From contig CP060227.1 in NCBI GenBank assembly GCA_023898525.1, positions 645,836-709,835 on the forward strand: a stretch of 64,000 nt of DNA. The letters run 5' to 3'. Positions 1 to 64,000 of this stretch are shown here, in pieces. Under the pieces are notes generated by a model. It ran no database searches and had not been told where the DNA came from. It saw only the letters and a list, made by a program, of their open reading frames with translations. The translations under genes and the position numbers were made by a program. The stretch comes from Candidatus Nomurabacteria bacterium. Lineage in GTDB: Bacteria; Patescibacteriota; Minisyncoccia; Phycocordibacterales; UBA918. How positions within the stretch are numbered: the stretch's first letter is position 1; each line of letters opens with the position of its first letter.

Positions 1-393
1 AGTCTGTAGTCCATAGTTAAAGGCGGTTCCTGCGCCCAGTCCGAGGATGACGGTGTCTATTTTGTTGGTCCTGCCTACTTTAGCGTTTGTTTGTATTTTA
101 TATTCATCGCTGGCTGGAATATATGAGACTGTAGTGGTTGCTATGCCGGCCACTTCAGTGATAACGCTGTTAGTTAATGTTTCGCCGTCCATTAACCTAA
201 AAGTAGCATCTTCCAAAGAAGATTCGGATGAGAGGTAAGTTTGTTTGGCTGAAGATAAGGAGCTGACTGCCAGCATATCACTTGTGATTGATCGACTAAG
301 CAAGAAGGTTAAAGCGCTAGAAGCCATTACAAAAAACATTATAAAAAGTAACATAGCTGCCCCGGTTTGTGATTGTTTATTATGTACTTGCAT
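1..393 (-). CDS. hypothetical secreted/pilus-associated protein (partial, runs off window start)
   Basis: Minus-strand ORF with ATG at 391-393 (MQVHNKQSQTGAAMLLFIMFFVMASSALTFLL..., hydrophobic N-terminus) that continues past position 1; heads the pilin/pilC/pilB cluster. Not in the supplied ORF track because it is open at the window edge. Confidence 0.3.
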   Translation of the reverse strand, partial: MQVHNKQSQTGAAMLLFIMFFVMASSALTFLLSRSITSDMLAVSSLSSAKQTYLSSESSLEDATFRLMDGETLTNSVITEVAGIATTTVSYIPASDEYKIQTNAKVGRTNKIDTVILGLGAGTAFNYGLQT

Positions 394-901
394 ATGAACC
401 TCTGATTATAGCGCCACCGCTCACTGACCATGTCTCGGTTTGGTTACCGATATTGGCTTCTAAATCCAGGCGAACTCGGATCAGTTCCTTGTTGTTTAAG
501 GTATAGTGATAAAAAGTTGACCCGACTACGTCTACATTGGCTGTAGTTAGAGTACTTTCTAAAACTCCATTTTTGTAGAGCTCTAATTGAGTGCCGTTTT
601 TCATAATTTTAGTACTGTTTGCATCCTGGGTTAAAATTATTACACCAGCGGTAGATGAGGCGAGTACACTTCCGGCTAAGGTAAGGGTGTCAGCCTGCCT
701 GGCTTCAATTAGTATTCTTTCTATAGCAGCTGTACCAGAAGCTAGTAATTCTTGTTTTAATTTATATTGCAGTAACAAATCGTTAAGAGAAAAAAGTAGA
801 CCAATAGCACCACCGCTAATCAAGACAAAAATAAATATATAAACTAAACTTTCTATTAAGGTAAAGCCGGCTTTGTTATTTTGTTTTAGATGTAATTTCA
901 T
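380..901 (-). CDS. prepilin-type N-terminal cleavage/methylation domain protein (pilin/pseudopilin)
   Basis: N-terminus MKLHLKQNNKAGFTLIESLVYIFIFVLIS: class III signal (G|FTLIE) followed by a hydrophobic helix, the hallmark of type IV pilins. Confidence 0.75.
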   Translation of the reverse strand: MKLHLKQNNKAGFTLIESLVYIFIFVLISGGAIGLLFSLNDLLLQYKLKQELLASGTAAIERILIEARQADTLTLAGSVLASSTAGVIILTQDANSTKIMKNGTQLELYKNGVLESTLTTANVDVVGSTFYHYTLNNKELIRVRLDLEANIGNQTETWSVSGGAIIRGSYAST

Positions 902-913
902 AGGCGGTGTTTA

Positions 914-1396
914 TTATGGAGTAGGCAGATTAGCTAGTAATGCCTTGTAAGTGGTGGTAGATTTTCCATCAGACACATAAATAAAAACCTTTCTCATATC
1001 TACGTCAGCCGTTGCTCCCGGGGTGGAAGAGGCCACAATATCGTTTGAACCGTCACGGTAAGCATATTGTAGTGAGAAACTGCGAGTGTAGTCATTGTTG
1101 ATTATTTCTGGAGTTCCAGAGATTGCTAAGGTAGTGGTTGATATATCAAGAAAATATGTAGTATCTAGAGACAGGCTGCTAATATTGGTCCAAGTTTCAT
1201 CCCGTAGAAGTCGTATTATTTCGTAGCCTTCTTCTGCCAAGTATATTTTTTTTGTTTCACTCAAGATAGTGTTTCTTGTGCTGGAAAATTGTGTGACAGA
1301 TAATCCAACAAAGATTCCAATTATAGTAATAATTGACACACCCAATATGACTTCAATTAATGAAAAGCCATTGTTATATTTTGTGGTCCAGTTCAT
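914..1396 (-). CDS. prepilin-type N-terminal cleavage/methylation domain protein (pilin/pseudopilin)
   Basis: N-terminus MNWTTKYNNGFSLIEVILGVSIITIIGIF matches the GFxxxE prepilin motif plus hydrophobic helix. Confidence 0.75.
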   Translation of the reverse strand: MNWTTKYNNGFSLIEVILGVSIITIIGIFVGLSVTQFSSTRNTILSETKKIYLAEEGYEIIRLLRDETWTNISSLSLDTTYFLDISTTTLAISGTPEIINNDYTRSFSLQYAYRDGSNDIVASSTPGATADVDMRKVFIYVSDGKSTTTYKALLANLPTP

Positions 1397-1401
1397 TTCT
1401 T

Positions 1402-1842
1402 TTATTCTACCAGACCAGCTTCCTGAATAGTGATGGTGGTGGTGGAATTTAGAGCAGTGTCTCCCACTGCTATCGTGCCGGTGGCACTAGGAACACCGGT
1501 TAAGCGGGCAAACATAATATCGCTAGAACTATCTGATAACTGTGTCAGGAGATTGGTTCTCAAAAAAGTGAAAGTTAGATTGTTTGGGTCTGACGGGTTA
1601 TATGAAGCACCTTCAAATACAGTAATGCTACTAGTTGCAACATGGACACCGAATTGTGTATCGGTTTCTGCCGAGAGAGTTTTTTGTCTAGCCTCTTTAA
1701 TTAGAGAAGAAATTTCTAAAGCATTGGAGCGGGCTATTTGCAAATCTCGGTATTCTTTTAAAGACGAAAAACTCCAGAGAGCCAATAGAGTCATTAAAAG
1801 AAGTGTTACCAGCAGTTCAATTAATGTAAAGCCATTTTGCAT
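1402..1842 (-). CDS. prepilin-type N-terminal cleavage/methylation domain protein (pilin)
   Basis: N-terminus MQNGFTLIELLVTLLLMTLLALWS, a canonical type IV pilin leader and helix. Confidence 0.8.
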   Translation of the reverse strand: MQNGFTLIELLVTLLLMTLLALWSFSSLKEYRDLQIARSNALEISSLIKEARQKTLSAETDTQFGVHVATSSITVFEGASYNPSDPNNLTFTFLRTNLLTQLSDSSSDIMFARLTGVPSATGTIAVGDTALNSTTTITIQEAGLVE

Positions 1843-1852
1843 AAGTTAAGGT

Positions 1853-3085
1853 TTATCCGCCAAGACCATCTGAGATTGAATAGATAGGAGATATAACTGC
1901 TAAGGCAAAGAAGCCAACACTGGCACCGATTACAACCATTAAAAGCGGTTCAATAATAGTCGACATGTCTTTAGTTTTTCTTTCCACCTCACCTTCATAA
2001 AAAACAGCTAACTCGCCCATCATGCCGGATATTTTTCCAGTTTCTTCACCCACCAAAATCATTTCTCCTACTAAAATAGGGTATAGCTCGGAATGTTCAA
2101 TAAATGTGTCGGATAAAGCAGAGCCCTTTTCAACCGAATCGCGAGCCTGTTTGATGACTTTTTTGTAGTATACATTTTGAATAACATCAGTTGTTATTTC
2201 AAGTGATTGCACCACATCTACACCAGAATCAAGAAGAGAAGCTAAGGTCCGAGCGGTTTGGGCAGAGTTGGCCTCCTTAGCCATGGTACCGATAAGTGGT
2301 AGTCTGACTACGGTCCAAGAGAAAATCTTTCGACCGATTTTGGTTCTAAGAAAATAAATTACTCCCGCTACTAAACCTATTAAGCCTCCGATTGTAAGAA
2401 GAATATTGTTGTTAATAAAATTACTTAAAGCAATAAAAAACTTTGTTGAGGCCGGTAGTTCCATATCGCCATTCTCAAAAACAGAGAGCAGAGTTGGCAT
2501 TACATAAATCATCATCAAGATTCCTATGACCACCATGATGGAAATAACAATAGCCGGGTAGATCATGGCACTTTTTATTCGTTTTTTCAGACTGGAAGAT
2601 CGCTCCATCTGTATGGCAAGAGTTTGTAGTGCCTCAGCCAGTCGCCCGCTTTCCTCTCCGGCCCGCACCATGGCCACGTACATGTCGTTGAAGGTCTCTG
2701 GAAACTCTTTAAGAGCAGCATTAAACTGGTCACCATTGTTTATTTTTTCTACCAGTACCGCGATTGTTCCTTTTAAGCGCGGATTGTCTGTTTGTCTCTG
2801 GATAACTGACAATGATCTGGTTAGGGTTAATCCAGCAGTAATCATTGAACCGAGGTTTCGTGTGACCATGACCAACTCGTCAGCGGAAACTCGGCTAAGT
2901 AAGTAATTTATCTTTTCAATATTTAGCAATCTAACCAATTTTAAGGAAGATTCTTCTTCGATGCTTGCGACTTTGTGGCCGGCTTGTCTAGCTATATCAT
3001 AAACAGCGTATCGGTCGTCAGCGGTAACGGTTTCGGTTACGTTTTTGCCCTCCTCATCTTCACCGGTGTACTTAAAGGTCGGCAT
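1853..3085 (-). CDS. pilC: type IV pilus assembly platform protein PilC / GspF family
   Basis: 410 aa with polytopic membrane segments and two GspF-like repeats; directly downstream of the PilB ATPase in the same operon. Confidence 0.85.
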   Translation of the reverse strand: MPTFKYTGEDEEGKNVTETVTADDRYAVYDIARQAGHKVASIEEESSLKLVRLLNIEKINYLLSRVSADELVMVTRNLGSMITAGLTLTRSLSVIQRQTDNPRLKGTIAVLVEKINNGDQFNAALKEFPETFNDMYVAMVRAGEESGRLAEALQTLAIQMERSSSLKKRIKSAMIYPAIVISIMVVIGILMMIYVMPTLLSVFENGDMELPASTKFFIALSNFINNNILLTIGGLIGLVAGVIYFLRTKIGRKIFSWTVVRLPLIGTMAKEANSAQTARTLASLLDSGVDVVQSLEITTDVIQNVYYKKVIKQARDSVEKGSALSDTFIEHSELYPILVGEMILVGEETGKISGMMGELAVFYEGEVERKTKDMSTIIEPLLMVVIGASVGFFALAVISPIYSISDGLGG

Positions 3086-3088
3086 ATT

Positions 3089-4909
3089 TTATTCATTGAT
3101 TACTCGTAGAACTTCCTCAATACTAGTGAGTCCACGAGCTGCTTTGTAGATACCGTCTTCTATCATAGTTAACATCCCTTCTTTCCGAGCTTGTTTTTCT
3201 ATATCGTCACTGGTTTTTCCGGAAATAACCATTTCTTTTATGGTTGGAGAGACTTCAAGTACTTCATGTATACCCATGCGTCCCTTGTATCCATCTTCTG
3301 TTTCGCCTTTTTCTTTAGGTCGGAAAAATTCTACATCATTCCAAGTGGCATCATCTTTGATTATCTTTTCTTCTTTTAGAGTGTTAAGAACTATGTCCAT
3401 GTCTACTCGATCGGCTAGTTCTGAGCGTTCTGATTTTGATAAAGTGTATGGAATTTTATCATCAGCTAATTTGCGGACTAAGCGTTGTCCAATCGCAACC
3501 CGTAGAGTTGAAACTAATAAGAAAGATTCAACCCCCATATCAATCAAACGAGCCACTGTTCCGGAAGCTGAATTGGTGTGGACGGTCGCTAGCACCAAAT
3601 GTCCAGTCAAAGCGGCGTTTATGGCTAGGCTAGCAGTTTCCTCGTCACGAATCTCCCCTACCATAATAATGTCTGGGTCCTGACGCATTAGTGACCTGAG
3701 TCCAGCGGCAAAAGTAAAACCAATATCCGGCTTAACCTGGCTTTGGTTGATTCTAGGCATTTGGTATTCAATCGGATCTTCAATGGTTGAGATATTAACT
3801 TCTGGAGTGTTAAGTAAATCAAGTACGGTATACAAGGTGGTAGATTTACCGGAACCAGTTGGACCGGTTACCAATATAATACCGGTGGTAGCTCGGGTTG
3901 CTTTATGGATTCGATCCAAGGTAGAGCCGTGAAATCCAATTCCTTCAAGTGAAAAACCGCTACGGTTTTCTCTAAGTAGACGCATTACTATTTTTTCTCC
4001 GTAGAAAACCGGTAGCATAGAGACACGAAAAGCCACCTTTTGCCCGTCCATTTCCATCTTAAAGCGACCGTCTTGTGGTAAGCGCTTTTGGTCCAACTTC
4101 AGGTTAGACAAAACCTTTATTCTGGCCGCAATGGTGCCGGCGGCATGTTTTGGTAGCTTCATCGCGTCGCTTAATATACCGTCGATCCGATAACGTACAA
4201 TCACCTCTTCCTCATTTGGTTCAATATGTATATCAGACGCACCTTGAATAATGGCATGTCTTAGTAAGGTGTCAACAATTCTCACTACCGGTAAATCTTC
4301 AGCGATTTTCTTGAGGTCTTTTTCACTCAACTCTTCCCCGTTCTCTTCCGCGATTACTTTTAGCGCTGAAGCATCTTTCATAATAATGTCACCAAATTCA
4401 TCTTTTAGATTTTTCTGGTACTGACGCAGAGCAGTCCGCATTGATTCGGTGTCAGTGAGGCGTGGGAGGATTTTAAAGCCCACTTTCTTTTTAACAAAGT
4501 CAATCGCTGGTAGATCGTTGGTATCAAGCATGGCCACCTCAAGCTCCTTGTCGGTTTTTTTGTAAGCGATGATGTTGTGATTTCGGGCGACTGGCTCTGG
4601 TATCAGAGAAAGAATTTCAAAATCAATTTTAACGTTTTTAAGTGAGATAAAAGGAATACCAAGGACATACGACTCAATGCGTCGCATATCGTCTTCGGTC
4701 ATATAGCCTTGTGAAATAAAGGCTTCAGCCAAAGTCCGACGCTCATCCTTGGCGACTTTTTCAGCAGACGCAATATCAGCCTTCTTGATGAGACCGGCAT
4801 CAAGTACAAAACGTTTCAGTTGTTCATCTTGTATACGCACAACAATTCCCAAAGAGCTTTTAGGCCTCTTATGGTTCCATTGTATCATCAAAAAATTTTG
4901 TCTTAACAA
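3089..4909 (-). CDS. pilB: type IV pilus assembly ATPase PilB / GspE family
   Basis: 606 aa; Walker A LVTGPTGSGKSTTLY, Asp/His boxes, and C-terminal Cys-containing region of GspE/PilB secretion ATPases. Confidence 0.9.
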   Translation of the reverse strand: MLRQNFLMIQWNHKRPKSSLGIVVRIQDEQLKRFVLDAGLIKKADIASAEKVAKDERRTLAEAFISQGYMTEDDMRRIESYVLGIPFISLKNVKIDFEILSLIPEPVARNHNIIAYKKTDKELEVAMLDTNDLPAIDFVKKKVGFKILPRLTDTESMRTALRQYQKNLKDEFGDIIMKDASALKVIAEENGEELSEKDLKKIAEDLPVVRIVDTLLRHAIIQGASDIHIEPNEEEVIVRYRIDGILSDAMKLPKHAAGTIAARIKVLSNLKLDQKRLPQDGRFKMEMDGQKVAFRVSMLPVFYGEKIVMRLLRENRSGFSLEGIGFHGSTLDRIHKATRATTGIILVTGPTGSGKSTTLYTVLDLLNTPEVNISTIEDPIEYQMPRINQSQVKPDIGFTFAAGLRSLMRQDPDIIMVGEIRDEETASLAINAALTGHLVLATVHTNSASGTVARLIDMGVESFLLVSTLRVAIGQRLVRKLADDKIPYTLSKSERSELADRVDMDIVLNTLKEEKIIKDDATWNDVEFFRPKEKGETEDGYKGRMGIHEVLEVSPTIKEMVISGKTSDDIEKQARKEGMLTMIEDGIYKAARGLTSIEEVLRVINE

Positions 4910-4960
4910 AATTTACACAGGATAAGAAAACAGCTTACTTTTACTTAAGTAAGCTGTTTT

Positions 4961-5320
4961 TCATAAGACGAAAACCAATAACAAGTAAGAGGTCAAAAGT
5001 GGAATAACCACACTCCATGGCGTCAGTACTATTGTAAGAGCTATTACTGCAAGTACAGTAACAAAAATAAGAGCTAGGCACCCGGCAACTATAACTAAAT
5101 GTTTATCGCTTACATGATGAAACCACAATCTCCCTCCTGTACCATAAAAAACATATACAGCTTTTCCTAAACTTTCTCGTAGATGTTTATAGAAAAAGAT
5201 TTTAAAGTTGTGAAATTTTTCGCAAACCTTAAAGTTAAATTTCCAAATCAGATCATAAATAAAGAGACTTACTCCCCATCTTTTAAGGTCGACAAACATA
5301 TCTTCAATAATTTTTCTCAC
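4961..5320 (-). CDS. hypothetical small membrane protein
   Basis: 119-aa ORF with a strongly hydrophobic C-terminal half; no recognisable domain. Confidence 0.35.
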   Translation of the reverse strand: MRKIIEDMFVDLKRWGVSLFIYDLIWKFNFKVCEKFHNFKIFFYKHLRESLGKAVYVFYGTGGRLWFHHVSDKHLVIVAGCLALIFVTVLAVIALTIVLTPWSVVIPLLTSYLLLVFVL

Positions 5321-5455
5321 TTATTTTCTCCTTAAAATAAAAGGACATGAGTCAAAAGCAAAACGATTCGTATTAAAGCATTTAAATAAATAAAAGCAAC
5401 AAATTTTCCTAAATTTATACTAATCTGTAAAAACCAATGTTAAAATAACTACTAT

Positions 5456-5755
5456 ATGAAAGAATCTATACCAAACAATCAAGAAAATCTTACCCAAAAT
5501 CAGACCTTTAGGTACATTTGTGGTTTGGTAGAAAAAACCCCAACAGAAATGTTGCGAATTTTAGAGGAAAAAGATACTGATAACCAAATATTAAATTTAA
5601 TTACAAATTTAATGTCAGAATATGAAAAGAATGATCCTAATAGTCAACCTGTTAAGAATAAAGGGGGTATGGCTATTGCAGAGGCAATAAAAATGCGGAA
5701 AGAGACAGAAAACCAGTTTGTTGCGGTACTTGAATCTATACTACAGAAAGAGTAA
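5456..5755 (+). CDS. hypothetical protein
   Basis: 99-aa ORF in an otherwise ORF-free stretch; no recognisable motif. Confidence 0.4.
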   Translation: MKESIPNNQENLTQNQTFRYICGLVEKTPTEMLRILEEKDTDNQILNLITNLMSEYEKNDPNSQPVKNKGGMAIAEAIKMRKETENQFVAVLESILQKE

Positions 5756-5794
5756 TCATACATTTTAGCTACGTAGCTTTACATTCCCTCAATC

Positions 5795-5845
5795 TGGTAT
5801 ATAATACAACCACTGATTGAATGCTCGGCGTCCGCCGGGCATTCT
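5795..5845 (+). promoter_or_regulatory. putative extended -10 promoter plus GC-rich leader hairpin upstream of nusA
   Basis: TGgTATATAAT around 5795-5805, then hairpin gaatgctcggcg..cgccgggcattc (5818-5845) about 80 nt before the nusA start. Confidence 0.25.
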
Positions 5846-5926
5846 TCGTGAGGGTGAAATTATGTTGATAATAAAGGATGTTTTATCCATTGAAATTAGT
5901 TTTTAAAAGATAATCAAAGAAATACC

Positions 5927-7318
5927 ATGTTTGACTTAAAAGTTATAAACTCGGTCTTGGCTGAACTTGAGGAAGAAAGAGGAATTCCTAAAGAAAGAAT
6001 GATTGATGCGATCGAGCAGTCGCTCGCCACTGCCTACAAAAAGGAGTTTGGGAAGCGTGGGCAGATTATTACCGCTGACTTTGATCTGAATACTGGTGAT
6101 GTTACTTTCAATCAGGTTAAGATCGTGGTTGATGAAAGTATGTTGAAGCCAGAGGCTAGTGAAGATGAAGAGGAGGTTGAGGCTGAGGTGGAAGAAACTG
6201 AAAGTGAAGAAGATACTAGAGTTCGGTTTGATGAAGAGAAGCACATAATGATCAATACTGCACGTATGATCAAGAAAGATGTTGAGTTGGGCGAAGAGTT
6301 GGTCTTCCCTCTTGAATCCAAAGATGAGTTTGGTCGAATTGCGGCTCAGACGGCTAAGCAAGTGATTGTGCAAAAAATGCGGGAAGCAGAAAAAGAAGCT
6401 GCTTTTGCTGAGTTTGGACAGAAAGCTGGCGATATCGTGGTTGGTCAGGTGCAGCGTTTTGAGCGCGGTAATCTATACGTGGATCTTGGTCGAGTGACTG
6501 CTCTCATGCCTTACGAAGAGCAAATTCCTAAAGAAAGATTTAAGCCGGGAGAGCGGATTCGCGCTATTTTGCTGGCTGTCGAGGAAACTCCGCGGGGTAT
6601 TTTCTTGAAACTCTCACGTTCTCACCCTGATTTCCTTACTGGGCTATTTACCATTGAAGCCCCTGAGCTTCAGACTGGCGCTGTCGAGGTAAAGGCGGTT
6701 GCACGTGAAGCTGGTTCACGTTCTAAGATTGCTGTCTACGCTCAAGATCAACACATTGATCCGGTTGGTTCAATGGTTGGTCAGCGGGGTGTACGAGTAT
6801 CAACTGTGATGAGTGAGTTGGGCGGTGAGAAGATCGATATCATCGAATGGTCACCAGAACCAGCTGAGTTTATTGAGGATTCATTATCACCAGCTGAGGT
6901 TATGGAGATTCAGATTGTGTCTGAACCTGATGAAGAAGCTGGTGAACGAGGACATGCGATTGCTATCGTTTCTCCTGATCAGCAGTCTTTGGCGATTGGT
7001 CGCGGTGGACAGAATGTTCGATTGGCGGCCAAGCTGACCGGTTGGAAGATTGATATTGTGTCAGCGCAAGGTGGCGAGGAACTGGCTACAGCAGACGAGA
7101 CCGGGCACGTTGAGATTGAAGCTCCGGCTGACACTCCGGTTGGTGAGGACATTGATGTTTTGGAAAACGAAGATGCTACCACCACGAAAGAAGAGTTATC
7201 AAGCGATGATGAGCCAACTAAAGATCGTGACGTAAATCCTGATGATGAAGAGTTCGATGAGATTGACACACCGGAGGAGGCCGAAGCTGAATTAGCAGAT
7301 ACAGAAGATAAAAAATAA
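5927..7318 (+). CDS. nusA: transcription termination/antitermination factor NusA
   Basis: N-terminal domain MFDLKVINSVLAELEEERGIPKERMIDAIEQSLATAYKK, S1 and tandem KH regions (GQRGVRVSTV..., IGRGGQNVRLAAKLTGWKIDI); acidic insert and acidic C-terminal tail. Confidence 0.9.
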   Translation: MFDLKVINSVLAELEEERGIPKERMIDAIEQSLATAYKKEFGKRGQIITADFDLNTGDVTFNQVKIVVDESMLKPEASEDEEEVEAEVEETESEEDTRVRFDEEKHIMINTARMIKKDVELGEELVFPLESKDEFGRIAAQTAKQVIVQKMREAEKEAAFAEFGQKAGDIVVGQVQRFERGNLYVDLGRVTALMPYEEQIPKERFKPGERIRAILLAVEETPRGIFLKLSRSHPDFLTGLFTIEAPELQTGAVEVKAVAREAGSRSKIAVYAQDQHIDPVGSMVGQRGVRVSTVMSELGGEKIDIIEWSPEPAEFIEDSLSPAEVMEIQIVSEPDEEAGERGHAIAIVSPDQQSLAIGRGGQNVRLAAKLTGWKIDIVSAQGGEELATADETGHVEIEAPADTPVGEDIDVLENEDATTTKEELSSDDEPTKDRDVNPDDEEFDEIDTPEEAEAELADTEDKK

Positions 7319-7323
7319 TTTTT

Positions 7324-7851
7324 ATGAATCTACTACATGATATAGACCCGGGAAATAAGGAAGCAATGAATGTTATTGTCGAAATTCCTAAATTTTCTAA
7401 GAACAAATACGAAATCGACAAAGAAACCGGTATGATCGCTCTTGATCGGGTGATGCACACAGCTCAGGACTACCCTTTTGATTATGGTTTTGTACCACAG
7501 ACTTTGTTCGATGACGGTGATGCACTGGATGTAGTTTTGCTTACTACTTACCCACTGGCTCTGGGGATCTTGGTAAAGGCGCGTCCGGTCGGAATTATGG
7601 AAATGGTTGACGGGGGTGAACGTGACGATAAGGTGTTGGCGGTACCAGTAGACGACCCACGGTTTGATGAAGTACGAGATTTAAAAGACGTAAACAAGCA
7701 CTTTGTCAAAGAAATGACTCACTTTTTTGAAACCTACAAGAAGGTGCAAAATAAGGAAGTGTCAGTCGGAGAGTGGCGTGGTAAAGAAGAAGCTATGCAA
7801 GCCTTTGAAAAGAGTCGCGAAATGTATGAGGCTGATAAAACCAAGGCGTAA
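7324..7851 (+). CDS. ppa: inorganic pyrophosphatase
   Basis: Family I PPase motifs: EIPKFSKNKYEIDKETG, DGDALDVVLL, and overall 175-aa length. Confidence 0.9.
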   Translation: MNLLHDIDPGNKEAMNVIVEIPKFSKNKYEIDKETGMIALDRVMHTAQDYPFDYGFVPQTLFDDGDALDVVLLTTYPLALGILVKARPVGIMEMVDGGERDDKVLAVPVDDPRFDEVRDLKDVNKHFVKEMTHFFETYKKVQNKEVSVGEWRGKEEAMQAFEKSREMYEADKTKA

Positions 7852-7921
7852 ATTATTGCGTAACTTAGCTTTTGTGTATACCCCTGTTTGCCTACGGCAA
7901 ACAGGGGTATACTAATATTTA

Positions 7922-8617
7922 ATGACTACCAAAAGTGCCTTTCTTTCTTCAATTATCGTATGTATAACCAGTATTCTACTAGTAGTGTTTTTTACCAGCT
8001 CGGTTGCAATAGCGCAGACTGGTGAAGAAGAAATGTCTTCAGCCACTACTACGGAAACTTCTTTAGAAGACGAAACTGCAAGTGTATCTACAACCACTTT
8101 AGCTACGACGACGAGTGTAAATTCTGGTACCAGTTCGTCGGTTGAGTCGGCGGCTGCTTTAAATCCATCAACTGTTACTCCCTCAGAATTTACTCTTAGC
8201 AAAAGCAAGCAACAACGTGTAACCAATCTTGCAGCCAATATAAGTAACCGGATGGAGGCCGCTATGGCAAGACATGAAAATATTATTAAGCGGTTAAATT
8301 CTCGCCTGTCAAAAATGGAACAGTCTGGGTTAAATACAGATGCTGCTAAGGTGCAGTTAGAGACCGCAGTCAATACATTGGCTGAAGCAAAATCAAGTAT
8401 TCAAGATATCGATAAGCTGGTTTACAACACTGTCACCTCGGTTACACCAAAGGTGGAGTGGTTGTTGCTTCGTGATACATATGTAAATACAGCTGAGTTA
8501 ATAAGAGAAACCCAAGCGGAGCTTTCGGATACGGTGACGATGTTAAAAACAGCTACTCTGATACCGGATGAAGTCGATGACAACAGCTTGTCTTCGTCGA
8601 CAGAGTTCATTGAGTAA
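7922..8617 (+). CDS. hypothetical secreted protein with Ser/Thr-rich low-complexity region
   Basis: N-terminal hydrophobic signal-anchor (FLSSIIVCITSILLVVFFTSSVA), S/T-rich stretch, coiled-coil-like C-terminus. Confidence 0.5.
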   Translation: MTTKSAFLSSIIVCITSILLVVFFTSSVAIAQTGEEEMSSATTTETSLEDETASVSTTTLATTTSVNSGTSSSVESAAALNPSTVTPSEFTLSKSKQQRVTNLAANISNRMEAAMARHENIIKRLNSRLSKMEQSGLNTDAAKVQLETAVNTLAEAKSSIQDIDKLVYNTVTSVTPKVEWLLLRDTYVNTAELIRETQAELSDTVTMLKTATLIPDEVDDNSLSSSTEFIE

Positions 8618-8626
8618 TAATATTTT

Positions 8627-8956
8627 ATGAAAGAAAAACCAGACTTACCTATCGCTAACATTACTATACCCAAGTATTTTTTTCTGACTGTCTTGATATT
8701 GGTGATGCTGGGTCTTGTTGTGGCTTGGTACTTATCGACCAAGCCGACGGGGGTAGCTGATATAGAGATAGTGCCAGCTCGTCCAACTGCAGAGGTAAAC
8801 AAGGAGCCGGAGAGTGCAACCGCCTACGCTCAAGTACAGAGCTTTGGTGTGATGAGTACATCGGACGAGCTTTCGGCCATTGAAGCTGATCTTGAGAGTA
8901 CCAATCTAGATGCTTTGGTTTCGGAGTTGAATGCGATTGAGGCGGAGCTGGAGTAA
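8627..8956 (+). CDS. hypothetical membrane-anchored protein
   Basis: Single TM (YFFLTVLILVMLGLVVAWYL) then acidic helical tail; co-directional with the upstream gene. The overlapping minus ORF 8664-9035 has aberrant composition and is rejected. Confidence 0.45.
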   Translation: MKEKPDLPIANITIPKYFFLTVLILVMLGLVVAWYLSTKPTGVADIEIVPARPTAEVNKEPESATAYAQVQSFGVMSTSDELSAIEADLESTNLDALVSELNAIEAELE

Positions 8957-9012
8957 AATAAACCACCGCTTTGCGATAGCGGTGGAATTTCATTACAAAA
9001 TCTATGGCCGTG

Positions 9013-9282
9013 TTAAATGTCGTTAAAGTGAACATTTAAACCATAGTATTCATTTATTATTTTTTTGAAGAATGCAGTCAGTGCTTCAAAGGCCCGACTG
9101 TCTCTTTTTTGATACGCGTTATTTACCAAGACGTAAAGTAGCGCGATCTTTTTATTACTGTCCAAAATAGCGCACAACGTTTCTGGCAAACCAGCCTTAG
9201 CTTCTTCTATATCAGACTCTGATATAGAGTTAAGTGTACGCACTAAGTCTCCGCTAAAAACTAAAGGATCATAAGTCTGCAT
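9013..9282 (-). CDS. hypothetical protein
   Basis: 89-aa ORF, no motif. Confidence 0.35.
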   Translation of the reverse strand: MQTYDPLVFSGDLVRTLNSISESDIEEAKAGLPETLCAILDSNKKIALLYVLVNNAYQKRDSRAFEALTAFFKKIINEYYGLNVHFNDI

Positions 9283-9407
9283 TTTCGTTCTCCCAAAAAT
9301 TCAGTTAGACAGACTGATAGTCTAACACTAAAATATAGATTGTCAATAGCAAAAAACCTTTGTTTTAATTTGCATTTATTTCAGATATCCGTACACTACC
9401 CCATACT

Positions 9408-10598
9408 ATGTCTACACATTCACATAATCACAATATAGATTTTAAGACTGCTTTTACAGTCACTAACGAAGAAAAATCACAGGTAAAGATTACCGGTGAA
9501 ATCCCTTATGAGGAACTGGCCAAGGAAAGATTAGCGGCTATTAAGTCACTAGGAAAAAATGTTGAAATAGACGGCTTTCGAAAGGGTCATGTACCCGAAG
9601 CTGTTTTGGTAAAACACATTGGTGAAATGGCTATTTTGACCGAAATGGCTGAACGTTCTATCTCCCACATGTACCCTCATATATTGGAGGAGCATAAGAT
9701 CGACGCGATTGGTTACCCAAAAATCGAAATTACTAAGATTGCTCCCGAAAATCCACTGGGCTTCACGGCTACCGTAGCGATCATACCGGAGGTTGGGTTG
9801 CCTGACTACAAAAAAATCGCTACTGCTCACAATGCAGAGAAGGGGTCAGCTGATGTGACTGATACGGAGCTAGAGGACAAGATCAAGGATATACTGCGTC
9901 AAAAAGCAGCTTATGAGCGATTGCAGAAAAAAGCTGCTCAAAAGCCTGATTCGACCGAAGTAACCGACCTTCCTACTCCGGAAACTGTGAACAAGGAAGA
10001 TGAAGAGCTTGATATTGCGGAATTAACCGACGAAGTAGCTAAATCGCTTGGTCAGCCGGGACAATTTACTGACGTGGCTGATTTCAAGGCTAAGTTGCGT
10101 GAGCATTTAGAAATAGAAAAAAAGCGTGAGGTAGCGGCAAACCATCGAGCAAAACTAACTGACGCTATTATTGAAATGAGTACTATCGAGTTGCCGCAGA
10201 TCTTGATTGATTCTGAGCTCAACCAAATGTTTGCACAGATGGAAGAAGATTTGAAGCGGTCTAATCTCAAAATGGAAGATTATCTAAATCATATTAAGAA
10301 GACTAAAGAAGAAATCCAAAAAGAGTGGACTCCAGCCGCCGAAAAAAGAGCAAAACTACAACTAATCTTGAATGAAATTGCTAAAAAGGAAAAGATTATA
10401 CCTGATGCGGAATTGGTAGAAAAGCAGGTAAAAGAATTATTGGAAATGTACAAAGATGCAGACGAAATGAGAGTTCGTACGTATGTCGGTACAATTTTAA
10501 CCAACGAAGCAGTTCTGGCGATGTTGGAAGGAAGAGACGACGAAAAGAAAGAAGATAATAAAGATAAAAAGAAAAAGGATAAGGAGGAATCGAAATAA
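9408..10598 (+). CDS. tig: trigger factor (ribosome-associated chaperone) with Lys-rich C-terminal tail
   Basis: N-terminal ribosome-binding domain signature GFRKGHVPEAVLVKHIG; trigger-factor-like three-domain length. Confidence 0.85.
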   Translation: MSTHSHNHNIDFKTAFTVTNEEKSQVKITGEIPYEELAKERLAAIKSLGKNVEIDGFRKGHVPEAVLVKHIGEMAILTEMAERSISHMYPHILEEHKIDAIGYPKIEITKIAPENPLGFTATVAIIPEVGLPDYKKIATAHNAEKGSADVTDTELEDKIKDILRQKAAYERLQKKAAQKPDSTEVTDLPTPETVNKEDEELDIAELTDEVAKSLGQPGQFTDVADFKAKLREHLEIEKKREVAANHRAKLTDAIIEMSTIELPQILIDSELNQMFAQMEEDLKRSNLKMEDYLNHIKKTKEEIQKEWTPAAEKRAKLQLILNEIAKKEKIIPDAELVEKQVKELLEMYKDADEMRVRTYVGTILTNEAVLAMLEGRDDEKKEDNKDKKKKDKEESK

Positions 10599-10607
10599 TA
10601 TGTGGTG

Positions 10608-10643
10608 AAAAAACTGGGCGTCCGTAGGGCGCCCAGTTTTTTC
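10608..10643 (+). terminator. intrinsic terminator after tig (GTAG-loop hairpin)
   Basis: ctgggcgtcc-GTAG-ggcgcccag followed by tttttt. Confidence 0.7.
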
Positions 10644-10678
10644 TTTACGTTCGCTCTAAATCTGCTAACATAATAACC

Positions 10679-11287
10679 ATGGAAAATAAATCACAAACAG
10701 AAAAAATTCAATCTACCTTGGTACCGATGGTAATCGAAAAAACCCAAGGTGGTGAGCGAGCTTTTGATATTTATTCACGCTTACTCAAAGAACGAATCAT
10801 ATTTATAACCGGTCAGATTGAAGACCATATGGCTAATCTGGTGGTGGCGCAGCTTTTGTTTTTAGAGGCTGAAGATCCTAAAAAAGACATAATTATCTAC
10901 GTCAATTCCCCAGGCGGTAGCGTAACGGCGGGTATGGCTATTATCGACACGATGCACCATATCAAGCCGGACGTGGCGACAGCTTGTGTAGGTATGGCAG
11001 CTTCAATGGGTTCCATGATTCTTTCTCAAGGAGCTAAAGGCAAGCGCTATATTCTGCCAAATGCTGAAGTGATGATTCATCAGCCAATGGGCGGCGCTTA
11101 TGGGCAGGCTACGGATATCGATATCACAGCCAAGCATATCTTGAAGACTAGAGATCGTTTAAACAGAATGTTGGCCAAAGCTACCGGTCAAAAACTAAGT
11201 AAAATTGAGCAAGATGTTGAACGAGACTTCTTTATGGATGCTGAGGAAGCTAAAGCGTATGGTTTGATAGATCAGATTTATAAATAA
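10679..11287 (+). CDS. clpP: ATP-dependent Clp protease proteolytic subunit
   Basis: [54 protein letters not shown], the ClpP catalytic Ser region (GMAASMGS) and His motif. Confidence 0.92.
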
Positions 11288-11469
11288 TCTATCTTTCATG
11301 AAGTAAAACAATAAAGGGCCGCGAGCTTCGCTCGTGGCCCTTTATTGTTTTACTGTCTCGTTTTATGTTTTACAACCTGCTATAATTTTGCTAAGGTACG
11401 CTCGCCTATCAGTCACGGTTGAAAAGACATTGATTTTACGAATATTTAGTAATTATATAAACACAGACC

Positions 11470-12999
11470 ATGCCATCATTAACTACTGTGCTTATGCTCA
11501 TTGCAATCCTTGGGCTAGGCATAGCTGCTGGCTACTATCTGCGCTATCTCCAGGCTCTGTCAAAGAAAACATCGATAGAAATAGAAATTAAGGAACGCCT
11601 AGTTGAAGCAGATAAGCATGCCATCGAAATAATCGAGAAGGCCGAGGAAAAAGCGTTAGTAATTGAGGAAGAGGCCAAAAAAGAAAGAAGGAGTCGAGAA
11701 GAAAAACTGGCTCTCAAAGAGGAACACCTTTTAAAAAGAGAGGATCTTTTTGATAATCGTCAGATTGATTTAGATTCACAACGTGAAGCTTTGCAAAGTA
11801 AAATCCAGGAAGTTAAAAGTATTAAACTTCAATTAGACGAAAGAAAAAACGAGATTGAAACTAAGTTTGAAGAAGTTGCTGGTCTATCTAAAGATGAGGC
11901 CTATAACTTAATTATCAGTAAAGTTGAAGCGGAACGGGCTGAAGATCTACGTCAACATATAGAAAAGATAGACCGCTTGGGTACAGAGAAGTTTGAGGCG
12001 GAAGCCCAGAATATTCTCCTGGCTGCTATTCATCGTCTTGGCAACAATATGCCTACTAATGTCATGACTTCGCACGTAGAGATTCCGAGTGATGACCTAA
12101 AAGGTAAGGTTATTGGTAAAGAAGGTCGTAATGTTCGAGCCTTTGAGCGAGCAACTGGAGTCGATGTTTTGATTGATGAAACACCCGGTTATATTGTTCT
12201 ATCTTCTTTTGATCCGATTCGTCGTGAAATCGCTCGGGTTGCGCTTGAGGCTCTACTCAAAGATGGTCGTATCCAACCAGCTAAGATTGAAGAGTCAGTA
12301 GACAATGCCCGCAAGGAAGTGGCTACCATAGTAAGGAAGATGGGTGAAAAAGCCACTTATGACGCTGATGTGCCAAATCTTCACCCAGATTTAGTTAATA
12401 TTGTCGGTCGGCTACATTTTCGTACTAGCTATGGTCAAAATGTGCTCTGGCATTCAGTGGAAATGGCTCATATTGCAGCGATTATTGCAGAGGAGGTGGG
12501 TGCTGATGTGGCGGTAGCTAGAGCGGGAGCTCTACTGCATGATATTGGTAAAACAGTCAGTCATGAGGTGGCAGGTACTCATGTGGAGATTGGTATTCGG
12601 ATTCTACAAAAATACGGGGTTGATGAAAAAGTCATTTTGGCGATGCGAGCCCATCACGAAGAGTATCCATATGAAACCCCTGAGTCGATTATTGTTCAGG
12701 TGGCTGACGCCATCTCAGGGGGAAGGCCTGGGGCTAGACGTGACTCGATTGAAAATTATGTCAAACGCTTGGGAGATTTAGAGACCATTGCCACAGCCAT
12801 CAAGGGGGTAGATAAAGCGTTTGCCATTGCCGCTGGACGGGAGGTGCGGGTTTTGGTAAATCCTGAGTCACTGACTGATTTTGAAACTCATACTTTAGCT
12901 CGCACTATAGCGACAAATATAGAATCAAAACTACGTTATCCTGGTGAAATCAAGGTCCACGTGATCCGTGAGACCAGAGTCATTAGTTACGCTAGATAA
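11470..12999 (+). CDS. rny: ribonuclease Y
   Basis: N-terminal TM, coiled-coil, KH domain (KGKVIGKEGRNVRAFERATGVDVLIDETPG) and HD domain (HSVEMAHIAAIIAEEVGADV...LLHDIGK). Confidence 0.9.
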   Translation: MPSLTTVLMLIAILGLGIAAGYYLRYLQALSKKTSIEIEIKERLVEADKHAIEIIEKAEEKALVIEEEAKKERRSREEKLALKEEHLLKREDLFDNRQIDLDSQREALQSKIQEVKSIKLQLDERKNEIETKFEEVAGLSKDEAYNLIISKVEAERAEDLRQHIEKIDRLGTEKFEAEAQNILLAAIHRLGNNMPTNVMTSHVEIPSDDLKGKVIGKEGRNVRAFERATGVDVLIDETPGYIVLSSFDPIRREIARVALEALLKDGRIQPAKIEESVDNARKEVATIVRKMGEKATYDADVPNLHPDLVNIVGRLHFRTSYGQNVLWHSVEMAHIAAIIAEEVGADVAVARAGALLHDIGKTVSHEVAGTHVEIGIRILQKYGVDEKVILAMRAHHEEYPYETPESIIVQVADAISGGRPGARRDSIENYVKRLGDLETIATAIKGVDKAFAIAAGREVRVLVNPESLTDFETHTLARTIATNIESKLRYPGEIKVHVIRETRVISYAR

Positions 13000-13006
13000 A
13001 TCTTCT

Positions 13007-13038
13007 TTTAAGTAATAAAAACCCCACAGCGTAGCTGT
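13007..13038. terminator. bidirectional terminator between rny and pheA-like gene (GTAG loop)
   Basis: aaaa-ccccacagc-GTAG-ctgtgggg-ttttt between convergent genes. Confidence 0.7.
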
Positions 13039-13048
13039 GGGGTTTTTA

Positions 13049-13606
13049 TTACTTTTTCGCCACGACAAAAGTTGTGTAATTAAATTTTAGATCTTGAATT
13101 GACTCTTCAATAATATCTAAGTCGTAGAGTTTAGCGCATTGTTTGGCGGCGATGATGGCGGTTGTTTCTGGTAGTAGGCCAGCCTGTAAATCAATGGCAG
13201 CTTGCGCTGTATCAGCATATGGCACTATATCCACTTCCGGCCACTTACGCTTTATGTACATTCGGCATTGTTTTAAGGCTTGATCGTGAGAAGAGATACT
13301 GTTTATTTGTGAGGCGGTAACCCCCTTTTTTACCAATAGAGTGTGGTGGATATCGAGTTCAAACATTTCTTCAATCTGGAACTGATATTTCGCCATAGCG
13401 TACACGGCTTCGATTACAATACCACCGTTACTATTTTCGATTGGAAATACACCGCGCTCAATGAGCCCTTCGTTTAGTTGATTCAAAACATTCTCGGCTG
13501 AAACAAGCGGCAAAATCACCCCTTCAGGTAAATTGTGCTTCTTTAAATACATCTCTCCGGCCTGCTCTGAAAAGCTGCCAGAAGCTCCCATTACACCAAT
13601 TTTCAT
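13049..13606 (-). CDS. pheA: prephenate dehydratase catalytic (PDT) domain protein, no ACT domain
   Basis: MKIGVMGASGSFSEQAGEMY..., FPIENSNGG, HHTLLV, SHDQALKQCRMYI, YTTFVV align along the PDT domain of PheA; 185 aa ends before the regulatory ACT domain. Confidence 0.6.
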   Translation of the reverse strand: MKIGVMGASGSFSEQAGEMYLKKHNLPEGVILPLVSAENVLNQLNEGLIERGVFPIENSNGGIVIEAVYAMAKYQFQIEEMFELDIHHTLLVKKGVTASQINSISSHDQALKQCRMYIKRKWPEVDIVPYADTAQAAIDLQAGLLPETTAIIAAKQCAKLYDLDIIEESIQDLKFNYTTFVVAKK

Positions 13607-13795
13607 ATCGCCACATCATAACACAACCTAACCTGGAAAAAGTTTCAAAAAAATTACAGCACAAAAAATGTAAACAGGTAAGACGTGGCAGCTTATATAG
13701 CTTGCTATATAATGTAGACAAGCCATTTTACAGGCGCGTGTGAGTAAAACCTCTACACATTTTAATCGCTCTAAAAATATAATTTTTCAGAATCT

Positions 13796-14068
13796 ATGAA
13801 TAAAGCAGACATCATCAGTGCCGTACATGAAGTACTTGGTTCAACAAAGGCTGATGCAGAGCGCGCAGTTGATAAAGTTTTTAGCAGTATTGAAGCAGCC
13901 ATGAAAGATGGTGACGCTGTATCAATCGCTGGCTTCGGTATATTTGAAGCTAAGCTTCGAGCTAAGCGTGAAGCTCGTAATCCACGAACTGGTGAAACAG
14001 TTATGGTGCCAGCAATGCGAGTGCCAAAGTTCCGAGCTGCTAAGGCTCTAAAAGACTCAGTTAAATAA
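13796..14068 (+). CDS. hup: DNA-binding protein HU
   Basis: 90 aa, MNKADIISAVHE...GFGIFEAKLRAKREARNPRTGETVMVPAMRVPKFRAAKALKDSV, the classic HU/IHF fold signature. Confidence 0.9.
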   Translation: MNKADIISAVHEVLGSTKADAERAVDKVFSSIEAAMKDGDAVSIAGFGIFEAKLRAKREARNPRTGETVMVPAMRVPKFRAAKALKDSVK

Positions 14069-14085
14069 ACCTGAGTGTAATAAGG

Positions 14086-14123
14086 AAAAAACTGGGCGCC
14101 CCGTAGGGGCGCCCAGTTTTTTC
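14086..14123 (+). terminator. intrinsic terminator after hup (GTAG loop; near-identical to the tig terminator)
   Basis: aaaaactgggcgcccc-GTAG-gggcgcccag-tttttt. Confidence 0.75.
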
Positions 14124-14302
14124 CTTATCCACACTAGTATCAGTAATCTAGTCATGATAAAATTACTAACGTAGCGGAGGTAATACGCTATGTGGAAATA
14201 CGAAGTATTCCTCGCTATTTCCCATCACAATTGTAAAAATCCCCTCAGCCATGGGGATTTTTACTTTCCAACCTCTAAACCCCTTCATGTTACTATTAAT
14301 TT

Positions 14303-15115
14303 ATGTTTACAGTTATTATCAACGACTGTCGCGATGACAATGCGCGAGCTCGCCAGACCAGTCGGGTTGGATCACTGGCTTCAACAAACATCTCCTTTAT
14401 TGGAGTGGATAGCGACCTAGAGGCTGGCATGCAACTAATTGACGTTCTTGATGCCACTACCGGCCGTGAAGGCTTGGTATTGGTTAATGTGGCCCCTCGT
14501 GGAGACCATGCCAGTAAATGGGAAAACGGCACCCCTTTTGCTTATTTTTGGTACAAAAAAACTCTAGTCATTACATCTGTCGATGGATTTGCTTTATCAG
14601 CTGTTAAAAAATTAAATTTAACGAACCAAATAAATTTGTTAGATATCCACGAAACTACAGAGGCTATGTTGAAGGCCAATTTTATTACAGAGGCAGAGGC
14701 GAAGCGCATTCCCTACAGTCAGTTTCGTAGTTTTGATTTTACTCCCAGAGCCGGTGTATTTATGATGCAAGGAAATCATCTGCCAAGTGCAAGTTTTGAT
14801 TTAGATGACGTACCGGATTTACCAAGGGCTGTCTGGGCCATTGATAATTTTGGCAATTGTAAGACAACTCTAACCCCTGAAGATATAGATACGAACAAAG
14901 AAACGCAAACACGCTATGGCTCACTTCCCTATTTTGAAAAATTACGTGATTTATCTGACGGAGAAACAGCCCTTGTTAGAGGCAGCTCAGGCCTAGACGA
15001 TACTCGTTTTCTGGCTGTAATTACTCAAAGACGCAGCTTTGCTAAAAATAACAACGTAATGATTGGTGATGATGTTTTCGAAGATAAGTCCTATTTTAGA
15101 CAAGCAACAGAATAG
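14303..15115 (+). CDS. hypothetical protein (weak resemblance to the DUF62 / SAM hydroxide adenosyltransferase fold)
   Basis: 270-aa ORF; N-terminal hhVhINDCRDDN...G and central GLVLVNVAPRGDH resemble the DUF62 layout, but the match is weak. Confidence 0.4.
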   Translation: MFTVIINDCRDDNARARQTSRVGSLASTNISFIGVDSDLEAGMQLIDVLDATTGREGLVLVNVAPRGDHASKWENGTPFAYFWYKKTLVITSVDGFALSAVKKLNLTNQINLLDIHETTEAMLKANFITEAEAKRIPYSQFRSFDFTPRAGVFMMQGNHLPSASFDLDDVPDLPRAVWAIDNFGNCKTTLTPEDIDTNKETQTRYGSLPYFEKLRDLSDGETALVRGSSGLDDTRFLAVITQRRSFAKNNNVMIGDDVFEDKSYFRQATE

Positions 15116-15123
15116 AGATAATA

Positions 15124-15348
15124 TTATATTAAACCACCAAATGAAACCATATAAGTATTTATAAAAGCTGGGATAACAAAAGCCAGTCCTATCATCGGCA
15201 GTACCACAACCGCTATAGTGGTCCACATAGTTATTAAAAAATACTTCCTTGTCTTTTCTACCGACTCATAAATAGCTTCTATTTTCTCTCCTTGTTGATC
15301 TAGTTGTTCTTTGATGGATCGTTCCATAATTAAAATATATTGTAACAT
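15124..15348 (-). CDS. small membrane protein
   Basis: 74 aa with two hydrophobic helices after a charged N-terminus. Confidence 0.35.
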   Translation of the reverse strand: MLQYILIMERSIKEQLDQQGEKIEAIYESVEKTRKYFLITMWTTIAVVVLPMIGLAFVIPAFINTYMVSFGGLI

Positions 15349-15420
15349 TGTGTGTCATTTTTAAGCAAAAATTATAGGCGCAATTTTTAATTGCGCCTAT
15401 ATAAAACATATACAATTCTT

Positions 15421-15948
15421 CTATGAAACTTTTTTAAGTATAAAGAAATGTCCAGAACTATAACACGATGTTTCTTGATTAGTGCGGGGCTTGATATCAT
15501 AAATACTTAAGCCAGAACCATGTAATGATTCTACATGAATTGTATATCTGCAATTCTCTTTTGTTATGATTTCAAAATTAAGCACAGCTAACATATTACC
15601 AAACTGGTCTTCAGTGTCAGCCAAATATAAGAGAAAAGCTAAGGCTTCCCCGGGTGACAAAAAGGCTAAATCTTCCTCTGCTCCCTCCTGGAAAATGTCT
15701 ACGTCGTTTTTAGAACTCACTTGATTTGAATTTACAGTAACAAGTAATGGCTTAAATTTCCTACATACAGCATCCTCTTCGATAAGACCAAAAAAAGTTT
15801 CCAATATTTGTAACGGAGGGTATGATCCAAACCTTGGTTGCACCAAGTTATCAAAGACGTCAATCCCAGATATGTTTAGTATTTTTTTTAAATCATCAAC
15901 TGAGTCCGGTATAGATATCAGCTCAAGAGTTTTAGTCATTATTTCCAC
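15421..15948 (-). CDS. hypothetical protein
   Basis: 175-aa ORF, no motif. Confidence 0.45.
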   Translation of the reverse strand: MEIMTKTLELISIPDSVDDLKKILNISGIDVFDNLVQPRFGSYPPLQILETFFGLIEEDAVCRKFKPLLVTVNSNQVSSKNDVDIFQEGAEEDLAFLSPGEALAFLLYLADTEDQFGNMLAVLNFEIITKENCRYTIHVESLHGSGLSIYDIKPRTNQETSCYSSGHFFILKKVS

Positions 15949-16047
15949 CTCTCAAAAGTTATTTGTCGAATTTACACTAAATCTAGCAACTCTTATATCA
16001 CAAAATACAAGCACTCGCTACAGCCATGTAGCGAGTGTGATATGAGG

Positions 16048-16731
16048 TTAAGCAATATTCCAGATAACCGCTCCTCTTCTAGCCTTTTCTTTTACAAACC
16101 GCCAGATCTTGGCATCATAAAAAGGAGCGGAGGGATACGGAGGGTATTCTCTAGCCACTTCCTCGGATTTTTCAATGACCGTGTACTCTACATCATGTAG
16201 CAAAAAACCCAAACTGACTCCACATACTTTAGTCTTTGGCCAAGCTTCTTTTAAACAGCCAAAAGTAGTCCCAGAACCAACCGCTACCCACACTTCTTCG
16301 GGAGAAGTAATTGTTTCTTTCGCCAATTTTATCAATTCAGTCCGAAATAACTCACAATTAAATCCGATTGGTAAGTGGAAGGCTTCATTCTCTCTAGCCC
16401 AATTTTTCACCAAGTTGCCCACTTCATGTTGTTTTCTGACTTTATTAGCAAAATGAAAGAAAACATTCGGAAAATCTTTTAGATACTCAGTTACGTATGT
16501 ATATCTTGGGTTACCAGCTAAAAATATATGCGCTTCTTTTCCCATCTTCATCGCAGCTATAGCTAAAGCCAGACCAGAGTGACCATACTCATGGACCGCA
16601 CAAGCTATTTTAATTTCTGAAATATGGCGCAAGGCCTCTTCCAGTGCCAAATGTTTAATTCCACCGGGAACCAAATCACCCCGTACCACCCTAAAACCAT
16701 CTATTTTATGAACCGATAATTTATTCATCAT
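16048..16731 (-). CDS. PLP-dependent fold-type II enzyme-like protein (ACC deaminase / D-cysteine desulfhydrase-like, short)
   Basis: VVRGDLVPGGIKHLALEEAL fits the GGNK(PLP-Lys)xRKLE motif; later glycine-rich VWVAVGSGTTFGCL loop; only 227 aa, so a truncated or minimal form. Confidence 0.45.
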   Translation of the reverse strand: MMNKLSVHKIDGFRVVRGDLVPGGIKHLALEEALRHISEIKIACAVHEYGHSGLALAIAAMKMGKEAHIFLAGNPRYTYVTEYLKDFPNVFFHFANKVRKQHEVGNLVKNWARENEAFHLPIGFNCELFRTELIKLAKETITSPEEVWVAVGSGTTFGCLKEAWPKTKVCGVSLGFLLHDVEYTVIEKSEEVAREYPPYPSAPFYDAKIWRFVKEKARRGAVIWNIA

Positions 16732-17146
16732 CTTCTCCTACTAAAGTTAACCTACTTTTACTTCCTTCTGCTCTAAAGTCGTTGCCAATAGCTATAATTA
16801 CTAACTCTGATAAAGCATCAATGGCATGTGGTACATTACTGGGAATCAAGTATATAAGACCGGCTTTCAAGTCAATCTTGGTATCAAGATAAGTCAAAAT
16901 ACCAAGACCGTATGTCACCACCAAAATATGCGATCCAACATGAGTATGAAGACCGACTTTTTCACCAGCGGCAAAGCGTATCAAGCTAGCACCAAAGGGT
17001 TTATCGCCGCTTTGGTCAAAAATTAACGACAATGCTGTTGCATCACTCTTTACCATTTGAATTGGTTGCTCGCCTTTCATCGGTGTTAGTACCCTATCCT
17101 TCATCTCTGCCCAAGTAGCTGATTGAAAATTATTAAATGCGTTCAT
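16721..17146 (-). CDS. cupin domain protein
   Basis: GEKVGLHTHVGSHILVVTYGLGILTYLD...LIYLIPSNVPHAID, the two cupin motifs; start moved to MNAFNN (17146) because the longer ORF would overlap the divergent TrmB gene. Confidence 0.55.
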   Translation of the reverse strand: MNAFNNFQSATWAEMKDRVLTPMKGEQPIQMVKSDATALSLIFDQSGDKPFGASLIRFAAGEKVGLHTHVGSHILVVTYGLGILTYLDTKIDLKAGLIYLIPSNVPHAIDALSELVIIAIGNDFRAEGSKSRLTLVGEDDE

Positions 17147-17249
17147 AATTCTATTCTTGACTTTAAAACAGTCCACCAATATACTTACAAATAAATAACG
17201 AGTGGCAAATACCACCACAGAGTGATAAGGGTCACCATAAATAGCAAAT

Positions 17250-18011
17250 ATGGAATACCAAGAAATACTACAGACATTAGGCTTAGCCAAAAATGAAGCC
17301 AAGATTTACGAGACTTTGATTCGTCGCGGAAATTCTTCGGTTAGTACAATATCTGAAAAATCAGGGGTACATAGACGCAACGTCTATGATTCTTTAAATC
17401 GTCTTATGGAAAAAGGATTAGTTATTGAAGTAGTAGATTCCAAAGAAAACATTTATCAAGCAGTCGAACCTAGAAAATTACAAGAAATTTTAGCCGAAAA
17501 AACCAAGCAACTTGAAGCCGCCCTCCCCTCTCTCGATAAACTTTACTTTAGTACGCCATCTGAATACCGAGTACAAACCTACCGTGGCAAGGAGGGTTGG
17601 AAACAATACATGAGAGACATACTGCTGGTAGAAAAGCCTTTCTATTCAATTGCTGCTCAAGGAGCCTGGCTTGATGAACGAGTAACCAACTTCATCCCCG
17701 GATTTCTCACCGGGTTAAAGAAAAAGAAAATAAAAATGTATCATTTATTTGATTATGAAGTAAAAGCAGCTAGCCACCCGATTATTCAGCATGTAGGTAA
17801 ACATTATAAGTTTTTACCAAAAAAGTACGCCACTACTTCCGGTATCGATATCTTTGGCGACCGAGTAAATATCATGCACCATCAATATCTCGGTCAAGTC
17901 GGTGAAGTTGATGAGATCATGTTTACTGTTATTCAAAATCAAAACCTAGCCGACTCTTTCAGAACCTGGTTTCAGTACATGTGGGACTTTTGTCCTGAGA
18001 TTAAAGACTGA
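17250..18011 (+). CDS. TrmB-family transcriptional regulator
   Basis: N-terminal winged HTH LGLAKNEAKIYETLIRRGNSSVSTISEKSGVHRRNVYDSLNRLMEKGLV plus C-terminal TrmB-like domain. Confidence 0.75.
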   Translation: MEYQEILQTLGLAKNEAKIYETLIRRGNSSVSTISEKSGVHRRNVYDSLNRLMEKGLVIEVVDSKENIYQAVEPRKLQEILAEKTKQLEAALPSLDKLYFSTPSEYRVQTYRGKEGWKQYMRDILLVEKPFYSIAAQGAWLDERVTNFIPGFLTGLKKKKIKMYHLFDYEVKAASHPIIQHVGKHYKFLPKKYATTSGIDIFGDRVNIMHHQYLGQVGEVDEIMFTVIQNQNLADSFRTWFQYMWDFCPEIKD

Positions 18012-18027
18012 TTAATATAAATAACAA

Positions 18028-18462
18028 TTACCATCCAAACTCTGAATAAGTAATATTATTCCTATAATTTTCAATACCGGCTTTCATGAAGTCAATTGTG
18101 TTGTCTGGTAAATTATCTAAATCAAACCAATCAAGACCATCACATTTATGTGGCTCACAGTTTTTTATCTCGCCCTTGTATGATTTTGTGGTCATAAAAA
18201 AATCTACACGTACATCTTTCTTATTATCCCTATACATCACATGAACCACTTCCAGATCTTCTGGTTTTATATCAATTCCAATTTCTTCTTTTGTTTCCCT
18301 GGCACAGCCTTCCTTGGCTGTTTCGGCGTTCTCTATGTGTCCAGCGGGAACTCCATAAAACCCATCCATAAAACCGGTTTTGAAACGACGCCCTAATAGA
18401 ATCTTATTGTCTTTAATTAACAGTAAGTATACTGAACCGACGCAAGTAAAATCTTTTTTCAT
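18028..18462 (-). CDS. NUDIX hydrolase
   Basis: Nudix box GVPAGHIENAETAKEGCARETKEEIGI (GX5EX7REUXEEXGU). Confidence 0.8.
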   Translation of the reverse strand: MKKDFTCVGSVYLLLIKDNKILLGRRFKTGFMDGFYGVPAGHIENAETAKEGCARETKEEIGIDIKPEDLEVVHVMYRDNKKDVRVDFFMTTKSYKGEIKNCEPHKCDGLDWFDLDNLPDNTIDFMKAGIENYRNNITYSEFGW

Positions 18463-18547
18463 TTCTACAAGTGTAGCAAATGCAAAACTTGAAGCAAGTT
18501 GCGCACAATACGGGTGTACTTTGGTTAACTTTTAAAGGTACATTATT

Positions 18548-19041
18548 ATGAAAACAGACATTAACAAAGAACCATCATTCAGAGGAACTGGAGAAGACAT
18601 TCCCCACGAAGGTGCGGAAATAATTGAAAGAAATGCCATCAACGCTGTCGTTTGTAACCCAAAAACAGGTAGATATATGCTATTAAAATGGAAAGATCTA
18701 CCTTGGATAGCTTTTGTTTCAGGTGGAATTGAAAAAGGACAGACTGCCGAAGAAGCGGTCAGAACTGAAGTCAAGCAGGAAACCGGTTACATAAACCTTA
18801 AACTCATAAGCGTATTACCTCGCTACAATGCCTTGTTTTGGCACGGAGGAAAAAAGGTGAATTGATTAGCTAGATTTCAAATTTCTTATTTGAACTAATA
18901 GATTACGAAAAGGTTGAGGTTGATTCAGACGAACTGGCTCGTCATGAGGAGATTTGGCTAACTTTGGATGAACTTAAGAAAACAGATTTACAAGAAGGTC
19001 CACGATTCCTTTTGGATCATATAATTCAACAAGGATTGTAG
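18548..19041 (+). pseudogene. NUDIX hydrolase, apparently frameshifted (two reading-frame segments)
   Basis: 18548-18865 encodes the Nudix box AEEAVRTEVKQETGY then stops right after a GGAAAAAAGG homopolymer; the C-terminal-like segment (DYEKVEVDSDELARHEEIWLTLDELKK...) continues in a different frame from 18874 to 19041. Confidence 0.45.
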
Positions 19042-19119
19042 CCCGCCTATCTGACACGATAAAACCCGCACGGTAGTAGATTGTGCGGGTTTTTGCTGGA
19101 TTAGCTTTAGTTCATTGAG

Positions 19120-19623
19120 TCAAGCTCTAATAAAGATGTGATGTGTCGAATCACCAAAAGTATAAACTTGGATAATCTGATATGTTTTAAACGCAATTAT
19201 TTTGCGATAAATCAGACACTTATACTTATCTGGTAATCCAAGCGGCTTTTCTTCTACAGTAAAATTATGGTGCCAGGTTATGATGTTCTTGTAGAATTTA
19301 TCTAATAAAAGAACACTGGTTGGTAAAAAGACTATAAGCAAGGTTTTGGTCAGTGATAAATCACTGAAAAAATACAATGTTAAGGTACCCACGACCAATA
19401 TTTCACACAGCCACCAAAATAACCTAAACCATCTAAAGTTTCTGAGCTCTATTATGAGCCTCAGCCACCCTGGTGCCACCCTGTAAGTAAAATATTCATA
19501 GCAAGTATCTGCAGGATGTAACCTTAAACTTTCCAAGTACACCCATTCTTGATCCAATTGCTCAGCTAATATAGCAGCTTCCGTTCTGGCCTCTTCTGTG
19601 TCTACATGTTCTGGTATACCCAT
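19120..19623 (-). CDS. hypothetical membrane protein
   Basis: 167 aa with 2-3 TM helices and W/F-rich segments. Confidence 0.5.
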   Translation of the reverse strand: MGIPEHVDTEEARTEAAILAEQLDQEWVYLESLRLHPADTCYEYFTYRVAPGWLRLIIELRNFRWFRLFWWLCEILVVGTLTLYFFSDLSLTKTLLIVFLPTSVLLLDKFYKNIITWHHNFTVEEKPLGLPDKYKCLIYRKIIAFKTYQIIQVYTFGDSTHHIFIRA

Positions 19624-19772
19624 TTTTCACTTCTCCTATTAGAAGTTAAAGAAAAAACAAATTACTACGTCTACTGACTGAGATTATACTATTTTGAGGG
19701 TTTGTAAAGATACAATGGCCAATAATAAAAAGAGTGTGAATCACGTTTGAAACACACTCTTTTGGTTTATTA

Positions 19773-20060
19773 TTAGTGATGATGGTGAAGGCCTCCGGAA
19801 ATTAAGCCAAAGGTAATACCACTAAGAATAGCTGACCAAATACCAAAAAATGGATCATAGACAGTGCCATACCCTGGGTAGGGGTCAGCAAATATTATCG
19901 GATCATTATAATATCCCCAGTAACCAGGCTGTGGCGGTATGTTGTATCCGTAGTCATAATAACCACCCATTCCTCCATAATAAGGATGAGGTGTAATAAC
20001 ACAGGCTGATGAAAATGACGCCATTATTAACACCGTAACAACAATTATTAATTTTTTCAT
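19773..20060 (-). CDS. small secreted Tyr/Gly/Pro-rich protein with C-terminal HHHH
   Basis: Signal peptide MKKLIIVVTVLIMASFSSA, YGGMGGYYDYGYN...PGYWGYYNDP low-complexity core, hydrophobic segment and terminal His4. Confidence 0.5.
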   Translation of the reverse strand: MKKLIIVVTVLIMASFSSACVITPHPYYGGMGGYYDYGYNIPPQPGYWGYYNDPIIFADPYPGYGTVYDPFFGIWSAILSGITFGLISGGLHHHH

Positions 20061-20155
20061 GATGAAACCTCCCGTAAAAAGAAACGTTTAGAACAATTTT
20101 ATCTTTATTTAATAGTTTAGTTTGGAAGAATTGTCAACTCATGTCTTTGAAATGA

Positions 20156-20590
20156 TTAGTAAGTGTTACTTTTTTTATGGTGATTAGTTTTAAACATTTC
20201 CGCCAACTTTAAAACACTGGGAAATACATCAAGCTTCCTACAATCTTCCAAGTCAACAAAACGAAGTTCTGTACACTCGTCAGATGGAGTGAAGTTTAAA
20301 TCTTCTAATGTAGTTTCGTATAAAACATTAGCAAACCTAACACCATCACTCTCTCGCCTATCTGTAAGAAAGTAACTGGGTGTATCCGCTACAAAAGTAA
20401 CCTTAAGTCCTGTCTCTTCTTTAATCTCACGTTTTAGATCTTCTTGTGCTGACATACCCCAATCTAATCCTCCGCCAAGTAGTTCCCAGTTACCGTTTTC
20501 TTCTTTGGCAACAAGAAATTTGTTCTTGGTCTCATTTAGAACCAACGCCTTTACACTAACACGATAAAAACACTCGGGTATTGAACTCAT
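20156..20590 (-). CDS. NUDIX hydrolase
   Basis: Nudix box GGGLDWGMSAQEDLKREIKEETGLKV. Confidence 0.8.
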   Translation of the reverse strand: MSSIPECFYRVSVKALVLNETKNKFLVAKEENGNWELLGGGLDWGMSAQEDLKREIKEETGLKVTFVADTPSYFLTDRRESDGVRFANVLYETTLEDLNFTPSDECTELRFVDLEDCRKLDVFPSVLKLAEMFKTNHHKKSNTY

Positions 20591-20689
20591 ATGAAAATAT
20601 TTAGGTTTTTAAGAGGTGCCAAGACGCGTTGTCTCCGGCTCTGTGTGAAGATAGTTTACTTGATTTGATAGAAGATAGCAAAATTGTTT

Positions 20690-21246
20690 ATTCAAAGAAT
20701 ATACCCCACCTTTCAAGGTGGGGCTATTTCGATACAATAGTAGGTAATGTCACCAATTATAAAAAAGTCACACAGTGCTAGTGAACTAGTCTACCACTTT
20801 GTTTTCCCTGTGAAATACAGAAGAAAGATATTTACCGAAGAAAACGAACCAACCCTGAAGGAGTTAGCTTTGGAATTAGAAAAACGTTACGAACTCCACT
20901 TTTTAGAGATAGGTATAGATAAAGATCATGTTCACTTTCTTATCCAAGCAATTCCAAGCTATGCTCCTTCGTATATTGCCAATACTGTTAAAGGAAACAT
21001 TACTAAACGTTTTTTCTTGGCTCATCCAGAGGTAAAGATCTTTCTCTGGGGTGGTAACCTTTGGACTGATGGCTATTACGTTAATACTGTCGGTAACGCT
21101 AATATGTCTATTGTTAAAAACTACGTACAGAATCAAGGTTTACCTGAATACAAACAATTACACCACCAAACTCTCTCGTTGTTTTAACTTAAAACTCTCT
21201 TCATGTGCCACTGATACCCCGTGTCTTCAGGCCGGGGTAGTTCATT
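20690..21246 (+). mobile_element. IS200/IS605-family insertion sequence, copy A (557 bp, identical to 27229-27785)
   Basis: 557-bp exact repeat with subterminal hairpins (ccccacctttcaaggtgggg at the left end; accccgtgtcttcaggccggggt at the right end) enclosing a Y1 transposase. Confidence 0.8.
20747..21187 (+). CDS. tnpA: IS200/IS605 family transposase TnpA (HUH Y1 transposase)
   Basis: 146 aa; HUH motif DHVHFLIQ and catalytic Tyr region TDGYYVNTVGN; 100% identical to 27286-27726. Confidence 0.85.
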   Translation: MSPIIKKSHSASELVYHFVFPVKYRRKIFTEENEPTLKELALELEKRYELHFLEIGIDKDHVHFLIQAIPSYAPSYIANTVKGNITKRFFLAHPEVKIFLWGGNLWTDGYYVNTVGNANMSIVKNYVQNQGLPEYKQLHHQTLSLF

Positions 21247-21299
21247 GACCCTATAAACCCCCAGCACAGCTGGGGTGTACATTTAAAGACAACGTCGTA

Positions 21300-21860
21300 T
21301 TACGATTAAGTCCTCCCTGACAAGGGAGGACTTAATCGCTTAATACATAATACGTATGTCATATCACAAACGTACCATTAGAACATTATCACACTGTTTC
21401 TACGATCTGATATATCACATCGTCTGGACACCTAAATACCGAGGTAAGGTACTGGATAAACCAAAAGTAAAACAAGAAGTCAGTCGCACCATAGGTCAAA
21501 TATGCAAATGGAAACAGTGGGAAATAATAGAGTTAAACATCCAAGATGATCATATCCATCTTATACTTTTAACTTCACCACGTTACTCCATATCGTATGT
21601 GATGCAAATAATCAAAGGAAAATCATCAGCTTGGATGAAGAAGAAAATCAAAAACACCGATAAACTCTATGATCGAGGTTCACTCTGGGCCAGAGGTTAT
21701 TTTGTATCAAGTATTGGTCTAGATGAACACCTGATACGTCGCTACGTACGTCATCAGTACGATAAGAATCAACTAGAACAACCATCGTTGTTTAATCTCT
21801 TTAAGTGATGCTGGCATCGCCAGCTATTATGAAGCCACTGGACCTTAGTCCGGTGGTTTG
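21300..21860 (+). mobile_element. second, divergent IS200/IS605-family element
   Basis: Left hairpin ttaagtcctccc-tgacaa-gggaggacttaa (21310-21339), right-end hairpins (gctggcatcgccagc, ccactggaccttagtccggtgg) flanking a distinct TnpA; boundaries approximate. Confidence 0.6.
21356..21808 (+). CDS. tnpA: IS200/IS605 family transposase TnpA (second, divergent paralog)
   Basis: YDLIYHIVWTPKYR..., HUH motif DDHIHLIL, Tyr region WARGYFVSSIG. Confidence 0.8.
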   Translation: MSYHKRTIRTLSHCFYDLIYHIVWTPKYRGKVLDKPKVKQEVSRTIGQICKWKQWEIIELNIQDDHIHLILLTSPRYSISYVMQIIKGKSSAWMKKKIKNTDKLYDRGSLWARGYFVSSIGLDEHLIRRYVRHQYDKNQLEQPSLFNLFK

Positions 21861-22132
21861 TCACTTCCTGATGTAAATTTGTATAATTTTCTGTCGTCTG
21901 ACCAGGTTTCTAATGTGCACTGAATATCACTAAAAACAATTATATACTCCCCTATCAAGGGGTACATATTTTTCATATATTTATAGTTTGGATATACTTC
22001 TGGTTCTTTTTTATTAGTCATAAAAGGTTGGGTATATTTATCATATATAAAATAATTCCAACTTAAACATGAGGCCACAATTTTACAGATTATTCTATAG
22101 AAATATCTTCTGGTTTCCAAAAACATCTGCAA
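21845..22132 (-). CDS. hypothetical protein
   Basis: 95-aa ORF overlapping the 3' end of the next gene by about 40 nt; weak. Confidence 0.25.
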   Translation of the reverse strand: MQMFLETRRYFYRIICKIVASCLSWNYFIYDKYTQPFMTNKKEPEVYPNYKYMKNMYPLIGEYIIVFSDIQCTLETWSDDRKLYKFTSGSDKPPD

Positions 22133-22560
22133 TGTTTACTTTTACAATCTCTAATATGAGCATTATTCATGACAAATGAAATTTCTTTAGGAGTAGAAAA
22201 AGGATATGCTTTTTGACTCATTTCCTTACATATGTCACAAACGTACTCATCCTCTGCAGTAAATAATCGAACGCTTTTTACAACTCCTGATTGTGACATA
22301 TGCCTTATGTTGTTTCTAGCTTCATGTAGAGAACCCTCATAATCTTGACCATTATTTTTTAATGCCCATTCATGCATAATAAAAGGTAAATCTGATTTCT
22401 TAACCCATTTCTTTTCTCCAGAAACTAAAGTTCTTGCATAGATATCCTCACCACATTTTGGACATTTTTTCTTTCTTGTTGGATTACTTACGTCCGTATT
22501 GCAATAAGGACAATTTGTATATGTTTTTAAAACGGTTTCCTTTTTGAATAAGCCAAACAT
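22090..22560 (-). CDS. hypothetical zinc-ribbon protein
   Basis: Start reassigned to MFGLFKK (22560) because the longer ORF reads through the repeat element; CPYC..CPKC N-terminal zinc ribbon and C-terminal CDIC...CKSKHCRC cysteine cluster. Confidence 0.5.
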   Translation of the reverse strand: MFGLFKKETVLKTYTNCPYCNTDVSNPTRKKKCPKCGEDIYARTLVSGEKKWVKKSDLPFIMHEWALKNNGQDYEGSLHEARNNIRHMSQSGVVKSVRLFTAEDEYVCDICKEMSQKAYPFSTPKEISFVMNNAHIRDCKSKHCRCFWKPEDISIE

Positions 22561-22580
22561 TATATATTGATTATAACAAA

Positions 22581-22735
22581 GCGGGTGAGAAGAATCGGTC
22601 ACCTTCGCATCAATATTTTGTTCGACCAAGGGTCTCCAAAATATTGTGCTACGCGACCCCGTCGCTTCATACCGAAGCAAAAAGTGTTTTGCTTCAGGCT
22701 TCGCATGAAGCTCTTTTCGATTCTTCTCACCCGCA
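22581..22735. repeat. tRNA-Gly(TCC) 3'-end-associated structured element, copy 1
   Basis: Termini are a direct 17-nt copy (gcgggtgagaagaatcg, identical to 30607-30623 inside tRNA-Gly-TCC) and an inverted copy (cgattcttctcacccgca) of the tRNA 3' end; ~120-bp core shared with 43461-43608, with compensatory changes in three stems. Confidence 0.7.
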
Positions 22736-22786
22736 CAAATGGCCGGCCGAAACGCGAAAGCGTTTCGGCCGGCCATTTGTGCGGGC
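22730..22786. other. perfect GC-rich inverted repeat (26-bp arms)
   Basis: cccgcacaaatggccggccgaaacgc-gaaag-gcgtttcggccggccatttgtgcggg, starting inside the inverted tRNA-end fragment; lies just 3' of the minus-strand CYTH gene. Confidence 0.6.
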
Positions 22787-22849
22787 TATTCAACGATGTT
22801 CGAACTTTTTTAATGAAAATGACCACCCCAAATTGAGGTGGCCAAGGAA

Positions 22850-23455
22850 TTATTGGAATGGATTTTCCATTCCAAAAGTAATTAAAGGTGTTCCGTTATT
22901 GATTACATCTTTTGAAACACCGTATTTATCTTCATAGAGCTGGTCTACCGCGCAAAACTTTGCATCAGACCACTGAAACCCCAGTTTTTCAGACACTGTT
23001 CTCACAACATCCTCTGAAACACCCTCAACCTCCACGAATGAATCGAGAAATGGCCATGTGTCTATTGTCACTTCGACACCATCAAGCAACCAAAGCTCCC
23101 TCAAGGTTTCTTGATAAGCCTTTCGTACACACCCAAGCGACTCGAGCAAGAGTTCAGCGTTTTCGAATGAGTCCACTTGTACACAGACCTCTTTTTGGTC
23201 ATGTATAGCATCACCTCCTACTGATTTAACACTGACTGTGATTTTATCTGACTCGTCTCGTACACGAGCCCATCCATTTACCACCTGCGAGGTTGCTGGA
23301 AGATTGAAAACACTTCTCTTCTGCAAGAATTCACTCTTTTGAAGTTTCGCTCCAGCAGATGAAAGTTTTTCTCTGATTATCTCTTTATCCACCTTAACAA
23401 AGGTAGCTTCGTATTCGATTTGCATATTTTCTCCAACTGGTTTCAAATTCTCCAC
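22850..23455 (-). CDS. CYTH-domain protein (triphosphate tunnel metalloenzyme / class IV adenylyl cyclase-like)
   Basis: N-terminal MQIEYEATFVKV (ExE-type strand) and C-terminal acidic strand VTIDTWPFLDSFVEVEGVSED typical of CYTH; paralogous to the next gene. Confidence 0.6.
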   Translation of the reverse strand: MENLKPVGENMQIEYEATFVKVDKEIIREKLSSAGAKLQKSEFLQKRSVFNLPATSQVVNGWARVRDESDKITVSVKSVGGDAIHDQKEVCVQVDSFENAELLLESLGCVRKAYQETLRELWLLDGVEVTIDTWPFLDSFVEVEGVSEDVVRTVSEKLGFQWSDAKFCAVDQLYEDKYGVSKDVINNGTPLITFGMENPFQ

Positions 23456-23497
23456 AAAATTTATATCACAAATATTGTGTTTGTAAATATCTAGAAA

Positions 23498-24049
23498 TTA
23501 TTCGCACTTATCGAATGTAAAGTAACGGAAGTTCGACACATCGTAACCATAATTCTCAATAATTTTCTTTGGGTCTATAAAAAGCGCCTTGTTCCAATCT
23601 AATCCTAACTTTTCAGCAATATCTTTGACGTGTTGCTCTGTATCTCCCTCAATTTCAAGCATTGGTGGTATTTTTGGCCAAGAATCAATATCTAATACCA
23701 CGCCATCAAACTTAATCTTTCTCCTCTTTTTCTGCTGAACTCTGAAAGGTATAAGTTCCATTTTTTCTAAAAAGGCTTTGAGCTGCTCTGGCTTATCTAC
23801 TGTAAATTCTATTTCTTCTGCACCATCAATTGTATCTGCTGTGATTTGCTTGTGGGTAAAAATGTGTTTTCCATCATAGCTTCTAATACGTGCGTATCTT
23901 CCAGTAGGACTCCAAGTCAAATCCTTATCATAAAAAATTGTCTCCTCGAGCAAATGTTCACCCAAATCAACACCGCCAAGTGAAACAGCTTTTGCAACAA
24001 TCTCCTCGATGTCTATCTCAATAAATCTTGCTTCTATTTCAGTTACCAT
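23498..24049 (-). CDS. CYTH-domain protein (triphosphate tunnel metalloenzyme / class IV adenylyl cyclase-like)
   Basis: MVTEIEARFIEIDIEEI (ExExK/R motif), RYARIRSYDGKHIFTHK, VVLDIDSWPKIPPMLEIEGDTEQ, the CYTH signature strands. Confidence 0.75.
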   Translation of the reverse strand: MVTEIEARFIEIDIEEIVAKAVSLGGVDLGEHLLEETIFYDKDLTWSPTGRYARIRSYDGKHIFTHKQITADTIDGAEEIEFTVDKPEQLKAFLEKMELIPFRVQQKKRRKIKFDGVVLDIDSWPKIPPMLEIEGDTEQHVKDIAEKLGLDWNKALFIDPKKIIENYGYDVSNFRYFTFDKCE

Positions 24050-24057
24050 ATATCTCT

Positions 24058-25098
24058 TTAATTATCTCTTCTAATAACCATCATTTGTTTTGTGTCTCTA
24101 ATACCAGCATTTGTCATACTGTCCATAAATTGACTGTACTCTTTGCGTTCAACAGATTCTGAAGACTCAATCACCAAAGATTTTTGTTCGTCTGAAAGCG
24201 AAACCACCATTTCTATCATTTCTCCAAGACTACGATAAGTATAAATTTCAGACCCCTCCCTTCTTTGCCAAGCGTCAAAAATAAAAGATTCCTGACCTAG
24301 TTCTTGAATAGCAGACTCAAGTCTTGACTGCTCGTACGCACCAGACTCGATTTCACCTAAAATATGTTTGAGTGATTCTCCATATTTTTGAAGTAACGCA
24401 TAATCTAGAAAAGAAACGACGTGTCTCTGCATTTCTCGATGGTAGTGGACTGAAGCAACAGCCTCTGCTCCCTCTCCAATATTCCACATTTCATCAGATA
24501 CCTGATTTACCTTAAGAAATTTCTCTCTAAAGCCACTATCAAAATTTTTTAAGAAGTCTATTAGCGCCGGATTATACTCACCAGATAACAACTCTTGTGA
24601 ATTATCAGGCAGTCCAACATCACGATAAAAAATACGACCACCTTCAGTTAAGTGTGCCGTAAGCTTATCAAAAACTTCTCTCAAGTAGTCACTAACACTT
24701 ACAGTTCCTTCAAGAAAATCTTTATTGTATGAGATAACTTCGTGAATAACCGCAGAAACATTTATCGCAGAAAATGACCTTTCCGCAAACGGAAGCGCTG
24801 TTAAATTGGCAGCTACTCCAAACACTTTATCTTCTGGCTTATGAACACGTCTAACTAATGGTTCTAGAATATCAATTGCATACACTTCTAAATCAGGGTC
24901 TTTTATATCACGTTTTATTTTTTCAACCCCTTGACCACCACCAACACCAACCTCCATAACCCGAACCGTTCCGTCAATCCTGGGTAGCGACTCAGAATCT
25001 AATGCTTTAATGAGCATTCCAACCTTTTCATCAATACCGCCTTTAAGCTGTTCAAGATATTCCGTGTCACCTTTTTCGTTTTTTGAGAAAGTTTCCAT
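24058..25098 (-). CDS. class I SAM-dependent methyltransferase with large uncharacterised C-terminal domain
   Basis: Rossmann motif I VMEVGVGGGQGVEKI, acidic motif II (VYAIDI); start set to METFSK (25098), which follows a terminator hairpin; about 200 aa of unassigned C-terminal sequence. Confidence 0.7.
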   Translation of the reverse strand: METFSKNEKGDTEYLEQLKGGIDEKVGMLIKALDSESLPRIDGTVRVMEVGVGGGQGVEKIKRDIKDPDLEVYAIDILEPLVRRVHKPEDKVFGVAANLTALPFAERSFSAINVSAVIHEVISYNKDFLEGTVSVSDYLREVFDKLTAHLTEGGRIFYRDVGLPDNSQELLSGEYNPALIDFLKNFDSGFREKFLKVNQVSDEMWNIGEGAEAVASVHYHREMQRHVVSFLDYALLQKYGESLKHILGEIESGAYEQSRLESAIQELGQESFIFDAWQRREGSEIYTYRSLGEMIEMVVSLSDEQKSLVIESSESVERKEYSQFMDSMTNAGIRDTKQMMVIRRDN

Positions 25099-25127
25099 AA
25101 AAAAGCAGAGGGTACTAGCCCCTCTGC
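25099..25127 (-). terminator. intrinsic terminator between tmk-like gene and methyltransferase (minus strand)
   Basis: gcagagggtactagcccctctgc hairpin followed by a T-run on the minus strand. Confidence 0.55.
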
Positions 25128-25148
25128 CCAATCATACTATGCTCATCA

Positions 25149-25694
25149 CTAGAATGCCATTTTAACGACCATTTCTGTACATTGCTCAACTGAAAAACTC
25201 TTAGTGTCGAGCGAAACAAATGGCTGCTTTTCAAGAACCAAATTCCTGAACAAAGCTTGTGTTAAATCAAACTGTTTATCCAGAACTCTTTTGTCACCAG
25301 CATCCATACCTCGAGCAACTATCCGCTGGATTTGTGTGTCGGCGTCAGCCACCAAAAGTACAGTCAGGTCTGGTTTAAGAATGGTTGCAAAATCATCGTC
25401 AGTGACCGTTGCACCCATTACCTGATGATAAGTGAGTGTGCTAATCCAGTAGCGGTCACATATCACGTGTTTACCAGAACGCACTAACTCGGAAACCTCT
25501 TCTGAAGCATCCTGAATTGCATTCCGATAGAAAGCATAGTGTTCATCAGCACTAGCATCTCTATGCAACTTTTCGCTGTATTTTTGATACTTCTTCGGCG
25601 GCGTAGCATATGCAACCCCGCCAACCTTATCAGCGATACGTGTAACTAGCGTGCTTTTTCCTGTGCCATCAGCACCTTCAAGTACAAGGAACAT
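25149..25694 (-). CDS. tmk: thymidylate kinase-like P-loop kinase
   Basis: MFLVLEGADGTGKSTLV P-loop, DRYWISTLTYHQ (Tmk DRY/NMP-binding-like), lid-like RIVARGMDAGDKR; 181 aa, shorter than typical Tmk. Confidence 0.7.
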   Translation of the reverse strand: MFLVLEGADGTGKSTLVTRIADKVGGVAYATPPKKYQKYSEKLHRDASADEHYAFYRNAIQDASEEVSELVRSGKHVICDRYWISTLTYHQVMGATVTDDDFATILKPDLTVLLVADADTQIQRIVARGMDAGDKRVLDKQFDLTQALFRNLVLEKQPFVSLDTKSFSVEQCTEMVVKMAF

Positions 25695-25748
25695 TTTTCA
25701 CCTCCAGATTTAAGGAAAATTTGCTAGCGTAAAAATAGTACAATAATT

Positions 25749-26300
25749 TTAATATGTCAATGTTTGTTTCTCAATCTCAGAAAGGACAGTTGAGACGGAG
25801 ATTTTAAAATTGTCACCAACCTGAACCCTATATAAAGGTAGTTCAGCATCTTCAAACACATCATCTACAAGTTGGTCGCGTTCCATACGGCTAGGCTTGT
25901 TGTGTGAACTTCCATCCAGCTCAATTGCAATTAGTGGTGTCATCTTGTCGTTACAAATCAAAAAATCAACGTGTTTAGGTAGTATCTGGTTACGCCTCTG
26001 ATAGTAACCATTTCCGTTCACTACATCCACTATGTCAGCTATACGCATTTTAGGAAAAATAAATAAATTGTCTGGTAGGCCAGATAGTAAAGATTGAAAT
26101 AGAGCCATTTCACTATCGTTCATGACCACTGCTTTCTTTTTGTATTCACGTTGCTTTTCAATAACCACTTCTTTAACCACCTTTTGTTTAAAGGGCGAAA
26201 TTAACTTAAAGAATAGCCACTTAATGAACAAAGCACAAAGCAGCAAGAAAATGACCAGAAAGACCAGATTGAAAAGTAGTTGTAGTAAGTTAGTTTCCAT
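25749..26300 (-). CDS. membrane-anchored DUF2726-domain protein (restriction-endonuclease-like fold)
   Basis: N-terminal TM, then ALFQSLLSGLPDNLFIFPKMRIADIV...VDFLICNDKMTPLIAIELDGSSHNKPSRMERDQLVDDVFEDAELPLYR, matching the DUF2726 pattern (VDFvlcD...PllaIElDdssH...R). Confidence 0.6.
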   Translation of the reverse strand: METNLLQLLFNLVFLVIFLLLCALFIKWLFFKLISPFKQKVVKEVVIEKQREYKKKAVVMNDSEMALFQSLLSGLPDNLFIFPKMRIADIVDVVNGNGYYQRRNQILPKHVDFLICNDKMTPLIAIELDGSSHNKPSRMERDQLVDDVFEDAELPLYRVQVGDNFKISVSTVLSEIEKQTLTY

Positions 26301-26355
26301 ACCTGCTAACTATAGTATGTAGAACCAGAGGTAGCAATTACATACGCTGTGTGTA

Positions 26356-26562
26356 ATGAAACCACGGTTACTAGTTAAGTTTGGAAATACAATCCGTAAA
26401 CTACGAGAGGAGCGTGGTTTGTCCCAAGAACGGTTAGGTGAGATAGCCAAAGTTCACCGCACCTATGTAGGAATGATAGAGCGTGCAGAAAAGAACATCA
26501 CTTTCACAAACATTGAAAAATTTGCAAAAGCCCTTAAAGTAGACATCAAAGACTTATTTTAA
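26356..26562 (+). CDS. XRE-family helix-turn-helix transcriptional regulator
   Basis: 68 aa; NTIRKLREERGLSQERLGEIAKVHRTYVGMIERAEKN, canonical HTH_XRE; divergent from the DUF2726 gene. Confidence 0.8.
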   Translation: MKPRLLVKFGNTIRKLREERGLSQERLGEIAKVHRTYVGMIERAEKNITFTNIEKFAKALKVDIKDLF

Positions 26563-26564
26563 GG

Positions 26565-27320
26565 ATGGAAACTGCAAATATACTAGACAGAAAACTTGCT
26601 GCTATAGAAACCAGTCAGACTGACACTGACTGTTTTAAGCATATCCACGGCTACATAAAATACATACTCGAAACACCAGAGCTGAAAGCAATTCTTGATA
26701 CTGAAGAAAAAGATTTCTACAGAAAAGTTAAGTTCACAGATGACAATATCAAACTAGAACAAGCTAATTATTATCAAGCGTATTTTGTTGCATCGTACGT
26801 CCGTATTTATCTCCCAATCGAACACTACTGGAACAGCAACGAACAAGATGAAAAACAAGACCCTGTTGCACTGCTTTTAATTTGGGGGCCAAAACACCCA
26901 CGAACTATGAAATGGGTGAACGGTCATGATTTCTTTTCTAAAAGAGAACAGCTCAAACAACTTAAAAGCTATTGGCAGTGGTTTGATGGTCAGCGTGATT
27001 TTTACATCAGTGAAATCAAAAACCTACACCTTGCCTTGATTACAGAATTATCTAAACAGAAAGCATTGCCAACTGTGGCCGATGAAAAGCCAGATGTTTT
27101 TCAGATGAACTTAGAAACAGGCGACTTTAATCTTGGTGGTGTTACTGGAACGTTGAACATAACAACCCAAGAATTTAGAGTGATGGCAAAATTATATACA
27201 GCACCCAATCATCGTATGCCATATCTTGATTCAAAGAATATACCCCACCTTTCAAGGTGGGGCTATTTCGATACAATAGTAGGTAATGTCACCAATTATA
27301 AAAAAGTCACACAGTGCTAG
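26565..27320 (+). CDS. hypothetical protein; C-terminal ~25 aa encoded by the IS200 left end
   Basis: 251-aa ORF immediately after the XRE gene; its last residues (...NIPHLSRWGYFDTIVGNVTNYKKVTQC) come from IS200 copy B, suggesting IS insertion into the gene's 3' end. Confidence 0.5.
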   Translation: METANILDRKLAAIETSQTDTDCFKHIHGYIKYILETPELKAILDTEEKDFYRKVKFTDDNIKLEQANYYQAYFVASYVRIYLPIEHYWNSNEQDEKQDPVALLLIWGPKHPRTMKWVNGHDFFSKREQLKQLKSYWQWFDGQRDFYISEIKNLHLALITELSKQKALPTVADEKPDVFQMNLETGDFNLGGVTGTLNITTQEFRVMAKLYTAPNHRMPYLDSKNIPHLSRWGYFDTIVGNVTNYKKVTQC

Positions 27321-27785
27321 TGAACTAGTCTACCACTTTGTTTTCCCTGTGAAATACAGAAGAAAGATATTTACCGAAGAAAACGAACCAACCCTGAAGG
27401 AGTTAGCTTTGGAATTAGAAAAACGTTACGAACTCCACTTTTTAGAGATAGGTATAGATAAAGATCATGTTCACTTTCTTATCCAAGCAATTCCAAGCTA
27501 TGCTCCTTCGTATATTGCCAATACTGTTAAAGGAAACATTACTAAACGTTTTTTCTTGGCTCATCCAGAGGTAAAGATCTTTCTCTGGGGTGGTAACCTT
27601 TGGACTGATGGCTATTACGTTAATACTGTCGGTAACGCTAATATGTCTATTGTTAAAAACTACGTACAGAATCAAGGTTTACCTGAATACAAACAATTAC
27701 ACCACCAAACTCTCTCGTTGTTTTAACTTAAAACTCTCTTCATGTGCCACTGATACCCCGTGTCTTCAGGCCGGGGTAGTTCATT
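27229..27785 (+). mobile_element. IS200/IS605-family insertion sequence, copy B (identical to 20690-21246)
   Basis: 557-bp exact duplicate including both terminal hairpins. Confidence 0.8.
27286..27726 (+). CDS. tnpA: IS200/IS605 family transposase TnpA
   Basis: Identical to 20747-21187. Confidence 0.85.
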   Translation: MSPIIKKSHSASELVYHFVFPVKYRRKIFTEENEPTLKELALELEKRYELHFLEIGIDKDHVHFLIQAIPSYAPSYIANTVKGNITKRFFLAHPEVKIFLWGGNLWTDGYYVNTVGNANMSIVKNYVQNQGLPEYKQLHHQTLSLF

Positions 27786-28149
27786 GGTTAGATGCCTGAA
27801 AACAAATGCCACAGAGGCTTCAAAAACAGATAAAAGAATGCTTGGTACAGTGATTCGTAACATTAAAAGACAGCTTGGTATTCTTCCAGAAGATAAACGA
27901 GTGAACGAGGACATCTTCCATAATGAAATGAAGTTTGGCTATCGGCTTGAAATAAAAGGTTAATTTCTTTTCCATAACATTTCCATATCTTTTCCGTACC
28001 CTTTCGAGGGTCTTTTTTATATCGTGCTGGCATGAGTTTCAGCCAAGGATTAGTAGAACAGTACCAGCGATACATGGAACGTCGTTGTGGGGTTTGTATT
28101 ACTCACGAACAGGCGCAGCTACACCTTGCTTCCTTAGCACGACTCTATA

Positions 28150-28262
28150 CAGCAATTTCTTTTTCGCAAGACTCTGGCGGTGGTCGCGTGCGGCTTTCGC
28201 CTCACCCTCACCCCGAGGCGGGGTGAGGCGAAAGGCCGCGTCGCGGCCTTTCTGCGCAGCAG
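28150..28262. promoter_or_regulatory. GC-rich nested inverted repeats upstream of Rep: candidate rolling-circle origin
   Basis: cctcaccctcaccccgaggcggggtgagg and ggccgcgtcgcggcc hairpins in an otherwise AT-rich locus, 40-150 nt upstream of the HUH Rep start. Confidence 0.35.
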
Positions 28263-28303
28263 AAAGTGACTTGATTTTATATACACATAGTTCGACATCA
28301 TTT

Positions 28304-29146
28304 ATGAGTAGACCACGCACCAGTCATTACAAAATTGTTATTTCAGGACACATTGTTGAGGCAATGCAGTATGCCAAAGCAGTTGGCTACAGTCTTGAGT
28401 CAAGTAAAAAGCAGGCACCGTATCGCAAACGACGAGCTTTAGCTGAGCAAGAGATAACGGCTAGTTCACTCAGTCGGACAAAGAACAGGCTAATTCGATT
28501 GGTGAACGCTAATTGTTTTATGTGGACTGATATAGACGGACAGATAATTAAACCGCAGTTTCTGACCTACACTATCCACGAAAATATTAAGACAGTTGAA
28601 CAAGCTAACCCGCTTTTCACCAACTACATCAAACGACTGAATTACCATACCTACGGCACTAAAGCATCGGTAATTAAATACGTGGTTGTGCCTGAGTTTC
28701 AAAAACGTGGGGCAGTTCACTATCATGCAGTGTTCTTTAACCTGCCTATGATTAACTCGAGGAGAGAATATAAAACGGGTGAGTTTGCAAAAGTTTGGGA
28801 ACATGGATATATCAAAAAACGAAACATAAGCAAAGTACCAAATGTTGGTTTGTATATGACTAAGTATATGACCAAAGATGCCATGGATAGACGACTAGTT
28901 GGCAGAAAGAAATATTTTTCTAGTCGAGGCTTGTTAAAACCAGAGGTAATTACCTATGAACATTTAGCGGGGGATATGATGGACTACTTGTCAGAACTAA
29001 AACCAATGCACGCTTATATCACGTCACCTAATGATGAACGTCCGTTTGTTGAGAACCCTACTTTTTGCGCGACATACAATCTATCCACTGAACAGTTGCA
29101 TGATTTACGAAATTTCTATACCCTCGATAGTGCTAACTTAAGGTAG
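28304..29146 (+). CDS. HUH-superfamily rolling-circle replication initiator (Rep)
   Basis: HUH motif GAVHYHAVFFN and Tyr motif GLYMTKYMTKD (YxxKY). Start set to MSRPRT (28304); the upstream extension of the ORF spans the GC palindromes. Confidence 0.7.
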   Translation: MSRPRTSHYKIVISGHIVEAMQYAKAVGYSLESSKKQAPYRKRRALAEQEITASSLSRTKNRLIRLVNANCFMWTDIDGQIIKPQFLTYTIHENIKTVEQANPLFTNYIKRLNYHTYGTKASVIKYVVVPEFQKRGAVHYHAVFFNLPMINSRREYKTGEFAKVWEHGYIKKRNISKVPNVGLYMTKYMTKDAMDRRLVGRKKYFSSRGLLKPEVITYEHLAGDMMDYLSELKPMHAYITSPNDERPFVENPTFCATYNLSTEQLHDLRNFYTLDSANLR

Positions 29147-29149
29147 CGT

Positions 29150-30614
29150 ATGAAATACATCCTTTATTGTCGAAAATCACAAGAGTCAGAGGATAGACAA
29201 GTGCAGTCACTTGAGGCGCAAGAGCGTGAACTGAATGACTTTGCTAAACGTCATAGTTTGGACATTGTTGGTGTGTATCATGAGAGTCGGTCTGCTAAGA
29301 CGGTCGGTCGTCCAGTATTCAATGAGGTGATTAAGAAAATACAATCAGGCAAGGCTGATGGTTTGCTTTGTTGGAAACTAGACCGCTTAGCGCGTAATTT
29401 CATAGATGGTGGGCTTGTCATTGACCTATTGCAGCACTCAGTCATTAAAAGTATTCAAACCCCTGCTAAAGAATATCTACCAACTGACCCTGTATATCTG
29501 ATGGTGTTTGAGCTTGGCGTGGCTAATCAATTTTCTCGCGACCTGTCTGAAAACGTAAAGCGTGGCAATCGTGAGAAAATTCGCAATGGTGGCTGGCCTG
29601 GATTAGCACCTTTTGGTTATCTAAACGATAAGGCAGAGAAAACGCTTTATGTTGACCCCGACCGTGGGCCATACGTACAGCAGATGTATGAACTCTACGC
29701 CACTGGTTTGTATAGTCTTAAAGAGCTGTCCAATGAGCTTTATGAGCGAGGATTACGCACCAAGCAAGGCAACAAAGTCCATTGCGGTACCATCAGACAT
29801 ATTTTGCGTAACCCAATGTATCACGGCGTGATTCGCTACCGTGGCAGCTATTACCCAGCTAACTTTACTAGCATTACCACCAAAGACCTTGTACGACAAA
29901 AGCATGAACGTCATGGACGGTAGTGCAAAACCGCGGAAGCAAAAGCACCTCTTTCCCTTAACTGGATTGTTTACCTGTGGTGTCTGCGGATATGCCGTGA
30001 CCGCAGAGAAACAAAAAGGTTACACGTACTACCACTGCACTAACGGCAAGGGAATTTGTGACCAAAAGAAACTATTCATTCGTGAGGAAAAACTTGATGA
30101 GCAACTGGCACCAATCTTTGATGATGTTGCATTTGACGAGGAACTAATTGAAATGATGTATCAGGCGGCACTTGAGCAAATGGAACATGACGACCAGTTC
30201 AACACCGCAGCTATTGAGAAACTAGAAAAGGAATTGGCCGCAATCAAACTAAAAGATAATCGCTTACTTGATGCTTTCTTAGCTGAAAATATTGAAAAGG
30301 ATATTTACGATGCAAAACAGGCAGAAATAAAGCATGAACGGATTGCACTAGAGAAACAATTAGCTGGAATGCGCCAAAATCACCAAAACCCCTACGCAAC
30401 TATCGAACGGGCAAAAGAGTTGTTTTTGTTTAGTAATAGAGCCAAATCTGAGTATGCGAATGCCGTTCCTGAGCGAAAACAAGAAATCGCTTATGAGTTA
30501 CTATCGAACGCTTTACTGAAAGACCGAAAAATGGCTCAACCACAACTTAAAAGCCCTTACGATATGCTCGCAAGGACTCCTAAGAATGCTGATTTTGCAA
30601 TTATGTGCGGGTGA
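29150..30614 (+). pseudogene. large serine recombinase with apparent frameshift near 29860-29900; 3' end overlaps tRNA-Gly
   Basis: 29150-29923 encodes the resolvase catalytic domain (YCRKSQESEDRQVQSLEAQ...LDRLARN) and recombinase domain; the zinc-ribbon/coiled-coil part (HLFPLTGLFTCGVCGY..., LFDKV-like TLYDKSMNVMDGSAKPRK) is in a different frame (29841-30614). The TGA stop at 30612-30614 lies inside the tRNA-Gly 3' end. Confidence 0.6.
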
Positions 30615-30676
30615 GAAGAATCGAACTCCCGACTACTGCTTGGAAGGCAGTCGTTTTACCACTAAACTACACCCGC
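30606..30676 (-). tRNA. tRNA-Gly (anticodon TCC)
   Basis: Reverse complement GCGGGTG-TA-GTTT-AGTGGTA-AAAC-G-ACTGC-CTTCCAA-GCAGT-AGTC-GGGAG-TTCGATT-CTTCT-CACCCGC-A folds as a 71-nt cloverleaf with U33 and anticodon UCC; no encoded CCA. Confidence 0.8.
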
Positions 30677-30765
30677 AAATATACATTTCATTTTTTCCTC
30701 TTTTGCGTGAGAAACTATAGCATTTTTATCCTAAAATTTCCACAAAACCTGATATACTTGTCTCT

Positions 30766-31851
30766 ATGCATTATCTTGTCGACCTGGTTACGGCTGTACT
30801 TGTAGGATACTTGGCGTTTACTAATTTTTTGGCAGATAAACTAGAGGTTGTCTTTTTGGCTTCTGAGGAGATTACTATCCCGATAGAATATGGAGGAGAA
30901 ATCACCCTTCCCTCTTTACCAGCTCCGATTGAAGAGGCTGGCTTGTCCGATCTTCTTTTAAAGAGTAAAGAATACCAGCAAGCGGCAACGATCGGCTCAA
31001 GTGTTAATCGTACTATTACCGACCCAGCAAAAGCTCTGGTTAATATTTATTGTACATTTACCAGCTCTAGCACTATACGTACCACTACCGGTACCGGATT
31101 TTTTGTTCACAGTGATGGTGTCATTATGACCAATGCGCATGTAGCTCAATATTTATTGCTTGATGACACAGATTTATTTGGTGAAGCAGAATGTTTAATC
31201 CGCACTGGTAACCCTGCTAAAGCTGAGTATGTCGCCGAGTTGCTTTATATATCCCCGAGCTGGATACAAAAGAACGCCAGCACCATCGATTCCTCGTCTC
31301 CGAATGGTACAGGAGAGCGTGATTATGCTCTTTTGTATGTTACGAAGTCGATCACAAATACACCTTTACCGGCAAGGTTCCCAGCCTTGGCGGTTAATAT
31401 TGATTTACTGCCGGTCAGTTATCGGGGGCATAAAGTTCAGGCGGGTGGTTATCCGGCCACAGATCTATTAAATGGTGATACGAATAGCCCGCTTATACCT
31501 AAAATAGCTTCAACAACCGTTTCAGAGCTTTACACCTTCGGATCTAACTATGCTGATGTCTTTTCGGTTCGCGGTAGCGTGGTCGGGGCGGCGGGTTCCT
31601 CTGGTGGTCCAATCGTAGACGTAGACGGACGGGTTGTGGGTATGATTGTAACGCGTGGTGATGATAGTATTGATGGAGCCGGCAGCCTCAGGGCTATTAC
31701 CCTTTCACATATTCACCGAACCATAATGGACGAGACTGGATTTTCATTGGCCAGAAATCTTGGCGGTAATCTAGAACAGCGTTCGTTGATTTTTTCACAG
31801 ACATTAGCTCCTTTTTTGGTCAGAATACTTTCTGAGGAAATTAGTCACTAA
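30766..31851 (+). CDS. trypsin-like (S1 family) serine protease, membrane-anchored
   Basis: His active-site region TGTGFFVHSDGVIMTNAHVAQ and Ser active-site GSSGGPIVDVDGRVVGMIV; N-terminal hydrophobic anchor. Confidence 0.7.
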   Translation: MHYLVDLVTAVLVGYLAFTNFLADKLEVVFLASEEITIPIEYGGEITLPSLPAPIEEAGLSDLLLKSKEYQQAATIGSSVNRTITDPAKALVNIYCTFTSSSTIRTTTGTGFFVHSDGVIMTNAHVAQYLLLDDTDLFGEAECLIRTGNPAKAEYVAELLYISPSWIQKNASTIDSSSPNGTGERDYALLYVTKSITNTPLPARFPALAVNIDLLPVSYRGHKVQAGGYPATDLLNGDTNSPLIPKIASTTVSELYTFGSNYADVFSVRGSVVGAAGSSGGPIVDVDGRVVGMIVTRGDDSIDGAGSLRAITLSHIHRTIMDETGFSLARNLGGNLEQRSLIFSQTLAPFLVRILSEEISH

Positions 31852-31964
31852 TTCACAGTTTTTATTTGATGTTACATTTAAGTGACGTTAACATACATGT
31901 CTACATAACTTTTGTTATAAGTTATGTGTGTGTTCTTTTAAACAATTGATCATTGTTTTAAGGA

Positions 31965-31995
31965 AACCGCGAGTATTTTAGTACTCGCGGTTTTC
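31965..31995. terminator. bidirectional terminator between protease and glutamine amidotransferase genes
   Basis: aaaccgcgagta-ttttag-tactcgcggtttt. Confidence 0.6.
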
Positions 31996-32778
31996 CTATT
32001 GTGTTGTGCCTACATGCTTAAATTCGTCCGATTTCACTCTGTTTGCCACCATTTTACTAAAATTAAACAGTATCTTATTTGACTGTATGTCGTCTTTAAA
32101 TATTTCTTCTACAGCCGCACCGTCTGGTAAATACCCAGGAGATTCTTTTATTCTTCCCATCATATCGCCATAGGTTAGTTCTGGGTGAAATTGTACGGTG
32201 TAAATATTTTTCTTGTAGCGTAGTGCTGAAACTTCACACTTATCACCCCCGCTCATTAATAATACTGCGTTATCTGGAATCCGATCCAGTATATCTTTGT
32301 GCGCATAATGAGCATCAAAGGTATCAGGTAAATCAGTAAATAAAAAATACTCATTCTTATCAACTAAAAGCTTAACTTGGTGTGTACATGTCTTTTTCTG
32401 TTGTTCTGAGTAGCACACTTGGGCCCCGGCAAAAGCGCCTAGCAACTGATGTCCATAACAGATACCAAGGGTTGGGATATCATTATCAAAAATATATTGA
32501 AACAGTGGTCGTAATTGACCTAAAAGTTCGTAAGAAATACGTCTTTTTTCATCGTCTTCACAGCGATTACCATCAAAATCAAATTCTCCGGAACCACCCA
32601 AAATAACCCCATCATAGCCAGACATTATGACTTCCGGAAAATTCCAGTCGATAGTCTTATCTAGAGCGTCAATAAAGTCTACGTCTGTATTCCCTTTTAT
32701 TTCACGCCGTATACAAGTCTGCTCCTGCTCAATTGAAGCTTGGTTTTTTCTGAATTGTATACTAAGGATTTTTTTCAT
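31996..32778 (-). CDS. class I glutamine amidotransferase-like protein
   Basis: GATase1 catalytic Cys motif DIPTLGICYGHQLL and His region VQFHPE. Confidence 0.7.
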   Translation of the reverse strand: MKKILSIQFRKNQASIEQEQTCIRREIKGNTDVDFIDALDKTIDWNFPEVIMSGYDGVILGGSGEFDFDGNRCEDDEKRRISYELLGQLRPLFQYIFDNDIPTLGICYGHQLLGAFAGAQVCYSEQQKKTCTHQVKLLVDKNEYFLFTDLPDTFDAHYAHKDILDRIPDNAVLLMSGGDKCEVSALRYKKNIYTVQFHPELTYGDMMGRIKESPGYLPDGAAVEEIFKDDIQSNKILFNFSKMVANRVKSDEFKHVGTTQ

Positions 32779-32845
32779 GATAAAAATAAATTATAAACAA
32801 AAGTTGTGGTTGCGTAAAATCAAGGACTCTAAGTGACTGTTAAAA

Positions 32846-32880
32846 CAAAAGAACCGACCTAAAGGTCGGTTCTTTTGTTT
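32846..32880 (-). terminator. intrinsic terminator after MscS-family gene
   Basis: aaaagaaccgacc-taaa-ggtcggttctttt. Confidence 0.6.
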
Positions 32881-33055
32881 AAAGTATTCTAGCTACCTAC
32901 ACGCCAACCGACCAGCTTGTGTAGCTGAAAATCCAAAAGAGCACAATAGCAATAACTTGCTTTACTTCTGTATTTGGAACGGTTGTGGCAATAGCTTGCA
33001 TAATTTCAAGTATAATCAGTTTTAGTTTACTGTCAATTTTTGCTCAAAATAAAAC

Positions 33056-34165
33056 TTAGGTAATAGACTTTGTCAAAATAGTCTGGGTTGGGTAAGCAAA
33101 TTCTATCCCTAGCTTTTGGAAGCGCTCCATCAAAGAGAAGTTGAATATTTGTTGCACATTAAGGTAATCGTTGTGGTCTGGTGATTCAATGTAATAAACA
33201 ATCTCAAAGGTTAAAGAAAAATCGCCAAAGGTAGTGAAGTGGACTCTGTCTAATCTACCACCTTCCAGATTATTAAATATCTCTATCACTTCGGTTTCAA
33301 TTTGCTTTAATTTCCCGAGCGGTGTTTCATAAAGTACACCAATTTTGGTCACTATGCGGCGCTCCTGCATTTTCTTGTAGTTATTTACTCGGGCGGAAGT
33401 CAGCTCCATGTTGGAAATAACTAGTTCCTCTCCTTGTAGAGTCTTTATTCTGGTTGATTTGACGCCAATCTTTTGAATGGTACCAGAGTCGTTTCCTACT
33501 ACCACGAAGTCCCCAATCCGGAACGGTCGGTCCAAGTAAATAGAGAATGAAGCAAAAAGGTCAGATAAAATTCCCTGCAAGGCCAAAGCGACGGCCAAAC
33601 CGCCTATACCTAAGCCGGCCAAGAGTGAGGTAACCTCAATTCCTAGGTTAGAAAGTATAAATAGTATACCTAGTACCCATAGTATGATCCGTGCTGCCAG
33701 ATCCACCATATGAGAAGCGGTGGCTGATCCCGGATCTACTTCCCCATCACCGTCATTGTCTCTCTCTAGAAAGCGTGAAGAAAAGTAGCTCACAAATTTA
33801 AGAGCAATTTCTATCAACTGCCAGACGACTGCAAATAGAAAGACCGCGGTAATTGTTTTATCAAACCAATTTGGTACAGAAACCATTTGTAAGGCGAAGA
33901 ATAGCGAGGCGATAGTATAGACCCAGACTCTGATTCCCTGCACGGCAGCGATAACCACATCATCGATATCGGTGCCGGTCTTGCTTGAAAGTTTATGCAA
34001 ATGCTTTATCACTACATTGCGTATTACCCAAAAAGCAAGGGTGAGAACTATAAAAACAATAAAAGCCGCCAACCAAGAACCAACTTGTAGCTCACCTAAT
34101 ACAGGTAGAGTGTAGGTGGCATTGGACAGGGAGGCTAAAAAATTATTGGTATCAAACGGGTTCAT
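33056..34165 (-). CDS. mechanosensitive ion channel (MscS family) protein
   Basis: Multiple N-terminal TMs, then LGIGGLAVALALQGILSDLFASFSIYLDRPFRIGDFVVVGNDSGTIQKIGVKSTRIKT, the MscS TM3/beta-domain signature. Confidence 0.85.
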   Translation of the reverse strand: MNPFDTNNFLASLSNATYTLPVLGELQVGSWLAAFIVFIVLTLAFWVIRNVVIKHLHKLSSKTGTDIDDVVIAAVQGIRVWVYTIASLFFALQMVSVPNWFDKTITAVFLFAVVWQLIEIALKFVSYFSSRFLERDNDGDGEVDPGSATASHMVDLAARIILWVLGILFILSNLGIEVTSLLAGLGIGGLAVALALQGILSDLFASFSIYLDRPFRIGDFVVVGNDSGTIQKIGVKSTRIKTLQGEELVISNMELTSARVNNYKKMQERRIVTKIGVLYETPLGKLKQIETEVIEIFNNLEGGRLDRVHFTTFGDFSLTFEIVYYIESPDHNDYLNVQQIFNFSLMERFQKLGIEFAYPTQTILTKSIT

Positions 34166-34285
34166 AAATATGTGTAATATAAAAATTGAGTGTTAATTTA
34201 GTAACCCTAGCAAATACCAATAAAAATAACAACAAGCCACATCTTGTTGCTGATGTGGCCTTGGTTTAATTTAGTATAAGGGTTT

Positions 34286-34495
34286 TTAGTATGACTTCTT
34301 GACTTTCACGGGATGATCACTTATTCCTTCATGTTCGAAACATGGAAGTTTACGTTTACAGACACCATTGGTGTCAAAAAGTTTGTCACCTCCTTTTCCG
34401 ACCAGGCCTTGATCTATCTTTTCGTAGGTTTGATCTGAATGATTAAGCACTACACCACTCACAGTTGAATCACCTTTTTTATCTGACATTTGCAT
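34286..34495 (-). CDS. small hypothetical protein
   Basis: 69-aa ORF immediately downstream (minus strand) of repeat module A. Confidence 0.3.
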   Translation of the reverse strand: MQMSDKKGDSTVSGVVLNHSDQTYEKIDQGLVGKGGDKLFDTNGVCKRKLPCFEHEGISDHPVKVKKSY

Positions 34496-34570
34496 TCCCC
34501 TTCTAAAATTATTTAAAGGACTTTCCTCTTACCCCGCAAGGGATAAGTATATTTTCAATCTATAATCGTT

Positions 34571-34680
34571 GTGATTACGGACTGATGAAAAATTTTTGTA
34601 AGAAAATTTTTCATCAGTCAACAATTCCTCTCTACCAGAAACAAAACCGGCCCTTTTTGGGCCGGTTTTGTTTCTGGTTG
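34571..34680. repeat. palindrome + terminator-like hairpin module, copy A
   Basis: ttacg-gactgatgaaaaattttt-gtaa-gaaaatttttcatcagtc-aacaa (34579-34618), then ccagaaacaaaaccggccc-ttttt-gggccggttttgtttctgg (34634-34678). Confidence 0.7.
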
Positions 34681-35130
34681 TTCTAAATATATTTTTATAT
34701 ATTTGAACCGACAAACCGACCCTGATCGCTGACAATCCACCCGAGCACGAGAACAATCACTCGCATGGTGCGCTTGAATGAGTAAATGTTTGTCGAATTA
34801 CTCTGCATAAGTTTTAGTATATACCCATAAAGATGAGTGTCAAATATTTTTCCACTGCTTGATTATAAATATAACCGCACATGATCTGGTCGTGTGCGGT
34901 TATTGATTTGATAATATGGGAGTGCCTATTTGTCTCCATGGGTAGTCTCTCGTTGGATTATTTTTTGACGCGTTTCAATAAACTTTGCCATTATTTTTGC
35001 CCTCCTTAATCCTTCGTCAATAGGCTCTGTTGTGTCAGTTGGCAATTGGTTTTGAAATTGGTTAGTATCTTTTTTGTCCATTATCTTCCCCTTAAGTAGG
35101 ATTATATTAAAAGAACTATATTCAGCCGTT

Positions 35131-35240
35131 TGATTACGGACTGATGAAAAATTTTCTTAAGAAAATTTTTCATCAGTCAATAAATTGTGAAGTAGAACAA
35201 AAATCCGGCCAGTGGCCGGATTTTTGTTCTACTTCGCATT
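35131..35240. repeat. palindrome + terminator-like hairpin module, copy B
   Basis: ttacg-gactgatgaaaaattttcttaagaaaatttttcatcagtc-aataa (35139-35178), then gaagtagaacaaaaatccggcc-agtg-gccggatttttgttctacttc (35190-35237). Confidence 0.7.
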
Positions 35241-35392
35241 TTCTTATTTCATTAAAAACAAAACCGACCAGCTCATAAAGCCAATAATAATGCTAATAAT
35301 TGAAATAATTATTTGCGGTATAAAGCTATATGAAATGGTCGCTGTTTTCGCCCTCATCATTACAGTATATTTGGTATGTCTATTAGTGTCAA

Positions 35393-36475
35393 ATATATGT
35401 ACGATCTCACCACCTTTGAGACTCTATCTCATAATGTTCTCTATAATACTCCATGGGCGACAAAAGACCCAGTCCTTCATGCGGTCTCTCATGGTTATAC
35501 CAATACAACCATTCATTCAGTGAATCATTGAAGTCAGGAATACTATCTCGAAGCAGGGATCGGTGATAAATAATGTGTTCTTCTTGAACGGTACGATTGA
35601 ATCGCTCTATATAGGCATTCATCTTAGGACAACGTGGATAAGTGTGATAATGGTTGATGTTAAGAGTTAAACAAGCTTCGTGGAAGTATTTAGCGAATTC
35701 TGAACCATTATCAGTCTGTATCTCATCTATACTAAAAGGGGTATAGTGTATAAGTTGTTTTAGAAAGTCTCGAGCACTATTTGAAGAATGACTGGTATAA
35801 GTACGAGCGTAAGCAAACCGTCTTTCTATGTCTATGGCGGTGAGTATGTACCGTTTAGTGCCATCTATGTGTCTCACGATAGTGTCTATCTCCAAACCTT
35901 GTTTTTGTGGTCTTCTTTGTTTTTTAACCTTGGTTTTTCTTTGTTCTTTGTGTGTACCACTCTTAGCGTACCAAGAGAGCTTAACTGGATTCGGTAGTCT
36001 ACCTAGTTCTTTAAGATCACTGATACAGCGATTAACATAGGAAACTGACACCTTGAATCCTTCCTTCTTCAATAGCGGTACCAGCTTTTTCCCACCAATC
36101 CGTGGTCGCTTAGTACGCCAGTTGATAATAGCTTGCTCTAGTGGTGGTGATATCTGTCTCACTCTTCGTTTCTTAGGAGCAGTACTCTTGGGGTCTAGGG
36201 CTTGGATATTACCATTACTATCATTTAGTTCTTTTTGCCATCTAAATAAAGTTGGTCTAGATACGCCAAAAGCATCTTTGGTGGTATTAGTACCATGTTT
36301 TTGCCAAAACGTGAGTATTTTAACTCTTCTTTCGACCTCCTGTTTGTTTTTCATTGTCTGCCACTTTAGAGCACTATCAGCCGCTTTGGCAAACCCTCTG
36401 GTGTTCCTTAAAATGTTATGTATTCTCATTACTCCTTATTTAAGGAGTCTCATATGTATGTGAGATTATTCAATA
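35393..36475 (-). mobile_element. IS481-family insertion sequence
   Basis: Single 340-aa DDE transposase flanked by imperfect terminal inverted repeats (atctcac...tgagactc motifs at both ends); boundaries approximate. Confidence 0.6.
35407..36429 (-). CDS. IS481-family DDE transposase (integrase core domain)
   Basis: N-terminal HTH, rve core with D(LTAIDIERRF), D(QTDNGSEF), E(YIERFNRTVQEE) spacing. Confidence 0.8.
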   Translation of the reverse strand: MRIHNILRNTRGFAKAADSALKWQTMKNKQEVERRVKILTFWQKHGTNTTKDAFGVSRPTLFRWQKELNDSNGNIQALDPKSTAPKKRRVRQISPPLEQAIINWRTKRPRIGGKKLVPLLKKEGFKVSVSYVNRCISDLKELGRLPNPVKLSWYAKSGTHKEQRKTKVKKQRRPQKQGLEIDTIVRHIDGTKRYILTAIDIERRFAYARTYTSHSSNSARDFLKQLIHYTPFSIDEIQTDNGSEFAKYFHEACLTLNINHYHTYPRCPKMNAYIERFNRTVQEEHIIYHRSLLRDSIPDFNDSLNEWLYWYNHERPHEGLGLLSPMEYYREHYEIESQRW

Positions 36476-36532
36476 TAAAAAAGAAAGCCGCGAGATAAAT
36501 TCGCGGCTAAAAAGATACTGCAACACAATTGA

Positions 36533-37084
36533 TCAGGCGGTCGCTACAGATGTGGCTAAAGCCGTCTCTGCCGGAGGTGATACTTTTAAATACTCAATAT
36601 CACTTACAAATAGCCATTTTGCGTTATCTGCACATGAGTTATATAAGCCGAGATCTGGGTATAAGCCTATATCACCTTGACTGTTCCTGTAGAGTAGTAA
36701 TATGGACCCTTTTGTCGTCTTTAAGCCCTCAAGTTTGAAGGTATCACCGTATACAAAGTAGTTCTCATCTTGTAACAGGTATTTCTGCAAGATATCTGAG
36801 TGAACAGAACAGATGGCATACATCAGTCCGTCAGGTAGTTTTTGCAGACTGCATTTCTCTGCCGAGTCAAATACATCTCCTCTATTCGCGATATTATCCT
36901 CAGACAATTTCTTAAGCTCACCAATTGAAAGACACTTAATCGAAACATTGATTATATCGACATTATTAACATTACTTAGCTGAAAAATCTGTTTTTGATT
37001 TTGTAAAGAATCAGCTATTATTACAGGTTGACTTGTAGAACCTACTCCTAAATGAACTGTTATAATTGGCCACATAAAATTCAT
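36533..37084 (-). CDS. hypothetical protein
   Basis: 183-aa ORF downstream (minus strand) of repeat module C; no motif. Confidence 0.45.
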   Translation of the reverse strand: MNFMWPIITVHLGVGSTSQPVIIADSLQNQKQIFQLSNVNNVDIINVSIKCLSIGELKKLSEDNIANRGDVFDSAEKCSLQKLPDGLMYAICSVHSDILQKYLLQDENYFVYGDTFKLEGLKTTKGSILLLYRNSQGDIGLYPDLGLYNSCADNAKWLFVSDIEYLKVSPPAETALATSVATA

Positions 37085-37273
37085 GATCGTTCTCCTTTAA
37101 AATGCTGTTTAAAAAATAAATCTTTAATCACAGCCGTAGGTACTAATTTAAATTGTAAATAAGTAACTGCGGCTGTGATCAATAGTGCACATGGGAACGT
37201 CGATGTCTGATGATTGTGATAAGTTTTAAAGTACACTACTTCTTCCCTATCTGGGCAAGTTTTGGTCCGTCTT

Positions 37274-37376
37274 TGGTTACGGACCGGTGGAAAATTTTTA
37301 AGCTTAAAAATTTTCCACCGGTCAACAATCATAACTAACAAAAAAACCGGCTCTTGGCCGGTTTTTTTGTTAGTTT
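37274..37376. repeat. palindrome + terminator-like hairpin module, copy C (covarying stem)
   Basis: ttacg-gaccggtggaaaatttttaagcttaaaaattttccaccggtc-aacaa (perfect 42-nt palindrome, 37282-37323), then ctaacaaaaaaaccggc-tctt-ggccggtttttttgttag (37336-37374). Confidence 0.7.
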
Positions 37377-37520
37377 ACACTCACTAATTAAAACAACCGA
37401 CCGAGCCGCTCACCAAAAAACCAAAAATATACAAATGTACTCATTGGCTTCATGTTTACATCAGTTATTTTATTAGTCTGCATTGCCTTAAGTATATTCC
37501 CTTTTTAATAAGTGTCAAAT

Positions 37521-38942
37521 TTAGTTTCGTCGGTCTGTTGTTGTTGTTTGGTCTGATGATTCAGTATTCTTAGTACTGGTGCCGGTGTCTTCATCAATTT
37601 CCATCGGTTCTGAACTGGTACTAGTAGTGCTGGTGGTAACTTCAGTCGTTGTAGCCGTATCTGGTAAGCCCGTCTCTTTATCAGCGTTTATGAGTTTAAT
37701 GATTTTGTCTTCATCAGCATCAAGAGCTACCCAAGAATCTTGTAGTAGAGCGTGAATTTCATGAATTGATGATTCAGCTTCACCTAAGTCATACTCTTCA
37801 GATTCAGGATTCAAGTTGAGTGTGTCTAGCTTTTCTTCACTTTCCCTTACTACCTGACTAATTTTATCATTTATTTCTAGTGAATCACTCGTTTCCAAGG
37901 CTTTATTTATGTAAAGGATAAGTCTTTCACTTTCCTTGACCAAGGTTTGTACTTGCTCACGCCTTTCTTCTTCGGTAAGGGTTACAGGTACGATCTCATC
38001 TACGGTCAGAGTTTCTCTAACGTCAATATTGGTCATAAAGACAATCAGCTTCTGTATCTTCTGTAGCGTTTCAACTAGCCCTTCCCTAGTTTCAGTGGTG
38101 GCAGATTCTGGATCTTGGATCAAGGTTGCGGTTTTCCGTTCAATATCTTCTAATCGTCTTTTTATATCAGCTTTTTCTTCGTCAGTAGCATTTTCTTCAA
38201 TATTATTTAAAAGCTCATAAGCTCGTGTCGTTTCACTTTCTACCCTACCTATCAAGCGCTCATATGATGGTAATTCTTCTGACTCAGAAAGATGCGACAT
38301 AGCTAGAACATCTACAATCTTGTCGGTGTTATTTTTGGGTGTAGTGCTGGCTTTTTGAGTACTTTTCAGTGAAGTGGATTGGATATCCAGAGTAGTGTCT
38401 AGTTGAATGGTGGCTAAAATAGCTGCTTCTTCATCGGTTTGTTTTATGTTCTCTATTTCCTTTCTGGCGTTTTCGCTGTGTACACGAACCGCTTCTGCAA
38501 CACTTTCTTCAATTTCTTCAGTCATCTTTCCCTCACTAGCCAGCAGTCTTGCTTCGGCAATACGGCGGTTTAGACGCTCTGTTTCCCAAACAACCTTATC
38601 GTAAGAGCTTCTAGCTAAAGTGCCACGGACTTCTTCGTTAAGATTTACTTTGACTGAGTACAAAACATCACCTGGCACAGCTCTCTCAGCTACATATGGT
38701 ATAACCAAAACTAGGGTTGCCATCACTGCTCCAGACCATTGTAAAAACTTCCACTTATGAATATGTAAAGTCTTTACAACCATGTCTTGAGCAACATTTT
38801 CGGAAGAAATAACAGTATTTGTCTTAGGTAATGGATGGTATTCCATATACGAAACCAACCGCTCACGCAGCTCACGCTTTTCACCCTCTTTCATTTTGAG
38901 TGAGTCGGCTTTCTTATTTAATTGTTCGCTAAAGCGTTTCAT
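37521..38942 (-). CDS. putative anti-sigma factor-like membrane protein with long coiled-coil, Thr-rich extracytoplasmic region
   Basis: Directly downstream of, and 2 nt from, the ECF sigma gene; cytoplasmic N-terminus, single TM (WSGAVMATLVLVIPYVAE), long coiled-coil, Thr-rich C-terminus. Confidence 0.5.
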   Translation of the reverse strand: MKRFSEQLNKKADSLKMKEGEKRELRERLVSYMEYHPLPKTNTVISSENVAQDMVVKTLHIHKWKFLQWSGAVMATLVLVIPYVAERAVPGDVLYSVKVNLNEEVRGTLARSSYDKVVWETERLNRRIAEARLLASEGKMTEEIEESVAEAVRVHSENARKEIENIKQTDEEAAILATIQLDTTLDIQSTSLKSTQKASTTPKNNTDKIVDVLAMSHLSESEELPSYERLIGRVESETTRAYELLNNIEENATDEEKADIKRRLEDIERKTATLIQDPESATTETREGLVETLQKIQKLIVFMTNIDVRETLTVDEIVPVTLTEEERREQVQTLVKESERLILYINKALETSDSLEINDKISQVVRESEEKLDTLNLNPESEEYDLGEAESSIHEIHALLQDSWVALDADEDKIIKLINADKETGLPDTATTTEVTTSTTSTSSEPMEIDEDTGTSTKNTESSDQTTTTDRRN

Positions 38943-38943
38943 T

Positions 38944-39537
38944 TTATTTTTTTCCTTTTTTTATTACCTCACTTTTTTCTTCCATCTTATCTCTCAACAT
39001 CTTTAGCCCACGATGCAGTCGGACAGAAACCACATTTTCTGATTCTTCAATCAACTCACTTATCTCTTTTGGACCTAACCCATCCACAAACCTAAAGGTT
39101 ATAACTTCTCGGTACGTATCTGGTAATTCAGCAAGCAATTCAAAAGCTTTTCGACCGTCAATTGTTGCTGCCAACGCTTCGGTATTATTTTCGGTCAAGT
39201 CAGCAAACGAACCCTCGTCCACTCCCTCAGCTTCAAATAATGAATCCAGTGATAACTCTTTTTGCTTACGGTATGAGTCAATTATCAAATTATTCAAAAC
39301 TTTATATAAAAATGACCGATAAGCATCTATTTTGTGCCCTGCTCTAATGTATGTCCACACTTTAGTAAAAGTGTCTTGAACAATATCAATCGCTTTTTCA
39401 CGGTTGTTAACACGAATAACAGCGTGGCGAAACAGTGCATCGCTATATTCATCGAAAGCTTTTAAAAAACTATCCTCTTGGCTTTCAGTTATGTCGTCTG
39501 TCTGTTTTCGACCCGCCATATGAAAACCATTATACAA
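38944..39537 (-). CDS. RNA polymerase sigma-70 family (ECF-type) sigma factor
   Basis: Region 2 IVQDTFTKVWTYIRAGHKIDAYRSFLYKVLNNLIIDSYRK and region 4 HTH (EVITFRFVDGLGPKEISELIEESENVVSVRLHRGLKML). Confidence 0.8.
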   Translation of the reverse strand: MYNGFHMAGRKQTDDITESQEDSFLKAFDEYSDALFRHAVIRVNNREKAIDIVQDTFTKVWTYIRAGHKIDAYRSFLYKVLNNLIIDSYRKQKELSLDSLFEAEGVDEGSFADLTENNTEALAATIDGRKAFELLAELPDTYREVITFRFVDGLGPKEISELIEESENVVSVRLHRGLKMLRDKMEEKSEVIKKGKK

Positions 39538-39590
39538 GTAGACGTACCGATACCCTAATTCTTACTGACAACTTGAAAAATGATAAACTC

Positions 39591-40217
39591 TTAGTATTTT
39601 GATCTAATACCTTCTACTAATTCTGGGAATTCTGTTAATAGAAAGTGGTTTTTGTCCTCAAAAGACACAAGATTAGCCTCCTCTAGATGATTTCTGTAGT
39701 TTAAAAACTCCTCATAAGGCACTACGAAATCGTCTTTTGAATGCCATATATTCACCTCCTTAACCTGTTGACTTAAATCGGAGAGTTTGTCCATGTTAAA
39801 TAGAAAACTAGCACAGTCTTCCCCGCTCGAATGAGGCTTGACCTCCCCGCTTGGTGCTCCTAAGATATATAGTGATTTTATTTTGTGGGGAAATTTATTT
39901 TCACTTAGATATTTGGCCAAGAACACCCCTCCGAGTGACCAGCCTACTAAGGTTACCTCATCCCTAATAAACTCAAGATGTCGCTCAAACCATATTTTCC
40001 ACTCCTCATATCTGGCGTTTTGTTTGTTTGGCATGGAAGGTGAAAAAACCTCGAAATCGTCTCCTAAATCTTCAGCTAAAGTGGCCGGCCAAAAGCTTTT
40101 CGTTTCTGCACCAGGCAAATTCCTTATTGGCATTGTACGAAGTGCTTGGAGGAAATCCTCGTGTTTGGAGTATGAGTCACCGCCATGTATGTATAGTACT
40201 TGCTTTTTCATAACCAC
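39591..40217 (-). CDS. alpha/beta-fold serine hydrolase (YdeN/RBBP9-like)
   Basis: GxSxG nucleophile elbow VTLVGWSLGGVF; size and His/Asp placement consistent with small esterases. Confidence 0.65.
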   Translation of the reverse strand: MVMKKQVLYIHGGDSYSKHEDFLQALRTMPIRNLPGAETKSFWPATLAEDLGDDFEVFSPSMPNKQNARYEEWKIWFERHLEFIRDEVTLVGWSLGGVFLAKYLSENKFPHKIKSLYILGAPSGEVKPHSSGEDCASFLFNMDKLSDLSQQVKEVNIWHSKDDFVVPYEEFLNYRNHLEEANLVSFEDKNHFLLTEFPELVEGIRSKY

Positions 40218-41140
40218 TCATTTCTGCGGAACAATATCACTAATGAAATAAGCATAATGGTACTAAATCCTAAGATGATGAAAAACATGCTTGGATTGTC
40301 TTGCATTGGCAATGCAACATTCATACCGTACATTGAGGTTATAACTAGTGGTATGGTCAAAAGAATTGTCAAAACAGTAAGTATTTTTAGGGCGTTATTA
40401 AGACGGCTGGTCATGATGGCCTCAATTGAACCGCGAATATTTTGAATGGTGGTAAGAACTGATCGGGCGGAATTTACCACCTGACTATTGGCTATAACCA
40501 GGTCTTGCATAATCTCTAGATCTTCTTCAAAAAAATGCATGTAACTGTTATTGCCTGTCACCTTCTGTAGCCAGGTGTTGGTCGGGACTAAAGCGTCTAC
40601 CATATTATTGAGGCTACTTTCATATCCTACCAGTCTTTCGATATCCTTTGGTCCAATCCGACTAAGCCTTACACGGTCTTTGTGCACCGCTTTTTGCAGA
40701 CGCTTGAGCTCGCGATCAAAAGAATTAGTAAAAATGCTCATCAAATGTATGAAAAACTTGGTTTTTTGGGTAGTGTGAACTGTCTCATGACCGGAAATTA
40801 TTCGACTAAACTGAGGTACCTCTCGAATATGAATGGTCATGACAAAAGTACTGCCTACTACTATTAGTATAGGTGCGGTAACGTCAACCTGGTTTTGGTT
40901 CTCTGCTCGATACGGATACCTGGTAAAAAAGTAAGTAGCGTTGTCGGTCTTCTCCATTCTAGGTATTTCGTACAAGTCTTTAGCATCAGCCAAAATATCT
41001 TCATCTAGTGAAAACTTCTCTACTAGCTCACTCAACTCATTATCGGTAGGTTCTGATACATTGATCCAGACACCAGAACGTGGCTTATCGATTTGTTTTA
41101 GTGAGTCATCTTTAAGGGTACGGAAATAGTATGTGATCAT
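40208..41140 (-). CDS. corA: CorA-family magnesium/cobalt transporter
   Basis: C-terminal two TMs with signature YGMNV; ends at a TGA stop, overlapping the next gene. Confidence 0.85.
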   Translation of the reverse strand: MITYYFRTLKDDSLKQIDKPRSGVWINVSEPTDNELSELVEKFSLDEDILADAKDLYEIPRMEKTDNATYFFTRYPYRAENQNQVDVTAPILIVVGSTFVMTIHIREVPQFSRIISGHETVHTTQKTKFFIHLMSIFTNSFDRELKRLQKAVHKDRVRLSRIGPKDIERLVGYESSLNNMVDALVPTNTWLQKVTGNNSYMHFFEEDLEIMQDLVIANSQVVNSARSVLTTIQNIRGSIEAIMTSRLNNALKILTVLTILLTIPLVITSMYGMNVALPMQDNPSMFFIILGFSTIMLISLVILFRRNEWL

Positions 41141-41266
41141 CGTCTAATATAATGCCCTATTTAGAGGTATTTGCAAAATAGGTATCTGAATAAAATCTAG
41201 TTTAGAGAACATAAACACTCGCTTTTTTTTAAAATGAGTGTTATTATCATCGCACAAAAAAATAAT

Positions 41267-41302
41267 CGGGGTGTAGCATAGTGGTAGTGTACGCGGTTTG
41301 GG
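41267..41302 (+). repeat. 36-nt exact copy of tRNA-Pro 5' half (positions 1-36, through the anticodon)
   Basis: cggggtgtagcatagtggtagtgtacgcggtttggg, identical to 41407-41442; a further 11-nt copy (cggggtgtaagc) sits in a hairpin at 41337-41366. Confidence 0.8.
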
Positions 41303-41406
41303 GTTCTTTTTTAATTTCATAGCCTTTTTAGTTAAGTCGGGGTGTAAGCAAAAGCTTTCACCCCCGAGCTCGAAACTTAAATGCAGTTTGCGCTTAATTT
41401 CTCGCT

Positions 41407-41477
41407 CGGGGTGTAGCATAGTGGTAGTGTACGCGGTTTGGGACCGTGCGGCCCGGGTTCGATTCCCGGCTCCCCGA
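41407..41477 (+). tRNA. tRNA-Pro (anticodon TGG)
   Basis: CGGGGTG-TA-GCAT-AGTGGTA-GTGT-A-CGCGG-TTTGGGA-CCGTG-CGGC-CCGGG-TTCGATT-CCCGG-CTCCCCG-A; one U-U mismatch in the acceptor stem; anticodon UGG. Confidence 0.75.
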
Positions 41478-41592
41478 CTTAGCCTGAAAGGTTATGAAAT
41501 TAGAAAGGAATTAGTAATAGTAAACAAAAATTAACGTGACTCAAATAAAGAATTTGGGCAGTTCTTTATTTTAGTTTAAAAACAACAAAAAT

Positions 41593-41606
41593 GTTCCACG
41601 TGAAAC
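41593..41606. promoter_or_regulatory. GTTCCACGTGAAAC palindromic motif (copy 1), candidate operator
   Basis: Exact 14-mer repeated at 42147-42160, inverted copy at 41711-41723, CACATG variants at 41617 and 42078; flank the yraN-like gene. Confidence 0.35.
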
Positions 41607-41666
41607 ATATATTTATCGTTACACATGAAACGAAAATAAATATTTATACAATTATAATTGCAGCAA

Positions 41667-42092
41667 TTAATCCAATATAACATTCGGTATATATTTTACC
41701 GTAGAAAACTTTTCACGTGGAACAACTTTTACAGCCACAACATCAATTTGCCAGTCTAAATCACACTTATTTTCTGTTAACCAGGATTCTATAGTTCTAG
41801 CCAGCTTTTTTATCTTAAATTCATGAACATTATCCTCCGGACGCCAAGTTTCATGTGTAACACCAGTTATAAGATCGGATTTTGTTTTATATGAAACCGT
41901 TTTTACCTCAATGAAATGTATTTTATCTGTTCTACGTGTAACAATGTCAATTTCACCCCATTTTTTAAGGTAATTGTATTGAACTACCTTAAATCCTTTG
42001 TTTTCCAGGTATTTACCGGCTAATTTCTCTCCTAAGTAACCTATTTCTTTATTTTTCTGCTTTTTGCTTAGATTCCGTTGCACATGGAACAT
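41667..42092 (-). CDS. yraN: YraN/UPF0102-family endonuclease
   Basis: GYLGEKLAGKYLENKGFKVVQYNYLKKWGEIDIVTRR...IHFIEVKT, the UPF0102 Holliday-junction-resolvase-like signature. Confidence 0.75.
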   Translation of the reverse strand: MFHVQRNLSKKQKNKEIGYLGEKLAGKYLENKGFKVVQYNYLKKWGEIDIVTRRTDKIHFIEVKTVSYKTKSDLITGVTHETWRPEDNVHEFKIKKLARTIESWLTENKCDLDWQIDVVAVKVVPREKFSTVKYIPNVILD

Positions 42093-42146
42093 TATAGCAT
42101 TACTGCAAGTGTAATATTTCGTTTCTTATGGAACAATAATTATAAC

Positions 42147-42160
42147 GTTCCACGTGAAAC
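42147..42160. promoter_or_regulatory. GTTCCACGTGAAAC palindromic motif (copy 2), candidate operator in the yraN upstream region
   Basis: Exact duplicate of 41593-41606, 55 nt upstream of the yraN start codon. Confidence 0.35.
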
Positions 42161-42455
42161 GCTTAATATTTAGAAATAATTGTTACATATATAAAGGACG
42201 TTATTTAAAGCCATATATTGTTTTGTCCTTTATAAAAGACATTGTCCGTTATCCACCTATACACTGTCTTTTCCACAGAAATCGTTGTTATTTATTTGTT
42301 GTCTCGTCAGCAAATACATTTCCACTATTGCGTACAATTGTTGCTTTATTTTCTCTAAAAAATAGTTTATTGTATCAGTAAAGGTCCCCCCCCGATGACA
42401 AGAACCCCTGGGTTCTTCCGCAAGGATAGTCGGGGGGGTCATTGTTTTTATATAT

Positions 42456-43196
42456 TTAATAAAAATACTTTTCTCCGTTTCTAAAAATATCAAACTCACT
42501 CTTAACATTGTGCTTAATCTCGTTGTATGGACGTAATTCATTATCAGTCCATTTCTTTTTCATGGCCCAACAACAATAATCTGCTATTTGGCAATTAACA
42601 TCTGACTTAGTCGAATGAAAATACATGTAGGGAACTAAACCAAAATGTGATTTTATATATTGCTTGATAGACTTAGTGACAAATTCTCTTTTTTTATTAG
42701 GTAACGCTTGATCTAATACTACCACGACCTTTTTTATACCTAAAGATGCTCGAATTTTTAAATATCGGTGACAGACATACTTCAATAAAGTTTCACATAA
42801 TTGTTTATAAAATTTTTCGTGAACCTGTTCAGTTTTAATCTTTAAAAATCCAGTTTTACTACTTTCGGCCATAACTTCTTCATATAAAGTAAAATTGGCT
42901 TTTCTTTTCTCTGCTATAACACTATCTATTTCATAGTCTGGAAGATCTTTAATTTTTTCGTAAAACTTGTTGCGTACCACTTGTGCATCAACAGTGGCGT
43001 GAAAATATTCAATATTATAACCTTCACAAAGAAGTTCATAACGTGCAGAAAGAGGTAAGTCTCGTCTATTTAAAGGATGAATTGTACTAGCTGCGGTCAA
43101 TATAAAAAACTTACTTCCTTTGTTTGAAAAAGTAAAATCACCTGATTCATCAATAAATATATAAAGTATATTATCTTTTTTCTCTTGTTCTGCCAT
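42456..43196 (-). CDS. DUF3800-domain protein
   Basis: N-terminal NILYIFIDESGDF, the DUF3800 hallmark; start set to MAEQEKK (43196). Confidence 0.55.
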   Translation of the reverse strand: MAEQEKKDNILYIFIDESGDFTFSNKGSKFFILTAASTIHPLNRRDLPLSARYELLCEGYNIEYFHATVDAQVVRNKFYEKIKDLPDYEIDSVIAEKRKANFTLYEEVMAESSKTGFLKIKTEQVHEKFYKQLCETLLKYVCHRYLKIRASLGIKKVVVVLDQALPNKKREFVTKSIKQYIKSHFGLVPYMYFHSTKSDVNCQIADYCCWAMKKKWTDNELRPYNEIKHNVKSEFDIFRNGEKYFY

Positions 43197-43460
43197 AAAG
43201 ATTAAAACATTATAGCAGTTTAGTAGCACGCCCCTTAGAACGAAACTTATACAGGGAGAATCGTCCCGGAATAGCGGCTATTTTGTTTCGTTTCACTCAC
43301 AAAATAGACTCGCTTTCCTGGACGGCTTCTCCTCGTTTTGTTCGCTAAGAAAGCTCACAAAACATCGTCCGAAGCTTCGATTCTCCACGTAAAGCATGAA
43401 AATTTTGCTCTGGCCGTACGAACAAAAATGGCGCCAATTGTATCGATGTTTTTATAGAAA

Positions 43461-43608
43461 GAGGGAGAATCGGTCACCTTCGCATCAATATTTTGTTCGT
43501 TCTGCGAACTCCAAAATATTGTGCTACGCGACCTCGTCGTTCCGTTCTGATTCTTCGTACCTCAGAATCAGGCTTCGCACGGAACTCTTTTCGATTCTCC
43601 CTGGCCGC
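43461..43608. repeat. tRNA-Gly(GCC) 3'-end-associated structured element, copy 2
   Basis: Termini agggagaatcg (direct) and cgattctccctggccgc (inverted) match the adjacent tRNA-Gly-GCC 3' end; conserved core with covarying stems relative to 22581-22735. Confidence 0.7.
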
Positions 43609-43620
43609 TACCAACGGCAA

Positions 43621-43650
43621 AGGCCCAGAAAGTATCCACTTTCTGGGCCT
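43621..43650 (-). terminator. hairpin terminator immediately 3' of tRNA-Gly(GCC)
   Basis: aggcccagaaagt-atcc-actttctgggcct. Confidence 0.55.
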
Positions 43651-43659
43651 GCCGATTGG

Positions 43660-43730
43660 TGCGGCCAGGGAGAATCGAACTCCCGACTAATCCTTGGCAA
43701 GGACTCATTATACCACTTAACCATGGCCGC
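43660..43730 (-). tRNA. tRNA-Gly (anticodon GCC)
   Basis: Reverse complement GCGGCCA-TG-GTTA-AGTGGTA-TAAT-G-AGTCC-TTGCCAA-GGATT-AGTC-GGGAG-TTCGATT-CTCCC-TGGCCGC-A; anticodon GCC. Confidence 0.85.
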
Positions 43731-43739
43731 ATTTTATAT

Positions 43740-44420
43740 TTATTTTTGTAGGTCTTTTGAAGCTAACTCAAGCCAATGCATAAGCTTTTTCTTCAAAAGC
43801 GTACTGCCGATTATAGTATTACCAACGCCAAAATGCAACGCCTTTTTACTACCACCGTTAATAAATTGGTTTTTGTAAAATTGACTGACTGATAACTTAA
43901 TCTTTCTACTCCAATGTTTCATCGCTTTTACCTCATCCATATCAGGGTAGAGAAGTAACCAAAATCTAAACGATGATTTTTCTACTCCCAAAAACTCCGT
44001 AGCGAATTTTATAAAAATACTATGCAGTTCAGTTTGGCCAGTGGTAAGGCGGATAAGGTTCTTGTGTTTCATATCACCCTCACACCTATAGAGCATTAGG
44101 CCAGAGACAAACAACGGGGAATTAAGGTAATGCTTATACTCAGTCTCTGCCAAACGCAAAATCTCCTTATATTGAGCCGTTCTTTCGGCATTTCGTGCTT
44201 TGTTTACCAGCTTTATTCTTCCTACATTATCTTTATACGCTCTATCTAGATTAGTCTTGGCTATACGTTTAGAAAACCCTTCATCTTTAAGCCAATTTGA
44301 GACCGTGCCACGCGAAACATCACAGATCTTAGCAATTTCGGTGTAAGTAAAACCACGTTTTCTAAAAGCTATAGCTTGTTCATATGCTTCTTTTTTATAA
44401 GTTACGCGTGAATTTACCAT
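43740..44420 (-). CDS. hypothetical protein with N-terminal helix-turn-helix
   Basis: GFTYTEIAKICDVSRGTVSNWLKDEG resembles a sigma-70 region-4/Sin-type HTH; the rest unassigned. Confidence 0.45.
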   Translation of the reverse strand: MVNSRVTYKKEAYEQAIAFRKRGFTYTEIAKICDVSRGTVSNWLKDEGFSKRIAKTNLDRAYKDNVGRIKLVNKARNAERTAQYKEILRLAETEYKHYLNSPLFVSGLMLYRCEGDMKHKNLIRLTTGQTELHSIFIKFATEFLGVEKSSFRFWLLLYPDMDEVKAMKHWSRKIKLSVSQFYKNQFINGGSKKALHFGVGNTIIGSTLLKKKLMHWLELASKDLQK

Positions 44421-44487
44421 ACCAAAGTTTGTATATTATATACTACTACAGTTGTTCATTTTTAGGTTATAAACAATGCATCCAAAC

Positions 44488-44522
44488 AAAAAACCTCCCT
44501 ACACGAGTTTTCGTGAGGGAGG
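44488..44522 (-). terminator. intrinsic terminator after the 313-aa gene
   Basis: aaaaacctccctcacga-gttt-tcgtgagggaggtt. Confidence 0.6.
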
Positions 44523-44530
44523 TTGTAATA

Positions 44531-45472
44531 TTAAGAAAGATATAATTCCATAAATCGAATTAAGAGCTTTCTTTTTACATCCAAAACATCAGGCACCTTA
44601 TCGTAAAGTTCTTTCACCACCAGCCTATCCTTAGTAATTTCAGCTTCACGCAATACTAACTCAATAACCTTATCTTGCCAGATTTGTTGAGATTTTGTTC
44701 TCTTAGGTGATTCCTGATACTTTTTAAGAGCACTATCCAATGAAAGACATTCAGGAGCATTTCTTTGAGCATCTTCGTCAGCTAACTCAATCAGCCTATC
44801 ATTCCATATTTTATTGCCAACTCCTCCGCCATAGTACCTTTGTGTTTTTTTAGCCGCTTCTTCAATAGAAGTGCATAGCGGAGCTTGTATGCGCGCATCC
44901 TGTTCATAGAGTTGATTTATATTAAGATACCATACGTTAAGTATCTCAGCGGGCGGCTCGGCACTTCCAAGGCGTAAGTAACCCATACTCCAATCCGAAA
45001 GGTATTTAAGTAGAGCTTGCCTTATTTCTGGATATGACTTATAACCACTTGCTTCTTTTCTTACAAGATCTATAGCCATCTGCTTGAAGTAATCTGAGAC
45101 GTCTTTTTTTATACTCTTTAACCTATAGTACAAAATATAAGCTTCAATTGATTTGTCACACACATAATTCAATGGAAGTTCCAATAAACGCATTAAGGCT
45201 TTTTTACCAAGTTCTCCGTGTTCAATACCCATCCAAACTAATTCACGGGTATAAGAGAAAGGTATCTGTGGCAATACTCCGTCCACTTTCTGTGTACATA
45301 ATGTCTCCGCACGCTTAAACCAAACCGAAACAATACTACTGCCACGCGGAGAAATTCTTATTTCATTTATCACTTCCTTTATATCCTTACAAGCTTTAGC
45401 CTTGATTGATATTCTTACCAACAGTAACACTTCATGTAACGTAGCAATATAATTCTTAATATCATCAAACAT
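44531..45472 (-). CDS. hypothetical protein with internal tandem repeat
   Basis: 313 aa; repeated segment ...KIWNDRLIELADEDAQRNAPECLSLDSALKKYQ / ...QIWQDKVIELVLREAE. Confidence 0.45.
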   Translation of the reverse strand: MFDDIKNYIATLHEVLLLVRISIKAKACKDIKEVINEIRISPRGSSIVSVWFKRAETLCTQKVDGVLPQIPFSYTRELVWMGIEHGELGKKALMRLLELPLNYVCDKSIEAYILYYRLKSIKKDVSDYFKQMAIDLVRKEASGYKSYPEIRQALLKYLSDWSMGYLRLGSAEPPAEILNVWYLNINQLYEQDARIQAPLCTSIEEAAKKTQRYYGGGVGNKIWNDRLIELADEDAQRNAPECLSLDSALKKYQESPKRTKSQQIWQDKVIELVLREAEITKDRLVVKELYDKVPDVLDVKRKLLIRFMELYLS

Positions 45473-45880
45473 TTTAGTCTCCTTATTTTTAGAGAAATTT
45501 CACATTAACCACACAGCCATTTTCCGCAATTCTAATATCTAGTATTTTTACATATGACCGTTCTCTTATGGGTTTTATAATCATAAACGTATCATTCTTT
45601 GTTACTCTAATAGAATCGTTTATACCATAAGATCTGAATAGACGGGTGATGGTAACTGTTTTATTTTCATGACATCACGTAATCATCACTTGACTTATTT
45701 TTTCACCTATAAAGTTATAACCAGTATAAACACTACCTCCCAACCTCACTTCTTTAGTTTCACCCAAAGCCATAACAGGAAAGGTGAGCGCGAGTACAAA
45801 AAGAAATAACAGAAATTTAAGTTTCATTTTAGATCTCCTTCTTTTGTTAAAAACTCCAACATTTAAAGAAAATTGGAATT

Positions 45881-46159
45881 TTAGATTTTAGAATAGGCTA
45901 CTGTTAATACTAAAATGCACAACATTATCATCGCCATGACTAATCTTATTAGGAACCCATATTTACTCTGTTCAGCATCTTTTTCCTTCAGTATATCTTT
46001 CTCGCCAGACAATGCCGCATCAATTCTCTCGAAATAAATATCGATCGCTCTGGAAATAAGTCCTGAAAGCACAAAAGCTAGAACAAATAGACAGTATTTT
46101 ATAATATAAGCATATTCGGACATTTTTATCTCCTTTATTATCAATGAACCAGTCAACAA
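45881..46159 (-). CDS. small membrane protein
   Basis: 92 aa with two hydrophobic helices. Confidence 0.35.
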   Translation of the reverse strand: MLTGSLIIKEIKMSEYAYIIKYCLFVLAFVLSGLISRAIDIYFERIDAALSGEKDILKEKDAEQSKYGFLIRLVMAMIMLCILVLTVAYSKI

Positions 46160-46328
46160 ACTTCATGTATTGCTGACTTGGCAGTATTAGACCACGAAAT
46201 AGTGTTTTTGCGGCAAGTGTGCGACAAAATTTTATCCAATAAAAACCTAAATTAACGTTATATTTGGTATTGTGTATATTATGTCGGTTTATATCGACAA
46301 TAATTTGTATCAGTGCTATGCTTTCTCT

Positions 46329-47120
46329 ATGGAAAAAGAGAGATTAATAAAGACTATTCATAAAGCTGGACTGTCTGAAAAGGCGGCGGCTGTTTATGTG
46401 ACCCTACTCACCGAGGATGGCGCTTTTCCTTCTCATATAGCCAAACAAACCAAGATCAAAAGGAGTACCGTCTACGACATCTTACTAGAGCTTAGTATCA
46501 AAGGTTTGGTTAGTGAACTTAAAAAACGAAACAAAAGCTTTTATGTAGTAGAAAACCCCAAAAGACTTATCCGCCTAGGAGAAAAGAAGATAATTAACGC
46601 CAAAGAAGACCAGCAAATACTGCAGGATATCTTTCCGGAAATTGAAGGGCTTTATTCCGGAGTTACCAATCGACCAAAGGTTTCGTACTTTGAAGGAGTT
46701 GAGGGGGTAATGTCTATATACGGAGACCACTTAGCGACCAAAACAAAGTACGAGATGCTTGGGTTTGTAAATGTGGCTGAGCTAATGGAGTTTTTACCTC
46801 TAAAAGATTATCGGGAATACGTAAAAGCAAAAGAAAAAATCGGTATCACCACCAGAGGTATTATACCCGACACTAAAGAAGACCGTTCCTACGAAAAAAC
46901 CGTCTATTTAACGGCCAAGAAAAAGATTATTCCAACCGTACGATATATACCAAAAGCGGACTTCAATTGGAAAGCCGACCTTACCATCTATGACAAAAAC
47001 AAAGTCTCAGTGGTCACTTTTGATAAAGAAAGAATTACGGGCATCATTATAGAAAACGAGACAATTTACGGAATGATGAAAATGATCTTTGAACTGGCTT
47101 GGAAGGGAGCGGGGAAGTAG
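46329..47120 (+). CDS. TrmB-family transcriptional regulator
   Basis: Start at MEKERLIK (46329); HTH LSEKAAAVYVTLLTEDGAFPSHIAKQTKIKRSTVYDILLELSIKGLV plus TrmB-like C-terminal domain. Confidence 0.6.
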   Translation: MEKERLIKTIHKAGLSEKAAAVYVTLLTEDGAFPSHIAKQTKIKRSTVYDILLELSIKGLVSELKKRNKSFYVVENPKRLIRLGEKKIINAKEDQQILQDIFPEIEGLYSGVTNRPKVSYFEGVEGVMSIYGDHLATKTKYEMLGFVNVAELMEFLPLKDYREYVKAKEKIGITTRGIIPDTKEDRSYEKTVYLTAKKKIIPTVRYIPKADFNWKADLTIYDKNKVSVVTFDKERITGIIIENETIYGMMKMIFELAWKGAGK

Positions 47121-47256
47121 TTGGTTTATTTTCTTTATAAAAGACGAAAATCGAGTTTGTATTACATAAAAAATAACCGAGGAACGACCTTTTCCTGTCG
47201 CTACTCGCTCCTCTTTAAGGTCGCACCTCCGTTATTTTTTAACCACCCCTCACAAA

Positions 47257-48012
47257 CTACATAGAATCCCACAAAAGATCATAAACAAGCTTATGAAAAT
47301 CAGCTAATTCCTTGGATTCCATTACTATCGCCATTGATTCTTTCCATGAGGCAATTAGGACTTTGTTGTTGTAAACATTGATTTCCGGGCTAAAAGTCAT
47401 TTTTTCTTCCGGTAAGAACTTAGTAGTGCGCATTTCCTCGCTGTCTTTACTAGCGCGGTCAAAAGAAGCTTCATTTTGGGGAAGGATGGCTCTAATATGA
47501 ATATTCGCCTCAGCTCGGCGTTTGTAGTAATCGGGGAAGAAATTGGGGAGACCTTTGTGCATTTCCTCCACGTTGGCATAGGCTCGTATTAGTCCATCAG
47601 CTTGCAGAGAGTCTTCATAGGCCTCACGCATGCCTTTTTCACCCTCATAGAAACGGACTTTTGGCTTGTTGACCGAATGGAGATTTTGGATTGAGATCAA
47701 TTTTGGCATTATTTTACTGACTTTCTCTTTCTGAAGGTCAATTTTTTTGCTAAATTCACGTTTTTCTCGCTCCAGATAATCAATAAGCTTATCCGGAGAT
47801 AGGGCATAGTAGTAGGTTTTACCGGCTTTTTTGATCTTAGAAACCACCCCTTTATGCATTAGAGTCTCCAAAATATCATAAACCGTCGTTCGATTGACGT
47901 CGGTCTCTTTGGCTATCAGTGAAGCAGTAGCTTGATCGGACTTAATTATAGCTAAATATATCTCTACTTCTTTTTCAGAAAAACCTAATTCTTCTAATAT
48001 TTCTTTTATCAT
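47257..48012 (-). CDS. TrmB-family transcriptional regulator
   Basis: LGFSEKEVEIYLAIIKSDQATASLIAKETDVNRTTVYDILETLMHKGVV HTH; domain order as in 17250-18011. Confidence 0.75.
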   Translation of the reverse strand: MIKEILEELGFSEKEVEIYLAIIKSDQATASLIAKETDVNRTTVYDILETLMHKGVVSKIKKAGKTYYYALSPDKLIDYLEREKREFSKKIDLQKEKVSKIMPKLISIQNLHSVNKPKVRFYEGEKGMREAYEDSLQADGLIRAYANVEEMHKGLPNFFPDYYKRRAEANIHIRAILPQNEASFDRASKDSEEMRTTKFLPEEKMTFSPEINVYNNKVLIASWKESMAIVMESKELADFHKLVYDLLWDSM

Positions 48013-48195
48013 TACCTCATCTTAGCAGATTGTTGTGGATTTGTCACCGACAGTTATTTATTGATATTTAAGGAGTAAATATACAGTATTACCATATAAA
48101 TTTATATATACTCGACATTACTTAGTATTAAGTAATAAAATCATAATTAGTCAATAAGTTCTTTGACTAATTCTTACATCTAAAAGGAGACTGGC

Positions 48196-48480
48196 ATGAA
48201 TAATAAAGTATCTTCTTTTCCTTGGCCTTTAATGGTTTTGCTATTAATAACGGTTGGATTAGCGTTTTTATCAGATTATTACGACAACAACACCGAGCCT
48301 AGGAAAAGTTGTATTCCTAAAGAAACAAGAGTAAATATAACCTACTTCCCATGTACTGGCGAAAAACTCTTCGACAAATTAGAAGAGTTGGGTATTTCTA
48401 ACGTATCCTGTGTAAATTGCACAGCAAGGGGATGTTACGTGACTTTGAGCAAGGAGAAGAAAGATGATCAAGAAATATAA
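48196..48480 (+). CDS. small secreted Cys-containing protein
   Basis: Signal-anchor then six Cys; first gene of a three-gene small-protein operon. Confidence 0.4.
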   Translation: MNNKVSSFPWPLMVLLLITVGLAFLSDYYDNNTEPRKSCIPKETRVNITYFPCTGEKLFDKLEELGISNVSCVNCTARGCYVTLSKEKKDDQEI

Positions 48481-48754
48481 CTGGGTACTAAGTAAGGACA
48501 TAGAAGCATATCTTTTATTCGTGCAATTCTGCGTATTGATGACATGTCTATACTATGCCCCTCCAAAACCTATAGGGCTTATTCCTACAATAATCTATAT
48601 TTTAGGAGTAAACGCCACAGGATCATACGTTATGGCCGTGTTATTTTGGTTAGCCAACTGGAGAGAAAGGTTTATACCTCTAGTTATCTTTAGTGTTTCA
48701 CTCACCATACTCTTTGTTTTATTGTTATTTATCCAAGGAGGTTATCATGCGTAG
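48464..48754 (+). CDS. small membrane protein
   Basis: 96 aa with three hydrophobic helices; overlaps its neighbours by a few nt (operon). Confidence 0.4.
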   Translation: MIKKYNWVLSKDIEAYLLFVQFCVLMTCLYYAPPKPIGLIPTIIYILGVNATGSYVMAVLFWLANWRERFIPLVIFSVSLTILFVLLLFIQGGYHA

Positions 48755-49076
48755 TGAGGACTATTGGGAAGAAGAACAAAAAATAGACAGGATCTACAAA
48801 GTCTGCATATGGATATGGTGTATATTGCCATTTGTAATAGCGGTGTGTTTTAACTTTCTACCAGATAAGACTGTTGGGAAACCGACTTACTTTTTAGTCA
48901 CCGTATTGCTTATTGTGGCGATGCATACCTATTTCTTTGCCACAGTATCTCTCAAGGTGTATGTGTTTGATGTGCAAAGTAGCTCGTTAAAATGTCGCTT
49001 TATTGTACTCAATTGTATTAGTGTCTTGGGAACAGTTCTACTTTCTCTAGTATTGTTGTTGCTAAACTGGTTGTAA
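48747..49076 (+). CDS. small membrane protein
   Basis: Start at MRSEDYW, preceded by the Shine-Dalgarno aaggagg (48735-48741); three TM helices. Confidence 0.45.
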   Translation: MRSEDYWEEEQKIDRIYKVCIWIWCILPFVIAVCFNFLPDKTVGKPTYFLVTVLLIVAMHTYFFATVSLKVYVFDVQSSSLKCRFIVLNCISVLGTVLLSLVLLLLNWL

Positions 49077-49140
49077 TCAAAACCCAAGTTTGACCTTATA
49101 GTCAGACTTGGGTTTTATTTTGCCTCATATAGACTCTTGG

Positions 49141-49413
49141 TTAATCTTTCTCACCCATAACAAATTGACAACCATTTGGTCCGGCCGTGGTCGAATGCGG
49201 GGCATTGGCTGGAATATTTGCTCGATCTCCGGCTTTAAGTTCTTTTGTTTCACCGTTTATCGTCACTTCCAGCATACCTTCGGTTACAAAAAGCGCCACG
49301 TTATACGAATGAGTATGTGTTTCATGGGTAGCACCTGAAGCTTCACTTTCCTCGTAAATAGTTATGAAACCTTCTTTTTCTAGGGTTTGTATACAGCGCT
49401 CGGAGAGTTCCAT
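49141..49413 (-). CDS. cupin domain protein
   Basis: 90 aa; THETHTHSYNVALFVTEGMLEVTINGE...AGDRANIPANAPH, the two cupin motifs. Confidence 0.6.
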   Translation of the reverse strand: MELSERCIQTLEKEGFITIYEESEASGATHETHTHSYNVALFVTEGMLEVTINGETKELKAGDRANIPANAPHSTTAGPNGCQFVMGEKD

Positions 49414-49835
49414 GCTTTGATTCTACCACAAATAGCAAAGATTCTGTGTTTCACTTATAAAATAAACGTCTCAACGACTTTTTTGTTTAGTTTTAGTTAA
49501 AATACTGCTTTTCTACCTACCCCTATCGTGAGCGCTTGGGTAAAAAATTAAAGTTTCATAGGTGAGAAGAGGGTGAGGAACGGTTTATCTAAAAAAATAC
49601 AGAATATTAAGTCAACATTCAAAATATTGACCGGCTCCAGGAGCAGTTATATATTATAAATATGAACAAGAGCTCTACTAAAAAAACAAAAAAAATAGTT
49701 GATTCCATAGAAAAAAAATATGGTGTTGATTTGCAATACAAAACAGACAAAGAACTTCACGATCACCTAAAGAAAAGTGGTGTTCCGTCACTTTCTCGTC
49801 TTCTTAAAATAGTTCATCAGTAATAAACTTATTCC

Positions 49836-50372
49836 ATGGAGACTAACTTTATAGTCGATAATAAGTTAAGAAAACGCATAGAAGATTCGGTTGAATATAT
49901 TTTGTTTCTATACATAACTACCGAAAATCACAAAAGTAACACCTACAAATCAGAAACTAACCGAGTAATAGTTTTATATTGTGTTGCCATAATGGAAGCG
50001 TTGATGTTTCTAATATACGAAGAACAAGAGAAAAGGATACAAAAGTTGGAATATAAAGAAAGTATTATCGTACCTAAAAAGTATAATCATAAAGATTATA
50101 AAAATGGTGAAGTAGTAATATCGGTACGGTGTAGTAAAGAAAAAACTGAACCAGAAATCGGTTTTGTGGAACTATTAGATTTTCTCAAGGACTGTAAAGT
50201 ACTTAAAGAAGAAACTGTGACTAGAATTAAGAATATTAACCAGCAGAGAAATACGTTTCATCTTAGAAAGAATAACTTACCCGATTGTAGCAAAGAAGAC
50301 GTTGAAGAAGCTCTCTCACTTCTTTTTTTAACGATAGAACACACCCCACGGTTTATAAGAAAAGGTAACTGA
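49836..50372 (+). CDS. hypothetical protein
   Basis: 178-aa ORF, no motif; a 53-aa Lys-rich ORF (49662-49823) lies just upstream. Confidence 0.45.
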   Translation: METNFIVDNKLRKRIEDSVEYILFLYITTENHKSNTYKSETNRVIVLYCVAIMEALMFLIYEEQEKRIQKLEYKESIIVPKKYNHKDYKNGEVVISVRCSKEKTEPEIGFVELLDFLKDCKVLKEETVTRIKNINQQRNTFHLRKNNLPDCSKEDVEEALSLLFLTIEHTPRFIRKGN

Positions 50373-51050
50373 CTACACTTTTCTTAATTTCAAATTCAAG
50401 CGGCTGGAATACTCGCCATTTTTAGCATCATATTTAAGACAAAGTTCTTCAGGTATCATTGGTTTTGAAACTTCAACCACTTCAAAACCAACACTTCTAA
50501 ATATTCTTAAATATTCAGTCTCCGATCGGTGTACAGGATTTATCTTTATACCCGTATCGCCAATTTCGTCTTGATAACGTTTGTTATCAACACTTTCTAA
50601 AGAAAACTGTTTACAAATTTTGTCTGGATTAGGTACTGAAACAATTAAGAAACCATCAGTTTTGGTTATTTTATAAAGACGTTTCACAGTTGATTCCAAA
50701 TCTTCGATAAACTGAAGTGAAAGTTTTGCAAAAATAACATCGTATACTCCCAACTCATATGGAACAGAGTCATTGCCATCCCAAACCACAAACTTAACTT
50801 CCGGATTTTTAATTCTTGCCATATCTATCATGGGCGCTACGTCTGTTCCTATAACACTGTCTGCTTTTTCAGTTAGTAGTGAAGTAAATTCTCCTGTCCC
50901 ACAACCAAAATCCAGCATTGATCCAACATCGGCTGGCAATAGTTCCACAAGATCAGGAAAATTGACCTCGTACTCATACCAAGCCCAATCTCTATCAACG
51001 GCTTTTTCTGCGTACTCTGCAATAGTTTTGTTATCTAGCCATTCATTCAT
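50373..51050 (-). CDS. class I SAM-dependent methyltransferase
   Basis: Motif I MLDFGCGTGEFTSLL, post-I acidic residue (GTDVAP); start at MNEWLDNK (51050). Confidence 0.75.
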   Translation of the reverse strand: MNEWLDNKTIAEYAEKAVDRDWAWYEYEVNFPDLVELLPADVGSMLDFGCGTGEFTSLLTEKADSVIGTDVAPMIDMARIKNPEVKFVVWDGNDSVPYELGVYDVIFAKLSLQFIEDLESTVKRLYKITKTDGFLIVSVPNPDKICKQFSLESVDNKRYQDEIGDTGIKINPVHRSETEYLRIFRSVGFEVVEVSKPMIPEELCLKYDAKNGEYSSRLNLKLRKV

Positions 51051-51364
51051 GGGTTTATGGTAGCATGCAATCTTTTTGTTTGATATAAATTTCACTATAA
51101 AAAGAATCTTGCCACCAGGACTCGGCGGCAATTCTAAGTAAAATCTATAGTTTGAAATGCCATTTTCAAATTACACCACATAATTCATATACTGTACGTA
51201 TGTTGCAGGGGAAACTAGTTGATATAATACAAACACAAATAGCCTGCAGTAGTTGAAAATTACAGGCTGTTTGTAAATTTATTCAACGAGTGAATACTTC
51301 GAGTATACATCAAGTAAAAATTTGGTCAACGAGAGGTATTCACACATAAAACTTTGTAATAAAT

Positions 51365-51571
51365 ATGCAAACAAGAATACGAGGAAATAGAGATGGATTA
51401 AATAGACGAAACGAAAGTTACAATTTCAAAGGAAGGAATTATAGTAGATCTAAAATGGTAAAAAGGGTAGAGAGAGGACTTCATCCTGAAAATATGGTTG
51501 TAAAAATAAATAATCGTAAGTACGTTAAAGATAAACCAGATTCTTCAAAAAGGGATAATGTTAATCGTTAA
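51365..51571 (+). CDS. small basic hypothetical protein
   Basis: 68 aa, Arg/Lys/Asn-rich; no motif. Confidence 0.3.
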   Translation: MQTRIRGNRDGLNRRNESYNFKGRNYSRSKMVKRVERGLHPENMVVKINNRKYVKDKPDSSKRDNVNR

Positions 51572-51806
51572 GTAAAAACTTCCTTTTCGTATAATCAGGA
51601 ATTATTTGTGGTCACGAATCACTAAGTATATTTGTTCGTCTACGACTCCAAATCTACTAAGTGTTCTCGACCCGCCAGGACTCGCTCCTTACAGGAGCAG
51701 TACCCCAATTGGCTGGATTGGTTCGCTCCACTCCCAATCCAGCTCAATCGGGCTTCGAGTCGTGCTACGGCTTTTTCTTCCACTATCGTTTCAGAAAAAC
51801 CCTGCA

Positions 51807-51880
51807 CCTGGCGGGTGCACAGAAAATGTTAAAGACCAGCGTTTTAGCTGGTCTTTAACATTTTCTGTGCACCCGCCAGG
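51807..51880. repeat. perfect 34-bp-arm inverted repeat whose right arm is the tRNA-Arg 3' end plus 3' trailer
   Basis: cctggcgggtgcacagaaaatgttaaagaccagc-gtttta-gctggtctttaacattttctgtgcacccgccagg; direct copy of the tRNA 3' end (cccgccaggactcg) again at 51671-51684. Confidence 0.8.
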
Positions 51881-51939
51881 ACTCGAACCCAGAACGACTG
51901 ATCCGAAGTCAGTTGTGATATCCATTTCACCACGGGTGC
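51868..51939 (-). tRNA. tRNA-Arg (anticodon TCG)
   Basis: Reverse complement GCACCCG-TG-GTGA-AATGGATA-TCAC-A-ACTGA-CTTCGGA-TCAGT-CGTT-CTGGG-TTCGAGT-CCTGG-CGGGTGC-A; anticodon UCG. Confidence 0.8.
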
Positions 51940-52028
51940 ATCTATTTATTTGCTTCCGCTATCTTTCAGTGTCTAACATCATACGGTAAATATAGGAAAA
52001 AGCAACGATTTTCTGTTACAATGACCAC

Positions 52029-53504
52029 ATGATCAATCCTCAAGATATACCATTATTTGTACGAAGAGTTGGAGACGAGCTAGAAAAAGCTGGTTTTGAG
52101 GCTTATTTGGTAGGTGGTTGCGTACGCGACCTACTTTTGGGTAAAAAGCCAAAAGACTGGGACTTCACCACCAACGCTCACCCAGACCAAATTCAAGCTA
52201 TTTTTCCAGACAGTTTTTGCAATAATGACTATGGTACGGTCGGAGTGAAAAACAGTGATGAAGAAGCTGAAGCTAGTCTACAAGTAGTCGAAGTTACCCC
52301 GTACCGCAGCGAAGGGGAATACAGTGACAAAAGACGTCCAGACAGCGTTACTTTTGGTGTTTCTTTGGAAGAAGACCTAGCTAGACGAGATTTTACTGTC
52401 AACGCTATCGCTTACCGCATAAAAGACCAAAAAACCGTTGATTTATATGACGGAGTTGAAGATTTGAAAGCCAAACGCCTAAAGGCAGTCGGTGACCCAG
52501 ACAAACGTTTTTCAGAGGATGCTCTTCGTATGATGCGCGCGGTCAGGCTAGCGGCTGAGCTTGATTTTGTTATAGAAGGGGAAACTCTTGCTGGTGTTAC
52601 TAAAAACGCTGCATTACTCAAAGAAATAGCGATTGAAAGAATCACCACAGAGTTTGTGAGAATCATTGATTCAAACAACCCAATGCAAGGGATCGTCTTC
52701 CTAGAAAAGCTTAACTTACTTGAATATATCATTCCTGAACTACGAGAGGGGATTGGCTGTGAGCAGGGCGGTATTCACGCCTATGACGTCTTTGAGCACT
52801 TACTACGCACTATGCAAGCAGCGGCTGACAAGGGTTATTCCACCACCATGCGTATCGCCGCCTTACTACACGATGTAGGTAAGCCAGCCACTAGACGAAC
52901 TGGCGGCAAGAACAAAATGTATACTTTCTTTGGCCACGAAGTGGTAGGAGCGAGAATGACAAGAAAAATCCTAGACCGCCTTAAATATCCACGCGAAGAG
53001 TCACAAATTATCGAAAAATTAGTACGTTGGCACATGTTTTTTGCTGATCCGGACCAGATCACACTATCAGCAGTGCGTCGCACTATTGTCCGAATCGGAG
53101 AGGATCAGATTCAAAACCTCCTTAATTTAAGAGTTTGTGACCGTATTGGTACCGGTAGACCAAAAGAGCAACCATTTAGATTCCGTAAATACAAAGCCAT
53201 GGTAGACGAAGCGCTTCGTGACCCGATATCAGTCAAAATGCTGAAGATAAATGGCAACCGCATCATGGAAATAACCGCTGAAAAACCAGGGAAGAAGCTA
53301 GGTTATGTCCTCCATGCTCTTTTGGAAGAAGTGTTAAACGATCCTAGTAAAAACACCGGAGAATACCTAGAAACCAAGGTTTTAGAGCTCTATAAGCTAC
53401 CTGAGGAGGAATTAAAGGCGTTAGCCGACGCTGGCAAAGAAAAACAAGCCGAGGAAGAAGCTGAGGCTCTAAAGGAGATAGCGAGGGAACATAAAGTGGG
53501 GTAA
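52029..53504 (+). CDS. cca: CCA-adding tRNA nucleotidyltransferase (class II, with HD domain and C-terminal extension)
   Basis: Head motif GGCVRDLLLGKKPKDWDFTT, RRDFTVNA, HD region (LLHDVGKP); 491 aa. Confidence 0.85.
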   Translation: MINPQDIPLFVRRVGDELEKAGFEAYLVGGCVRDLLLGKKPKDWDFTTNAHPDQIQAIFPDSFCNNDYGTVGVKNSDEEAEASLQVVEVTPYRSEGEYSDKRRPDSVTFGVSLEEDLARRDFTVNAIAYRIKDQKTVDLYDGVEDLKAKRLKAVGDPDKRFSEDALRMMRAVRLAAELDFVIEGETLAGVTKNAALLKEIAIERITTEFVRIIDSNNPMQGIVFLEKLNLLEYIIPELREGIGCEQGGIHAYDVFEHLLRTMQAAADKGYSTTMRIAALLHDVGKPATRRTGGKNKMYTFFGHEVVGARMTRKILDRLKYPREESQIIEKLVRWHMFFADPDQITLSAVRRTIVRIGEDQIQNLLNLRVCDRIGTGRPKEQPFRFRKYKAMVDEALRDPISVKMLKINGNRIMEITAEKPGKKLGYVLHALLEEVLNDPSKNTGEYLETKVLELYKLPEEELKALADAGKEKQAEEEAEALKEIAREHKVG

Positions 53505-53546
53505 AAAAATCAGCACCCTCGTTTCTACAACAGAGGGTGCTTTTAT
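53505..53546 (+). terminator. intrinsic terminator after cca
   Basis: aaaaaaatc-agcaccctc-gtttctacaaca-gagggtgct-tttat. Confidence 0.65.
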
Positions 53547-54237
53547 AATGAATGAACAAATTGACTATAATAGGTAGTAAATACCTAGAATACCTATTAT
53601 AATCCCTACCACTAACCAAAACTTGACACCTACTCGATTTTTCTGAGCCATCTTTTCCTCCCGAATAAACTGGTATAAGTAATTACAATTATAACATCTG
53701 CATAGTTAAATTATACAAAGAAAAAAGGCCTGGGGGAATCGAGAGTGAAGATGTGGTTTGTTTCACTGCCGATGCCCTCAGGCCTTTGATTAAGATGAGC
53801 TTTATATTATTGGTGGGTATCGTACCCAAGTTGGCGCTTATTTAAAATTTGAAGCTAACCTTGATCCAAAGCTCTACGTTGTTGTTTTGAGAAATAAATG
53901 TCTCTTATACATTATTTTGAAAGAGTTGTTCTTCAAAATTTAGGATAAGGATATTTCTCTTAGGTGGGATGTTATGAACATTTTTTGTTTTGAGTTATTG
54001 GAGGTAATCTCAATTGTTTTTATAATGTACTCTTTAAGAGGTATCTCCAGAGTTTTGTTTCAAAATTCATTTTGATACAAAACTCTGGAGATTCCTGCTC
54101 GCCCTCTCTGGGCCTACGTATATAGTATGTCCTTTATAAAAGTCTGTAAAGGACAGATGTGTGTATAACTGGGGATAACATTAGGGGCATGTCCTTTATA
54201 AAGGACATGCCCCTGGCAACGTTGTAATTCAATGTTA

Positions 54238-55029
54238 TTACACAGCCAGCTCAATGGAGACCGGACAGTGATCTGAACCCATGACCTCAGCGTGTATCCT
54301 GGCGTATTTGACTAAGGGAACTAGGTCATTACTAATTAGAAAATAATCAATTCTCCAACCTACATTTCTAGCTCGGGCGTTGGCAAAATGAGACCACCAA
54401 GTGTAGTGACCGTTGTCCTTTTCGAATAGTCTTAGTGTGTCAACAAATCCACTTTCTACTATGTGGTCAAAACCGGTACGTTCCTCAGTGGTAAAGCCCT
54501 TTTTGCCCTTATTTTCCTTTGGTCTAGCGAGATCTAGTTCTGTATGGGCAACATTCAAATCTCCGCCAAAAATGACCGGCTTACTTTTTTGCAGTTCTAG
54601 TATATATGTTAGAAAAGCTTTATCCCAGGCTTCGCGCATGGGAAGGCGTGAAAGATCGTCTTTGGCGTTTGGGGTGTAGACAGAAGTGACGAAATAACCT
54701 TCAAATTCAAGAACAATTACCCGTCCTTCTTCGTTAGTGTCGCCGTATACATCTTTGAGGAAGAATTGTTTTTCTATATGTTCCGGTAGGCCGCAATAGA
54801 CTTCAAGGGGGGTGTGTTTGGTAAAAATAGCGGTTCCTGAATAACCTTTTCGCTTGGCTGAGCACCAATATTCTTCATATTCTTCAAAATCAACCTCGAT
54901 TTGGTCATGATTTGCCTTGGTTTCTTGCAAACATAGGATATCTGGCTGATGGTCTTTGATAAAAGCCTGCAAGGCTCCTTTTTTATAGACTGAGCGGATG
55001 CCATTTACGTTCCATGAGTAGATTTTCAT
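54238..55029 (-). CDS. xth: exodeoxyribonuclease III (Xth/APE1 family AP endonuclease)
   Basis: Start at MKIYSWNVNGIRS (55029); QETKAN, DILCLQE and C-terminal SDHCPV motifs of the EEP nuclease family. Confidence 0.88.
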   Translation of the reverse strand: MKIYSWNVNGIRSVYKKGALQAFIKDHQPDILCLQETKANHDQIEVDFEEYEEYWCSAKRKGYSGTAIFTKHTPLEVYCGLPEHIEKQFFLKDVYGDTNEEGRVIVLEFEGYFVTSVYTPNAKDDLSRLPMREAWDKAFLTYILELQKSKPVIFGGDLNVAHTELDLARPKENKGKKGFTTEERTGFDHIVESGFVDTLRLFEKDNGHYTWWSHFANARARNVGWRIDYFLISNDLVPLVKYARIHAEVMGSDHCPVSIELAV

Positions 55030-55122
55030 GGGTATAATATAGCATAAAGGTGGGGTTCGGTGCCGTAGGCGCCGAACAAACGGCTTTTCATAATGGTGAT
55101 TATTTAATATAATTATTGTTAT

Positions 55123-55518
55123 ATGGACAATAATCAAAATAACCAAGAAGCAGCTAGTGAAAATACTAGTAATACCACCAACACTGCGGAGAGAACAACG
55201 AGCAACGAATCATCCTACGTGTTAAATCACACTACCATGATGGCGTCTTTATCATATTTAGGTCCGCTGGTACTTATTCCGCTTCTAACTAATCGCGATA
55301 ACCCTTTTGTACTCTTCCATATCAAGCAAGGATTGATAATTATCGCGATTGGTTTGATTGCACATTTCTTCTTTATGATTATGTGGCTTTATCCAATATT
55401 AACGTTGATTGATATAGTCCTTTTTATCTTTTCCGTTATAGGTATCCTTAATTCTCTACAAAAGAAAGAAGCACCATTGCCGTTTATTGGGCAATTGGCG
55501 ACCCATATAAAACTATAA
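55123..55518 (+). CDS. small membrane protein (DUF4870-like)
   Basis: N-terminal polar low-complexity stretch, then LSYLGPLVLIPLL and three TMs. Confidence 0.4.
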   Translation: MDNNQNNQEAASENTSNTTNTAERTTSNESSYVLNHTTMMASLSYLGPLVLIPLLTNRDNPFVLFHIKQGLIIIAIGLIAHFFFMIMWLYPILTLIDIVLFIFSVIGILNSLQKKEAPLPFIGQLATHIKL

Positions 55519-55652
55519 TTGTCTCTTTACCCTTGTATTTAAATCTAATTATGATTTAATAACGGAAGCGAAACCAACTCCTTGAGGTAAGGTGTGAAAA
55601 CATTGATCAGGTGAAGTGACGTTTTGTAGTTAAAAAGTATAAATAAAAAATA

Positions 55653-55880
55653 ATGACAGGAACAATTGTTCGCAAGCGCGATAATGGTTATGGTTTTATC
55701 AAGCCAGACCAAGAGGGTGAAAAGGATGTATTCTTTCACGCTCAATCATTAGTAGATGTTGCTTTTGACGACCTACAAGAAGGAGACCGAGTTTCTTTTG
55801 ATGTAGAAGAAGGTCAAAAAGGTCCAGCTGCTGCTAATGTTCGCCGTAGCGATACTCCAGCTCCAACTCCAGCTGCATAG
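55653..55880 (+). CDS. cspA: cold-shock protein (CspA family)
   Basis: MTGTIVRKRDNGYGFIKPDQEGEKDVFFHAQSL, RNP1/RNP2 motifs of the cold-shock domain. Confidence 0.9.
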   Translation: MTGTIVRKRDNGYGFIKPDQEGEKDVFFHAQSLVDVAFDDLQEGDRVSFDVEEGQKGPAAANVRRSDTPAPTPAA

Positions 55881-55897
55881 TAGGGTTGAAAGCTAAT

Positions 55898-55934
55898 AAA
55901 CACAAAGCCGTGGTTTAACCGCGGCTTTGTGTTT
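55898..55934 (+). terminator. intrinsic terminator after cspA
   Basis: aaacacaaagccg-tggtttaa-ccgcggctttgtgttt. Confidence 0.65.
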
Positions 55935-55979
55935 ATTAGTTTGGATGAAAAACTATTTGGACGTGTATACTTATAGTTA

Positions 55980-56375
55980 ATGCTCTTTGTTTCGATCTTA
56001 CATCACTATTTATTGTGGCATTATTCTAAGGCCTTCGCGGAGATTTTTCATGTTTGGAATAACTTTTTTTGGTTTGTCGTTCACTTTTTTTCACTGCCCC
56101 AACTTGTCAAATCTTATTTTGCACCTTGGAAAAGGATAGTTGAAGATCGTGGTAAAAAATTTAATTTTGAAGATTGGGCCGGGTATATCATTATTGGCAT
56201 TGTTTCACGAATTATCGGGATTATTCTTCGTACGATAGTGATTCTGGTAGGAACAGCGTTATTGGTACTTCTTTGTGTTGGGATTGTTGTGGTTTATTTG
56301 TTTTGGCTTTTTGCTCCAGCTTTTTTGGTAGCTAGTTTGGTCTATGGTTTTGTTTTAATGTTTTCTTACTCATAA
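55980..56375 (+). CDS. small polytopic membrane protein
   Basis: 131 aa with four predicted TMs; immediately upstream of the Clp ATPase gene. Confidence 0.45.
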   Translation: MLFVSILHHYLLWHYSKAFAEIFHVWNNFFWFVVHFFSLPQLVKSYFAPWKRIVEDRGKKFNFEDWAGYIIIGIVSRIIGIILRTIVILVGTALLVLLCVGIVVVYLFWLFAPAFLVASLVYGFVLMFSYS

Positions 56376-56384
56376 TATTTAGGT

Positions 56385-58820
56385 ATGTATACTCTGGCTG
56401 AAGACATAAAAAAATATGCACCTGTACTTTCATTAGTAAAGATACTTTCAAGGCGTACTCTAAGTACGTTACGAATAATATTTTTTACTCTAGCTGTCAT
56501 CGCCGCTCTTGTAGCTGTCGGGTTTCATTACTTTATACCGACCGCACCAATTTCTTTGTTGTTAGGCATAAGTTTGATTTTTTCTGGTCTTTGGCTTGAG
56601 CAGCTTTTAATTTTTAGTTATCACAACAGCTACTATTTCTTTGGCCTCAATTCTATTATCGGTCTGGAAGATGAAAATATAGCTGGCGCAACTTATGAAG
56701 TGGCTGAGGCCATTGGTAGACAAAAAAACGACATTACTAAAGCCTTCTGCACTTCAAGGCTCGGGACTATTGTGCTTTTGCGGGCGGGGATTAGTGCCGA
56801 TATGCTTGACACTTTCTTTAGGTCTCAGAGAGCTCTTATTTCTACTGATATGGTACCACTTCCGTCTAATCAGATTTTTACTTTGATTACGCTTGGTAAA
56901 TATATTTTGCAGCAAGATAGTGCTTTTAAAAAACTGCTGAAGGAAAATGGTGTTGCCGACGAAATTTTTGTTGGTTCATTGGAGTGGGTTGTTGGTAGTC
57001 ACTTACAAGAAAAACGTCTTGAACGCTGGTGGGGTAAGGATAATTTGTCGAAAACTCAAGGAATTGGTCGCGAGTGGGCCTTTGGTACTGCTTATATTTT
57101 GCAAAAGTTTTCTCGTAGTCTACAGGTTGGGGCTGTTTACTCTGGTTTGTCTGATGGTGACTCAGCTTTTACTAATGAAAAAATTGAGGAAATTGAGGTT
57201 GCTTTAGCTAGAGCAAAGGCGTCCAACGTACTTATTATTGGTGAAGCGGGCGTGGGCAAGATTGACTTGTTGCTTGAGGTCAATAGGCGGATTCGTCTAG
57301 GTAAGTCACTGAGTGCGATTGAGAACAAACAAATGATCCTACTTGATACCAGTCGTTTATTTGCTACCCATCATGACAAACAGGCTTTAGAACTAACAAT
57401 CCTTCAGCTTTTTACCGAAGCAACAAAAGCCGGCAATGTTATTATGGTCATTGAAAATCTAAGCACTTTAATTCGTGAGGCTGAAGCAATGGGTGTATTT
57501 ATTCCAGAACTGATTGACCCTTACTTGGCTACGGACAACCTCCATGTGGTTGCTACTGACACGCCCGGTTCTTATCATACACATCTAGAACCGCTCGGGG
57601 CTTTCGCTAGACGTTTTGCTGAAGTGTTGATTGATGAACCAAATCTGGCTAGTACTACCAGAGTACTCCAAGGAGTGGCGCTCCAAAATGAAAACCGTTA
57701 TCAAACCTTGTTTACCTATGCCGCACTTAAGGCGGTCACTGAGTCGGCAGACCGCTATATTGTTGAAGGGAAGATGCCAGACAAGGCGATTGAGCTTTTG
57801 ATTGATATTGCCACCAGAGCCAATCAAGCTGGGGTTGGTGTTATCACAGATGACTATGTTTATCAGGTGGTTAGTGACAAAACTGGTATTCCAGCTGGTC
57901 CAATAGAAGAAAAAGAACGTGACTTACTACTTAATCTGGAAGACAGGTTACATGAGCGGGTGATTGGTCAATTGGGAGCAATTGATGCGATTGCTGGAAC
58001 AATGCGTCGGGCAAGAGCTGGAATTCAGTCAGCTGACAAACCAATTGGCTCCTTTTTGTTTCTTGGTCCAACTGGTGTTGGAAAAACAGAGACGGCCAAA
58101 GCCTTGGCCTTTGTCTTCTTTGGCGACGAAAATAAAATGCATCGTATTGATATGTCTGAATTTAGTGGGGAAGATGCCTTGGAGCGGCTTATTGGTAATG
58201 GTGAAGAGTCTGGAATATTACCAGACATGTTGCGTGAGCATCCTTACGCTGTACTTTTGCTTGATGAGTTTGAAAAAGGATCAAAGGCTGTGCATGATGT
58301 ATTTCTTCAAATATTGGACGAAGGGGTGTTTACTGACGCTAGAGGTGAGAGAGTAAATGCTCGAAATACCATTATAATTGCCACCTCAAACGCTGGCAGT
58401 CAACTAATCATGGACACAATTGAACAAAGGAAAGAATTGTCGACCCTACAGCAAGAAATTGTTGACCATATTATAAAAGAAGGTATTTACCGTCCTGAGT
58501 TAGTCAATCGTTTTGATAATACAATAATATTTGAACCTCTCAAAATTGAAGAGCAGGGACAGGTGGCTGGTTTAATGCTTAAGGGGCTTTATGAAAGAAT
58601 TAAGGACAAGGGGTACGAACTTGTTGTTACTCGCGATTTAATGGATGTCTTGGTGGAAAAAGGTTACGACCCGCAATTTGGAGCTAGACCGATGCAGAGA
58701 GTTTTGCAAAATCTGATTGAAGAAAAGGTGGCGGAAAAGATGATCAGCGGAGAGGTTAAAGAAGGTGATACTATTACTCTAACCAAGGCTGATTTTAGTG
58801 AGGCAGAGCTAAGTAACTAG
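56385..58820 (+). CDS. membrane-anchored ClpA/ClpB/ClpC-family AAA+ ATPase with degenerate first nucleotide-binding domain
   Basis: Three to four N-terminal TMs; NBD1 Walker A GEAGVGKID (no Thr/Ser) and Walker B IMVIEN (no DE); NBD2 canonical GPTGVGKTETAKALA, LLLDEFEKG, sensor RPELVNRFD. Confidence 0.8.
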   Translation: MYTLAEDIKKYAPVLSLVKILSRRTLSTLRIIFFTLAVIAALVAVGFHYFIPTAPISLLLGISLIFSGLWLEQLLIFSYHNSYYFFGLNSIIGLEDENIAGATYEVAEAIGRQKNDITKAFCTSRLGTIVLLRAGISADMLDTFFRSQRALISTDMVPLPSNQIFTLITLGKYILQQDSAFKKLLKENGVADEIFVGSLEWVVGSHLQEKRLERWWGKDNLSKTQGIGREWAFGTAYILQKFSRSLQVGAVYSGLSDGDSAFTNEKIEEIEVALARAKASNVLIIGEAGVGKIDLLLEVNRRIRLGKSLSAIENKQMILLDTSRLFATHHDKQALELTILQLFTEATKAGNVIMVIENLSTLIREAEAMGVFIPELIDPYLATDNLHVVATDTPGSYHTHLEPLGAFARRFAEVLIDEPNLASTTRVLQGVALQNENRYQTLFTYAALKAVTESADRYIVEGKMPDKAIELLIDIATRANQAGVGVITDDYVYQVVSDKTGIPAGPIEEKERDLLLNLEDRLHERVIGQLGAIDAIAGTMRRARAGIQSADKPIGSFLFLGPTGVGKTETAKALAFVFFGDENKMHRIDMSEFSGEDALERLIGNGEESGILPDMLREHPYAVLLLDEFEKGSKAVHDVFLQILDEGVFTDARGERVNARNTIIIATSNAGSQLIMDTIEQRKELSTLQQEIVDHIIKEGIYRPELVNRFDNTIIFEPLKIEEQGQVAGLMLKGLYERIKDKGYELVVTRDLMDVLVEKGYDPQFGARPMQRVLQNLIEEKVAEKMISGEVKEGDTITLTKADFSEAELSN

Positions 58821-58917
58821 TTTTTAAATATTTTAACACTTAAAAGTTAACAAGCTAATCATTATTTGATTAAGGATAATTAGTCAACCTTGGAGAACTA
58901 ACATATAATATGTATAT

Positions 58918-59859
58918 ATGAAAAATATTATAGTTATTATTGTAGTTGCATTATTGGTAATTGGGGGGGCGGTTTTTTATTTTTATTCTAATCAAGACGG
59001 TGCTTCTTACACTAAAGATGAAACAGAAAAAGTTGTTGTTCCGGATGTTGAGCCGGTAACATCTGATGACATGGTTGATGAGTCAGCTACTGCAGTTGAA
59101 GAAATGGATAGTCGAGGACCGATTAGTACTATTGGAAAATCAGCTGGTGGCGAGGATATCTTAGCTTATCACTTTGGCGACGGTGACCAAGAGCTAATTT
59201 TTGTTGGTGGTATTCATGGTGGTTATTCATGGAATACTGCCCTAATGTCTTTTGAGATGATTGATTGGCTGAAGAGTAATCCTAGCGTAGTTCCCGAAAA
59301 TGTAACAGTTACTGTTATTCCGGTACTTAATCCTGATGGTCTTAAAAAGGTAACGGGTACATCCGGTAAGTTTACCGCTGCTCAGGTTGTTGCTTCAGAT
59401 GCGGTAAAGACGGAAGGGCGTTTTAATGCCGACAATGTTGACTTAAATCGTAATTTTGATTGCGAGTGGCAGCCGGTTGGTACCTGGCAAGACCGAGAGG
59501 TTAGTGGAGGAAAAACCGTTTTCTCTGAGCCGGAGACCCAGGCTTTAAGAGACTATGTAAAGAAGAATCAGCCGACGGCAGTTGTTGCTTGGTATAGTGC
59601 GGCTGGTGGTGTGTATTCATCTAGTTGTAAAAATGGTATCTTGCCTGAAACTAAGACACTAACTAATTTATTTGCTAAGGCGGCTGGTTACCCAGCGTAT
59701 GAAGAGTTTAATTATTACGAAATAACCGGTGACATGGTTAACTGGTTAGCGGGACAGAATATTCCGGCCATTAGTGTTCTATTAACTACTCGTGAAAATA
59801 CTGAGTGGAGCAAGAACAGGGCTGGTATTGAAGCGGTCCTTAAGCACTACGCTGAATAA
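58918..59859 (+). CDS. M14-family zinc carboxypeptidase-like protein (paralog 1)
   Basis: Signal-anchor; FVGGIHGGYSWN, NPDGL, DLNRNFDCEW, FSEPETQALRDYV, the M14 zinc-binding and substrate motifs. Confidence 0.65.
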   Translation: MKNIIVIIVVALLVIGGAVFYFYSNQDGASYTKDETEKVVVPDVEPVTSDDMVDESATAVEEMDSRGPISTIGKSAGGEDILAYHFGDGDQELIFVGGIHGGYSWNTALMSFEMIDWLKSNPSVVPENVTVTVIPVLNPDGLKKVTGTSGKFTAAQVVASDAVKTEGRFNADNVDLNRNFDCEWQPVGTWQDREVSGGKTVFSEPETQALRDYVKKNQPTAVVAWYSAAGGVYSSSCKNGILPETKTLTNLFAKAAGYPAYEEFNYYEITGDMVNWLAGQNIPAISVLLTTRENTEWSKNRAGIEAVLKHYAE

Positions 59860-60785
59860 TGATAATGGATCAAGAACAAAAGAAATCACTGCCGCTAGTT
59901 ATCGTTCTAATAATTGGTGCGATTGCTATAGTGGCCGCTGGATTTATGCTGGTGGAAAAGAAAAAATCAACCTTGCCAGAAGTGTCAGATATAAGTACTT
60001 CGACTATTATCACTAGTGATGATACTGAGCCTTCTAATATAAGTACGGTGGGGCACTCGGTGGAAGGAAGGGTAATTGAAAGTTATTCTTTCGGCACGGG
60101 TGACACAACACTTTTGTTTGTTGGCGGTATACATGGCGGTTATGAATGGAACAGTACTCTTTTAGCTTATCAGTTTATTGATGAACTGGAGACCGATCGG
60201 ATTAAAGTACCAGATACATTGAAGATAGAAATTATTCCCGCTCTTAACCCTGACGGACTATATAAGATCGTTGGAAAAGAGGGACGTTTTACCGCCCAAG
60301 ATGTAATTTCTAGTGACGTTAATGTAATCGCTACTGGACGCTTCAATGCCAATAACGTTGACTTAAATCGTAACTTTGATTGTAAGTGGAAGCCAACTAG
60401 TACTTGGCGTGGCAAGGAAGTGGATGCTGGTGACAATGCTTTTTCAGAACCAGAAGCGGCTGCTCTTAGAAACTTTGTAGAAAAGACAGATCCAGCAGCT
60501 GTGGTCTTTTGGCACAGTCAGGCTAACGCGGTCTATGCTTCAGAGTGTGAAAATGGAATTCTGCCAGAGACATTATCTCTTATGAATACATACGCTAACG
60601 CTGCACTGTATAAGTCAGTTGATAGTTTTGATGCTTATCCAATTAGCGGTGATGCTGAGGGTTGGCTAGCTTCTATCGGGATTCCGGCCATCACAGTAGA
60701 GCTTAGTTCTCGTGAGGGAATGGATTGGTCTAAAAACAAAAAAGGTTTTGAGGCGGTGGTGGGGTTGTATAGTATAGCGAGGTAG
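59859..60785 (+). CDS. M14-family zinc carboxypeptidase-like protein (paralog 2)
   Basis: Same motif set (FVGGIHGGYEWN, NPDGL, DLNRNFDCKW, FSEPEAAALRNFV); tandem duplicate, start overlaps the previous stop. Confidence 0.65.
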   Translation: MIMDQEQKKSLPLVIVLIIGAIAIVAAGFMLVEKKKSTLPEVSDISTSTIITSDDTEPSNISTVGHSVEGRVIESYSFGTGDTTLLFVGGIHGGYEWNSTLLAYQFIDELETDRIKVPDTLKIEIIPALNPDGLYKIVGKEGRFTAQDVISSDVNVIATGRFNANNVDLNRNFDCKWKPTSTWRGKEVDAGDNAFSEPEAAALRNFVEKTDPAAVVFWHSQANAVYASECENGILPETLSLMNTYANAALYKSVDSFDAYPISGDAEGWLASIGIPAITVELSSREGMDWSKNKKGFEAVVGLYSIAR

Positions 60786-60804
60786 GGTGAAGAACGAATA
60801 AATT

Positions 60805-60839
60805 AAAACACCCCGCTGCCGTAGGCAGCGGGGTGTTTT
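60805..60839. terminator. bidirectional terminator (GTAG loop) between M14 paralog 2 and the large membrane protein gene
   Basis: aaaacaccccgctgcc-GTAG-gcagcggggtgtttt. Confidence 0.7.
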
Positions 60840-60846
60840 AGTTTAT

Positions 60847-63429
60847 TTAGACATCAAGATCGTCGGAGTTTTTACTGGTCTCTGAAGATGGTATGAAATC
60901 GTTTTTGTTATTTGGTGATTTATTAGTTAATCCTGCGTTTTGCTTTTCCAGTAGAGCGGTTGTGATAAACAGAACGCCAATTCCCAAGAAGGTAACGATA
61001 CGCCACAAGAGTTCCATGCTCCAGACGTCGATGATTACGAGTCGTGCTACCACAAATATCAACAAGGCTTGACCAGCTCGCTTGTAGTCACCCCTTTTAG
61101 TTCTCTTGCCATATTGGTATAAACCGAGTCCAATTACTGTGAAAACAAAGAGAGAAAGTGCCACTGCCTTGTCGGGATTTAAAAATGAATGTGTAAGTGA
61201 CCAAAAGTAGCCAACGGCAAAAAGTGAAGCGGTAATTAGAATGGTTTTGCTCCAGGATGTAACTTTTTCCCGATCTTCAGGGTTGGTGGTGCGATAATAC
61301 TTGCGTAGACCGACCCCGATTAAGGTCATGATTGTTATAACTATAAACAGACCCAGAGGTTTTATTACCTCAGATTGTTCCCAGCCAGAGAAGTCAAAGG
61401 AATCAAAAGATAATAATAATGGCAAAATTAGTGCCAGAAGAGCAACGCCAACCCACTTAAGATTAGTTTGCAGAATGGTAAATAGTGAGATAAGAGCATA
61501 AAGAATAATAATGTAAGAGCTGTAGGTTAAAACAGAACCAACAGGGTACGGTAACCAGCTATCAAAAATAGCTGACAAAGCAATGAATATATATGATATC
61601 GTAACCACAATCATTACACCCAACGAGCGCTTAAGAGATTGATTGTATTCGGCCGTGAATATTTGAGTAAAGAGTAGGGTGCTCAAAATCATTACACCAA
61701 ACATTACACCGACACCAAATCCGTGAATATGAAATATTCCCTCGCGCCAAGCTGGGGAGGTGAGGGAGGAAAGGCTGGCCATGATTGGAGGAATTAAGGT
61801 GAGACTGGTGGCTACAATTACTCGACTGGCTAGCTGACGATGAGTGGTGTAGTAAATTCCAGCGAGAGACATTAGTGCCCAAACAACATACAACATCACT
61901 AGGGCAGTATCGCCACTAAATATAGAAGAGGTGACTTGGGCTGACACACCTAAAGTGTAAAAATAACCAATGGCGCCAAATAGTCCGGCCAAGGGTCGGT
62001 TCCAGCGATAGACGGCCAAGGTTTTATTATGTGAAAGCCAAAGGGCACTGATGATAAACGAAGTCATAACTGAATAGAGGACAAAAGCGTCGGCGTGCAG
62101 GATTCCGTATTTCCAAGCGACTGTGTCGAAGGAAGAAAGAGAGGTGATGAGAGGTAATAGGTAGCCAAAAGCAACGAGGCGCATGACGCGTTCTGGTAAG
62201 CCAAGGTACGTGACGATAAAAAAGACAGCCGTAATTTCTATGGTGTAAGCTAAAATTTCTGTGAAGCCAGAGAATACAAAACTGGTGGCGATAAGGAGAC
62301 TGACCAGTGAAAAGGCAATATAAGTCGCGGTGATGTTGATTGGATAATTTCGTACCAAGGACAAATAAGCTACTCCCGCTAGAGCAATAGTTGCAATTGT
62401 AGTGGCCAATCCTGCACTAAGGGCAATTTGTGAAGCAAAGAAAACAAAAACCAGACCGGCAATAGCTAGACTAAGAACATCGGTGGTGCGTGCTTCCTTG
62501 GTTTTTATAAAACTCATGGTTACGCTAACGAAAAATAAAATAGTAAAGATGACAACAAAGAACCAAAGAACATTACCGTTCATGTAACTCAGAAGTCCTA
62601 ATTCATAAAAGCTGACACCCAACGTTAAGATCATCGACAGAGTTCGCCATTCTTGTTTGACGCCAACAAACAAAAGTCCAACCGATAAGATTAGTAGATA
62701 AGTGAGGATCCAAGCTCCTTCACCCGCGACTCCTACTAGCATTGGAATTAAGAGTCCGGCCAAGGCGGTCACGATTGCCAACCATTTGGTATTTGTTTGC
62801 CATGATACATATATAGTATAAACGAGACCAATGACAAGAAGACCAAGGGCCAATACTGGCGGTAGTGGTGTGGCGATAATTTTGGCAGTAAAAATGGTGG
62901 CACTGATGATTCCGGTACCAAGTGCGGTTAGTACTACATACTCAGTGGTTGATATACTGGCTCGATAAAAACCAACTAGATAGGCCAGTAAAGCCAAAAC
63001 AAAGCCAAGTAGAAGCAAAACCAGTGGTGAGAAAACGCTTTCTACCACCGCGTAAGTTACCAGCCAAACCGCGCCCAAGAAAAAGATGATGCTACCGATC
63101 TTGATTAGTGTGTTTTCTCTAAACCAACTGACGAGAAAGAATTCCTTGTCTTCTTCCTTAGATGCAACTTCATGTACAACTTTTGGTGCGTAGTCTACTT
63201 CAGTTGAAGATGCGAACTGGTCAGGTGTATTGTCAGTCTCGGTTTGGGCTGGTGGAGGTGGTGTAAGTGGAACGTTCTCACGTTGTTCACTTACCAGATC
63301 TTTTTCGTCGGAAGCAACAGCGGTGGAAATCAAAGGCTTTATTTTTTTCTCTAGCTCATTGAACCTCTCCTTAAGTTTTAAGTGTGATAAAAATAGCGCG
63401 AATAATAAAATCGTTAATATAAAAGTCAT
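60847..63429 (-). CDS. large polytopic membrane protein (DUF2339-like)
   Basis: 860 aa; N-terminal TM and coiled segment (ELEKKIKPL), then more than 20 predicted TM helices. Confidence 0.55.
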   Translation of the reverse strand: MTFILTILLFALFLSHLKLKERFNELEKKIKPLISTAVASDEKDLVSEQRENVPLTPPPPAQTETDNTPDQFASSTEVDYAPKVVHEVASKEEDKEFFLVSWFRENTLIKIGSIIFFLGAVWLVTYAVVESVFSPLVLLLLGFVLALLAYLVGFYRASISTTEYVVLTALGTGIISATIFTAKIIATPLPPVLALGLLVIGLVYTIYVSWQTNTKWLAIVTALAGLLIPMLVGVAGEGAWILTYLLILSVGLLFVGVKQEWRTLSMILTLGVSFYELGLLSYMNGNVLWFFVVIFTILFFVSVTMSFIKTKEARTTDVLSLAIAGLVFVFFASQIALSAGLATTIATIALAGVAYLSLVRNYPINITATYIAFSLVSLLIATSFVFSGFTEILAYTIEITAVFFIVTYLGLPERVMRLVAFGYLLPLITSLSSFDTVAWKYGILHADAFVLYSVMTSFIISALWLSHNKTLAVYRWNRPLAGLFGAIGYFYTLGVSAQVTSSIFSGDTALVMLYVVWALMSLAGIYYTTHRQLASRVIVATSLTLIPPIMASLSSLTSPAWREGIFHIHGFGVGVMFGVMILSTLLFTQIFTAEYNQSLKRSLGVMIVVTISYIFIALSAIFDSWLPYPVGSVLTYSSYIIILYALISLFTILQTNLKWVGVALLALILPLLLSFDSFDFSGWEQSEVIKPLGLFIVITIMTLIGVGLRKYYRTTNPEDREKVTSWSKTILITASLFAVGYFWSLTHSFLNPDKAVALSLFVFTVIGLGLYQYGKRTKRGDYKRAGQALLIFVVARLVIIDVWSMELLWRIVTFLGIGVLFITTALLEKQNAGLTNKSPNNKNDFIPSSETSKNSDDLDV

Positions 63430-63705
63430 GATAAATATAGATTATGCTTCTAGTATGAAACACGGATAAAGAATAGACAGTACTTTTTATCCCCAGTGAA
63501 AATGGAAAATGTGTGAGTTTGAAGTGTAAGGATGAAAAGCACCGCGCCTACGGCGCGGGACTTCCAAATAAAAATAACGAAGGTGCGACCTTGAGGAGAA
63601 GTCTGTGACGGAAAAGGTCGTTTTTTGGTTATTTTTATCAATATTCAATTCTTAGCACACATATCATATGTATAACCTTTTCAAAAATGCTATACTCTCG
63701 CCATT

Positions 63706-64000
63706 ATGGAAACTTGGTTTATTTTTGCGGTTGTATCCCTCGTCTTTTCCGGACTTCATATTTTTGGACAAAAAGTAGGAGTGGCCCGAAACTATAATTC
63801 TAATTTACTAAATGGTGTCAGCTCTGGAATAGCTTGAGTTGTTACTTTTATAATAGCTGGTTTCGTTGAAGGTTATAGTGAGATATCTTGGATAATCTTA
63901 GGTTTCGCTTTACTTAGTGGAGTAATATATCTATTTAATTCCAATTTACGCATGGATTCTCTCCGTTATATAGATACTACAATTGCTTTACCAATACATA
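63706..64000 (+). CDS. membrane protein (partial at window end) with in-frame TGA at 63835-63837; possible pseudogene
   Basis: METWFIFAVVSLVFSGLHIFGQK...GIA[TGA]VVTFIIAGFVEGYSEISWIILGF...; the hydrophobic frame continues through the stop. Confidence 0.25.

Follow-up and report, generated by a model that had tools for sequence, protein, structure and literature searches.

A family of protein-less structured insertions at the 3′ ends of Patescibacteria tRNA genes

The 64-kb stretch of Candidatus Nomurabacteria DNA analysed here (the window) contains two copies of a structured sequence, each of which begins and ends with sequence from the 3′ end of a tRNA-Gly gene. This raises the question of whether the two ends are held in agreement by selection on base pairing, as argued in an earlier note on this DNA, or are copies of the tRNA made when DNA was inserted beside it. 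The two copies lie where that note had placed them, fold strongly and carry the sequence details that it reported. Copy 1 spans 22581-22737 and copy 2 43462-43608, and the host genes, tRNA-Gly(TCC) (30605-30676) and tRNA-Gly(GCC) (43657-43730), are intact and encoded on the minus strand, as is tRNA-Arg(TCG) (51867-51939), which is likewise intact; all three were called by ARAGORN and Rfam. At the Rfam gathering threshold the window yielded four tRNAs, with scores of 60-73 bits, and nothing else. The two copies are not the only ones, contrary to what had been assumed: related units occur at 43252-43418 and 51610-51880, such that the window holds at least five units spread over three tRNAs, and three of its four tRNA genes are loaded. 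With respect to the tRNA genes themselves, tRNA-Gly(GCC) has an encoded CCA (ggccgcACCA; 43657-43660) and tRNA-Gly(TCC) does not, and a CCA-adding enzyme gene (52029-53504) adjoins tRNA-Arg. An exact duplicate of the 5′ half of tRNA-Pro(TGG) (41407-41478, plus strand), extending to the anticodon, lies 140 nt upstream (41266-41302), and a 39-nt, 82% inverted repeat (41304-41342/41472-41510) flanks this gene on both sides. This arrangement could be a leader-trailer stem or reflect another type of insertion, directed at the anticodon loop.

The left arm of copy 1 (LA, 22581-22597) is a direct repeat of tRNA-Gly(TCC) from C56 to C72, in tRNA-gene orientation, and the right arm (RA, 22716-22737) is the inverted 3′ end of the same tRNA from T54 to the discriminator plus two bases, matching at 22 of 22 positions. 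If X denotes the last ~20 nt of the host tRNA, which start exactly at T-loop position C56, then LA is a direct repeat of X and RA an inverted X, as both tRNA-Gly genes are on the minus strand. The arm sequences gcgggtgagaagaatcg and cgattcttctcacccgc are 17 nt each and 100% complementary, giving a perfect 17-bp inverted repeat. The earlier description of direct and inverted tRNA-end arms holds in full for copy 1 and for the RA of copy 2 (43590-43619), where similarity to the inverted tRNA-Gly(GCC) end reaches into the trailer. It does not extend to the whole LA of copy 2 (43462-43472), which consists of the 11 nt of the T-loop and T-stem part (agggagaatcg), the acceptor part being decayed and unpaired. 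Across the family described below, LA and the tRNA end form a direct repeat of 11-22 nt in every complete copy. RA and the tRNA end, with the hairpin between them, make up a single palindrome. In copy 1 this terminator-like hairpin has perfect arms of 26 nt (22730-22785), which lengthen to 40 nt when the island lying between copy 1 and its tRNA is taken out, because the sequence tgtgcggg is present at both 22778-22785 and 30604-30611. The corresponding hairpin that separates copy 2 from tRNA-Gly(GCC) is at 43622-43649.

In each family member LA and RA agree with the local tRNA, even to the single-base variants that distinguish the tRNA-Gly(TCC) of the window from that of L001 (labels L001-L023 denote loci in other genomes or metagenome contigs that were compared with the window). 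The terminal stem tracks the isoacceptor because both arms were duplicated from the adjacent tRNA 3′ end, by copying of DNA. The arms decay independently, LA being perfect and RA decayed in L002, L005 and L006, with the opposite found in L001. Their outer portions erode separately, leaving an inner P1 of 6-11 bp; the stem is reduced to 11 bp in copy 2 and to 6-9 bp in L005, L006 and L012, its acceptor-like outer part not being conserved, and RA is frequently interrupted by a 17-25-nt hairpin between its T-stem and acceptor parts. Selection on pairing, the reason earlier given for the agreement between terminal stem and isoacceptor, is not supported: the arms are DNA copies of the tRNA end, and in many copies their outer parts decay independently. 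The argument from the terminal stem fails; the structured core stands. The family serves as a caution that covariation with an adjacent gene can be a signature of DNA duplication and not of RNA-level selection.

The core of copy 1 comprises, on the plus strand, module A (22597-22661), made up of a GGTC/GACC base helix, a conserved internal loop (ACCTTC/TACGC) and the P2 hairpin, followed by the P3 hairpin (type A) and a pyrimidine-rich junction, CTCTTT (22664-22711). The core of copy 2 (43472-43585, plus strand) has the same parts (module A, 43472-43536; P3, 43539-43585). The two cores are about 81-90% identical, and both copies display fold z-scores of −6 to −10 against shuffled sequence, on either strand. 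The P2 and P3 sequences quoted in the earlier note, and the compensatory differences between them, proved correct, and the compensatory changes extend to a larger set, P2 and P3 covarying across 12-25 copies. A structure model consisting of P1, the base helix, P2 and P3 was scored on 12 type-B copies, in which paired cells amounted to 95%, compared with 32-46% in slid controls, and the covariation score was 0.249, compared with 0.113 in shuffles (0/500). P1, being trivially complementary, was left aside in listing the informative changes. Thus, P2 pair 29:60 changes from AU to GC in 5 of the 12 copies, pair 36:53 varies with pairing kept, and P3 pair 92:109 is CG, AU or GC. The distal stem of P2 is altered in sequence among copies and dispensable, and L014 has regained G-C at a P2 position where five copies have a T.C mismatch. 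Part of the seeming invariance of the 5′ motif comes from ascertainment, since the discovery patterns demanded exact matches; copies found by profile do vary in it. Small extra insertions of 60-75 nt lie in or beside the cores of L003 (5665-5725), L013 (in the core, P3 region) and L018 (2720-2790); a motif common to those of L003 and L013, aatgact...ataaaaatggaa.t.c.cttgtggtgcaa, hints at an even smaller nested repeat.

A core with these properties could be the gene of a structured non-coding or tRNA-like RNA. Transcribed from the tRNA strand, such an RNA would consist of an acceptor-like 5′ strand, an optional D-arm-like hairpin, an extended T stem, the core and, together with its terminator, the 3′ end of the tRNA. 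RNase P/Z could release it, and its role might be that of a mimic, decoy or sponge, directed at toxins or enzymes that recognize the acceptor/T-arm. Transcription of the opposite strand could instead give an RNA that acts as antisense or guide against tRNA 3′ ends. The strong folds on both strands, the covariation of P2 and P3 and the conservation of the asymmetric internal loop are consistent with an RNA, as are the good terminator that often follows LA on the tRNA strand and, in many copies, a ~20-nt hairpin in the D-arm position. Orphan structured RNAs with 3′ terminators provide a precedent (PMC5737381). The evidence on the strand that folds conflicts, however. A T.G pair in P3 (U.G in a plus-strand RNA), conserved in 18 of ~21 copies, points to the strand opposite the tRNA, but the other helices show the opposite bias, and the wobble evidence is contradictory among helices. 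No conserved promoter was detected, the signals being no stronger than shuffled expectation, and in the same promoter/terminator scan only P3 with its T-rich junction exceeded that expectation, as a weak terminator. The plus strand has no consistent terminator, and on the tRNA strand the element sits behind the T-run terminator of the tRNA. Furthermore, the acceptor-like outer stem is not conserved. No Rfam 15 family (DUF3800 motifs, tRNA-like RNAs and ribozymes included) matched at the gathering threshold, tRNAs aside, in agreement with the earlier view that the element belongs to no known non-coding RNA family; relaxing the E-value up to 10 gave only spurious miRNA-like hairpin artefacts on the palindrome. 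As the units are also missing from orthologous loci of relatives, decay, and have their position taken by unrelated cores (see below), an RNA gene is considered an unlikely explanation of the core. More specialized roles were rejected on simpler grounds: a tRNA primer-binding site would require a CCA complement, which is absent; there is no reverse transcriptase for a retron msr/msd; the 5′ part has neither the D nor the anticodon arm expected of a T-loop intron; and RNA-guided (omega/bridge-RNA-like) targeting, in which LA would be the guide, is opposed by the lack of an effector and by the invariance of the internal loops.

Searches beyond the window showed that the two copies belong to a large family. 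A two-part core pattern matched five Patescibacteria genomes (Parcubacteria, Saccharibacteria, Nomurabacteria and Paceibacteria), a 22-mer search matched 14 metagenome contigs, and a profile HMM (nhmmer) and a covariance model built from 12 copies returned 25-31 matches. In total more than 30 copies were found in Patescibacteria genomes and metagenomes. These searches confirmed the suspected association with tRNA 3′ ends: every match with enough flank is linked to a tRNA and convergent with its 3′ end, at a distance of 107-510 nt, the exceptions to this spacing being matches that adjoin a truncated tRNA end bordering an island. The host genes represent seven tRNA species (Val-TAC, Gly-TCC, Gly-GCC, Met-CAT, Arg-TCT, Ser-TGA and Arg-GCG). 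The boundaries of the units are uniformly compact, with no genes between the hairpin, RA and core in any copy. The arm and hairpin architecture is not confined to one core, as unrelated cores occupy it at several tRNAs. At tRNA-Gly(GCC) in the window, an older, distal unit with an unrelated hairpin-rich core (43252-43418, plus strand) has cagggagaatcg as its LA (43252-43263) and, as its RA, ttcgattctcca followed by a 22-nt hairpin and ctggccgta (43376-43418). At tRNA-Arg(TCG), the related units (51610-51880, plus strand) include a diverged module-A variant (51610-51673; covariance model E=0.004), an LA (51671-51684), a hairpin of the family termed core2 (51685-51753), the inner part of an RA (51754-51761) and a perfect palindrome with 34-nt arms that overlaps the tRNA-Arg(TCG) end (51807-51880). 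Core2 is also present in L001 (840-905), L020 and L022. Reduced variants occur at tRNA-Val and tRNA-Ser. In the metagenome contig L014 four of the five tRNAs within 14 kb have units (6380-8860 and 12821-14495), with reduced variants at tRNA-Ser(TGA) and tRNA-Arg(GCG). These data reveal a real, widespread family of protein-less structured insertions at the tRNA 3′ ends of Patescibacteria that has apparently not been described before, a literature search having found no published account of it. By generating long perfect palindromes and partial copies of tRNAs, the units confuse the annotation of tRNAs and islands; the covariance model R1 can be used to mark them.

That the units arrived by insertion is indicated by the relationship between filled and empty sites. 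At orthologous loci between tRNA-Gly(TCC) and a protease gene, L021 and L023 are empty, L020 and L022 contain a different core, and L001 and L005 are filled like the window; at tRNA-Arg(TCT) with the same upstream gene, L003 is empty, and L010, L014 and L015 are filled. The units are therefore polymorphic in presence at orthologous tRNA sites, although the flanks are too variable for base-exact comparison, none of the filled/empty pairs having nucleotide-level homology on both sides. The same comparison speaks against the proposal that the element is a processing or termination module for tRNA-Gly, as it is absent from orthologous tRNA-Gly(TCC) and tRNA-Arg(TCT) loci and is also found at Val, Met, Arg and Ser tRNAs. 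The LA is a sharp repeat of 19-22 nt, and a terminator of its own often comes after it (L002, L004, L006 and L011), an arrangement expected of a displaced original tRNA end; the LA of copy 1 is read in this way. The insert thus lies between direct repeats of the tRNA 3′ segment, and the tRNA is intact. L005 and L006 have a hairpin, trailer and decayed RA in common at different tRNA-Gly isoacceptors, showing that hairpin and trailer both travel with the element. Arrays are found in L014, with two units 92% alike at tRNA-Arg(TCT) and three at tRNA-Val, as mixed arrays in L001 and L005, and in the window at 43252-43608, where the older unit precedes copy 2. Decayed copies are evident in L004 (at 488) and L014 (at 8530 and 8738), and L011 and L016 differ more inside the element than in the sequence flanking it.

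On its 3′ side, tRNA-Gly(TCC) borders a hypervariable island locus. From the tRNA to a conserved 270-aa gene (window 15115-22580) this locus measures 15 kb, compared with 1-4 kb in relatives L020-L023, and the cargo of the relatives differs (NUDIX, AAA_21, TauE and rhodanese). The island between copy 1 and its tRNA reported in the earlier note is real. It measures 7.8 kb (22786-30603) and is flanked by the 8-bp repeat tgtgcggg (22778-22785/30604-30611), which identifies it as an insertion of its own, placed a few bases into the 3′ end of the tRNA. The island is later than copy 1 and no part of it, and before its arrival the layout of copy 1 (LA, core, RA, hairpin and tRNA) was identical to that of copy 2. 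It encodes a large serine recombinase, whose coding sequence is divided between two ORFs that overlap (29150-29923 and 29841-30614), and a rolling-circle Rep (28085-29146), together with an IS200 Y1 transposase, a DUF2726 protein, a dTMP-kinase-like gene, a methyltransferase and two CYTH genes. In a second assembly of the same genome the contig terminates within the island. The CYTH gene at the left end of the island (22850-23455) has a homologue in L001 (3-578, E = 2e-68) that is on the opposite (LA) side of the unit, which suggests that cargo genes shuffle around units. There are three IS200-like Y1 transposase genes in this region of the window (20747-21187, 21356-21808 and 27286-27726), and 300 nt reported as 100% identical (20687-20986/27226-27525) place one IS200-like copy within the island. 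A relationship of the element to IS200/IS605 was rejected, since the hairpin at the IS end (ccccaccttt caa ggtgggg) bears no relation to it and Y1 genes are absent at other loci.

As an island sits exactly between copy 1 and its tRNA, the element was earlier suggested to be an attB-type landing pad, that is, part of attB for the serine-recombinase island and its relatives. The left end of the island, ctattcaacgatgttcgaac, is similar to island ends in L003 (~4245), L018 (~2925) and L022 (~4045), all beside tRNA termini, and in the window and these three loci the related end, ACGATGTT[A/C]GAAC, directly adjoins the hairpin of a unit. However, the tgtgcggg crossover repeat lies within the last bases of the tRNA itself, and the hairpins that abut the four ACGATGTTNGAAC-ended islands are unrelated in sequence. 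The element therefore does not contain the crossover and both half-sites that define the attB of a large serine recombinase. Most units have no island, and homologues of the recombinase and Rep are absent at other loci. A landing pad is thus very improbable.

Larger islands adjoin units in the window and in L003, L010, L015, L018 and L022, with miscellaneous cargo across loci (NUDIX, HAD, NT5C and peptidase S51), and tRNA 3′ flanks are hot spots for hypervariable islands. The units might accordingly be inert scars, fused attL/attR-proximal arms that persisted after the loss of larger tRNA-integrating islands or prophages, with the hairpins representing former protein-binding palindromes or terminators. 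The decay of outer arms and of some whole copies, and the greater divergence of L011 and L016 inside the element than in the flanks, are what such relics would display. Scars, however, would not be expected to have the same compact boundaries in more than 30 copies from different phyla-level lineages and at seven tRNA species, without genes between hairpin, RA and core, nor to form tandem near-identical units or to maintain P2 and P3 by compensatory changes. In addition, viral, phage and plasmid collections yielded no larger parent that contains the core. The 5′ motif (22-mer) had 0 matches in viral contigs, the 13 matches to the 3′ 16-mer and the one to core2 are chance hits in coding DNA, the phage and plasmid collections gave no match, and an origin from phages or plasmids was rejected. 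The earlier note had set out attL/attR scars with no structural conservation as the finding that would count against it; the arms are indeed att-like repeats, but the structure of the core is conserved. It is quite doubtful that the units are scars.

The units themselves encode no protein, and no transcript of them was found. They contain no ORF, no recombinase lies in or consistently near them, and the only recombinase nearby is that of the separate island, such that an element-encoded integrase is lacking. No tyrosine recombinase was present among the scanned window ORFs (most of those ≥140 aa). All-against-all clustering of neighbouring ORFs, in search of a partner protein, gave only syntenic housekeeping genes, and no further distal att copies that would turn neighbouring genes into cassettes were found in the window. 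A DUF3800 gene (42456-43229), encoding an RNase H-like protein, starts 23 nt from the LA of the distal unit at tRNA-Gly(GCC). DUF3800 associates with orphan structured RNAs (PMC5737381, PMC10910872); a link was nevertheless rejected, as no DUF3800 homologue is near any other copy.

These observations lead us to favour, with confidence about evenly matched by doubt, the view that the units may be miniature, protein-less, trans-mobilised, site-specific integrative elements that target the T-loop region of tRNA genes. Read in the tRNA sense, a unit of about 190-260 bp has the layout tRNA 5′ part, X, terminator hairpin, inverted X, structured core, X and original flank. As the inserted DNA brings a new X, the tRNA remains intact. 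The comparisons above show that the old tRNA 3′ end, often with its original terminator, is displaced outward as LA, and that repeated insertion produces tandem arrays whose copies later decay. A recombinase encoded elsewhere, by the host or a helper element, would move the units, with crossover in the T-loop region. A small circle consisting of X, the hairpin, inverted X and the core, recombining through X, would yield exactly the observed layout. Within the circle, inverted X and X would pair as one long stem, with the hairpin loop capping one end and the core the other, and this stem would reproduce the tRNA target in double-stranded form on one folded strand, as in integron attC sites and the CTXphi attP. 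Such a model would account for the inverted X, for the conservation of structure over sequence in P2 and P3, and for the occurrence of one design among unrelated cores. Several points count against integrative elements. No recombinase accompanies the units, no excised or circular form was seen, and homology of both flanks at the nucleotide level is missing from every filled/empty pair. Classical integration does not need an inverted att copy, and a double-stranded 200-bp circle is a poor recombination substrate. The near-identical cores of L005 and L006 have different, perfectly matching X sequences, and X would need to be copied from the target, or adjusted by gene conversion. The strand-specific T.G pair conserved in P3, opposite the tRNA strand, is the only hint of recombination through a single folded strand, and it could equally indicate a transcript.

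A more specific proposal, by analogy with integrons and considered unlikely, is that these Patescibacteria micro-elements use tRNA genes as integron cassettes use attI, through a folded-strand duplex replica of the T-arm/acceptor, with a host or helper recombinase exchanging one strand with the tRNA gene. If this were so, most tRNA genes in some genomes would be loaded with such cassettes (four of five in L014 and three of four in the window), and the units would also seed variable islands at tRNA loci. Patescibacteria have few classical mobile elements. Trans-mobilised micro-elements defined by structure would be the smallest tRNA-specific integrative elements known, and would offer a handle on how the ultra-small genomes of Patescibacteria build variable islands at tRNA genes.

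Several known systems resemble the units in part. Like the orphan structured RNA motifs with 3′ terminators, such as DUF3800-I to XI, drum and skipping-rope (Weinberg et al. 2017, PMC5737381), they are compact, multi-helix and intergenic, and the array of copy 2 abuts a DUF3800 gene; in contrast, they have no Rfam match to these motifs and no DUF3800 near the other copies. With MITEs and REP/RPE-type palindromic repeats they share a short, non-coding, hairpin-forming sequence present in multiple copies, some of which are decaying. MITEs, however, have conserved terminal inverted repeats and a short target-site duplication, neither of which is found here: the terminal repeats of the units vary with the target tRNA, the flanking duplication is 19-22 nt and corresponds to the tRNA end, and the location is strictly tRNA-specific with a fixed orientation.

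The resemblance to integron attC sites and to the forked hairpin of CTXphi attP(+) is closer. In all of these, inverted repeats close a variable, branched terminal structure that is conserved more in structure than in sequence, and the imperfect inverted repeats and variable terminal structure typical of a folded single-strand site are present in the units, where P1 and the P2/P3 junction covary. The integrated topology (target, X, body, inverted X, structured spacer and X) is that of a hairpin-duplex single-strand exchange product, and, like IMEX elements, which use the host XerCD, the units encode no recombinase. They differ in that their target is the tRNA T-loop and not attI or dif, their cassette body is a terminator hairpin only, and a single-strand mechanism would be an inferred one. 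The core sites of attC, R′′/R′, are RYYYAAC/GTTRRRY; the unit junctions, GAATCG|GTCACC and CTCTTT|TCGATTC as placed by eye, correspond neither to these nor to a dif-like XerC/D consensus, and no evidence of IntI or Xer was found there.

The units are most similar to tRNA-targeting integrative elements (the T-loop sublocation class) and their integrase-less derivatives (CIMEs, tandem accretion and tycheposon-type arrays). In both these and the units, the insert is bounded by direct repeats of the 3′ segment of the tRNA, an intact tRNA is restored and its old end displaced, and serial insertions create arrays with partial tRNAs in between, at the same loci that house variable islands. The units depart from this class in measuring only about 200 bp without integrase or ORF, in holding an internal inverted att segment and a hairpin core under structural selection, and in fitting several unrelated cores into one architecture. 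By analogy, the units would be best classed with tRNA-integrating elements and their integrase-less derivatives and, with respect to their inferred mechanism, with attC and CTXphi attP.

Follow-up and report, generated by a model that had tools for sequence, protein, structure and literature searches.

In staphylococcal SCC elements, large serine recombinases insert cargo elements into the 3′ terminus of a single conserved gene, and regeneration of the site gives rise to composite arrays, recombinase-less units included; replication genes are carried as well. Like the element analysed here, the integrative mobilizable elements and CIMEs of Firmicutes (Guedon et al., 2017; PMC5704250) are small, combine a site-specific integrase, sometimes of the serine type, with a protein of the rolling-circle-initiator family, and use the end of a conserved gene as the site, where incoming units and decayed, recombinase-less, att-flanked units accrete in tandem. 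The filamentous Ralstonia phages phiRSM1 and phiRSM3 carry a serine recombinase and a repressor and integrate at 13 bases of a tRNA 3′ end (PMC4471427), and the pSAM2-type elements of actinomycetes are integrated at tRNA genes, excise, replicate by the rolling-circle mode and are under repressor control (PMC2440964).

The DNA analysed here is a window of 64,000 nucleotides from the tiny genome of a Candidatus Nomurabacteria bacterium (contig CP060227.1, positions 645,836 to 709,835), and all coordinates refer to this window. Positions 22783-30608 very probably represent a small integrative rolling-circle replicon of Patescibacteria, in an integrated copy that has since decayed, and the features of the element and its flanks are as follows.

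22581-22734, minus strand: structured tRNA-linked module in the flank outside the element; its 17-nt terminal stem is the tRNA-Gly(TCC) 3′ end
22730-22785, unstranded: perfect palindrome with 26-nt arms in the flank, the tRNA terminator hairpin (repeat search)
22778-22805, plus strand: left junction attL, TGTGCGGG (22778-22785) followed by the element arm CTATTCAACGATGTTCGAAC (22786-22805)
22850-23455, minus strand: CYTH-like protein 2 (201 aa), cargo; Pfam CYTH 21.7 bits against a cut-off of 23.2
23498-24049, minus strand: CYTH protein 1 (183 aa), cargo; Pfam CYTH 35.7 bits
24058-25095, minus strand: SAM-dependent methyltransferase with an extra C-terminal region, cargo; Methyltransf_11 28 bits
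25149-25694, minus strand: thymidylate-kinase-like (Tmk-like) P-loop kinase (181 aa), cargo; Thymidylate_kin 72 bits
25749-26300, minus strand: DUF2726 protein, membrane segment at the N-terminus, nuclease-like fold; DUF2726 81 bits
26356-26562, plus strand: XRE/Cro-type repressor (68 aa), core; HTH_3 56 bits
26565-27228, plus strand: N-terminal 221 codons of a 280-aa protein, core, interrupted by IS200
27229-27786, plus strand: IS200 insertion; tnpA at 27286-27726, Y1_Tnp 120 bits
27787-27963, plus strand: C-terminal remainder of the 280-aa protein, an OmpR-type winged helix, cut off by the IS; the frame resumes and aligns with the C-termini of homologues
28032-28226, plus strand: small ORF (64 aa), core, conserved, with coding conservation in the alignment
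28194-28266, plus strand: three GC-rich hairpins in a row, candidate single-strand origin and/or terminator (repeat search)
28266-28297, plus strand: invariant AT-rich block GTGACTTG/ATTTTATATACACATAGTTCGACA (slash, predicted nick), candidate double-strand origin
28304-29146, plus strand: HUH rolling-circle Rep (280 aa), core; PF23343, HYH and YMTKYMTK motifs
29150-30614, plus strand: large serine recombinase (LSR) gene, core; Resolvase, Recombinase and Zn_ribbon_recom domains, +1 frameshift near 29887
30585-30625, plus strand: right junction attR, consisting of the LSR 3′ end (element arm), TGTGC and the tRNA 3′ end
30605-30676, minus strand: tRNA-Gly(TCC), the target, intact after insertion; ARAGORN and Rfam (72.6 bits)

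The element proper (7,826 bp) sits at the extreme 3′ end of tRNA-Gly(TCC). Its left and right junctions have TGTGCGGG in common, and in-silico removal of 22783-30608 restores a perfect palindrome with 40-nt arms, composed of the module end, the terminator hairpin and the tRNA 3′ end; at the left junction, the right arm of the 26-nt-arm palindrome serves as the host-side (B) arm. Parcubacteria OLB19 (L008) shares synteny with the window on both sides and lacks the element, the order there being module and palindrome, tRNA-Gly(TCC) and Trypsin_2, with 176 nt between as against 7.8 kb in the window, and its palindrome at 767-825 is homologous to the one at 22730-22785. A second contig, L013, is the equivalent empty site for the insertions in L003 and L005; both empty sites have homologous flanks and come from other species (66-89% nucleotide identity), not from the same population. 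The shared TGTGCGGG, the restored palindrome and the empty site in L008 show that a real mobile element is inserted at the last bases of tRNA-Gly(TCC). A preliminary description had already read the block as an insertion between the tRNA and the module, and this part stands, whereas its bounds of 22792-30676 do not, the tRNA being the target. The anomaly in GC content to which it had looked as a further sign is not seen, base composition not being clearly anomalous. The perfect palindrome, the structured module and the counterpart of the module at the Gly(GCC) locus, all reported there, are real: the module is strongly structured (z about -13), with the better fold given by the tRNA strand, its paralogue lies at 43463-43610, and homologues adjoin tRNA-Gly, tRNA-Val and tRNA-Met in six Patescibacteria genomes.

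The crossover at the left junction probably falls within TGTGC. The adjoining element arm CTATTCAACGATGTTCGAAC occurs once in the window, occupies the distal end of the L001, L003, L004 and L006 elements, and is kept across independent insertions with differing outer flanks. GTGC or TGTGC is the sole sequence common to all 36 junctions compared (the junction table holds 21 distinct junctions), and such a short shared sequence would fit the short crossover of a serine recombinase. At the right junction, the stop codon TGA of the recombinase gene (30612-30614) and the Gly codon before it are tRNA sequence, as had been noticed before, and the LSR proteins of 487-493 aa in L001, L003, L005, L006 and L120 likewise terminate 10 or 28 nt inside tRNA-Gly(TCC). 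In the window, one surplus base near 29887, seen on comparison with L001, L003 and L006, splits the recombinase into two frames (29150-29923 and 29841-30614), which align with the L001 protein at 74-81% identity. The catalytic domain (PF00239, 74 bits, residues 4-149) has the YxRxS serine motif in MKYILYCRKSQ, and the C-terminal domains score 46.6 bits (PF07508) and 41.9 bits (PF13408). Judged against the intact homologues, which have all three domains, the two frames are one broken gene, and the LSR is a pseudogene unless the frameshift is an assembly error in this metagenome-assembled genome.

Both the recombinase and the Rep of the preliminary description are supported by profile searches, the Rep matching PF23343 with 67 bits (cut-off 27.8) and PHROG 3419, 'rolling circle DNA replication initiation', at 3e-25. 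Its true start is 28304, not 28085, and it has 464 homologues; H139 and H141 in the HUH motif GAVHYHAVFF are invariant in 24 homologues, and so are Y184, K187, Y188 and K191 in the YxxKYxxK motif YMTKYMTK. The GC-rich hairpins upstream are real, their structure being kept through compensatory changes among four elements, yet they had been taken for the double-strand origin, and this assignment is better transferred to the AT-rich block that lies 3′ of the GC palindromes and just 5′ of rep. Four elements with Reps 76-81% identical to that of the window agree at 31 of the 32 positions of this block, and the motif ACTTG/AT is similar to the origin of phiX174, CAACTTG/ATATTAATAACACTATAG (annotated at 4306); the nick is predicted between G28273 and A28274, an assignment based on likeness over about 26 nt to one phage origin. 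The AT-rich block is the better nick-site candidate, and the GC palindromes are more plausibly a single-strand origin or terminator.

The core opens with the XRE gene, conserved as a 68-75-aa homologue in all relatives. The ORF that follows (26565-27320) reads into IS200, and its C-terminus had already been recognised as IS-derived; with the IS removed, the frame resumes at 27787-27963 and gives about 280 aa, as in the relatives, where the intact proteins among 13 homologues measure 277-297 aa. The model of this protein (pLDDT 82) comprises a helical N-domain and a winged helix, and its C-terminal fold matches the DNA-binding domains of OmpR, CovR and ToxR (target TM 0.58-0.75); the element-specific protein is predicted to be an OmpR-type winged-helix DNA binder. 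The interrupting IS200 is a secondary event; it is 558 bp long and 100% identical to the copy at 20690-21247, and in agreement with the IS200/IS605 group it has a Y1 transposase, subterminal hairpins near both ends and identical copies, with no inverted terminal repeats. The 64-aa ORF had no family match in PADLOC, PHROGs and NCBIfam searches, and ORFs of 62-76 aa occupy the matching position in L001, L003 and L006; it is a candidate directionality factor or copy-control protein.

The same core order (XRE repressor, 280-aa winged-helix protein, 64-aa ORF, two-tyrosine HUH Rep and LSR) is found undamaged in six or more further Patescibacteria contigs, and for five of these the position at tRNA-Gly(TCC) was confirmed; L001-L007 and L120 have this order with an intact recombinase, and a distant branch adjoins tRNA-Lys(CTT). 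The cargo lies on the strand opposite the core and varies among relatives, L003 and L004 having an identical Rep protein and different cargo. Recombinase-less cassettes beside tRNA-Gly are also bounded by the CTATTCAACGATGTTCGAAC arm and are sometimes arrayed; what bounds each of them is a hybrid junction (hairpin, TGTGC, CTATTCAACGATGTTCGAAC) and not an attC site. By analogy, the cassettes may be read as tandem accretion as in SCC elements or CIMEs, and the arrays are possibly integron-like, while an integron itself was rejected, since the recombinase is of the serine type and not an IntI tyrosine recombinase, the boundaries are not attC, and only the array architecture is similar. No description of the family was found in the literature searched, and this family of small self-replicating, self-integrating elements with swappable cassettes is apparently undescribed. 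The gene combination had been called unrecognised; it is not one fixed family but a conserved five-gene core with exchangeable cargo.

Based on these comparisons, we propose that in intact members the recombinase would join a circular attP (LSR 3′ end, TGTGC, CTATTCAACGATGTTCGAAC) to attB (terminator hairpin, TGTGC, tRNA 3′ end), and the tRNA would be left intact because the crossover lies inside TGTGC. The XRE protein would silence the rightward operon. On the excised circle, the Rep would nick the invariant ACTTG/AT motif directly 5′ of its own gene, the predicted nick substrate carrying ACTTGATTTTATATACAC, and the circle would be replicated by a phiX174-type two-tyrosine rolling-circle mechanism, with the GC hairpins beside the nick motif as putative single-strand origin. 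The cargo lies between the element arm and the XRE gene and is swapped as cassettes. Searches of IMG/VR and the JGI metagenome collection yielded neither an attP junction nor an excised circle.

Unlike SCC, the element targets a tRNA instead of rlmH, has an HUH Rep as replication module and is five to ten times smaller, and its LSR, a distant relative at most, scored only 50-89 bits against the CcrA, CcrB and CcrC models, with cut-offs of 700-900 (CcrA, 89 versus 700), so an SCC element was rejected. It shares with pSAM2 a plasmid-like, tRNA-integrated, rolling-circle and repressor logic, but pSAM2 has a tyrosine integrase with Xis, RepSA and an FtsK-like transfer gene, none of which the element has; a pSAM2-type element was rejected on its serine integrase, the sub-threshold match of the Rep to RepSA (Pfam, 28 versus 34 bits; NCBIfam, 17 versus 700) and the absence of an FtsK-like gene. 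The phiRSM phages have a homologous rolling-circle Rep (27% identity to the RS603/RSM-type phage records), but a recombinase of the small resolvase/invertase type and a full inovirus coat and assembly gene set, whereas the element family has a large serine recombinase and lacks virion genes. The closest annotated Reps (38-40% identity over ~75% of the length, E 1e-44) belong to 1.5-2 kb Firmicutes plasmids, and such cryptic plasmids of Bacillales and Clostridia (e.g., NC_004938, 1,786 bp) are not integrated and have no integrase, repressor or cargo. In contrast to Firmicutes integrative mobilizable elements, the family has no visible link to conjugation, its Rep belongs to PF23343 and not to Rep_trans or Rep_2, its hosts are Patescibacteria, it targets the last tRNA bases through a serine recombinase, and its cassettes often consist of one gene of 0.5-2 kb.

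An integrative mobilizable element of the Firmicutes kind, whose Rep-like protein would act mainly as a relaxase at an oriT and whose circle would be moved by the apparatus of another element, is nevertheless conceivable at a low probability, as most such elements in streptococci encode relaxases related to rolling-circle initiators and some encode serine integrases (PMC5704250). A distant relative (L122) also adjoins T4SS_pilin genes, but coupling protein and transfer genes are absent in and near all elements examined, no gene for relaxase-independent transfer, packaging or conjugation was found in the element, and the nearest annotated kin of the Rep replicate cryptic plasmids carrying nothing else. 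To our knowledge, conjugation systems are rare in Patescibacteria, which we also count against this explanation. Still less probable is a prophage of a very small ssDNA phage of the inovirus or plectrovirus type, or a satellite borrowing the capsid of a helper. In its favour, replication proteins from inoviruses, plectroviruses and certain microviruses share 26-33% identity with the Rep, the phiRSM phages offer a precedent for integration by a serine recombinase at the 3′ end of a tRNA, contigs of some 4-9 kb in IMG/VR encode Reps of up to 40% identity, and size, repressor and integrase are like those described for marine satellites; against this, PHROGs and Pfam searches yielded no capsid protein and neither a major coat protein nor a Zot/pI-type assembly ATPase, on which ground an inovirus or plectrovirus prophage was rejected, and none of the nine non-IS proteins matched a structural or morphogenesis family of PHROGs. 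Moreover, the only sizeable uncharacterised core protein is the OmpR-type DNA binder, with no virion-like fold, IMG/VR lacks a close relative, and a five-gene core is too small for virion genes.

Within the preferred reading of an integrative rolling-circle replicon, the state of the window copy has to be weighed as well. Were the frameshift an assembly or sequencing error and the IS200 located in a dispensable gene, the copy would be fully active, and this is unlikely, though less so than the two foregoing explanations: the lesion is of a single base in a metagenome-assembled genome, and Rep, XRE gene and the two junction arms show no damage, but the extra base lies outside a long homopolymer (AAAGACC versus AAAGA-C), and two independent lesions within a 4-kb core, the +1 frameshift in the LSR and the IS200 in the winged-helix gene, resemble decay. 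Most close relatives have kept the 280-aa gene; none was called in L003, L004 and L005, and the case for an essential role is therefore weaker. The window copy is damaged and probably unable to move alone, and, with no second LSR or Rep found in the window, mobility would most likely require another copy to supply the lost functions.

As for the cargo, the Tmk-like kinase, the methyltransferase and the first CYTH protein are above the Pfam thresholds, as are the XRE and DUF2726 proteins, in line with the earlier assignments; of the two tandem CYTH proteins, the second (22850-23455) falls just below its threshold, with NCBIfam cyaB (3.6e-8) and an identity of 30% with the first in its favour. 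The DUF2726 nuclease-like gene, the other part of the cargo, is divergent from the XRE gene, and in most relatives (L001, L004, L006 and L120) its slot has a small GIY-YIG gene. The methyltransferase (345 aa, counted from the Met start) has only 9 homologues among 5.8 billion proteins, with a Tmk-like gene directly upstream in every context examined and a CYTH gene after it wherever the contig goes on (L014, L015, L018 and L019). The 3-kb Tmk-methyltransferase-CYTH-CYTH block, which is 84% identical to a block elsewhere, is one portable, exchangeable cargo and a candidate for a role in defence or nucleotide modification; its kinase matches the PADLOC defence candidate PDC-M51B (1.3e-35). The first CYTH protein is 94% identical to its homologue in L014, and in L097 a gene 63% identical to that of CYTH-like protein 2 stands alone as a cassette flanked by two junction arms.

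An element at window positions 22783-30608 is inserted at the 3′ end of tRNA-Gly(TCC), and its core consists of an XRE regulator, a 280-aa winged-helix protein, a 64-aa ORF, an HUH rolling-circle initiator (Rep) and a large serine recombinase (LSR). Going down in coordinate from the tRNA, the features of the window copy are:

30605-30676, minus strand: tRNA-Gly(TCC), the target
29841-30614 and 29150-29923: two overlapping LSR reading frames, jointly carrying Resolvase, Recombinase and Zn_ribbon_recom domains
true start at 28304: HUH Rep (Pfam PF23343, 67 bits against a cut-off of 27.8)
between Rep and the IS200-interrupted ORF: small ORF of 64 aa
the interrupted ORF: 251 aa, reading into the IS200 copy
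27229-27786: IS200 copy of 558 bp, identical to 20690-21247
last of the core: XRE repressor
opposite strand: genes for a DUF2726 protein, a thymidylate-kinase-like (Tmk-like) kinase, a methyltransferase and two CYTH proteins

Profile searches upheld all the domain assignments of the preliminary description; it had also named GC skew as a check, and no convincing anomaly of composition or GC skew was found. By alignment to intact homologues, the recombinase gene contains exactly one surplus base near 29887, a frameshift that might be an assembly error, and without the IS200 copy the interrupted ORF runs on into 27787-27963 and reaches about 280 aa. No second LSR or Rep able to act in trans is present within the window. 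Two different IS200-type transposase genes adjoin just left of the tRNA-Gly hotspot (20690-21247 and 21356-21808), the former being either the source of the copy within the element or its twin.

The sequence TGTGCGGG is present twice, at 22778-22785 and 30604-30611, the 22-nt stretch at 22716-22737 is the exact reverse complement of 30604-30625, and a perfect palindrome with 26-nt arms spans 22730-22785; because of these three relations, excising 22783-30608 (7,826 bp) in silico restores a perfect palindrome with 40-nt arms, composed of the end of the neighboring structured module (22581-22734), the terminator hairpin and the tRNA 3′ end. Immediately inside the left junction lies CTATTCAACGATGTTCGAAC, which occurs only once in the window. 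The predicted attP reads ...GCAATTATGTGC/GGGCTATTCAACGATG... and the predicted attB ...GGCCATTTGTGC/GGGTGAGAAGAATCG.... The structured module, used as a query against one genome per species, retrieved six Patescibacteria loci, and the earlier proposal that the block was inserted between the tRNA and this module was borne out by L008 (Parcubacteria OLB19), which has both flanks without the element. L008 aligns to window 22592-22785 (module and palindrome) at 89% and to 30604-31868 (tRNA and Trypsin_2), and the gap between the two aligned blocks is 176 nt in L008 versus 7.8 kb in the window. At a further empty-site locus, L013, a hairpin and TGTGC directly precede tRNA-Gly(TCC); its tRNA-side flank matches the element-bearing contigs L005 (99% over 92 nt) and L003 (blocks of 73-82%), its distal side aligns only in protein-level blocks further out, and its hairpin arms, in our reading, resemble those of the insertions. 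Both empty sites belong to species other than that of the window.

GTGC is common to every junction tabulated, namely 21 distinct distal and 15 tRNA-proximal ones, while the three bases that follow are variable at distal junctions (GGG, ACG, ACC, AGG, AAG, AGA, GGT) and GGG at the tRNA, with a single GAG. Judged from this pattern, the predicted crossover is inside TGTGC, corresponding to tRNA positions 71-75, with the tRNA preserved. Additionally, host-side arms such as ...CATGTTGGCTGTGC and ...CATTGTATCTGTGC adjoin the tRNA in one set of contigs and the element arm in another, the signature of site-specific integration. A search of viral_contigs and metagenome_contigs for the attP-specific pattern of an excised circle (LSR 3′ end, 8 nt, GTGC, 3 nt, element arm) found no match. 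The 17-nt direct repeat GCGGGTGAGAAGAATCG (22581 and 30607), as the att repeat of the element, would put the module inside an 8.0-kb island; it was rejected because the conserved element arm begins at 22786, because module and palindrome are present in L008, which lacks the element, and because like repeats flank modules at other tRNAs with no nearby recombinase.

Since the attachment site and the stop codon of the recombinase overlap, the LSR gene in its integrated state ends in ...MCG before the stop, and the circular form (30560-30614 joined to 22783-22840) would instead encode the end ...MCGLFNDVRTFLMKMTTPN. The LFNDVRT tail, encoded by the conserved arm and therefore conserved with it, is kept in four of the five elements checked, and for L120, a related contig with a variant arm, the predicted circular-form end is ...MCGLRDDV. 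Such a change of tail might tie recombinase stability or directionality to the integration state, for which integration-dependent phage switches are a known parallel.

Rep has 464 homologues, and in the contexts of six of them the core of the window recurs: an XRE regulator of 68-75 aa, the roughly 280-aa protein, a small ORF of 62-76 aa, Rep and an intact LSR of 487-493 aa. The 280-aa gene was not called in L003-L005, nor the small ORF in L004, L005, L007 and L120, nor either the XRE or the 280-aa gene in L121. The recombinase gene terminates 10 or 28 nt within tRNA-Gly(TCC) in L001, L003, L005, L006 and L120, and the L122/L123 branch (Rep identity 46%) adjoins tRNA-Lys(CTT) and has a related arm. 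The arm CT(A/G)TTCAACGATGTTCGAAC marks the distal end of L001, L003, L004 and L006, where the outer flanks are unrelated. These related elements are 4.4-5.3 kb long, and the cargo between arm and XRE gene varies, even between L003 and L004 with identical Rep protein. Among the genes of L120 from the arm-like site nearest to the XRE gene (at about 4460) up to that gene are one of Shedu type (SduA_C), one for an HD protein and a GIY-YIG gene, the putative cargo boundary being set by this arm-like site of variant sequence TTGCGGGACGATGTTTGAAC. Trypsin_2 and MscS genes lie beyond the tRNA in the window (30766-34165), L006, L008 and L120; in L003 (5174-7811) they are on the cargo side of the element in inverted order, an arrangement that points to an inversion bounded on one side by the attachment site.

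Both the HUH motif (HYH) and YMTKYMTK are invariant among 24 Rep homologues. The nearest annotated Reps, at 38-40% identity (E 1e-44), belong to cryptic plasmids of 1.5-2 kb from Bacillales and Clostridia, and those of inoviruses, plectroviruses and some microviruses are 26-33% identical; no close relative was found in IMG/VR, where the profile search gave relatives at 40% identity or less, and the Rep sequence matched none of the solved structures. When the non-coding DNA 5′ of rep was aligned across four elements, three GC hairpins kept their structure through compensatory changes, as with GGCCGCG/CGCGGCC in the window and GGTCT/AGACC in L001, and the block after them, GTGACTTGATTTTATATACACATAGTTCGACA (window 28266-28297), was invariant at 31 of 32 positions. 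This block matches the phiX174 origin, CAACTTG/ATATTAATAACACTATAGACCAC (annotated at 4306), in register at ACTTGAT, TTA, ACAC and ATAG, about 18 of 26 positions by manual count. On this likeness we predict that Rep nicks between G28273 and A28274, within the predicted cleavage motif GTGACTTGATTTTATATACACATAG, cut after ACTTG. The GC palindromes, which the preliminary description had likened to a double-strand origin, were downgraded as the nick site in favor of the invariant motif on their 3′ side, and the hairpins are read as a putative single-strand origin and/or terminator.

The 280-aa protein has only 13 homologues, one of which carries PF00486, and in its model (pLDDT 82) the N-terminal domain is helical and the C-terminal one is a winged helix of OmpR/PhoB type, with target TM of 0.58-0.75 against the DNA-binding domains of CovR, OmpR and ToxR. 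No virion or assembly family was matched by the nine non-IS proteins of the element scanned, and therefore the element is plasmid-like and not a prophage. The 64-aa ORF or the 280-aa protein may encode or be a directionality factor, and the transfer route, like this factor, is putative.

As to the cargo, a search of 5.8 billion proteins gave only nine homologues of the methyltransferase, and in all contexts examined a Tmk-like gene is immediately upstream of the methyltransferase gene; a CYTH gene follows wherever the contig extends (L014, L015, L018, L019). L014 9339-12305 is 84% identical in nucleotides to window 22796-25761, its CYTH proteins are 92-94% identical to those of the window, and its copy has no adjoining LSR or Rep. 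In our reading, the corresponding end of this chromosomal copy still has a remnant of the element arm, in decayed form (CAATGTTTGAAC); on the opposite side, upstream of the block at 8990-9080, there appears to be a piece of tRNA-like 3′ sequence (GGGTTCGAGTCCCTGATCGGCAGCCA), which hints that the L014 block too sits in an old integration site. A CYTH2 homologue in L097 (63% identical) forms a single-gene unit between two junction arms, and another in L008 (57% identical) adjoins the module. The Tmk-like kinase matches the unvalidated PADLOC candidate PDC-M51B (1.3e-35) and also VakA, and PADLOC gave nothing meaningful for the methyltransferase, both CYTH proteins and DUF2726. Because the match is limited to the kinase, no named defense system can be claimed, and the data can only suggest a defense-related or nucleotide-modifying role for the block.

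A metagenome scan with the 17-nt element arm returned 99 loci, of which about 15 were genuine in that hairpin and TGTGC precede the arm; none of these has a Rep or LSR in the fetched DNA, and the tRNA, when within the fetched stretch, is tRNA-Gly(TCC), 0.6-2 kb away. L091 contains five arms spaced 460-690 bp, four in complete junctions (hairpin, TGTGC, arm) and the fifth without TGTGC, and in each unit inspected a terminator-like hairpin and TGTGC come after a single small ORF; from its translation, one unit may be a NUDIX gene resembling window 20156-20590. L097 has two junctions, and L120 has two complete variant-arm junctions and a third partial arm-like site, with its recombinase element adjoining the tRNA. 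Beside tRNA-Gly(TCC), these arrays, whose units contain no recombinase, extend over 2611-5000 in L091 (reverse orientation) and 2440-4480 in L120, and one is also found in L097.

We tentatively propose, as a possibility that we hold to be on the unlikely side, that a serine-recombinase cassette system anchored at tRNA-Gly(TCC) operates in Patescibacteria, with the recombinase-Rep elements as its autonomous drivers. Short units of 0.5-3 kb that lack a recombinase, each made up of an element arm, a single gene or a few, a terminator hairpin and TGTGC, would circularize, insert at the tRNA end and remake a usable site every time; repeated insertion would thus yield integron-like arrays, and cargo, often defense-like, would be swapped between chromosomes and replicons. 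This was suggested by the Tmk-methyltransferase-CYTH-CYTH block shared at 84% identity with a block elsewhere, by CYTH2 as a single-gene cassette in L097, by the junction arrays of L091 and L120, and by the same host-side arms joining either tRNA or element arm. Ordinary accretion followed by deletion could give the same cassette pattern. SCC composite islands are a known parallel for such arrays, and these, or alternatively tandem accretion with decayed, cis-mobilizable units, are the best fit among known phenomena. The latter has been described previously (PMC5704250).

The element shares its logic with integrative mobilizable elements, with elements of the pSAM2 type and, most of all, with the phiRSM filamentous phages, whose Rep is homologous and which use a serine recombinase and target the 3′ end of a tRNA (PMC4471427). 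Each known system compared differs in at least one defining feature, and a full-text literature search found no description of the element family or of serine-recombinase cassette arrays. A new principle would follow only if the cassette mechanism is confirmed, in which case arrays made by a serine recombinase would be an integron-like system on a different chemistry; otherwise the interest lies in Patescibacteria biology and tool building. To our knowledge, very little is known of mobile elements in Patescibacteria (Candidate Phyla Radiation), and we know of almost no genetic tools for them at present. The family shows genomes of about 1 Mb trading small defense-like cassettes at a single tRNA hotspot, and a 4-5 kb element with serine integrase, attachment arms, rolling-circle Rep and candidate origin is close to a ready integrative or shuttle vector, as intact recombinases such as that of L001 (8253-9716) come with natural attP/attB pairs.

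The non-coding structured module, about 150 nt long, occurs 50-200 bp downstream of tRNA genes Gly-TCC, Gly-GCC, Val-TAC and Met-CAT in several Patescibacteria classes, with copies at window 22581-22734, 43463-43610 and 43243-43400, in L008 (620-770), L009, L010, L012 (two copies) and L013. Its far end is a 17-20 nt direct copy of the neighboring tRNA 3′ end, from the T-loop to just beyond the discriminator and in many cases with a terminator hairpin of its own, and its near end is an inverted partial copy; therefore, the terminal stem co-varies with the adjoining tRNA. The module folds better on the tRNA strand (5 versus 18 mismatched pair cells), and Rfam gave only spurious sub-threshold microRNA-like hairpin matches for module and palindrome. 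It may have arisen as a miniature element that integrated at the T-loop; alternatively, it may be an RNA co-transcribed with the tRNA, whose 3′ end it would mimic or pair with. A second structured-module type, at L008 830-913 between palindrome and tRNA-Gly, is 80% identical to window 51677-51761, about 100 bp from tRNA-Arg(TCG). An exact duplicate of the initial 37 nt of tRNA-Pro(TGG) lies 140 bp upstream of the gene (41266-41302 and 41406-41442), possibly the scar of another integration, and a 53-nt hairpin-containing repeat is found at 34572-34624 and 35131-35183, 559 bp apart with 94% identity.

Follow-up and report, generated by a model that had tools for sequence, protein, structure and literature searches.

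Pathways that run from a dNTP pyrophosphatase through a dNMP-modifying enzyme to a dNMP kinase are represented by the cellular Dut-ThyA-Tmk series and by gp56-gp42-gp1 of phage T4. Viperin-kinase (pVip/VakA) and PDC-M51 systems pair a Tmk-like kinase with a SAM-using enzyme acting on nucleotides, while the plant proteins AtTTM1 and AtTTM2 combine a P-loop kinase with a CYTH domain, the kinase domain being uridine-kinase-like rather than Tmk-like. These TTM1/TTM2 fusion proteins provide a plant precedent for a partnership between a P-loop kinase and a CYTH protein (PMC8233210, PMC9582702). PPK3 of Sulfolobus is a thymidylate-kinase-like polyphosphate kinase that is annotated as Tmk yet is no dTMP kinase and has lost its dTMP-site residues; in every PPK3 operon, a catalytic paralogue (cPPK3) and a regulatory one (rPPK3) are encoded along with PPX, SixA, CHAD, or Pst (PMC12995831). 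The genomes of Parcubacteria and other members of the CPR are tiny and lack de novo nucleotide synthesis, and recognizable tmk, cmk, and gmk genes are reportedly missing from them (PMC4508563); a three-enzyme nucleotide-centered module retained in such reduced genomes would be notable.

In a window of 64,000 nucleotides from a Candidatus Nomurabacteria bacterium (contig CP060227.1), four minus-strand genes encode a Tmk-like kinase, a SAM-dependent methyltransferase, and two CYTH proteins; all four open reading frames lie where a sequence-only reading of this DNA had put them. The logic that these genes would have in common with Dut-ThyA-Tmk and T4 is a phosphoanhydride hydrolase, one-carbon addition to a nucleotide monophosphate, and Tmk-type rephosphorylation. 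However, the hydrolase of those pathways is a dUTPase or MazG, whereas that of the Parcubacterial module is a CYTH (or NUDIX) protein, the modifier is a cysteine-free SAM-dependent class I methyltransferase, and the module belongs to a cellular Parcubacterium instead of a phage. Relative to the viperin-kinase and PDC-M51 systems, the SAM enzyme is a methyltransferase, no radical-SAM gene is present in the window, and the module generally sits in housekeeping surroundings instead of a defense island. In contrast to the plant TTM proteins, the CYTH of the window is tandemly duplicated, separately encoded, interchangeable with NUDIX, and accompanied by a methyltransferase. Literature searches on PDC-M51, VakA, and the kinase-methyltransferase-CYTH combination found nothing.

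The kinase (181 amino acids [aa]; 25149..25694, minus strand) belongs to a Parcubacteria-specific subfamily of the Tmk superfamily of P-loop kinases, marked by the motifs Y-x-TPP, HY-FYR, DRYW, and T..YH. Its match to Pfam Thymidylate_kin (5e-20) and its GADGTGKST and DRYW motifs bear out the call of a thymidylate-kinase-like P-loop kinase. The P-loop GxxGxGK[ST], the DR[YFH] motif, and the dTMPK fold expected of a dTMP kinase are all present, and the P-loop, DRY, and LID arginines are intact. The fold is that of Tmk and not of a polynucleotide kinase. No second, canonical tmk was found in the window and the cellular loci, which together comprise 366 kb or ~1 to 6% of each genome (contigs only), a coverage too small for this absence to carry weight.

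The methyltransferase (346 aa; 24058..25098, minus strand) is a class I SAM-dependent small-molecule enzyme with a large helical cap insertion. Since all homologues align from that Met, its start is most likely the ATG at 25098 (METFSK) rather than a TTG within the neighboring hairpin. The N-terminal part matches Pfam Methyltransf_11 (3e-6), and the GxGxG SAM motif, the acidic residue ending strand 2, and the Rossmann fold are all present; beyond about residue 170, no Pfam match was found. While the assignment as a Rossmann SAM methyltransferase held, the ~200-aa C-terminal domain that had been proposed did not. In an AlphaFold 2 (AF2) model (pLDDT, 82), this part consists of a helical insertion (~residues 177 to 302), after which come the two final strands of the Rossmann sheet, so it is modeled as a cap within a small-molecule methyltransferase fold and not as a separate domain. 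Invariant Arg, His, and Lys residues abound in the cap, as would suit an anionic substrate, and the best structural matches are to small-molecule enzymes rather than to cap or Hen1 methyltransferases. Likeness to capped class I methyltransferases (the SABATH enzymes for xanthosine and salicylate, 2eg5 and 1m6e; fatty-acid O-methyltransferase 5f2k; OxaG, TmtA, and PEAMT) is limited to 8 to 18% identity, and the cap motifs HREMQRH, WxxREGxExYT, R..Y, and KQ are peculiar to the family in the window. The family is rare, with 30 representatives at E ≤ 1e-30 among 1.84 billion; a scan of the GTDB species representatives with the methyltransferase alignment gave no match, and three distant homologues came up via the kinase scan.

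Several possible activities of the methyltransferase were rejected. Both DNA-methyltransferase motifs ([DNS]PP[YFW] and the PCQ catalytic cysteine) are absent, and the motifs and the fold led to rejection of a DNA methyltransferase or restriction-modification enzyme. The protein contains no cysteines, and the family alignment has no invariant Cys column. Since ThyA, TrmA, and DNMT C5 chemistry is impossible without a cysteine, a SAM-dependent thymidylate synthase (dUMP to dTMP) was rejected for the known mechanism. Phage-type thymidine hypermodification, raised in connection with the Tmk-like kinase, was dropped together with a phage origin because scans of IMG/VR returned no relative of the methyltransferase and only generic phage kinases (22 to 33% identity).

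CYTH1 (183 aa; 23498..24049, minus strand; EIEAR...LEIEG) is a triphosphate-tunnel metalloenzyme, and CYTH2 (191 aa; 22850..23425, minus strand; IEYEAT...VEVEG) is a paralogous triphosphate-tunnel protein. Pfam CYTH scores 35.7 bits for CYTH1 (1e-8), above the cutoff of 23.2, and 21.7 bits for CYTH2, slightly under it. The profiles nevertheless match solved TTM/CYTH structures (2dc4 and SaTTM 7ns8 for CYTH1; SaTTM 7ns8 for CYTH2, 3.5e-6), and hhalign relates the two proteins to each other (99.4%; sequence identity, 29%), which upholds the identification of two CYTH paralogues. The tunnel motifs and metal ligands of SaTTM (Saci_0718, PDB 7ns8) are common to both: CYTH1 has E4-x-E6-x-R8 and E132-x-E134, CYTH2 has E4-x-E6-x-T8 and E132-x-E134, and the four metal-binding glutamates align with SaTTM E5/E7/E135/E137. 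CYTH1 thus has a conservative replacement for the Lys of the ExExK motif, and the CYTH2 of the window has lost it, although the L030 orthologue of CYTH2 has the Lys. Proteins of the CYTH2 type occur in the close clade, in locus L091, and as the only CYTH in L030 and L097. The CYTH2 start is most likely the ATG at 23425 (MQIEYEATF), as in all homologues; this makes the CYTH1-CYTH2 gap 72 nucleotides (nt) and overturns the claim that all gaps other than that after the kinase gene are under 50 nt.

The four genes form part of a conserved cassette of ~3 kb (22793..25767, minus strand, delimited by blastn) that comprises promoter, kinase, internal terminator, methyltransferase, CYTH1, CYTH2, and terminator. 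Outside the window, the same cassette was found in three unrelated contexts (L011, 92% identity; L003, 84%; L010, 81%), with sharp ends and unrelated flanks. A consensus scan predicts its promoter at 25732..25760 (minus strand; TTGACA-17-TATTTT), with a GGAGG ribosome-binding site after it. Neither TTGACAT nor the -10 region varies among the four contexts, and homology begins exactly at the promoter. An intrinsic-terminator-like hairpin with a T-run separates the kinase and methyltransferase genes (25099..25129, minus strand), the T-run abutting the methyltransferase ATG. The hairpin, which had been noticed from the sequence, proved real (25103-25129 plus a T-run; ΔG, -19.7; z, -4.7), and each of the 21 relatives examined likewise has a hairpin and T-run after the stop codon of the kinase gene, albeit with unrelated stem sequences. 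In Rfam, only tRNAs exceeded the threshold, and the conserved hairpin corresponds to no riboswitch or leader family. A further terminator (22820..22844, minus strand; z, -4.3) closes the cassette and is kept in L011 and L003, while a different hairpin takes its place in L010. With these promoter-like and terminator-like sequences, the cassette appears to be an autonomous unit that has been relocated between contexts as a whole.

More widely in Parcubacteria, the Tmk-like kinase of this same type (~182 aa) usually sits on the chromosome and ends a greA unit. Both a SAM-dependent enzyme and a phosphoanhydride hydrolase (CYTH or NUDIX) recur beside it, each adjoining the kinase in 24 of 27 arrangements; these hand-encoded tallies include L029, assigned by gene length and order, and the weaker call of X208 proteins as CYTH (hhalign E of 3e-4 to the L018 group, a moderate link, and none to CYTH1). 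The SAM-dependent partners are cap-methyltransferases, NUDIX-Methyltransf_25 fusions, Methyltransf_24/3, and SET plus radical SAM; the methyltransferase domain of the NUDIX fusion has no detectable relation to the family in the window. Conversely, all methyltransferase homologues on long-enough contigs adjoin the same kinase family plus a CYTH or NUDIX gene. The gene orders (K, kinase; MT, methyltransferase) include K-MT-CYTH(-CYTH2), greA-K-MT-CYTH, greA-MT-K-CYTH, MT-CYTH-greA-K, and NUDIX-MT-K, so the co-occurrence across genomes that had been set as a check recurs in permuted orders and with CYTH/NUDIX and methyltransferase swaps. Fusions were also observed: seven of nine long, distant members of the methyltransferase family join the cap-methyltransferase to a C-terminal P-loop small-molecule kinase domain (AAA_17/18/33/CoaE), and one more distant protein, matching the methyltransferase core only, is a methyltransferase-NUDIX fusion. 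P0073 was rejected as a kinase-methyltransferase fusion, since it consists of a 43-residue kinase fragment and a truncated methyltransferase and is probably a deletion or assembly chimera. L018, L019, and L022 have greA-K-CYTH beside ribonucleotide reductase, with no methyltransferase within 3 kb. Since most of the surveyed loci come from one bacterial clade, the conserved gene order partly reflects shared ancestry rather than selection.

The genes, their folds, their intact catalytic motifs, the promoter-like and terminator-like sequences of the cassette, and the evolutionary linkage are in hand. The recurrence of the genes in shuffled orders, the replacement of CYTH by NUDIX and among three methyltransferase families, and the fusion of components imply a selected function missed by current annotation and suggest a pathway, so far undescribed, whose substrate is a phosphorylated compound resembling a nucleotide. 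We therefore tentatively propose, at a probability of roughly 45%, that the four genes constitute one functional module with a single phosphorylated small molecule as its substrate, for which a (deoxy)nucleotide is the most plausible candidate. CYTH, or NUDIX in other lineages, would cleave a phosphoanhydride, e.g., NTP to NMP or NDP; the methyltransferase would N- or O-methylate the nucleotide; and the kinase would phosphorylate the resulting monophosphate back toward the di- and triphosphate. In favor of this proposal, the kinase retains an aromatic nucleobase-type pocket (HY-FYR, DRYW, T..Y), unlike PPK3. We infer the nucleotide substrate from the enzyme families alone, and the step order and the methylated atom are likewise presumptive. 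Counting against the nucleotide-hydrolase step, SaTTM, the closest characterized CYTH relative, prefers inorganic triphosphate over NTPs (PMC8233210). In addition, the strong terminator after the kinase in every locus means that the kinase and downstream genes are not simply cotranscribed, and the genes may adjoin each other partly because greA and the kinase form a conserved housekeeping unit alongside which other genes accumulated.

The last point is developed furthest in a rival explanation under which the kinase would be nothing more than the clade's divergent dTMP kinase, or else an NMP kinase of broad specificity, with CYTH/NUDIX and the methyltransferase being nucleotide-pool genes or unrelated neighbors in a conserved region and no new pathway involved. 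However, the kinase scores 69.0 bits against TIGR00041, below the equivalog cutoff of 83.25, and NCBI labels its family hypothetical protein, AAA family ATPase, or deoxynucleoside kinase but never dTMP kinase. The canonical EPGGT loop is replaced by the invariant Y-x-TPP, and an invariant His90 stands at the position of the S..AYQ Gln, which contacts thymine in S. aureus Tmk; the stacking aromatic, T86, and Y89 are retained. Since the methyltransferase partnership also survives permuted orders, unrelated methyltransferase families, and fusion with a non-Tmk kinase domain, and the cassette in the window's clade moves as a unit, we regard this explanation as unlikely, if a serious one. The nucleobase-type pocket also bears on a PPK3-like polyphosphate- or triphosphate-dependent nucleotide kinase that, with the CYTHs as inorganic triphosphatases, would manage inorganic polyphosphates. 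The kinase lies at similar sequence and structure distances from PPK3, and NUDIX is common to both neighborhoods, yet its pocket is conserved rather than lost. Each locus has one kinase gene and no paralogue pair, and the top 25 Pfam families by frequency among 118 neighbor proteins do not include PPX, SixA, CHAD, or Pst; PPK3 membership was rejected for want of the pair and of a PPX, CHAD, or Pst neighbor. Because the linked methyltransferase would also be left without a role, polyphosphate management is very improbable.

Defense would require that a methylated nucleotide poison phage polymerases, as with viperins and their kinases, with CYTH/NUDIX supplying substrate or protecting the host and greA rescuing host RNA polymerase. 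In PADLOC, "viperins associated with kinases" have a model to themselves, and its PDC-M51B and VakA models match the kinase (1e-35 and 2e-15, respectively), but none matches the methyltransferase or either CYTH, and no PDC-M51A component occurs among the window genes or the top families of the 118 neighbor proteins. At L017, the kinase lies between two radical-SAM plus CYTH pairs, one radical-SAM protein having a MoaA/viperin-like N-terminal part; such genes adjoin the kinase at this locus only and score below curated cutoffs. Although the cassette in the window is carried by an integrated element, where its neighbors are a nuclease-fold DUF2726 protein and an XRE protein resembling restriction-modification control proteins, most loci have housekeeping surroundings and not defense islands, the IMG/VR scans found no viral or counterdefense homologues, and the greA linkage suggests constitutive expression. 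We consider defense decidedly unlikely. There is a slimmer chance still that the CYTHs are class IV adenylate/nucleotide cyclases producing a cyclic-nucleotide signal or that the three enzymes serve in healing or capping the 5' ends of RNA, the CYTH as a TTM RNA triphosphatase, the kinase as a P-loop RNA kinase, and the methyltransferase as one of the cap or Hen1-like type. The partner CYTHs of L018 and L031 exceed the NCBIfam CyaB cutoff (TIGR00318; 68 and 90 versus 58 bits), whereas CYTH1 (34.5 bits) and CYTH2 (33.4 bits) fall far short of the cutoff of 57.95, and sequence similarity network (SSN) analysis sets true AC-IV apart from the archaeal-type TTMs that they resemble (PMC8233210). TTM enzymes do include RNA triphosphatases (PMC8233210), and the MT-CYTH-greA-K arrangement embeds greA, with its tie to transcription, in the operon; against this, the neighborhoods contain no guanylyltransferase or ligase, and the structural matches of the methyltransferase and the fold of the kinase, given above, differ from those of RNA-end enzymes.

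If the kinase of the proposed nucleotide module is the missing Tmk, a gap in CPR metabolic reconstructions would be closed and marker-gene HMMs would be seen to undercount Tmk. If it is instead pathway specific, the module would give a cellular organism a new way of making a modified nucleotide with SAM, and its key enzyme would come from a methyltransferase family that is rare and distinctive in structure. As a long shot, the module may make a novel free methylated (deoxy)nucleoside di- or triphosphate, either an O-/N-methylated chain terminator or a signaling nucleotide, whose target would be a polymerase, with the tightly linked GreA-like secondary-channel factor as a coevolved rescuer or tuner of host RNA polymerase. 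It would then be a SAM-methyltransferase counterpart of the viperin-kinase antivirals or a new alarmone pathway in minimal-genome bacteria.

The module is probably native to the Parcubacteria clade in which the kinase usually closes the greA transcription unit; in the window's clade, it would have turned into a self-contained cassette that carries a promoter of its own, captured here by a small element integrated at tRNA-Gly(tcc). The module is not confined to mobile elements. In addition to the cassette, DUF2726, and XRE, the element (~8.1 kb, 22581..30676) carries Rep, a 251-aa open reading frame that a copy of IS200 interrupts, and a putative split serine recombinase read from its translation. 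Pfam searches place DUF2726 at 25749-26300 and XRE at 26356-26562, as noted before, but neither accompanies any of the cassette's relatives, and both are incidental neighbors. A 17-nt direct repeat, CGATTCTTCTCACCCGC (minus-strand reading), lies at 22581-22597 and 30607-30623, with an inverted copy at 22716-22737. The GC palindrome that had been thought to end the gene block exists (22730-22785; 56 nt, perfect, GC rich; z, -12.2), but it lies outside the conserved cassette and is part of the integrated element.

The ORF listing placed four consecutive, co-oriented genes on the minus strand of the window, where the sequence-only reading had put them: a Tmk-like kinase (25149-25694; Pfam Thymidylate_kin, 5e-20), a SAM-dependent methyltransferase (MTase; 24058-25098), and two CYTH proteins, CYTH1 (23498-24049) and CYTH2 (22850-23425). 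Since all MTase homologues align from the Met encoded at ATG 25098, and TTG 25131 sits inside a hairpin, we set the MTase start at ATG 25098 (346 aa). CYTH2 starts at ATG 23425 (191 aa, in agreement with all homologues), so that its gap to CYTH1 is 72 nt rather than the <50 nt previously stated for every gap other than the hairpin-bearing one.

Comparison by blastn with loci fetched through homologues showed that window positions 22793-25767 are 92%, 84%, and 81% identical to L011, L003, and L010, respectively, and detected no flanking sequence common to the four. The homology begins precisely at a TTGACA-17-TATTTT promoter, which is conserved and precedes a GGAGG ribosome-binding site, and ends about 25 nt beyond the terminator that closes the block (22820-22844). 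Because it runs from promoter to just past terminator, the block is a self-contained transcription cassette. Its neighbours are cobW/YceG/SpoU in L003, sigma-70/EF-P/RecA in L010, and HIT/LMW phosphatase in L011, and in the window it lies within an element integrated at tRNA-Gly(tcc); its GC content (0.39) equals that of the window. The block is of greater interest for its conservation as a module of Parcubacteria than for being carried by an island.

The predicted internal terminator was recovered as a hairpin at 25103-25129 (GGGCAGAGGGG-CTAGTA-CCCTCTGC, then TTTTTT; dG -19.7, z -4.7). A GC-rich hairpin and T-run follow the kinase stop codon in 21/21 loci examined, with unrelated stem sequences, so the kinase ends a transcription unit, usually greA-kinase; expression of the genes 3' of it would depend on read-through or on promoters of their own. 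In the window, the MTase ATG comes directly after the T-run. The kinase and CYTH2 have Shine-Dalgarno sequences (GGAGG and GGAGA), whereas the MTase has none: the sole similar sequence near its start (GAGGGG, within 25096-25135) lies some 20 nt upstream, where the 5' hairpin arm sequesters it. This layout fits an attenuation of MTase-CYTH expression relative to the kinase. It also weakens the view of the genes as simply "one operon."

In every context with a long enough contig, the MTase occurs together with a kinase of this one family and with either a CYTH or a NUDIX protein. The order kinase-MTase-CYTH1-CYTH2 is found in the window, L003, L010, L011, and L091; other orders are greA-kinase-MTase-CYTH (L005-L009), kinase-MTase-CYTH (the contig of protein P0007), greA-MTase-kinase-CYTH2-like (L030, L097), MTase-CYTH-greA-kinase, in which ORFs abut or overlap (L031, L032, L094-L096, L098, L099), NUDIX-MTase-kinase (L089/L090), and MTase-kinase (L088). 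Kinases lacking the window-type MTase still have equivalent partners. These comprise greA-kinase-(divergent CYTH) convergent with a NUDIX-Methyltransf_25 fusion (L015, L020, L021, L023, L024); NUDIX-Methyltransf_24/3-kinase (L027, L028, and L029, the last assigned solely from gene lengths and order); and two radical-SAM plus CYTH pairs with a SET-domain protein (L017). L033, grouped with the NUDIX-Methyltransf_24/3-kinase loci, shows only that type of MTase beside the kinase, and no NUDIX was seen. When the gene tables were tallied by hand, 24/27 kinase arrangements had an adjacent SAM-dependent enzyme and 24/27 had a CYTH or NUDIX; the three without the former are greA-kinase-CYTH loci adjoining ribonucleotide reductase, and the three in which no hydrolase is visible either stop at the end of a contig or are unresolved for other reasons. 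The commonest Pfam families among 118 neighbour proteins from 17 loci were GreA (14), methyltransferase domains (10), NUDIX (9), CYTH (8, plus five divergent), HATPase_c (5), radical SAM (4), and ribonucleotide reductase (3). Seven of nine long, distant MTase-family members (685-760 aa) end in a P-loop small-molecule kinase domain of the AAA_17/AAA_18/AAA_33/CoaE type, which is not a Tmk, so the partnership is backed by fusion besides adjacency. One more distant protein, matching the MTase core only, is fused to NUDIX.

Several further features of these loci were observed. The greA-like genes show tight linkage to the kinase, and in many cases the stop and start codons overlap (L018:5523-6017, L005:800-1276, L031:6514-6999, L094:5743-6225, and others), and at L026 the kinase lies between two of them. 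Their products have an unusual conserved coiled-coil tip, GGDxWHDN, and only 2/14 match the Pfam GreA N-terminal domain. The NUDIX-Methyltransf_25 fusion (~380-410 aa; L015:7247-8392, L020:8140-9369, L021:1859-2998, L024:8219-9364) is repeatedly convergent with greA-kinase and a CYTH-like ~200-aa protein, and its MTase domain has no detectable relationship to the window MTase. In one Parcubacteria MAG (L017:3701-10281), the radical-SAM plus CYTH pairs and SET-domain protein surround the kinase together with a 549-aa HATPase_c protein; the first radical-SAM enzyme is MoaA/viperin-like in its N-terminal part, and the locus combines another kind of SAM chemistry with the kinase/CYTH backbone. A ~545-aa protein with C-terminal HATPase_c and weak PADLOC PDC-M43B matches lies a few kb from the greA-kinase unit in several loci (L015:2843-4477, L017:7237-8886, L019:2432-4075, L023:4832-6376).

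In the PDB, a profile of 20 kinase family members had no matches other than thymidylate kinases (best, 3e-11). The kinase scores 69 bits against TIGR00041, under the curated cut-off of 83. It has an invariant Y-x-TPP where canonical Tmks have the EPGGT loop and an invariant His in place of the thymine-contacting Gln of S. aureus Tmk, while retaining the P-loop Asp, DRY(W), T..Y, and an aromatic stretch, HY-FYR. Retention of the DRY Tyr and of the aromatic pocket suggests an acceptor of the deoxynucleotide type; the altered loop and the Gln-to-His change suggest one other than plain dTMP. The family comprises >120 clusters, and every named member is from Patescibacteria/Parcubacteria; NCBI names them "hypothetical protein," "AAA family ATPase," or "deoxynucleoside kinase," and JGI "thymidylate kinase."

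MTase residues ~50-170 match Methyltransf_11/25/12 in Pfam, and nothing outside them matches Pfam, NCBIfam, or PADLOC, consistent with the earlier failure to recognise the C-terminal half. The ~200-aa separate domain proposed for that half gave way to an AF2 model (pLDDT 82, pTM 0.82) predicting a Rossmann core with a helical insertion (~177-302) inside the fold and then two terminal strands. The longest structural alignments (208-213 residues) were to capped enzymes, namely, xanthosine and salicylate SABATH MTases and a fatty-acid O-MTase. Several charged motifs in the cap are invariant (HREMQRH, WxxREGxExYT, R318/Y321, K337/Q338). Since the sequence contains neither cysteine nor a DNA-MTase motif, classical C5-pyrimidine methylation is excluded and DNA methylation is unlikely. 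The suggested DNA-modification role is unsupported as a general property. The family is rare: a word-indexed search returned 7 clusters in 5.8 billion proteins, and an exhaustive profile search returned 30 representatives (E<=1e-30) in 1.84 billion. The two CYTH proteins are paralogues, as proposed: CYTH1 matches Pfam CYTH at 1e-8, and CYTH2, marginally below the Pfam cut-off, aligns to CYTH1 at 99.4% by hhalign (29% identity). Both match solved triphosphate-tunnel enzymes (SaTTM 7ns8, PH1819 2dc4, 1yem) and retain the four glutamates that bind two metals in SaTTM; neither reaches the CyaB adenylate-cyclase cut-off.

Given the constant kinase, the interchangeable CYTH/NUDIX hydrolase, the interchangeable SAM-dependent modifier, and the MTase-kinase fusions, we propose, with a probability of roughly 0.45, a pathway of three steps that acts on a single phosphorylated small molecule; a (deoxy)nucleotide is the most plausible one. 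CYTH or NUDIX, as a phosphoanhydride hydrolase, would hydrolyse a phosphoanhydride, the MTase would perform N- or O-methylation, and the kinase would re-phosphorylate. This logic resembles that of Dut-ThyA-Tmk, the phage T4 gp56-gp42-gp1 pathway, and viperin-kinase pairs, although the module's enzymes come from different families. The module would belong to a known kind, the nucleotide-modifying hydrolase/modifier/kinase pathway. PADLOC, NCBIfam, Pfam, and such literature as could be searched yielded no description of the combination, in line with the sequence-only reading.

It is possible, if rather doubtful, that the kinase simply serves as housekeeping Tmk, the canonical gene being "poorly represented" in this lineage (PMC4508563); no second tmk was found in the 366 kb of loci examined, too little sequence to decide. 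A viperin-like defence making a modified nucleotide appears improbable: the kinase matches PADLOC PDC-M51B (1e-35), from a candidate system, and the viperin-associated kinase VakA (2e-15), L017 has radical-SAM genes, and the window context is mobile, but no partner-gene match was found and the loci lie in mostly housekeeping surroundings. The earlier defence framing is unsupported as a general property. PPK3-like polyphosphate/triphosphate metabolism (PPK3, PMC12995831) is very improbable, since two defining PPK3 features are lacking and the MTase is left with no role, and we would hardly expect cyclic-nucleotide signalling or RNA-end processing.

The claim that the cassette is carried on an island holds for the window, although the mobile-element framing is unsupported as a general property of the module. 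A 17-nt direct-orientation copy of the tRNA-Gly(tcc) 3' end (22581-22597) on one side and the tRNA itself (30605-30676), abutted by Rep and a serine recombinase, on the other bound an ~8.1-kb integrated element; the recombinase was called solely by reading its translation. Besides the cassette, Rep, and the recombinase, the element contains DUF2726, an XRE/control-protein-like gene, and a 251-aa ORF that an IS200 copy interrupts; with respect to the module, DUF2726 and XRE are bystanders. The remaining window is ordinary CPR-type chromosome (NusA, trigger factor, RNase Y, PilB/PilC, DUF5667, CCA-adding enzyme). Beyond the cassette terminator lies the GC palindrome already remarked on, a perfect 56-nt palindrome (22730-22785; dG -59 kcal/mol, z -12.2) whose arm starts with the acceptor end of tRNA-Gly(tcc); before it comes a 22-nt copy of the tRNA-Gly 3' end in inverted orientation (22716-22737). 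The region 22716-22790 may be a recombination-site remnant of the element.

Since the recombinase is split into two overlapping ORFs (29150-29923 and 29841-30614) by frameshift or pseudogenisation, the element may now be immobile. Near-identical IS200/IS605-type tnpA copies (20687-~21250 and 27226-~27790; 1 mismatch in ~565 nt), 6.5 kb apart, flank the cassette region on both sides, and a different, third Y1-transposase gene lies at 21356-21808. The XRE protein (26356-26562) matches PADLOC restriction-modification 'Control_protein' models (6e-21), and the unknown 251-aa ORF directly behind it (26565-27320) is truncated by the second tnpA copy, so that the two may represent the decayed form of a toxin locus or an R-M-like one. 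An 85-nt direct repeat (85% identical; 22591-22675 and 43466-43550, the latter ~110 nt from tRNA-Gly(gcc)) could mark remnants of related integration sites, since both copies begin with the tRNA T-loop-like AGAATCG. Immediately outside the element are two NUDIX hydrolase genes (18028-18462 and 20156-20590), which are notable because NUDIX stands in for CYTH in related kinase-methyltransferase modules.
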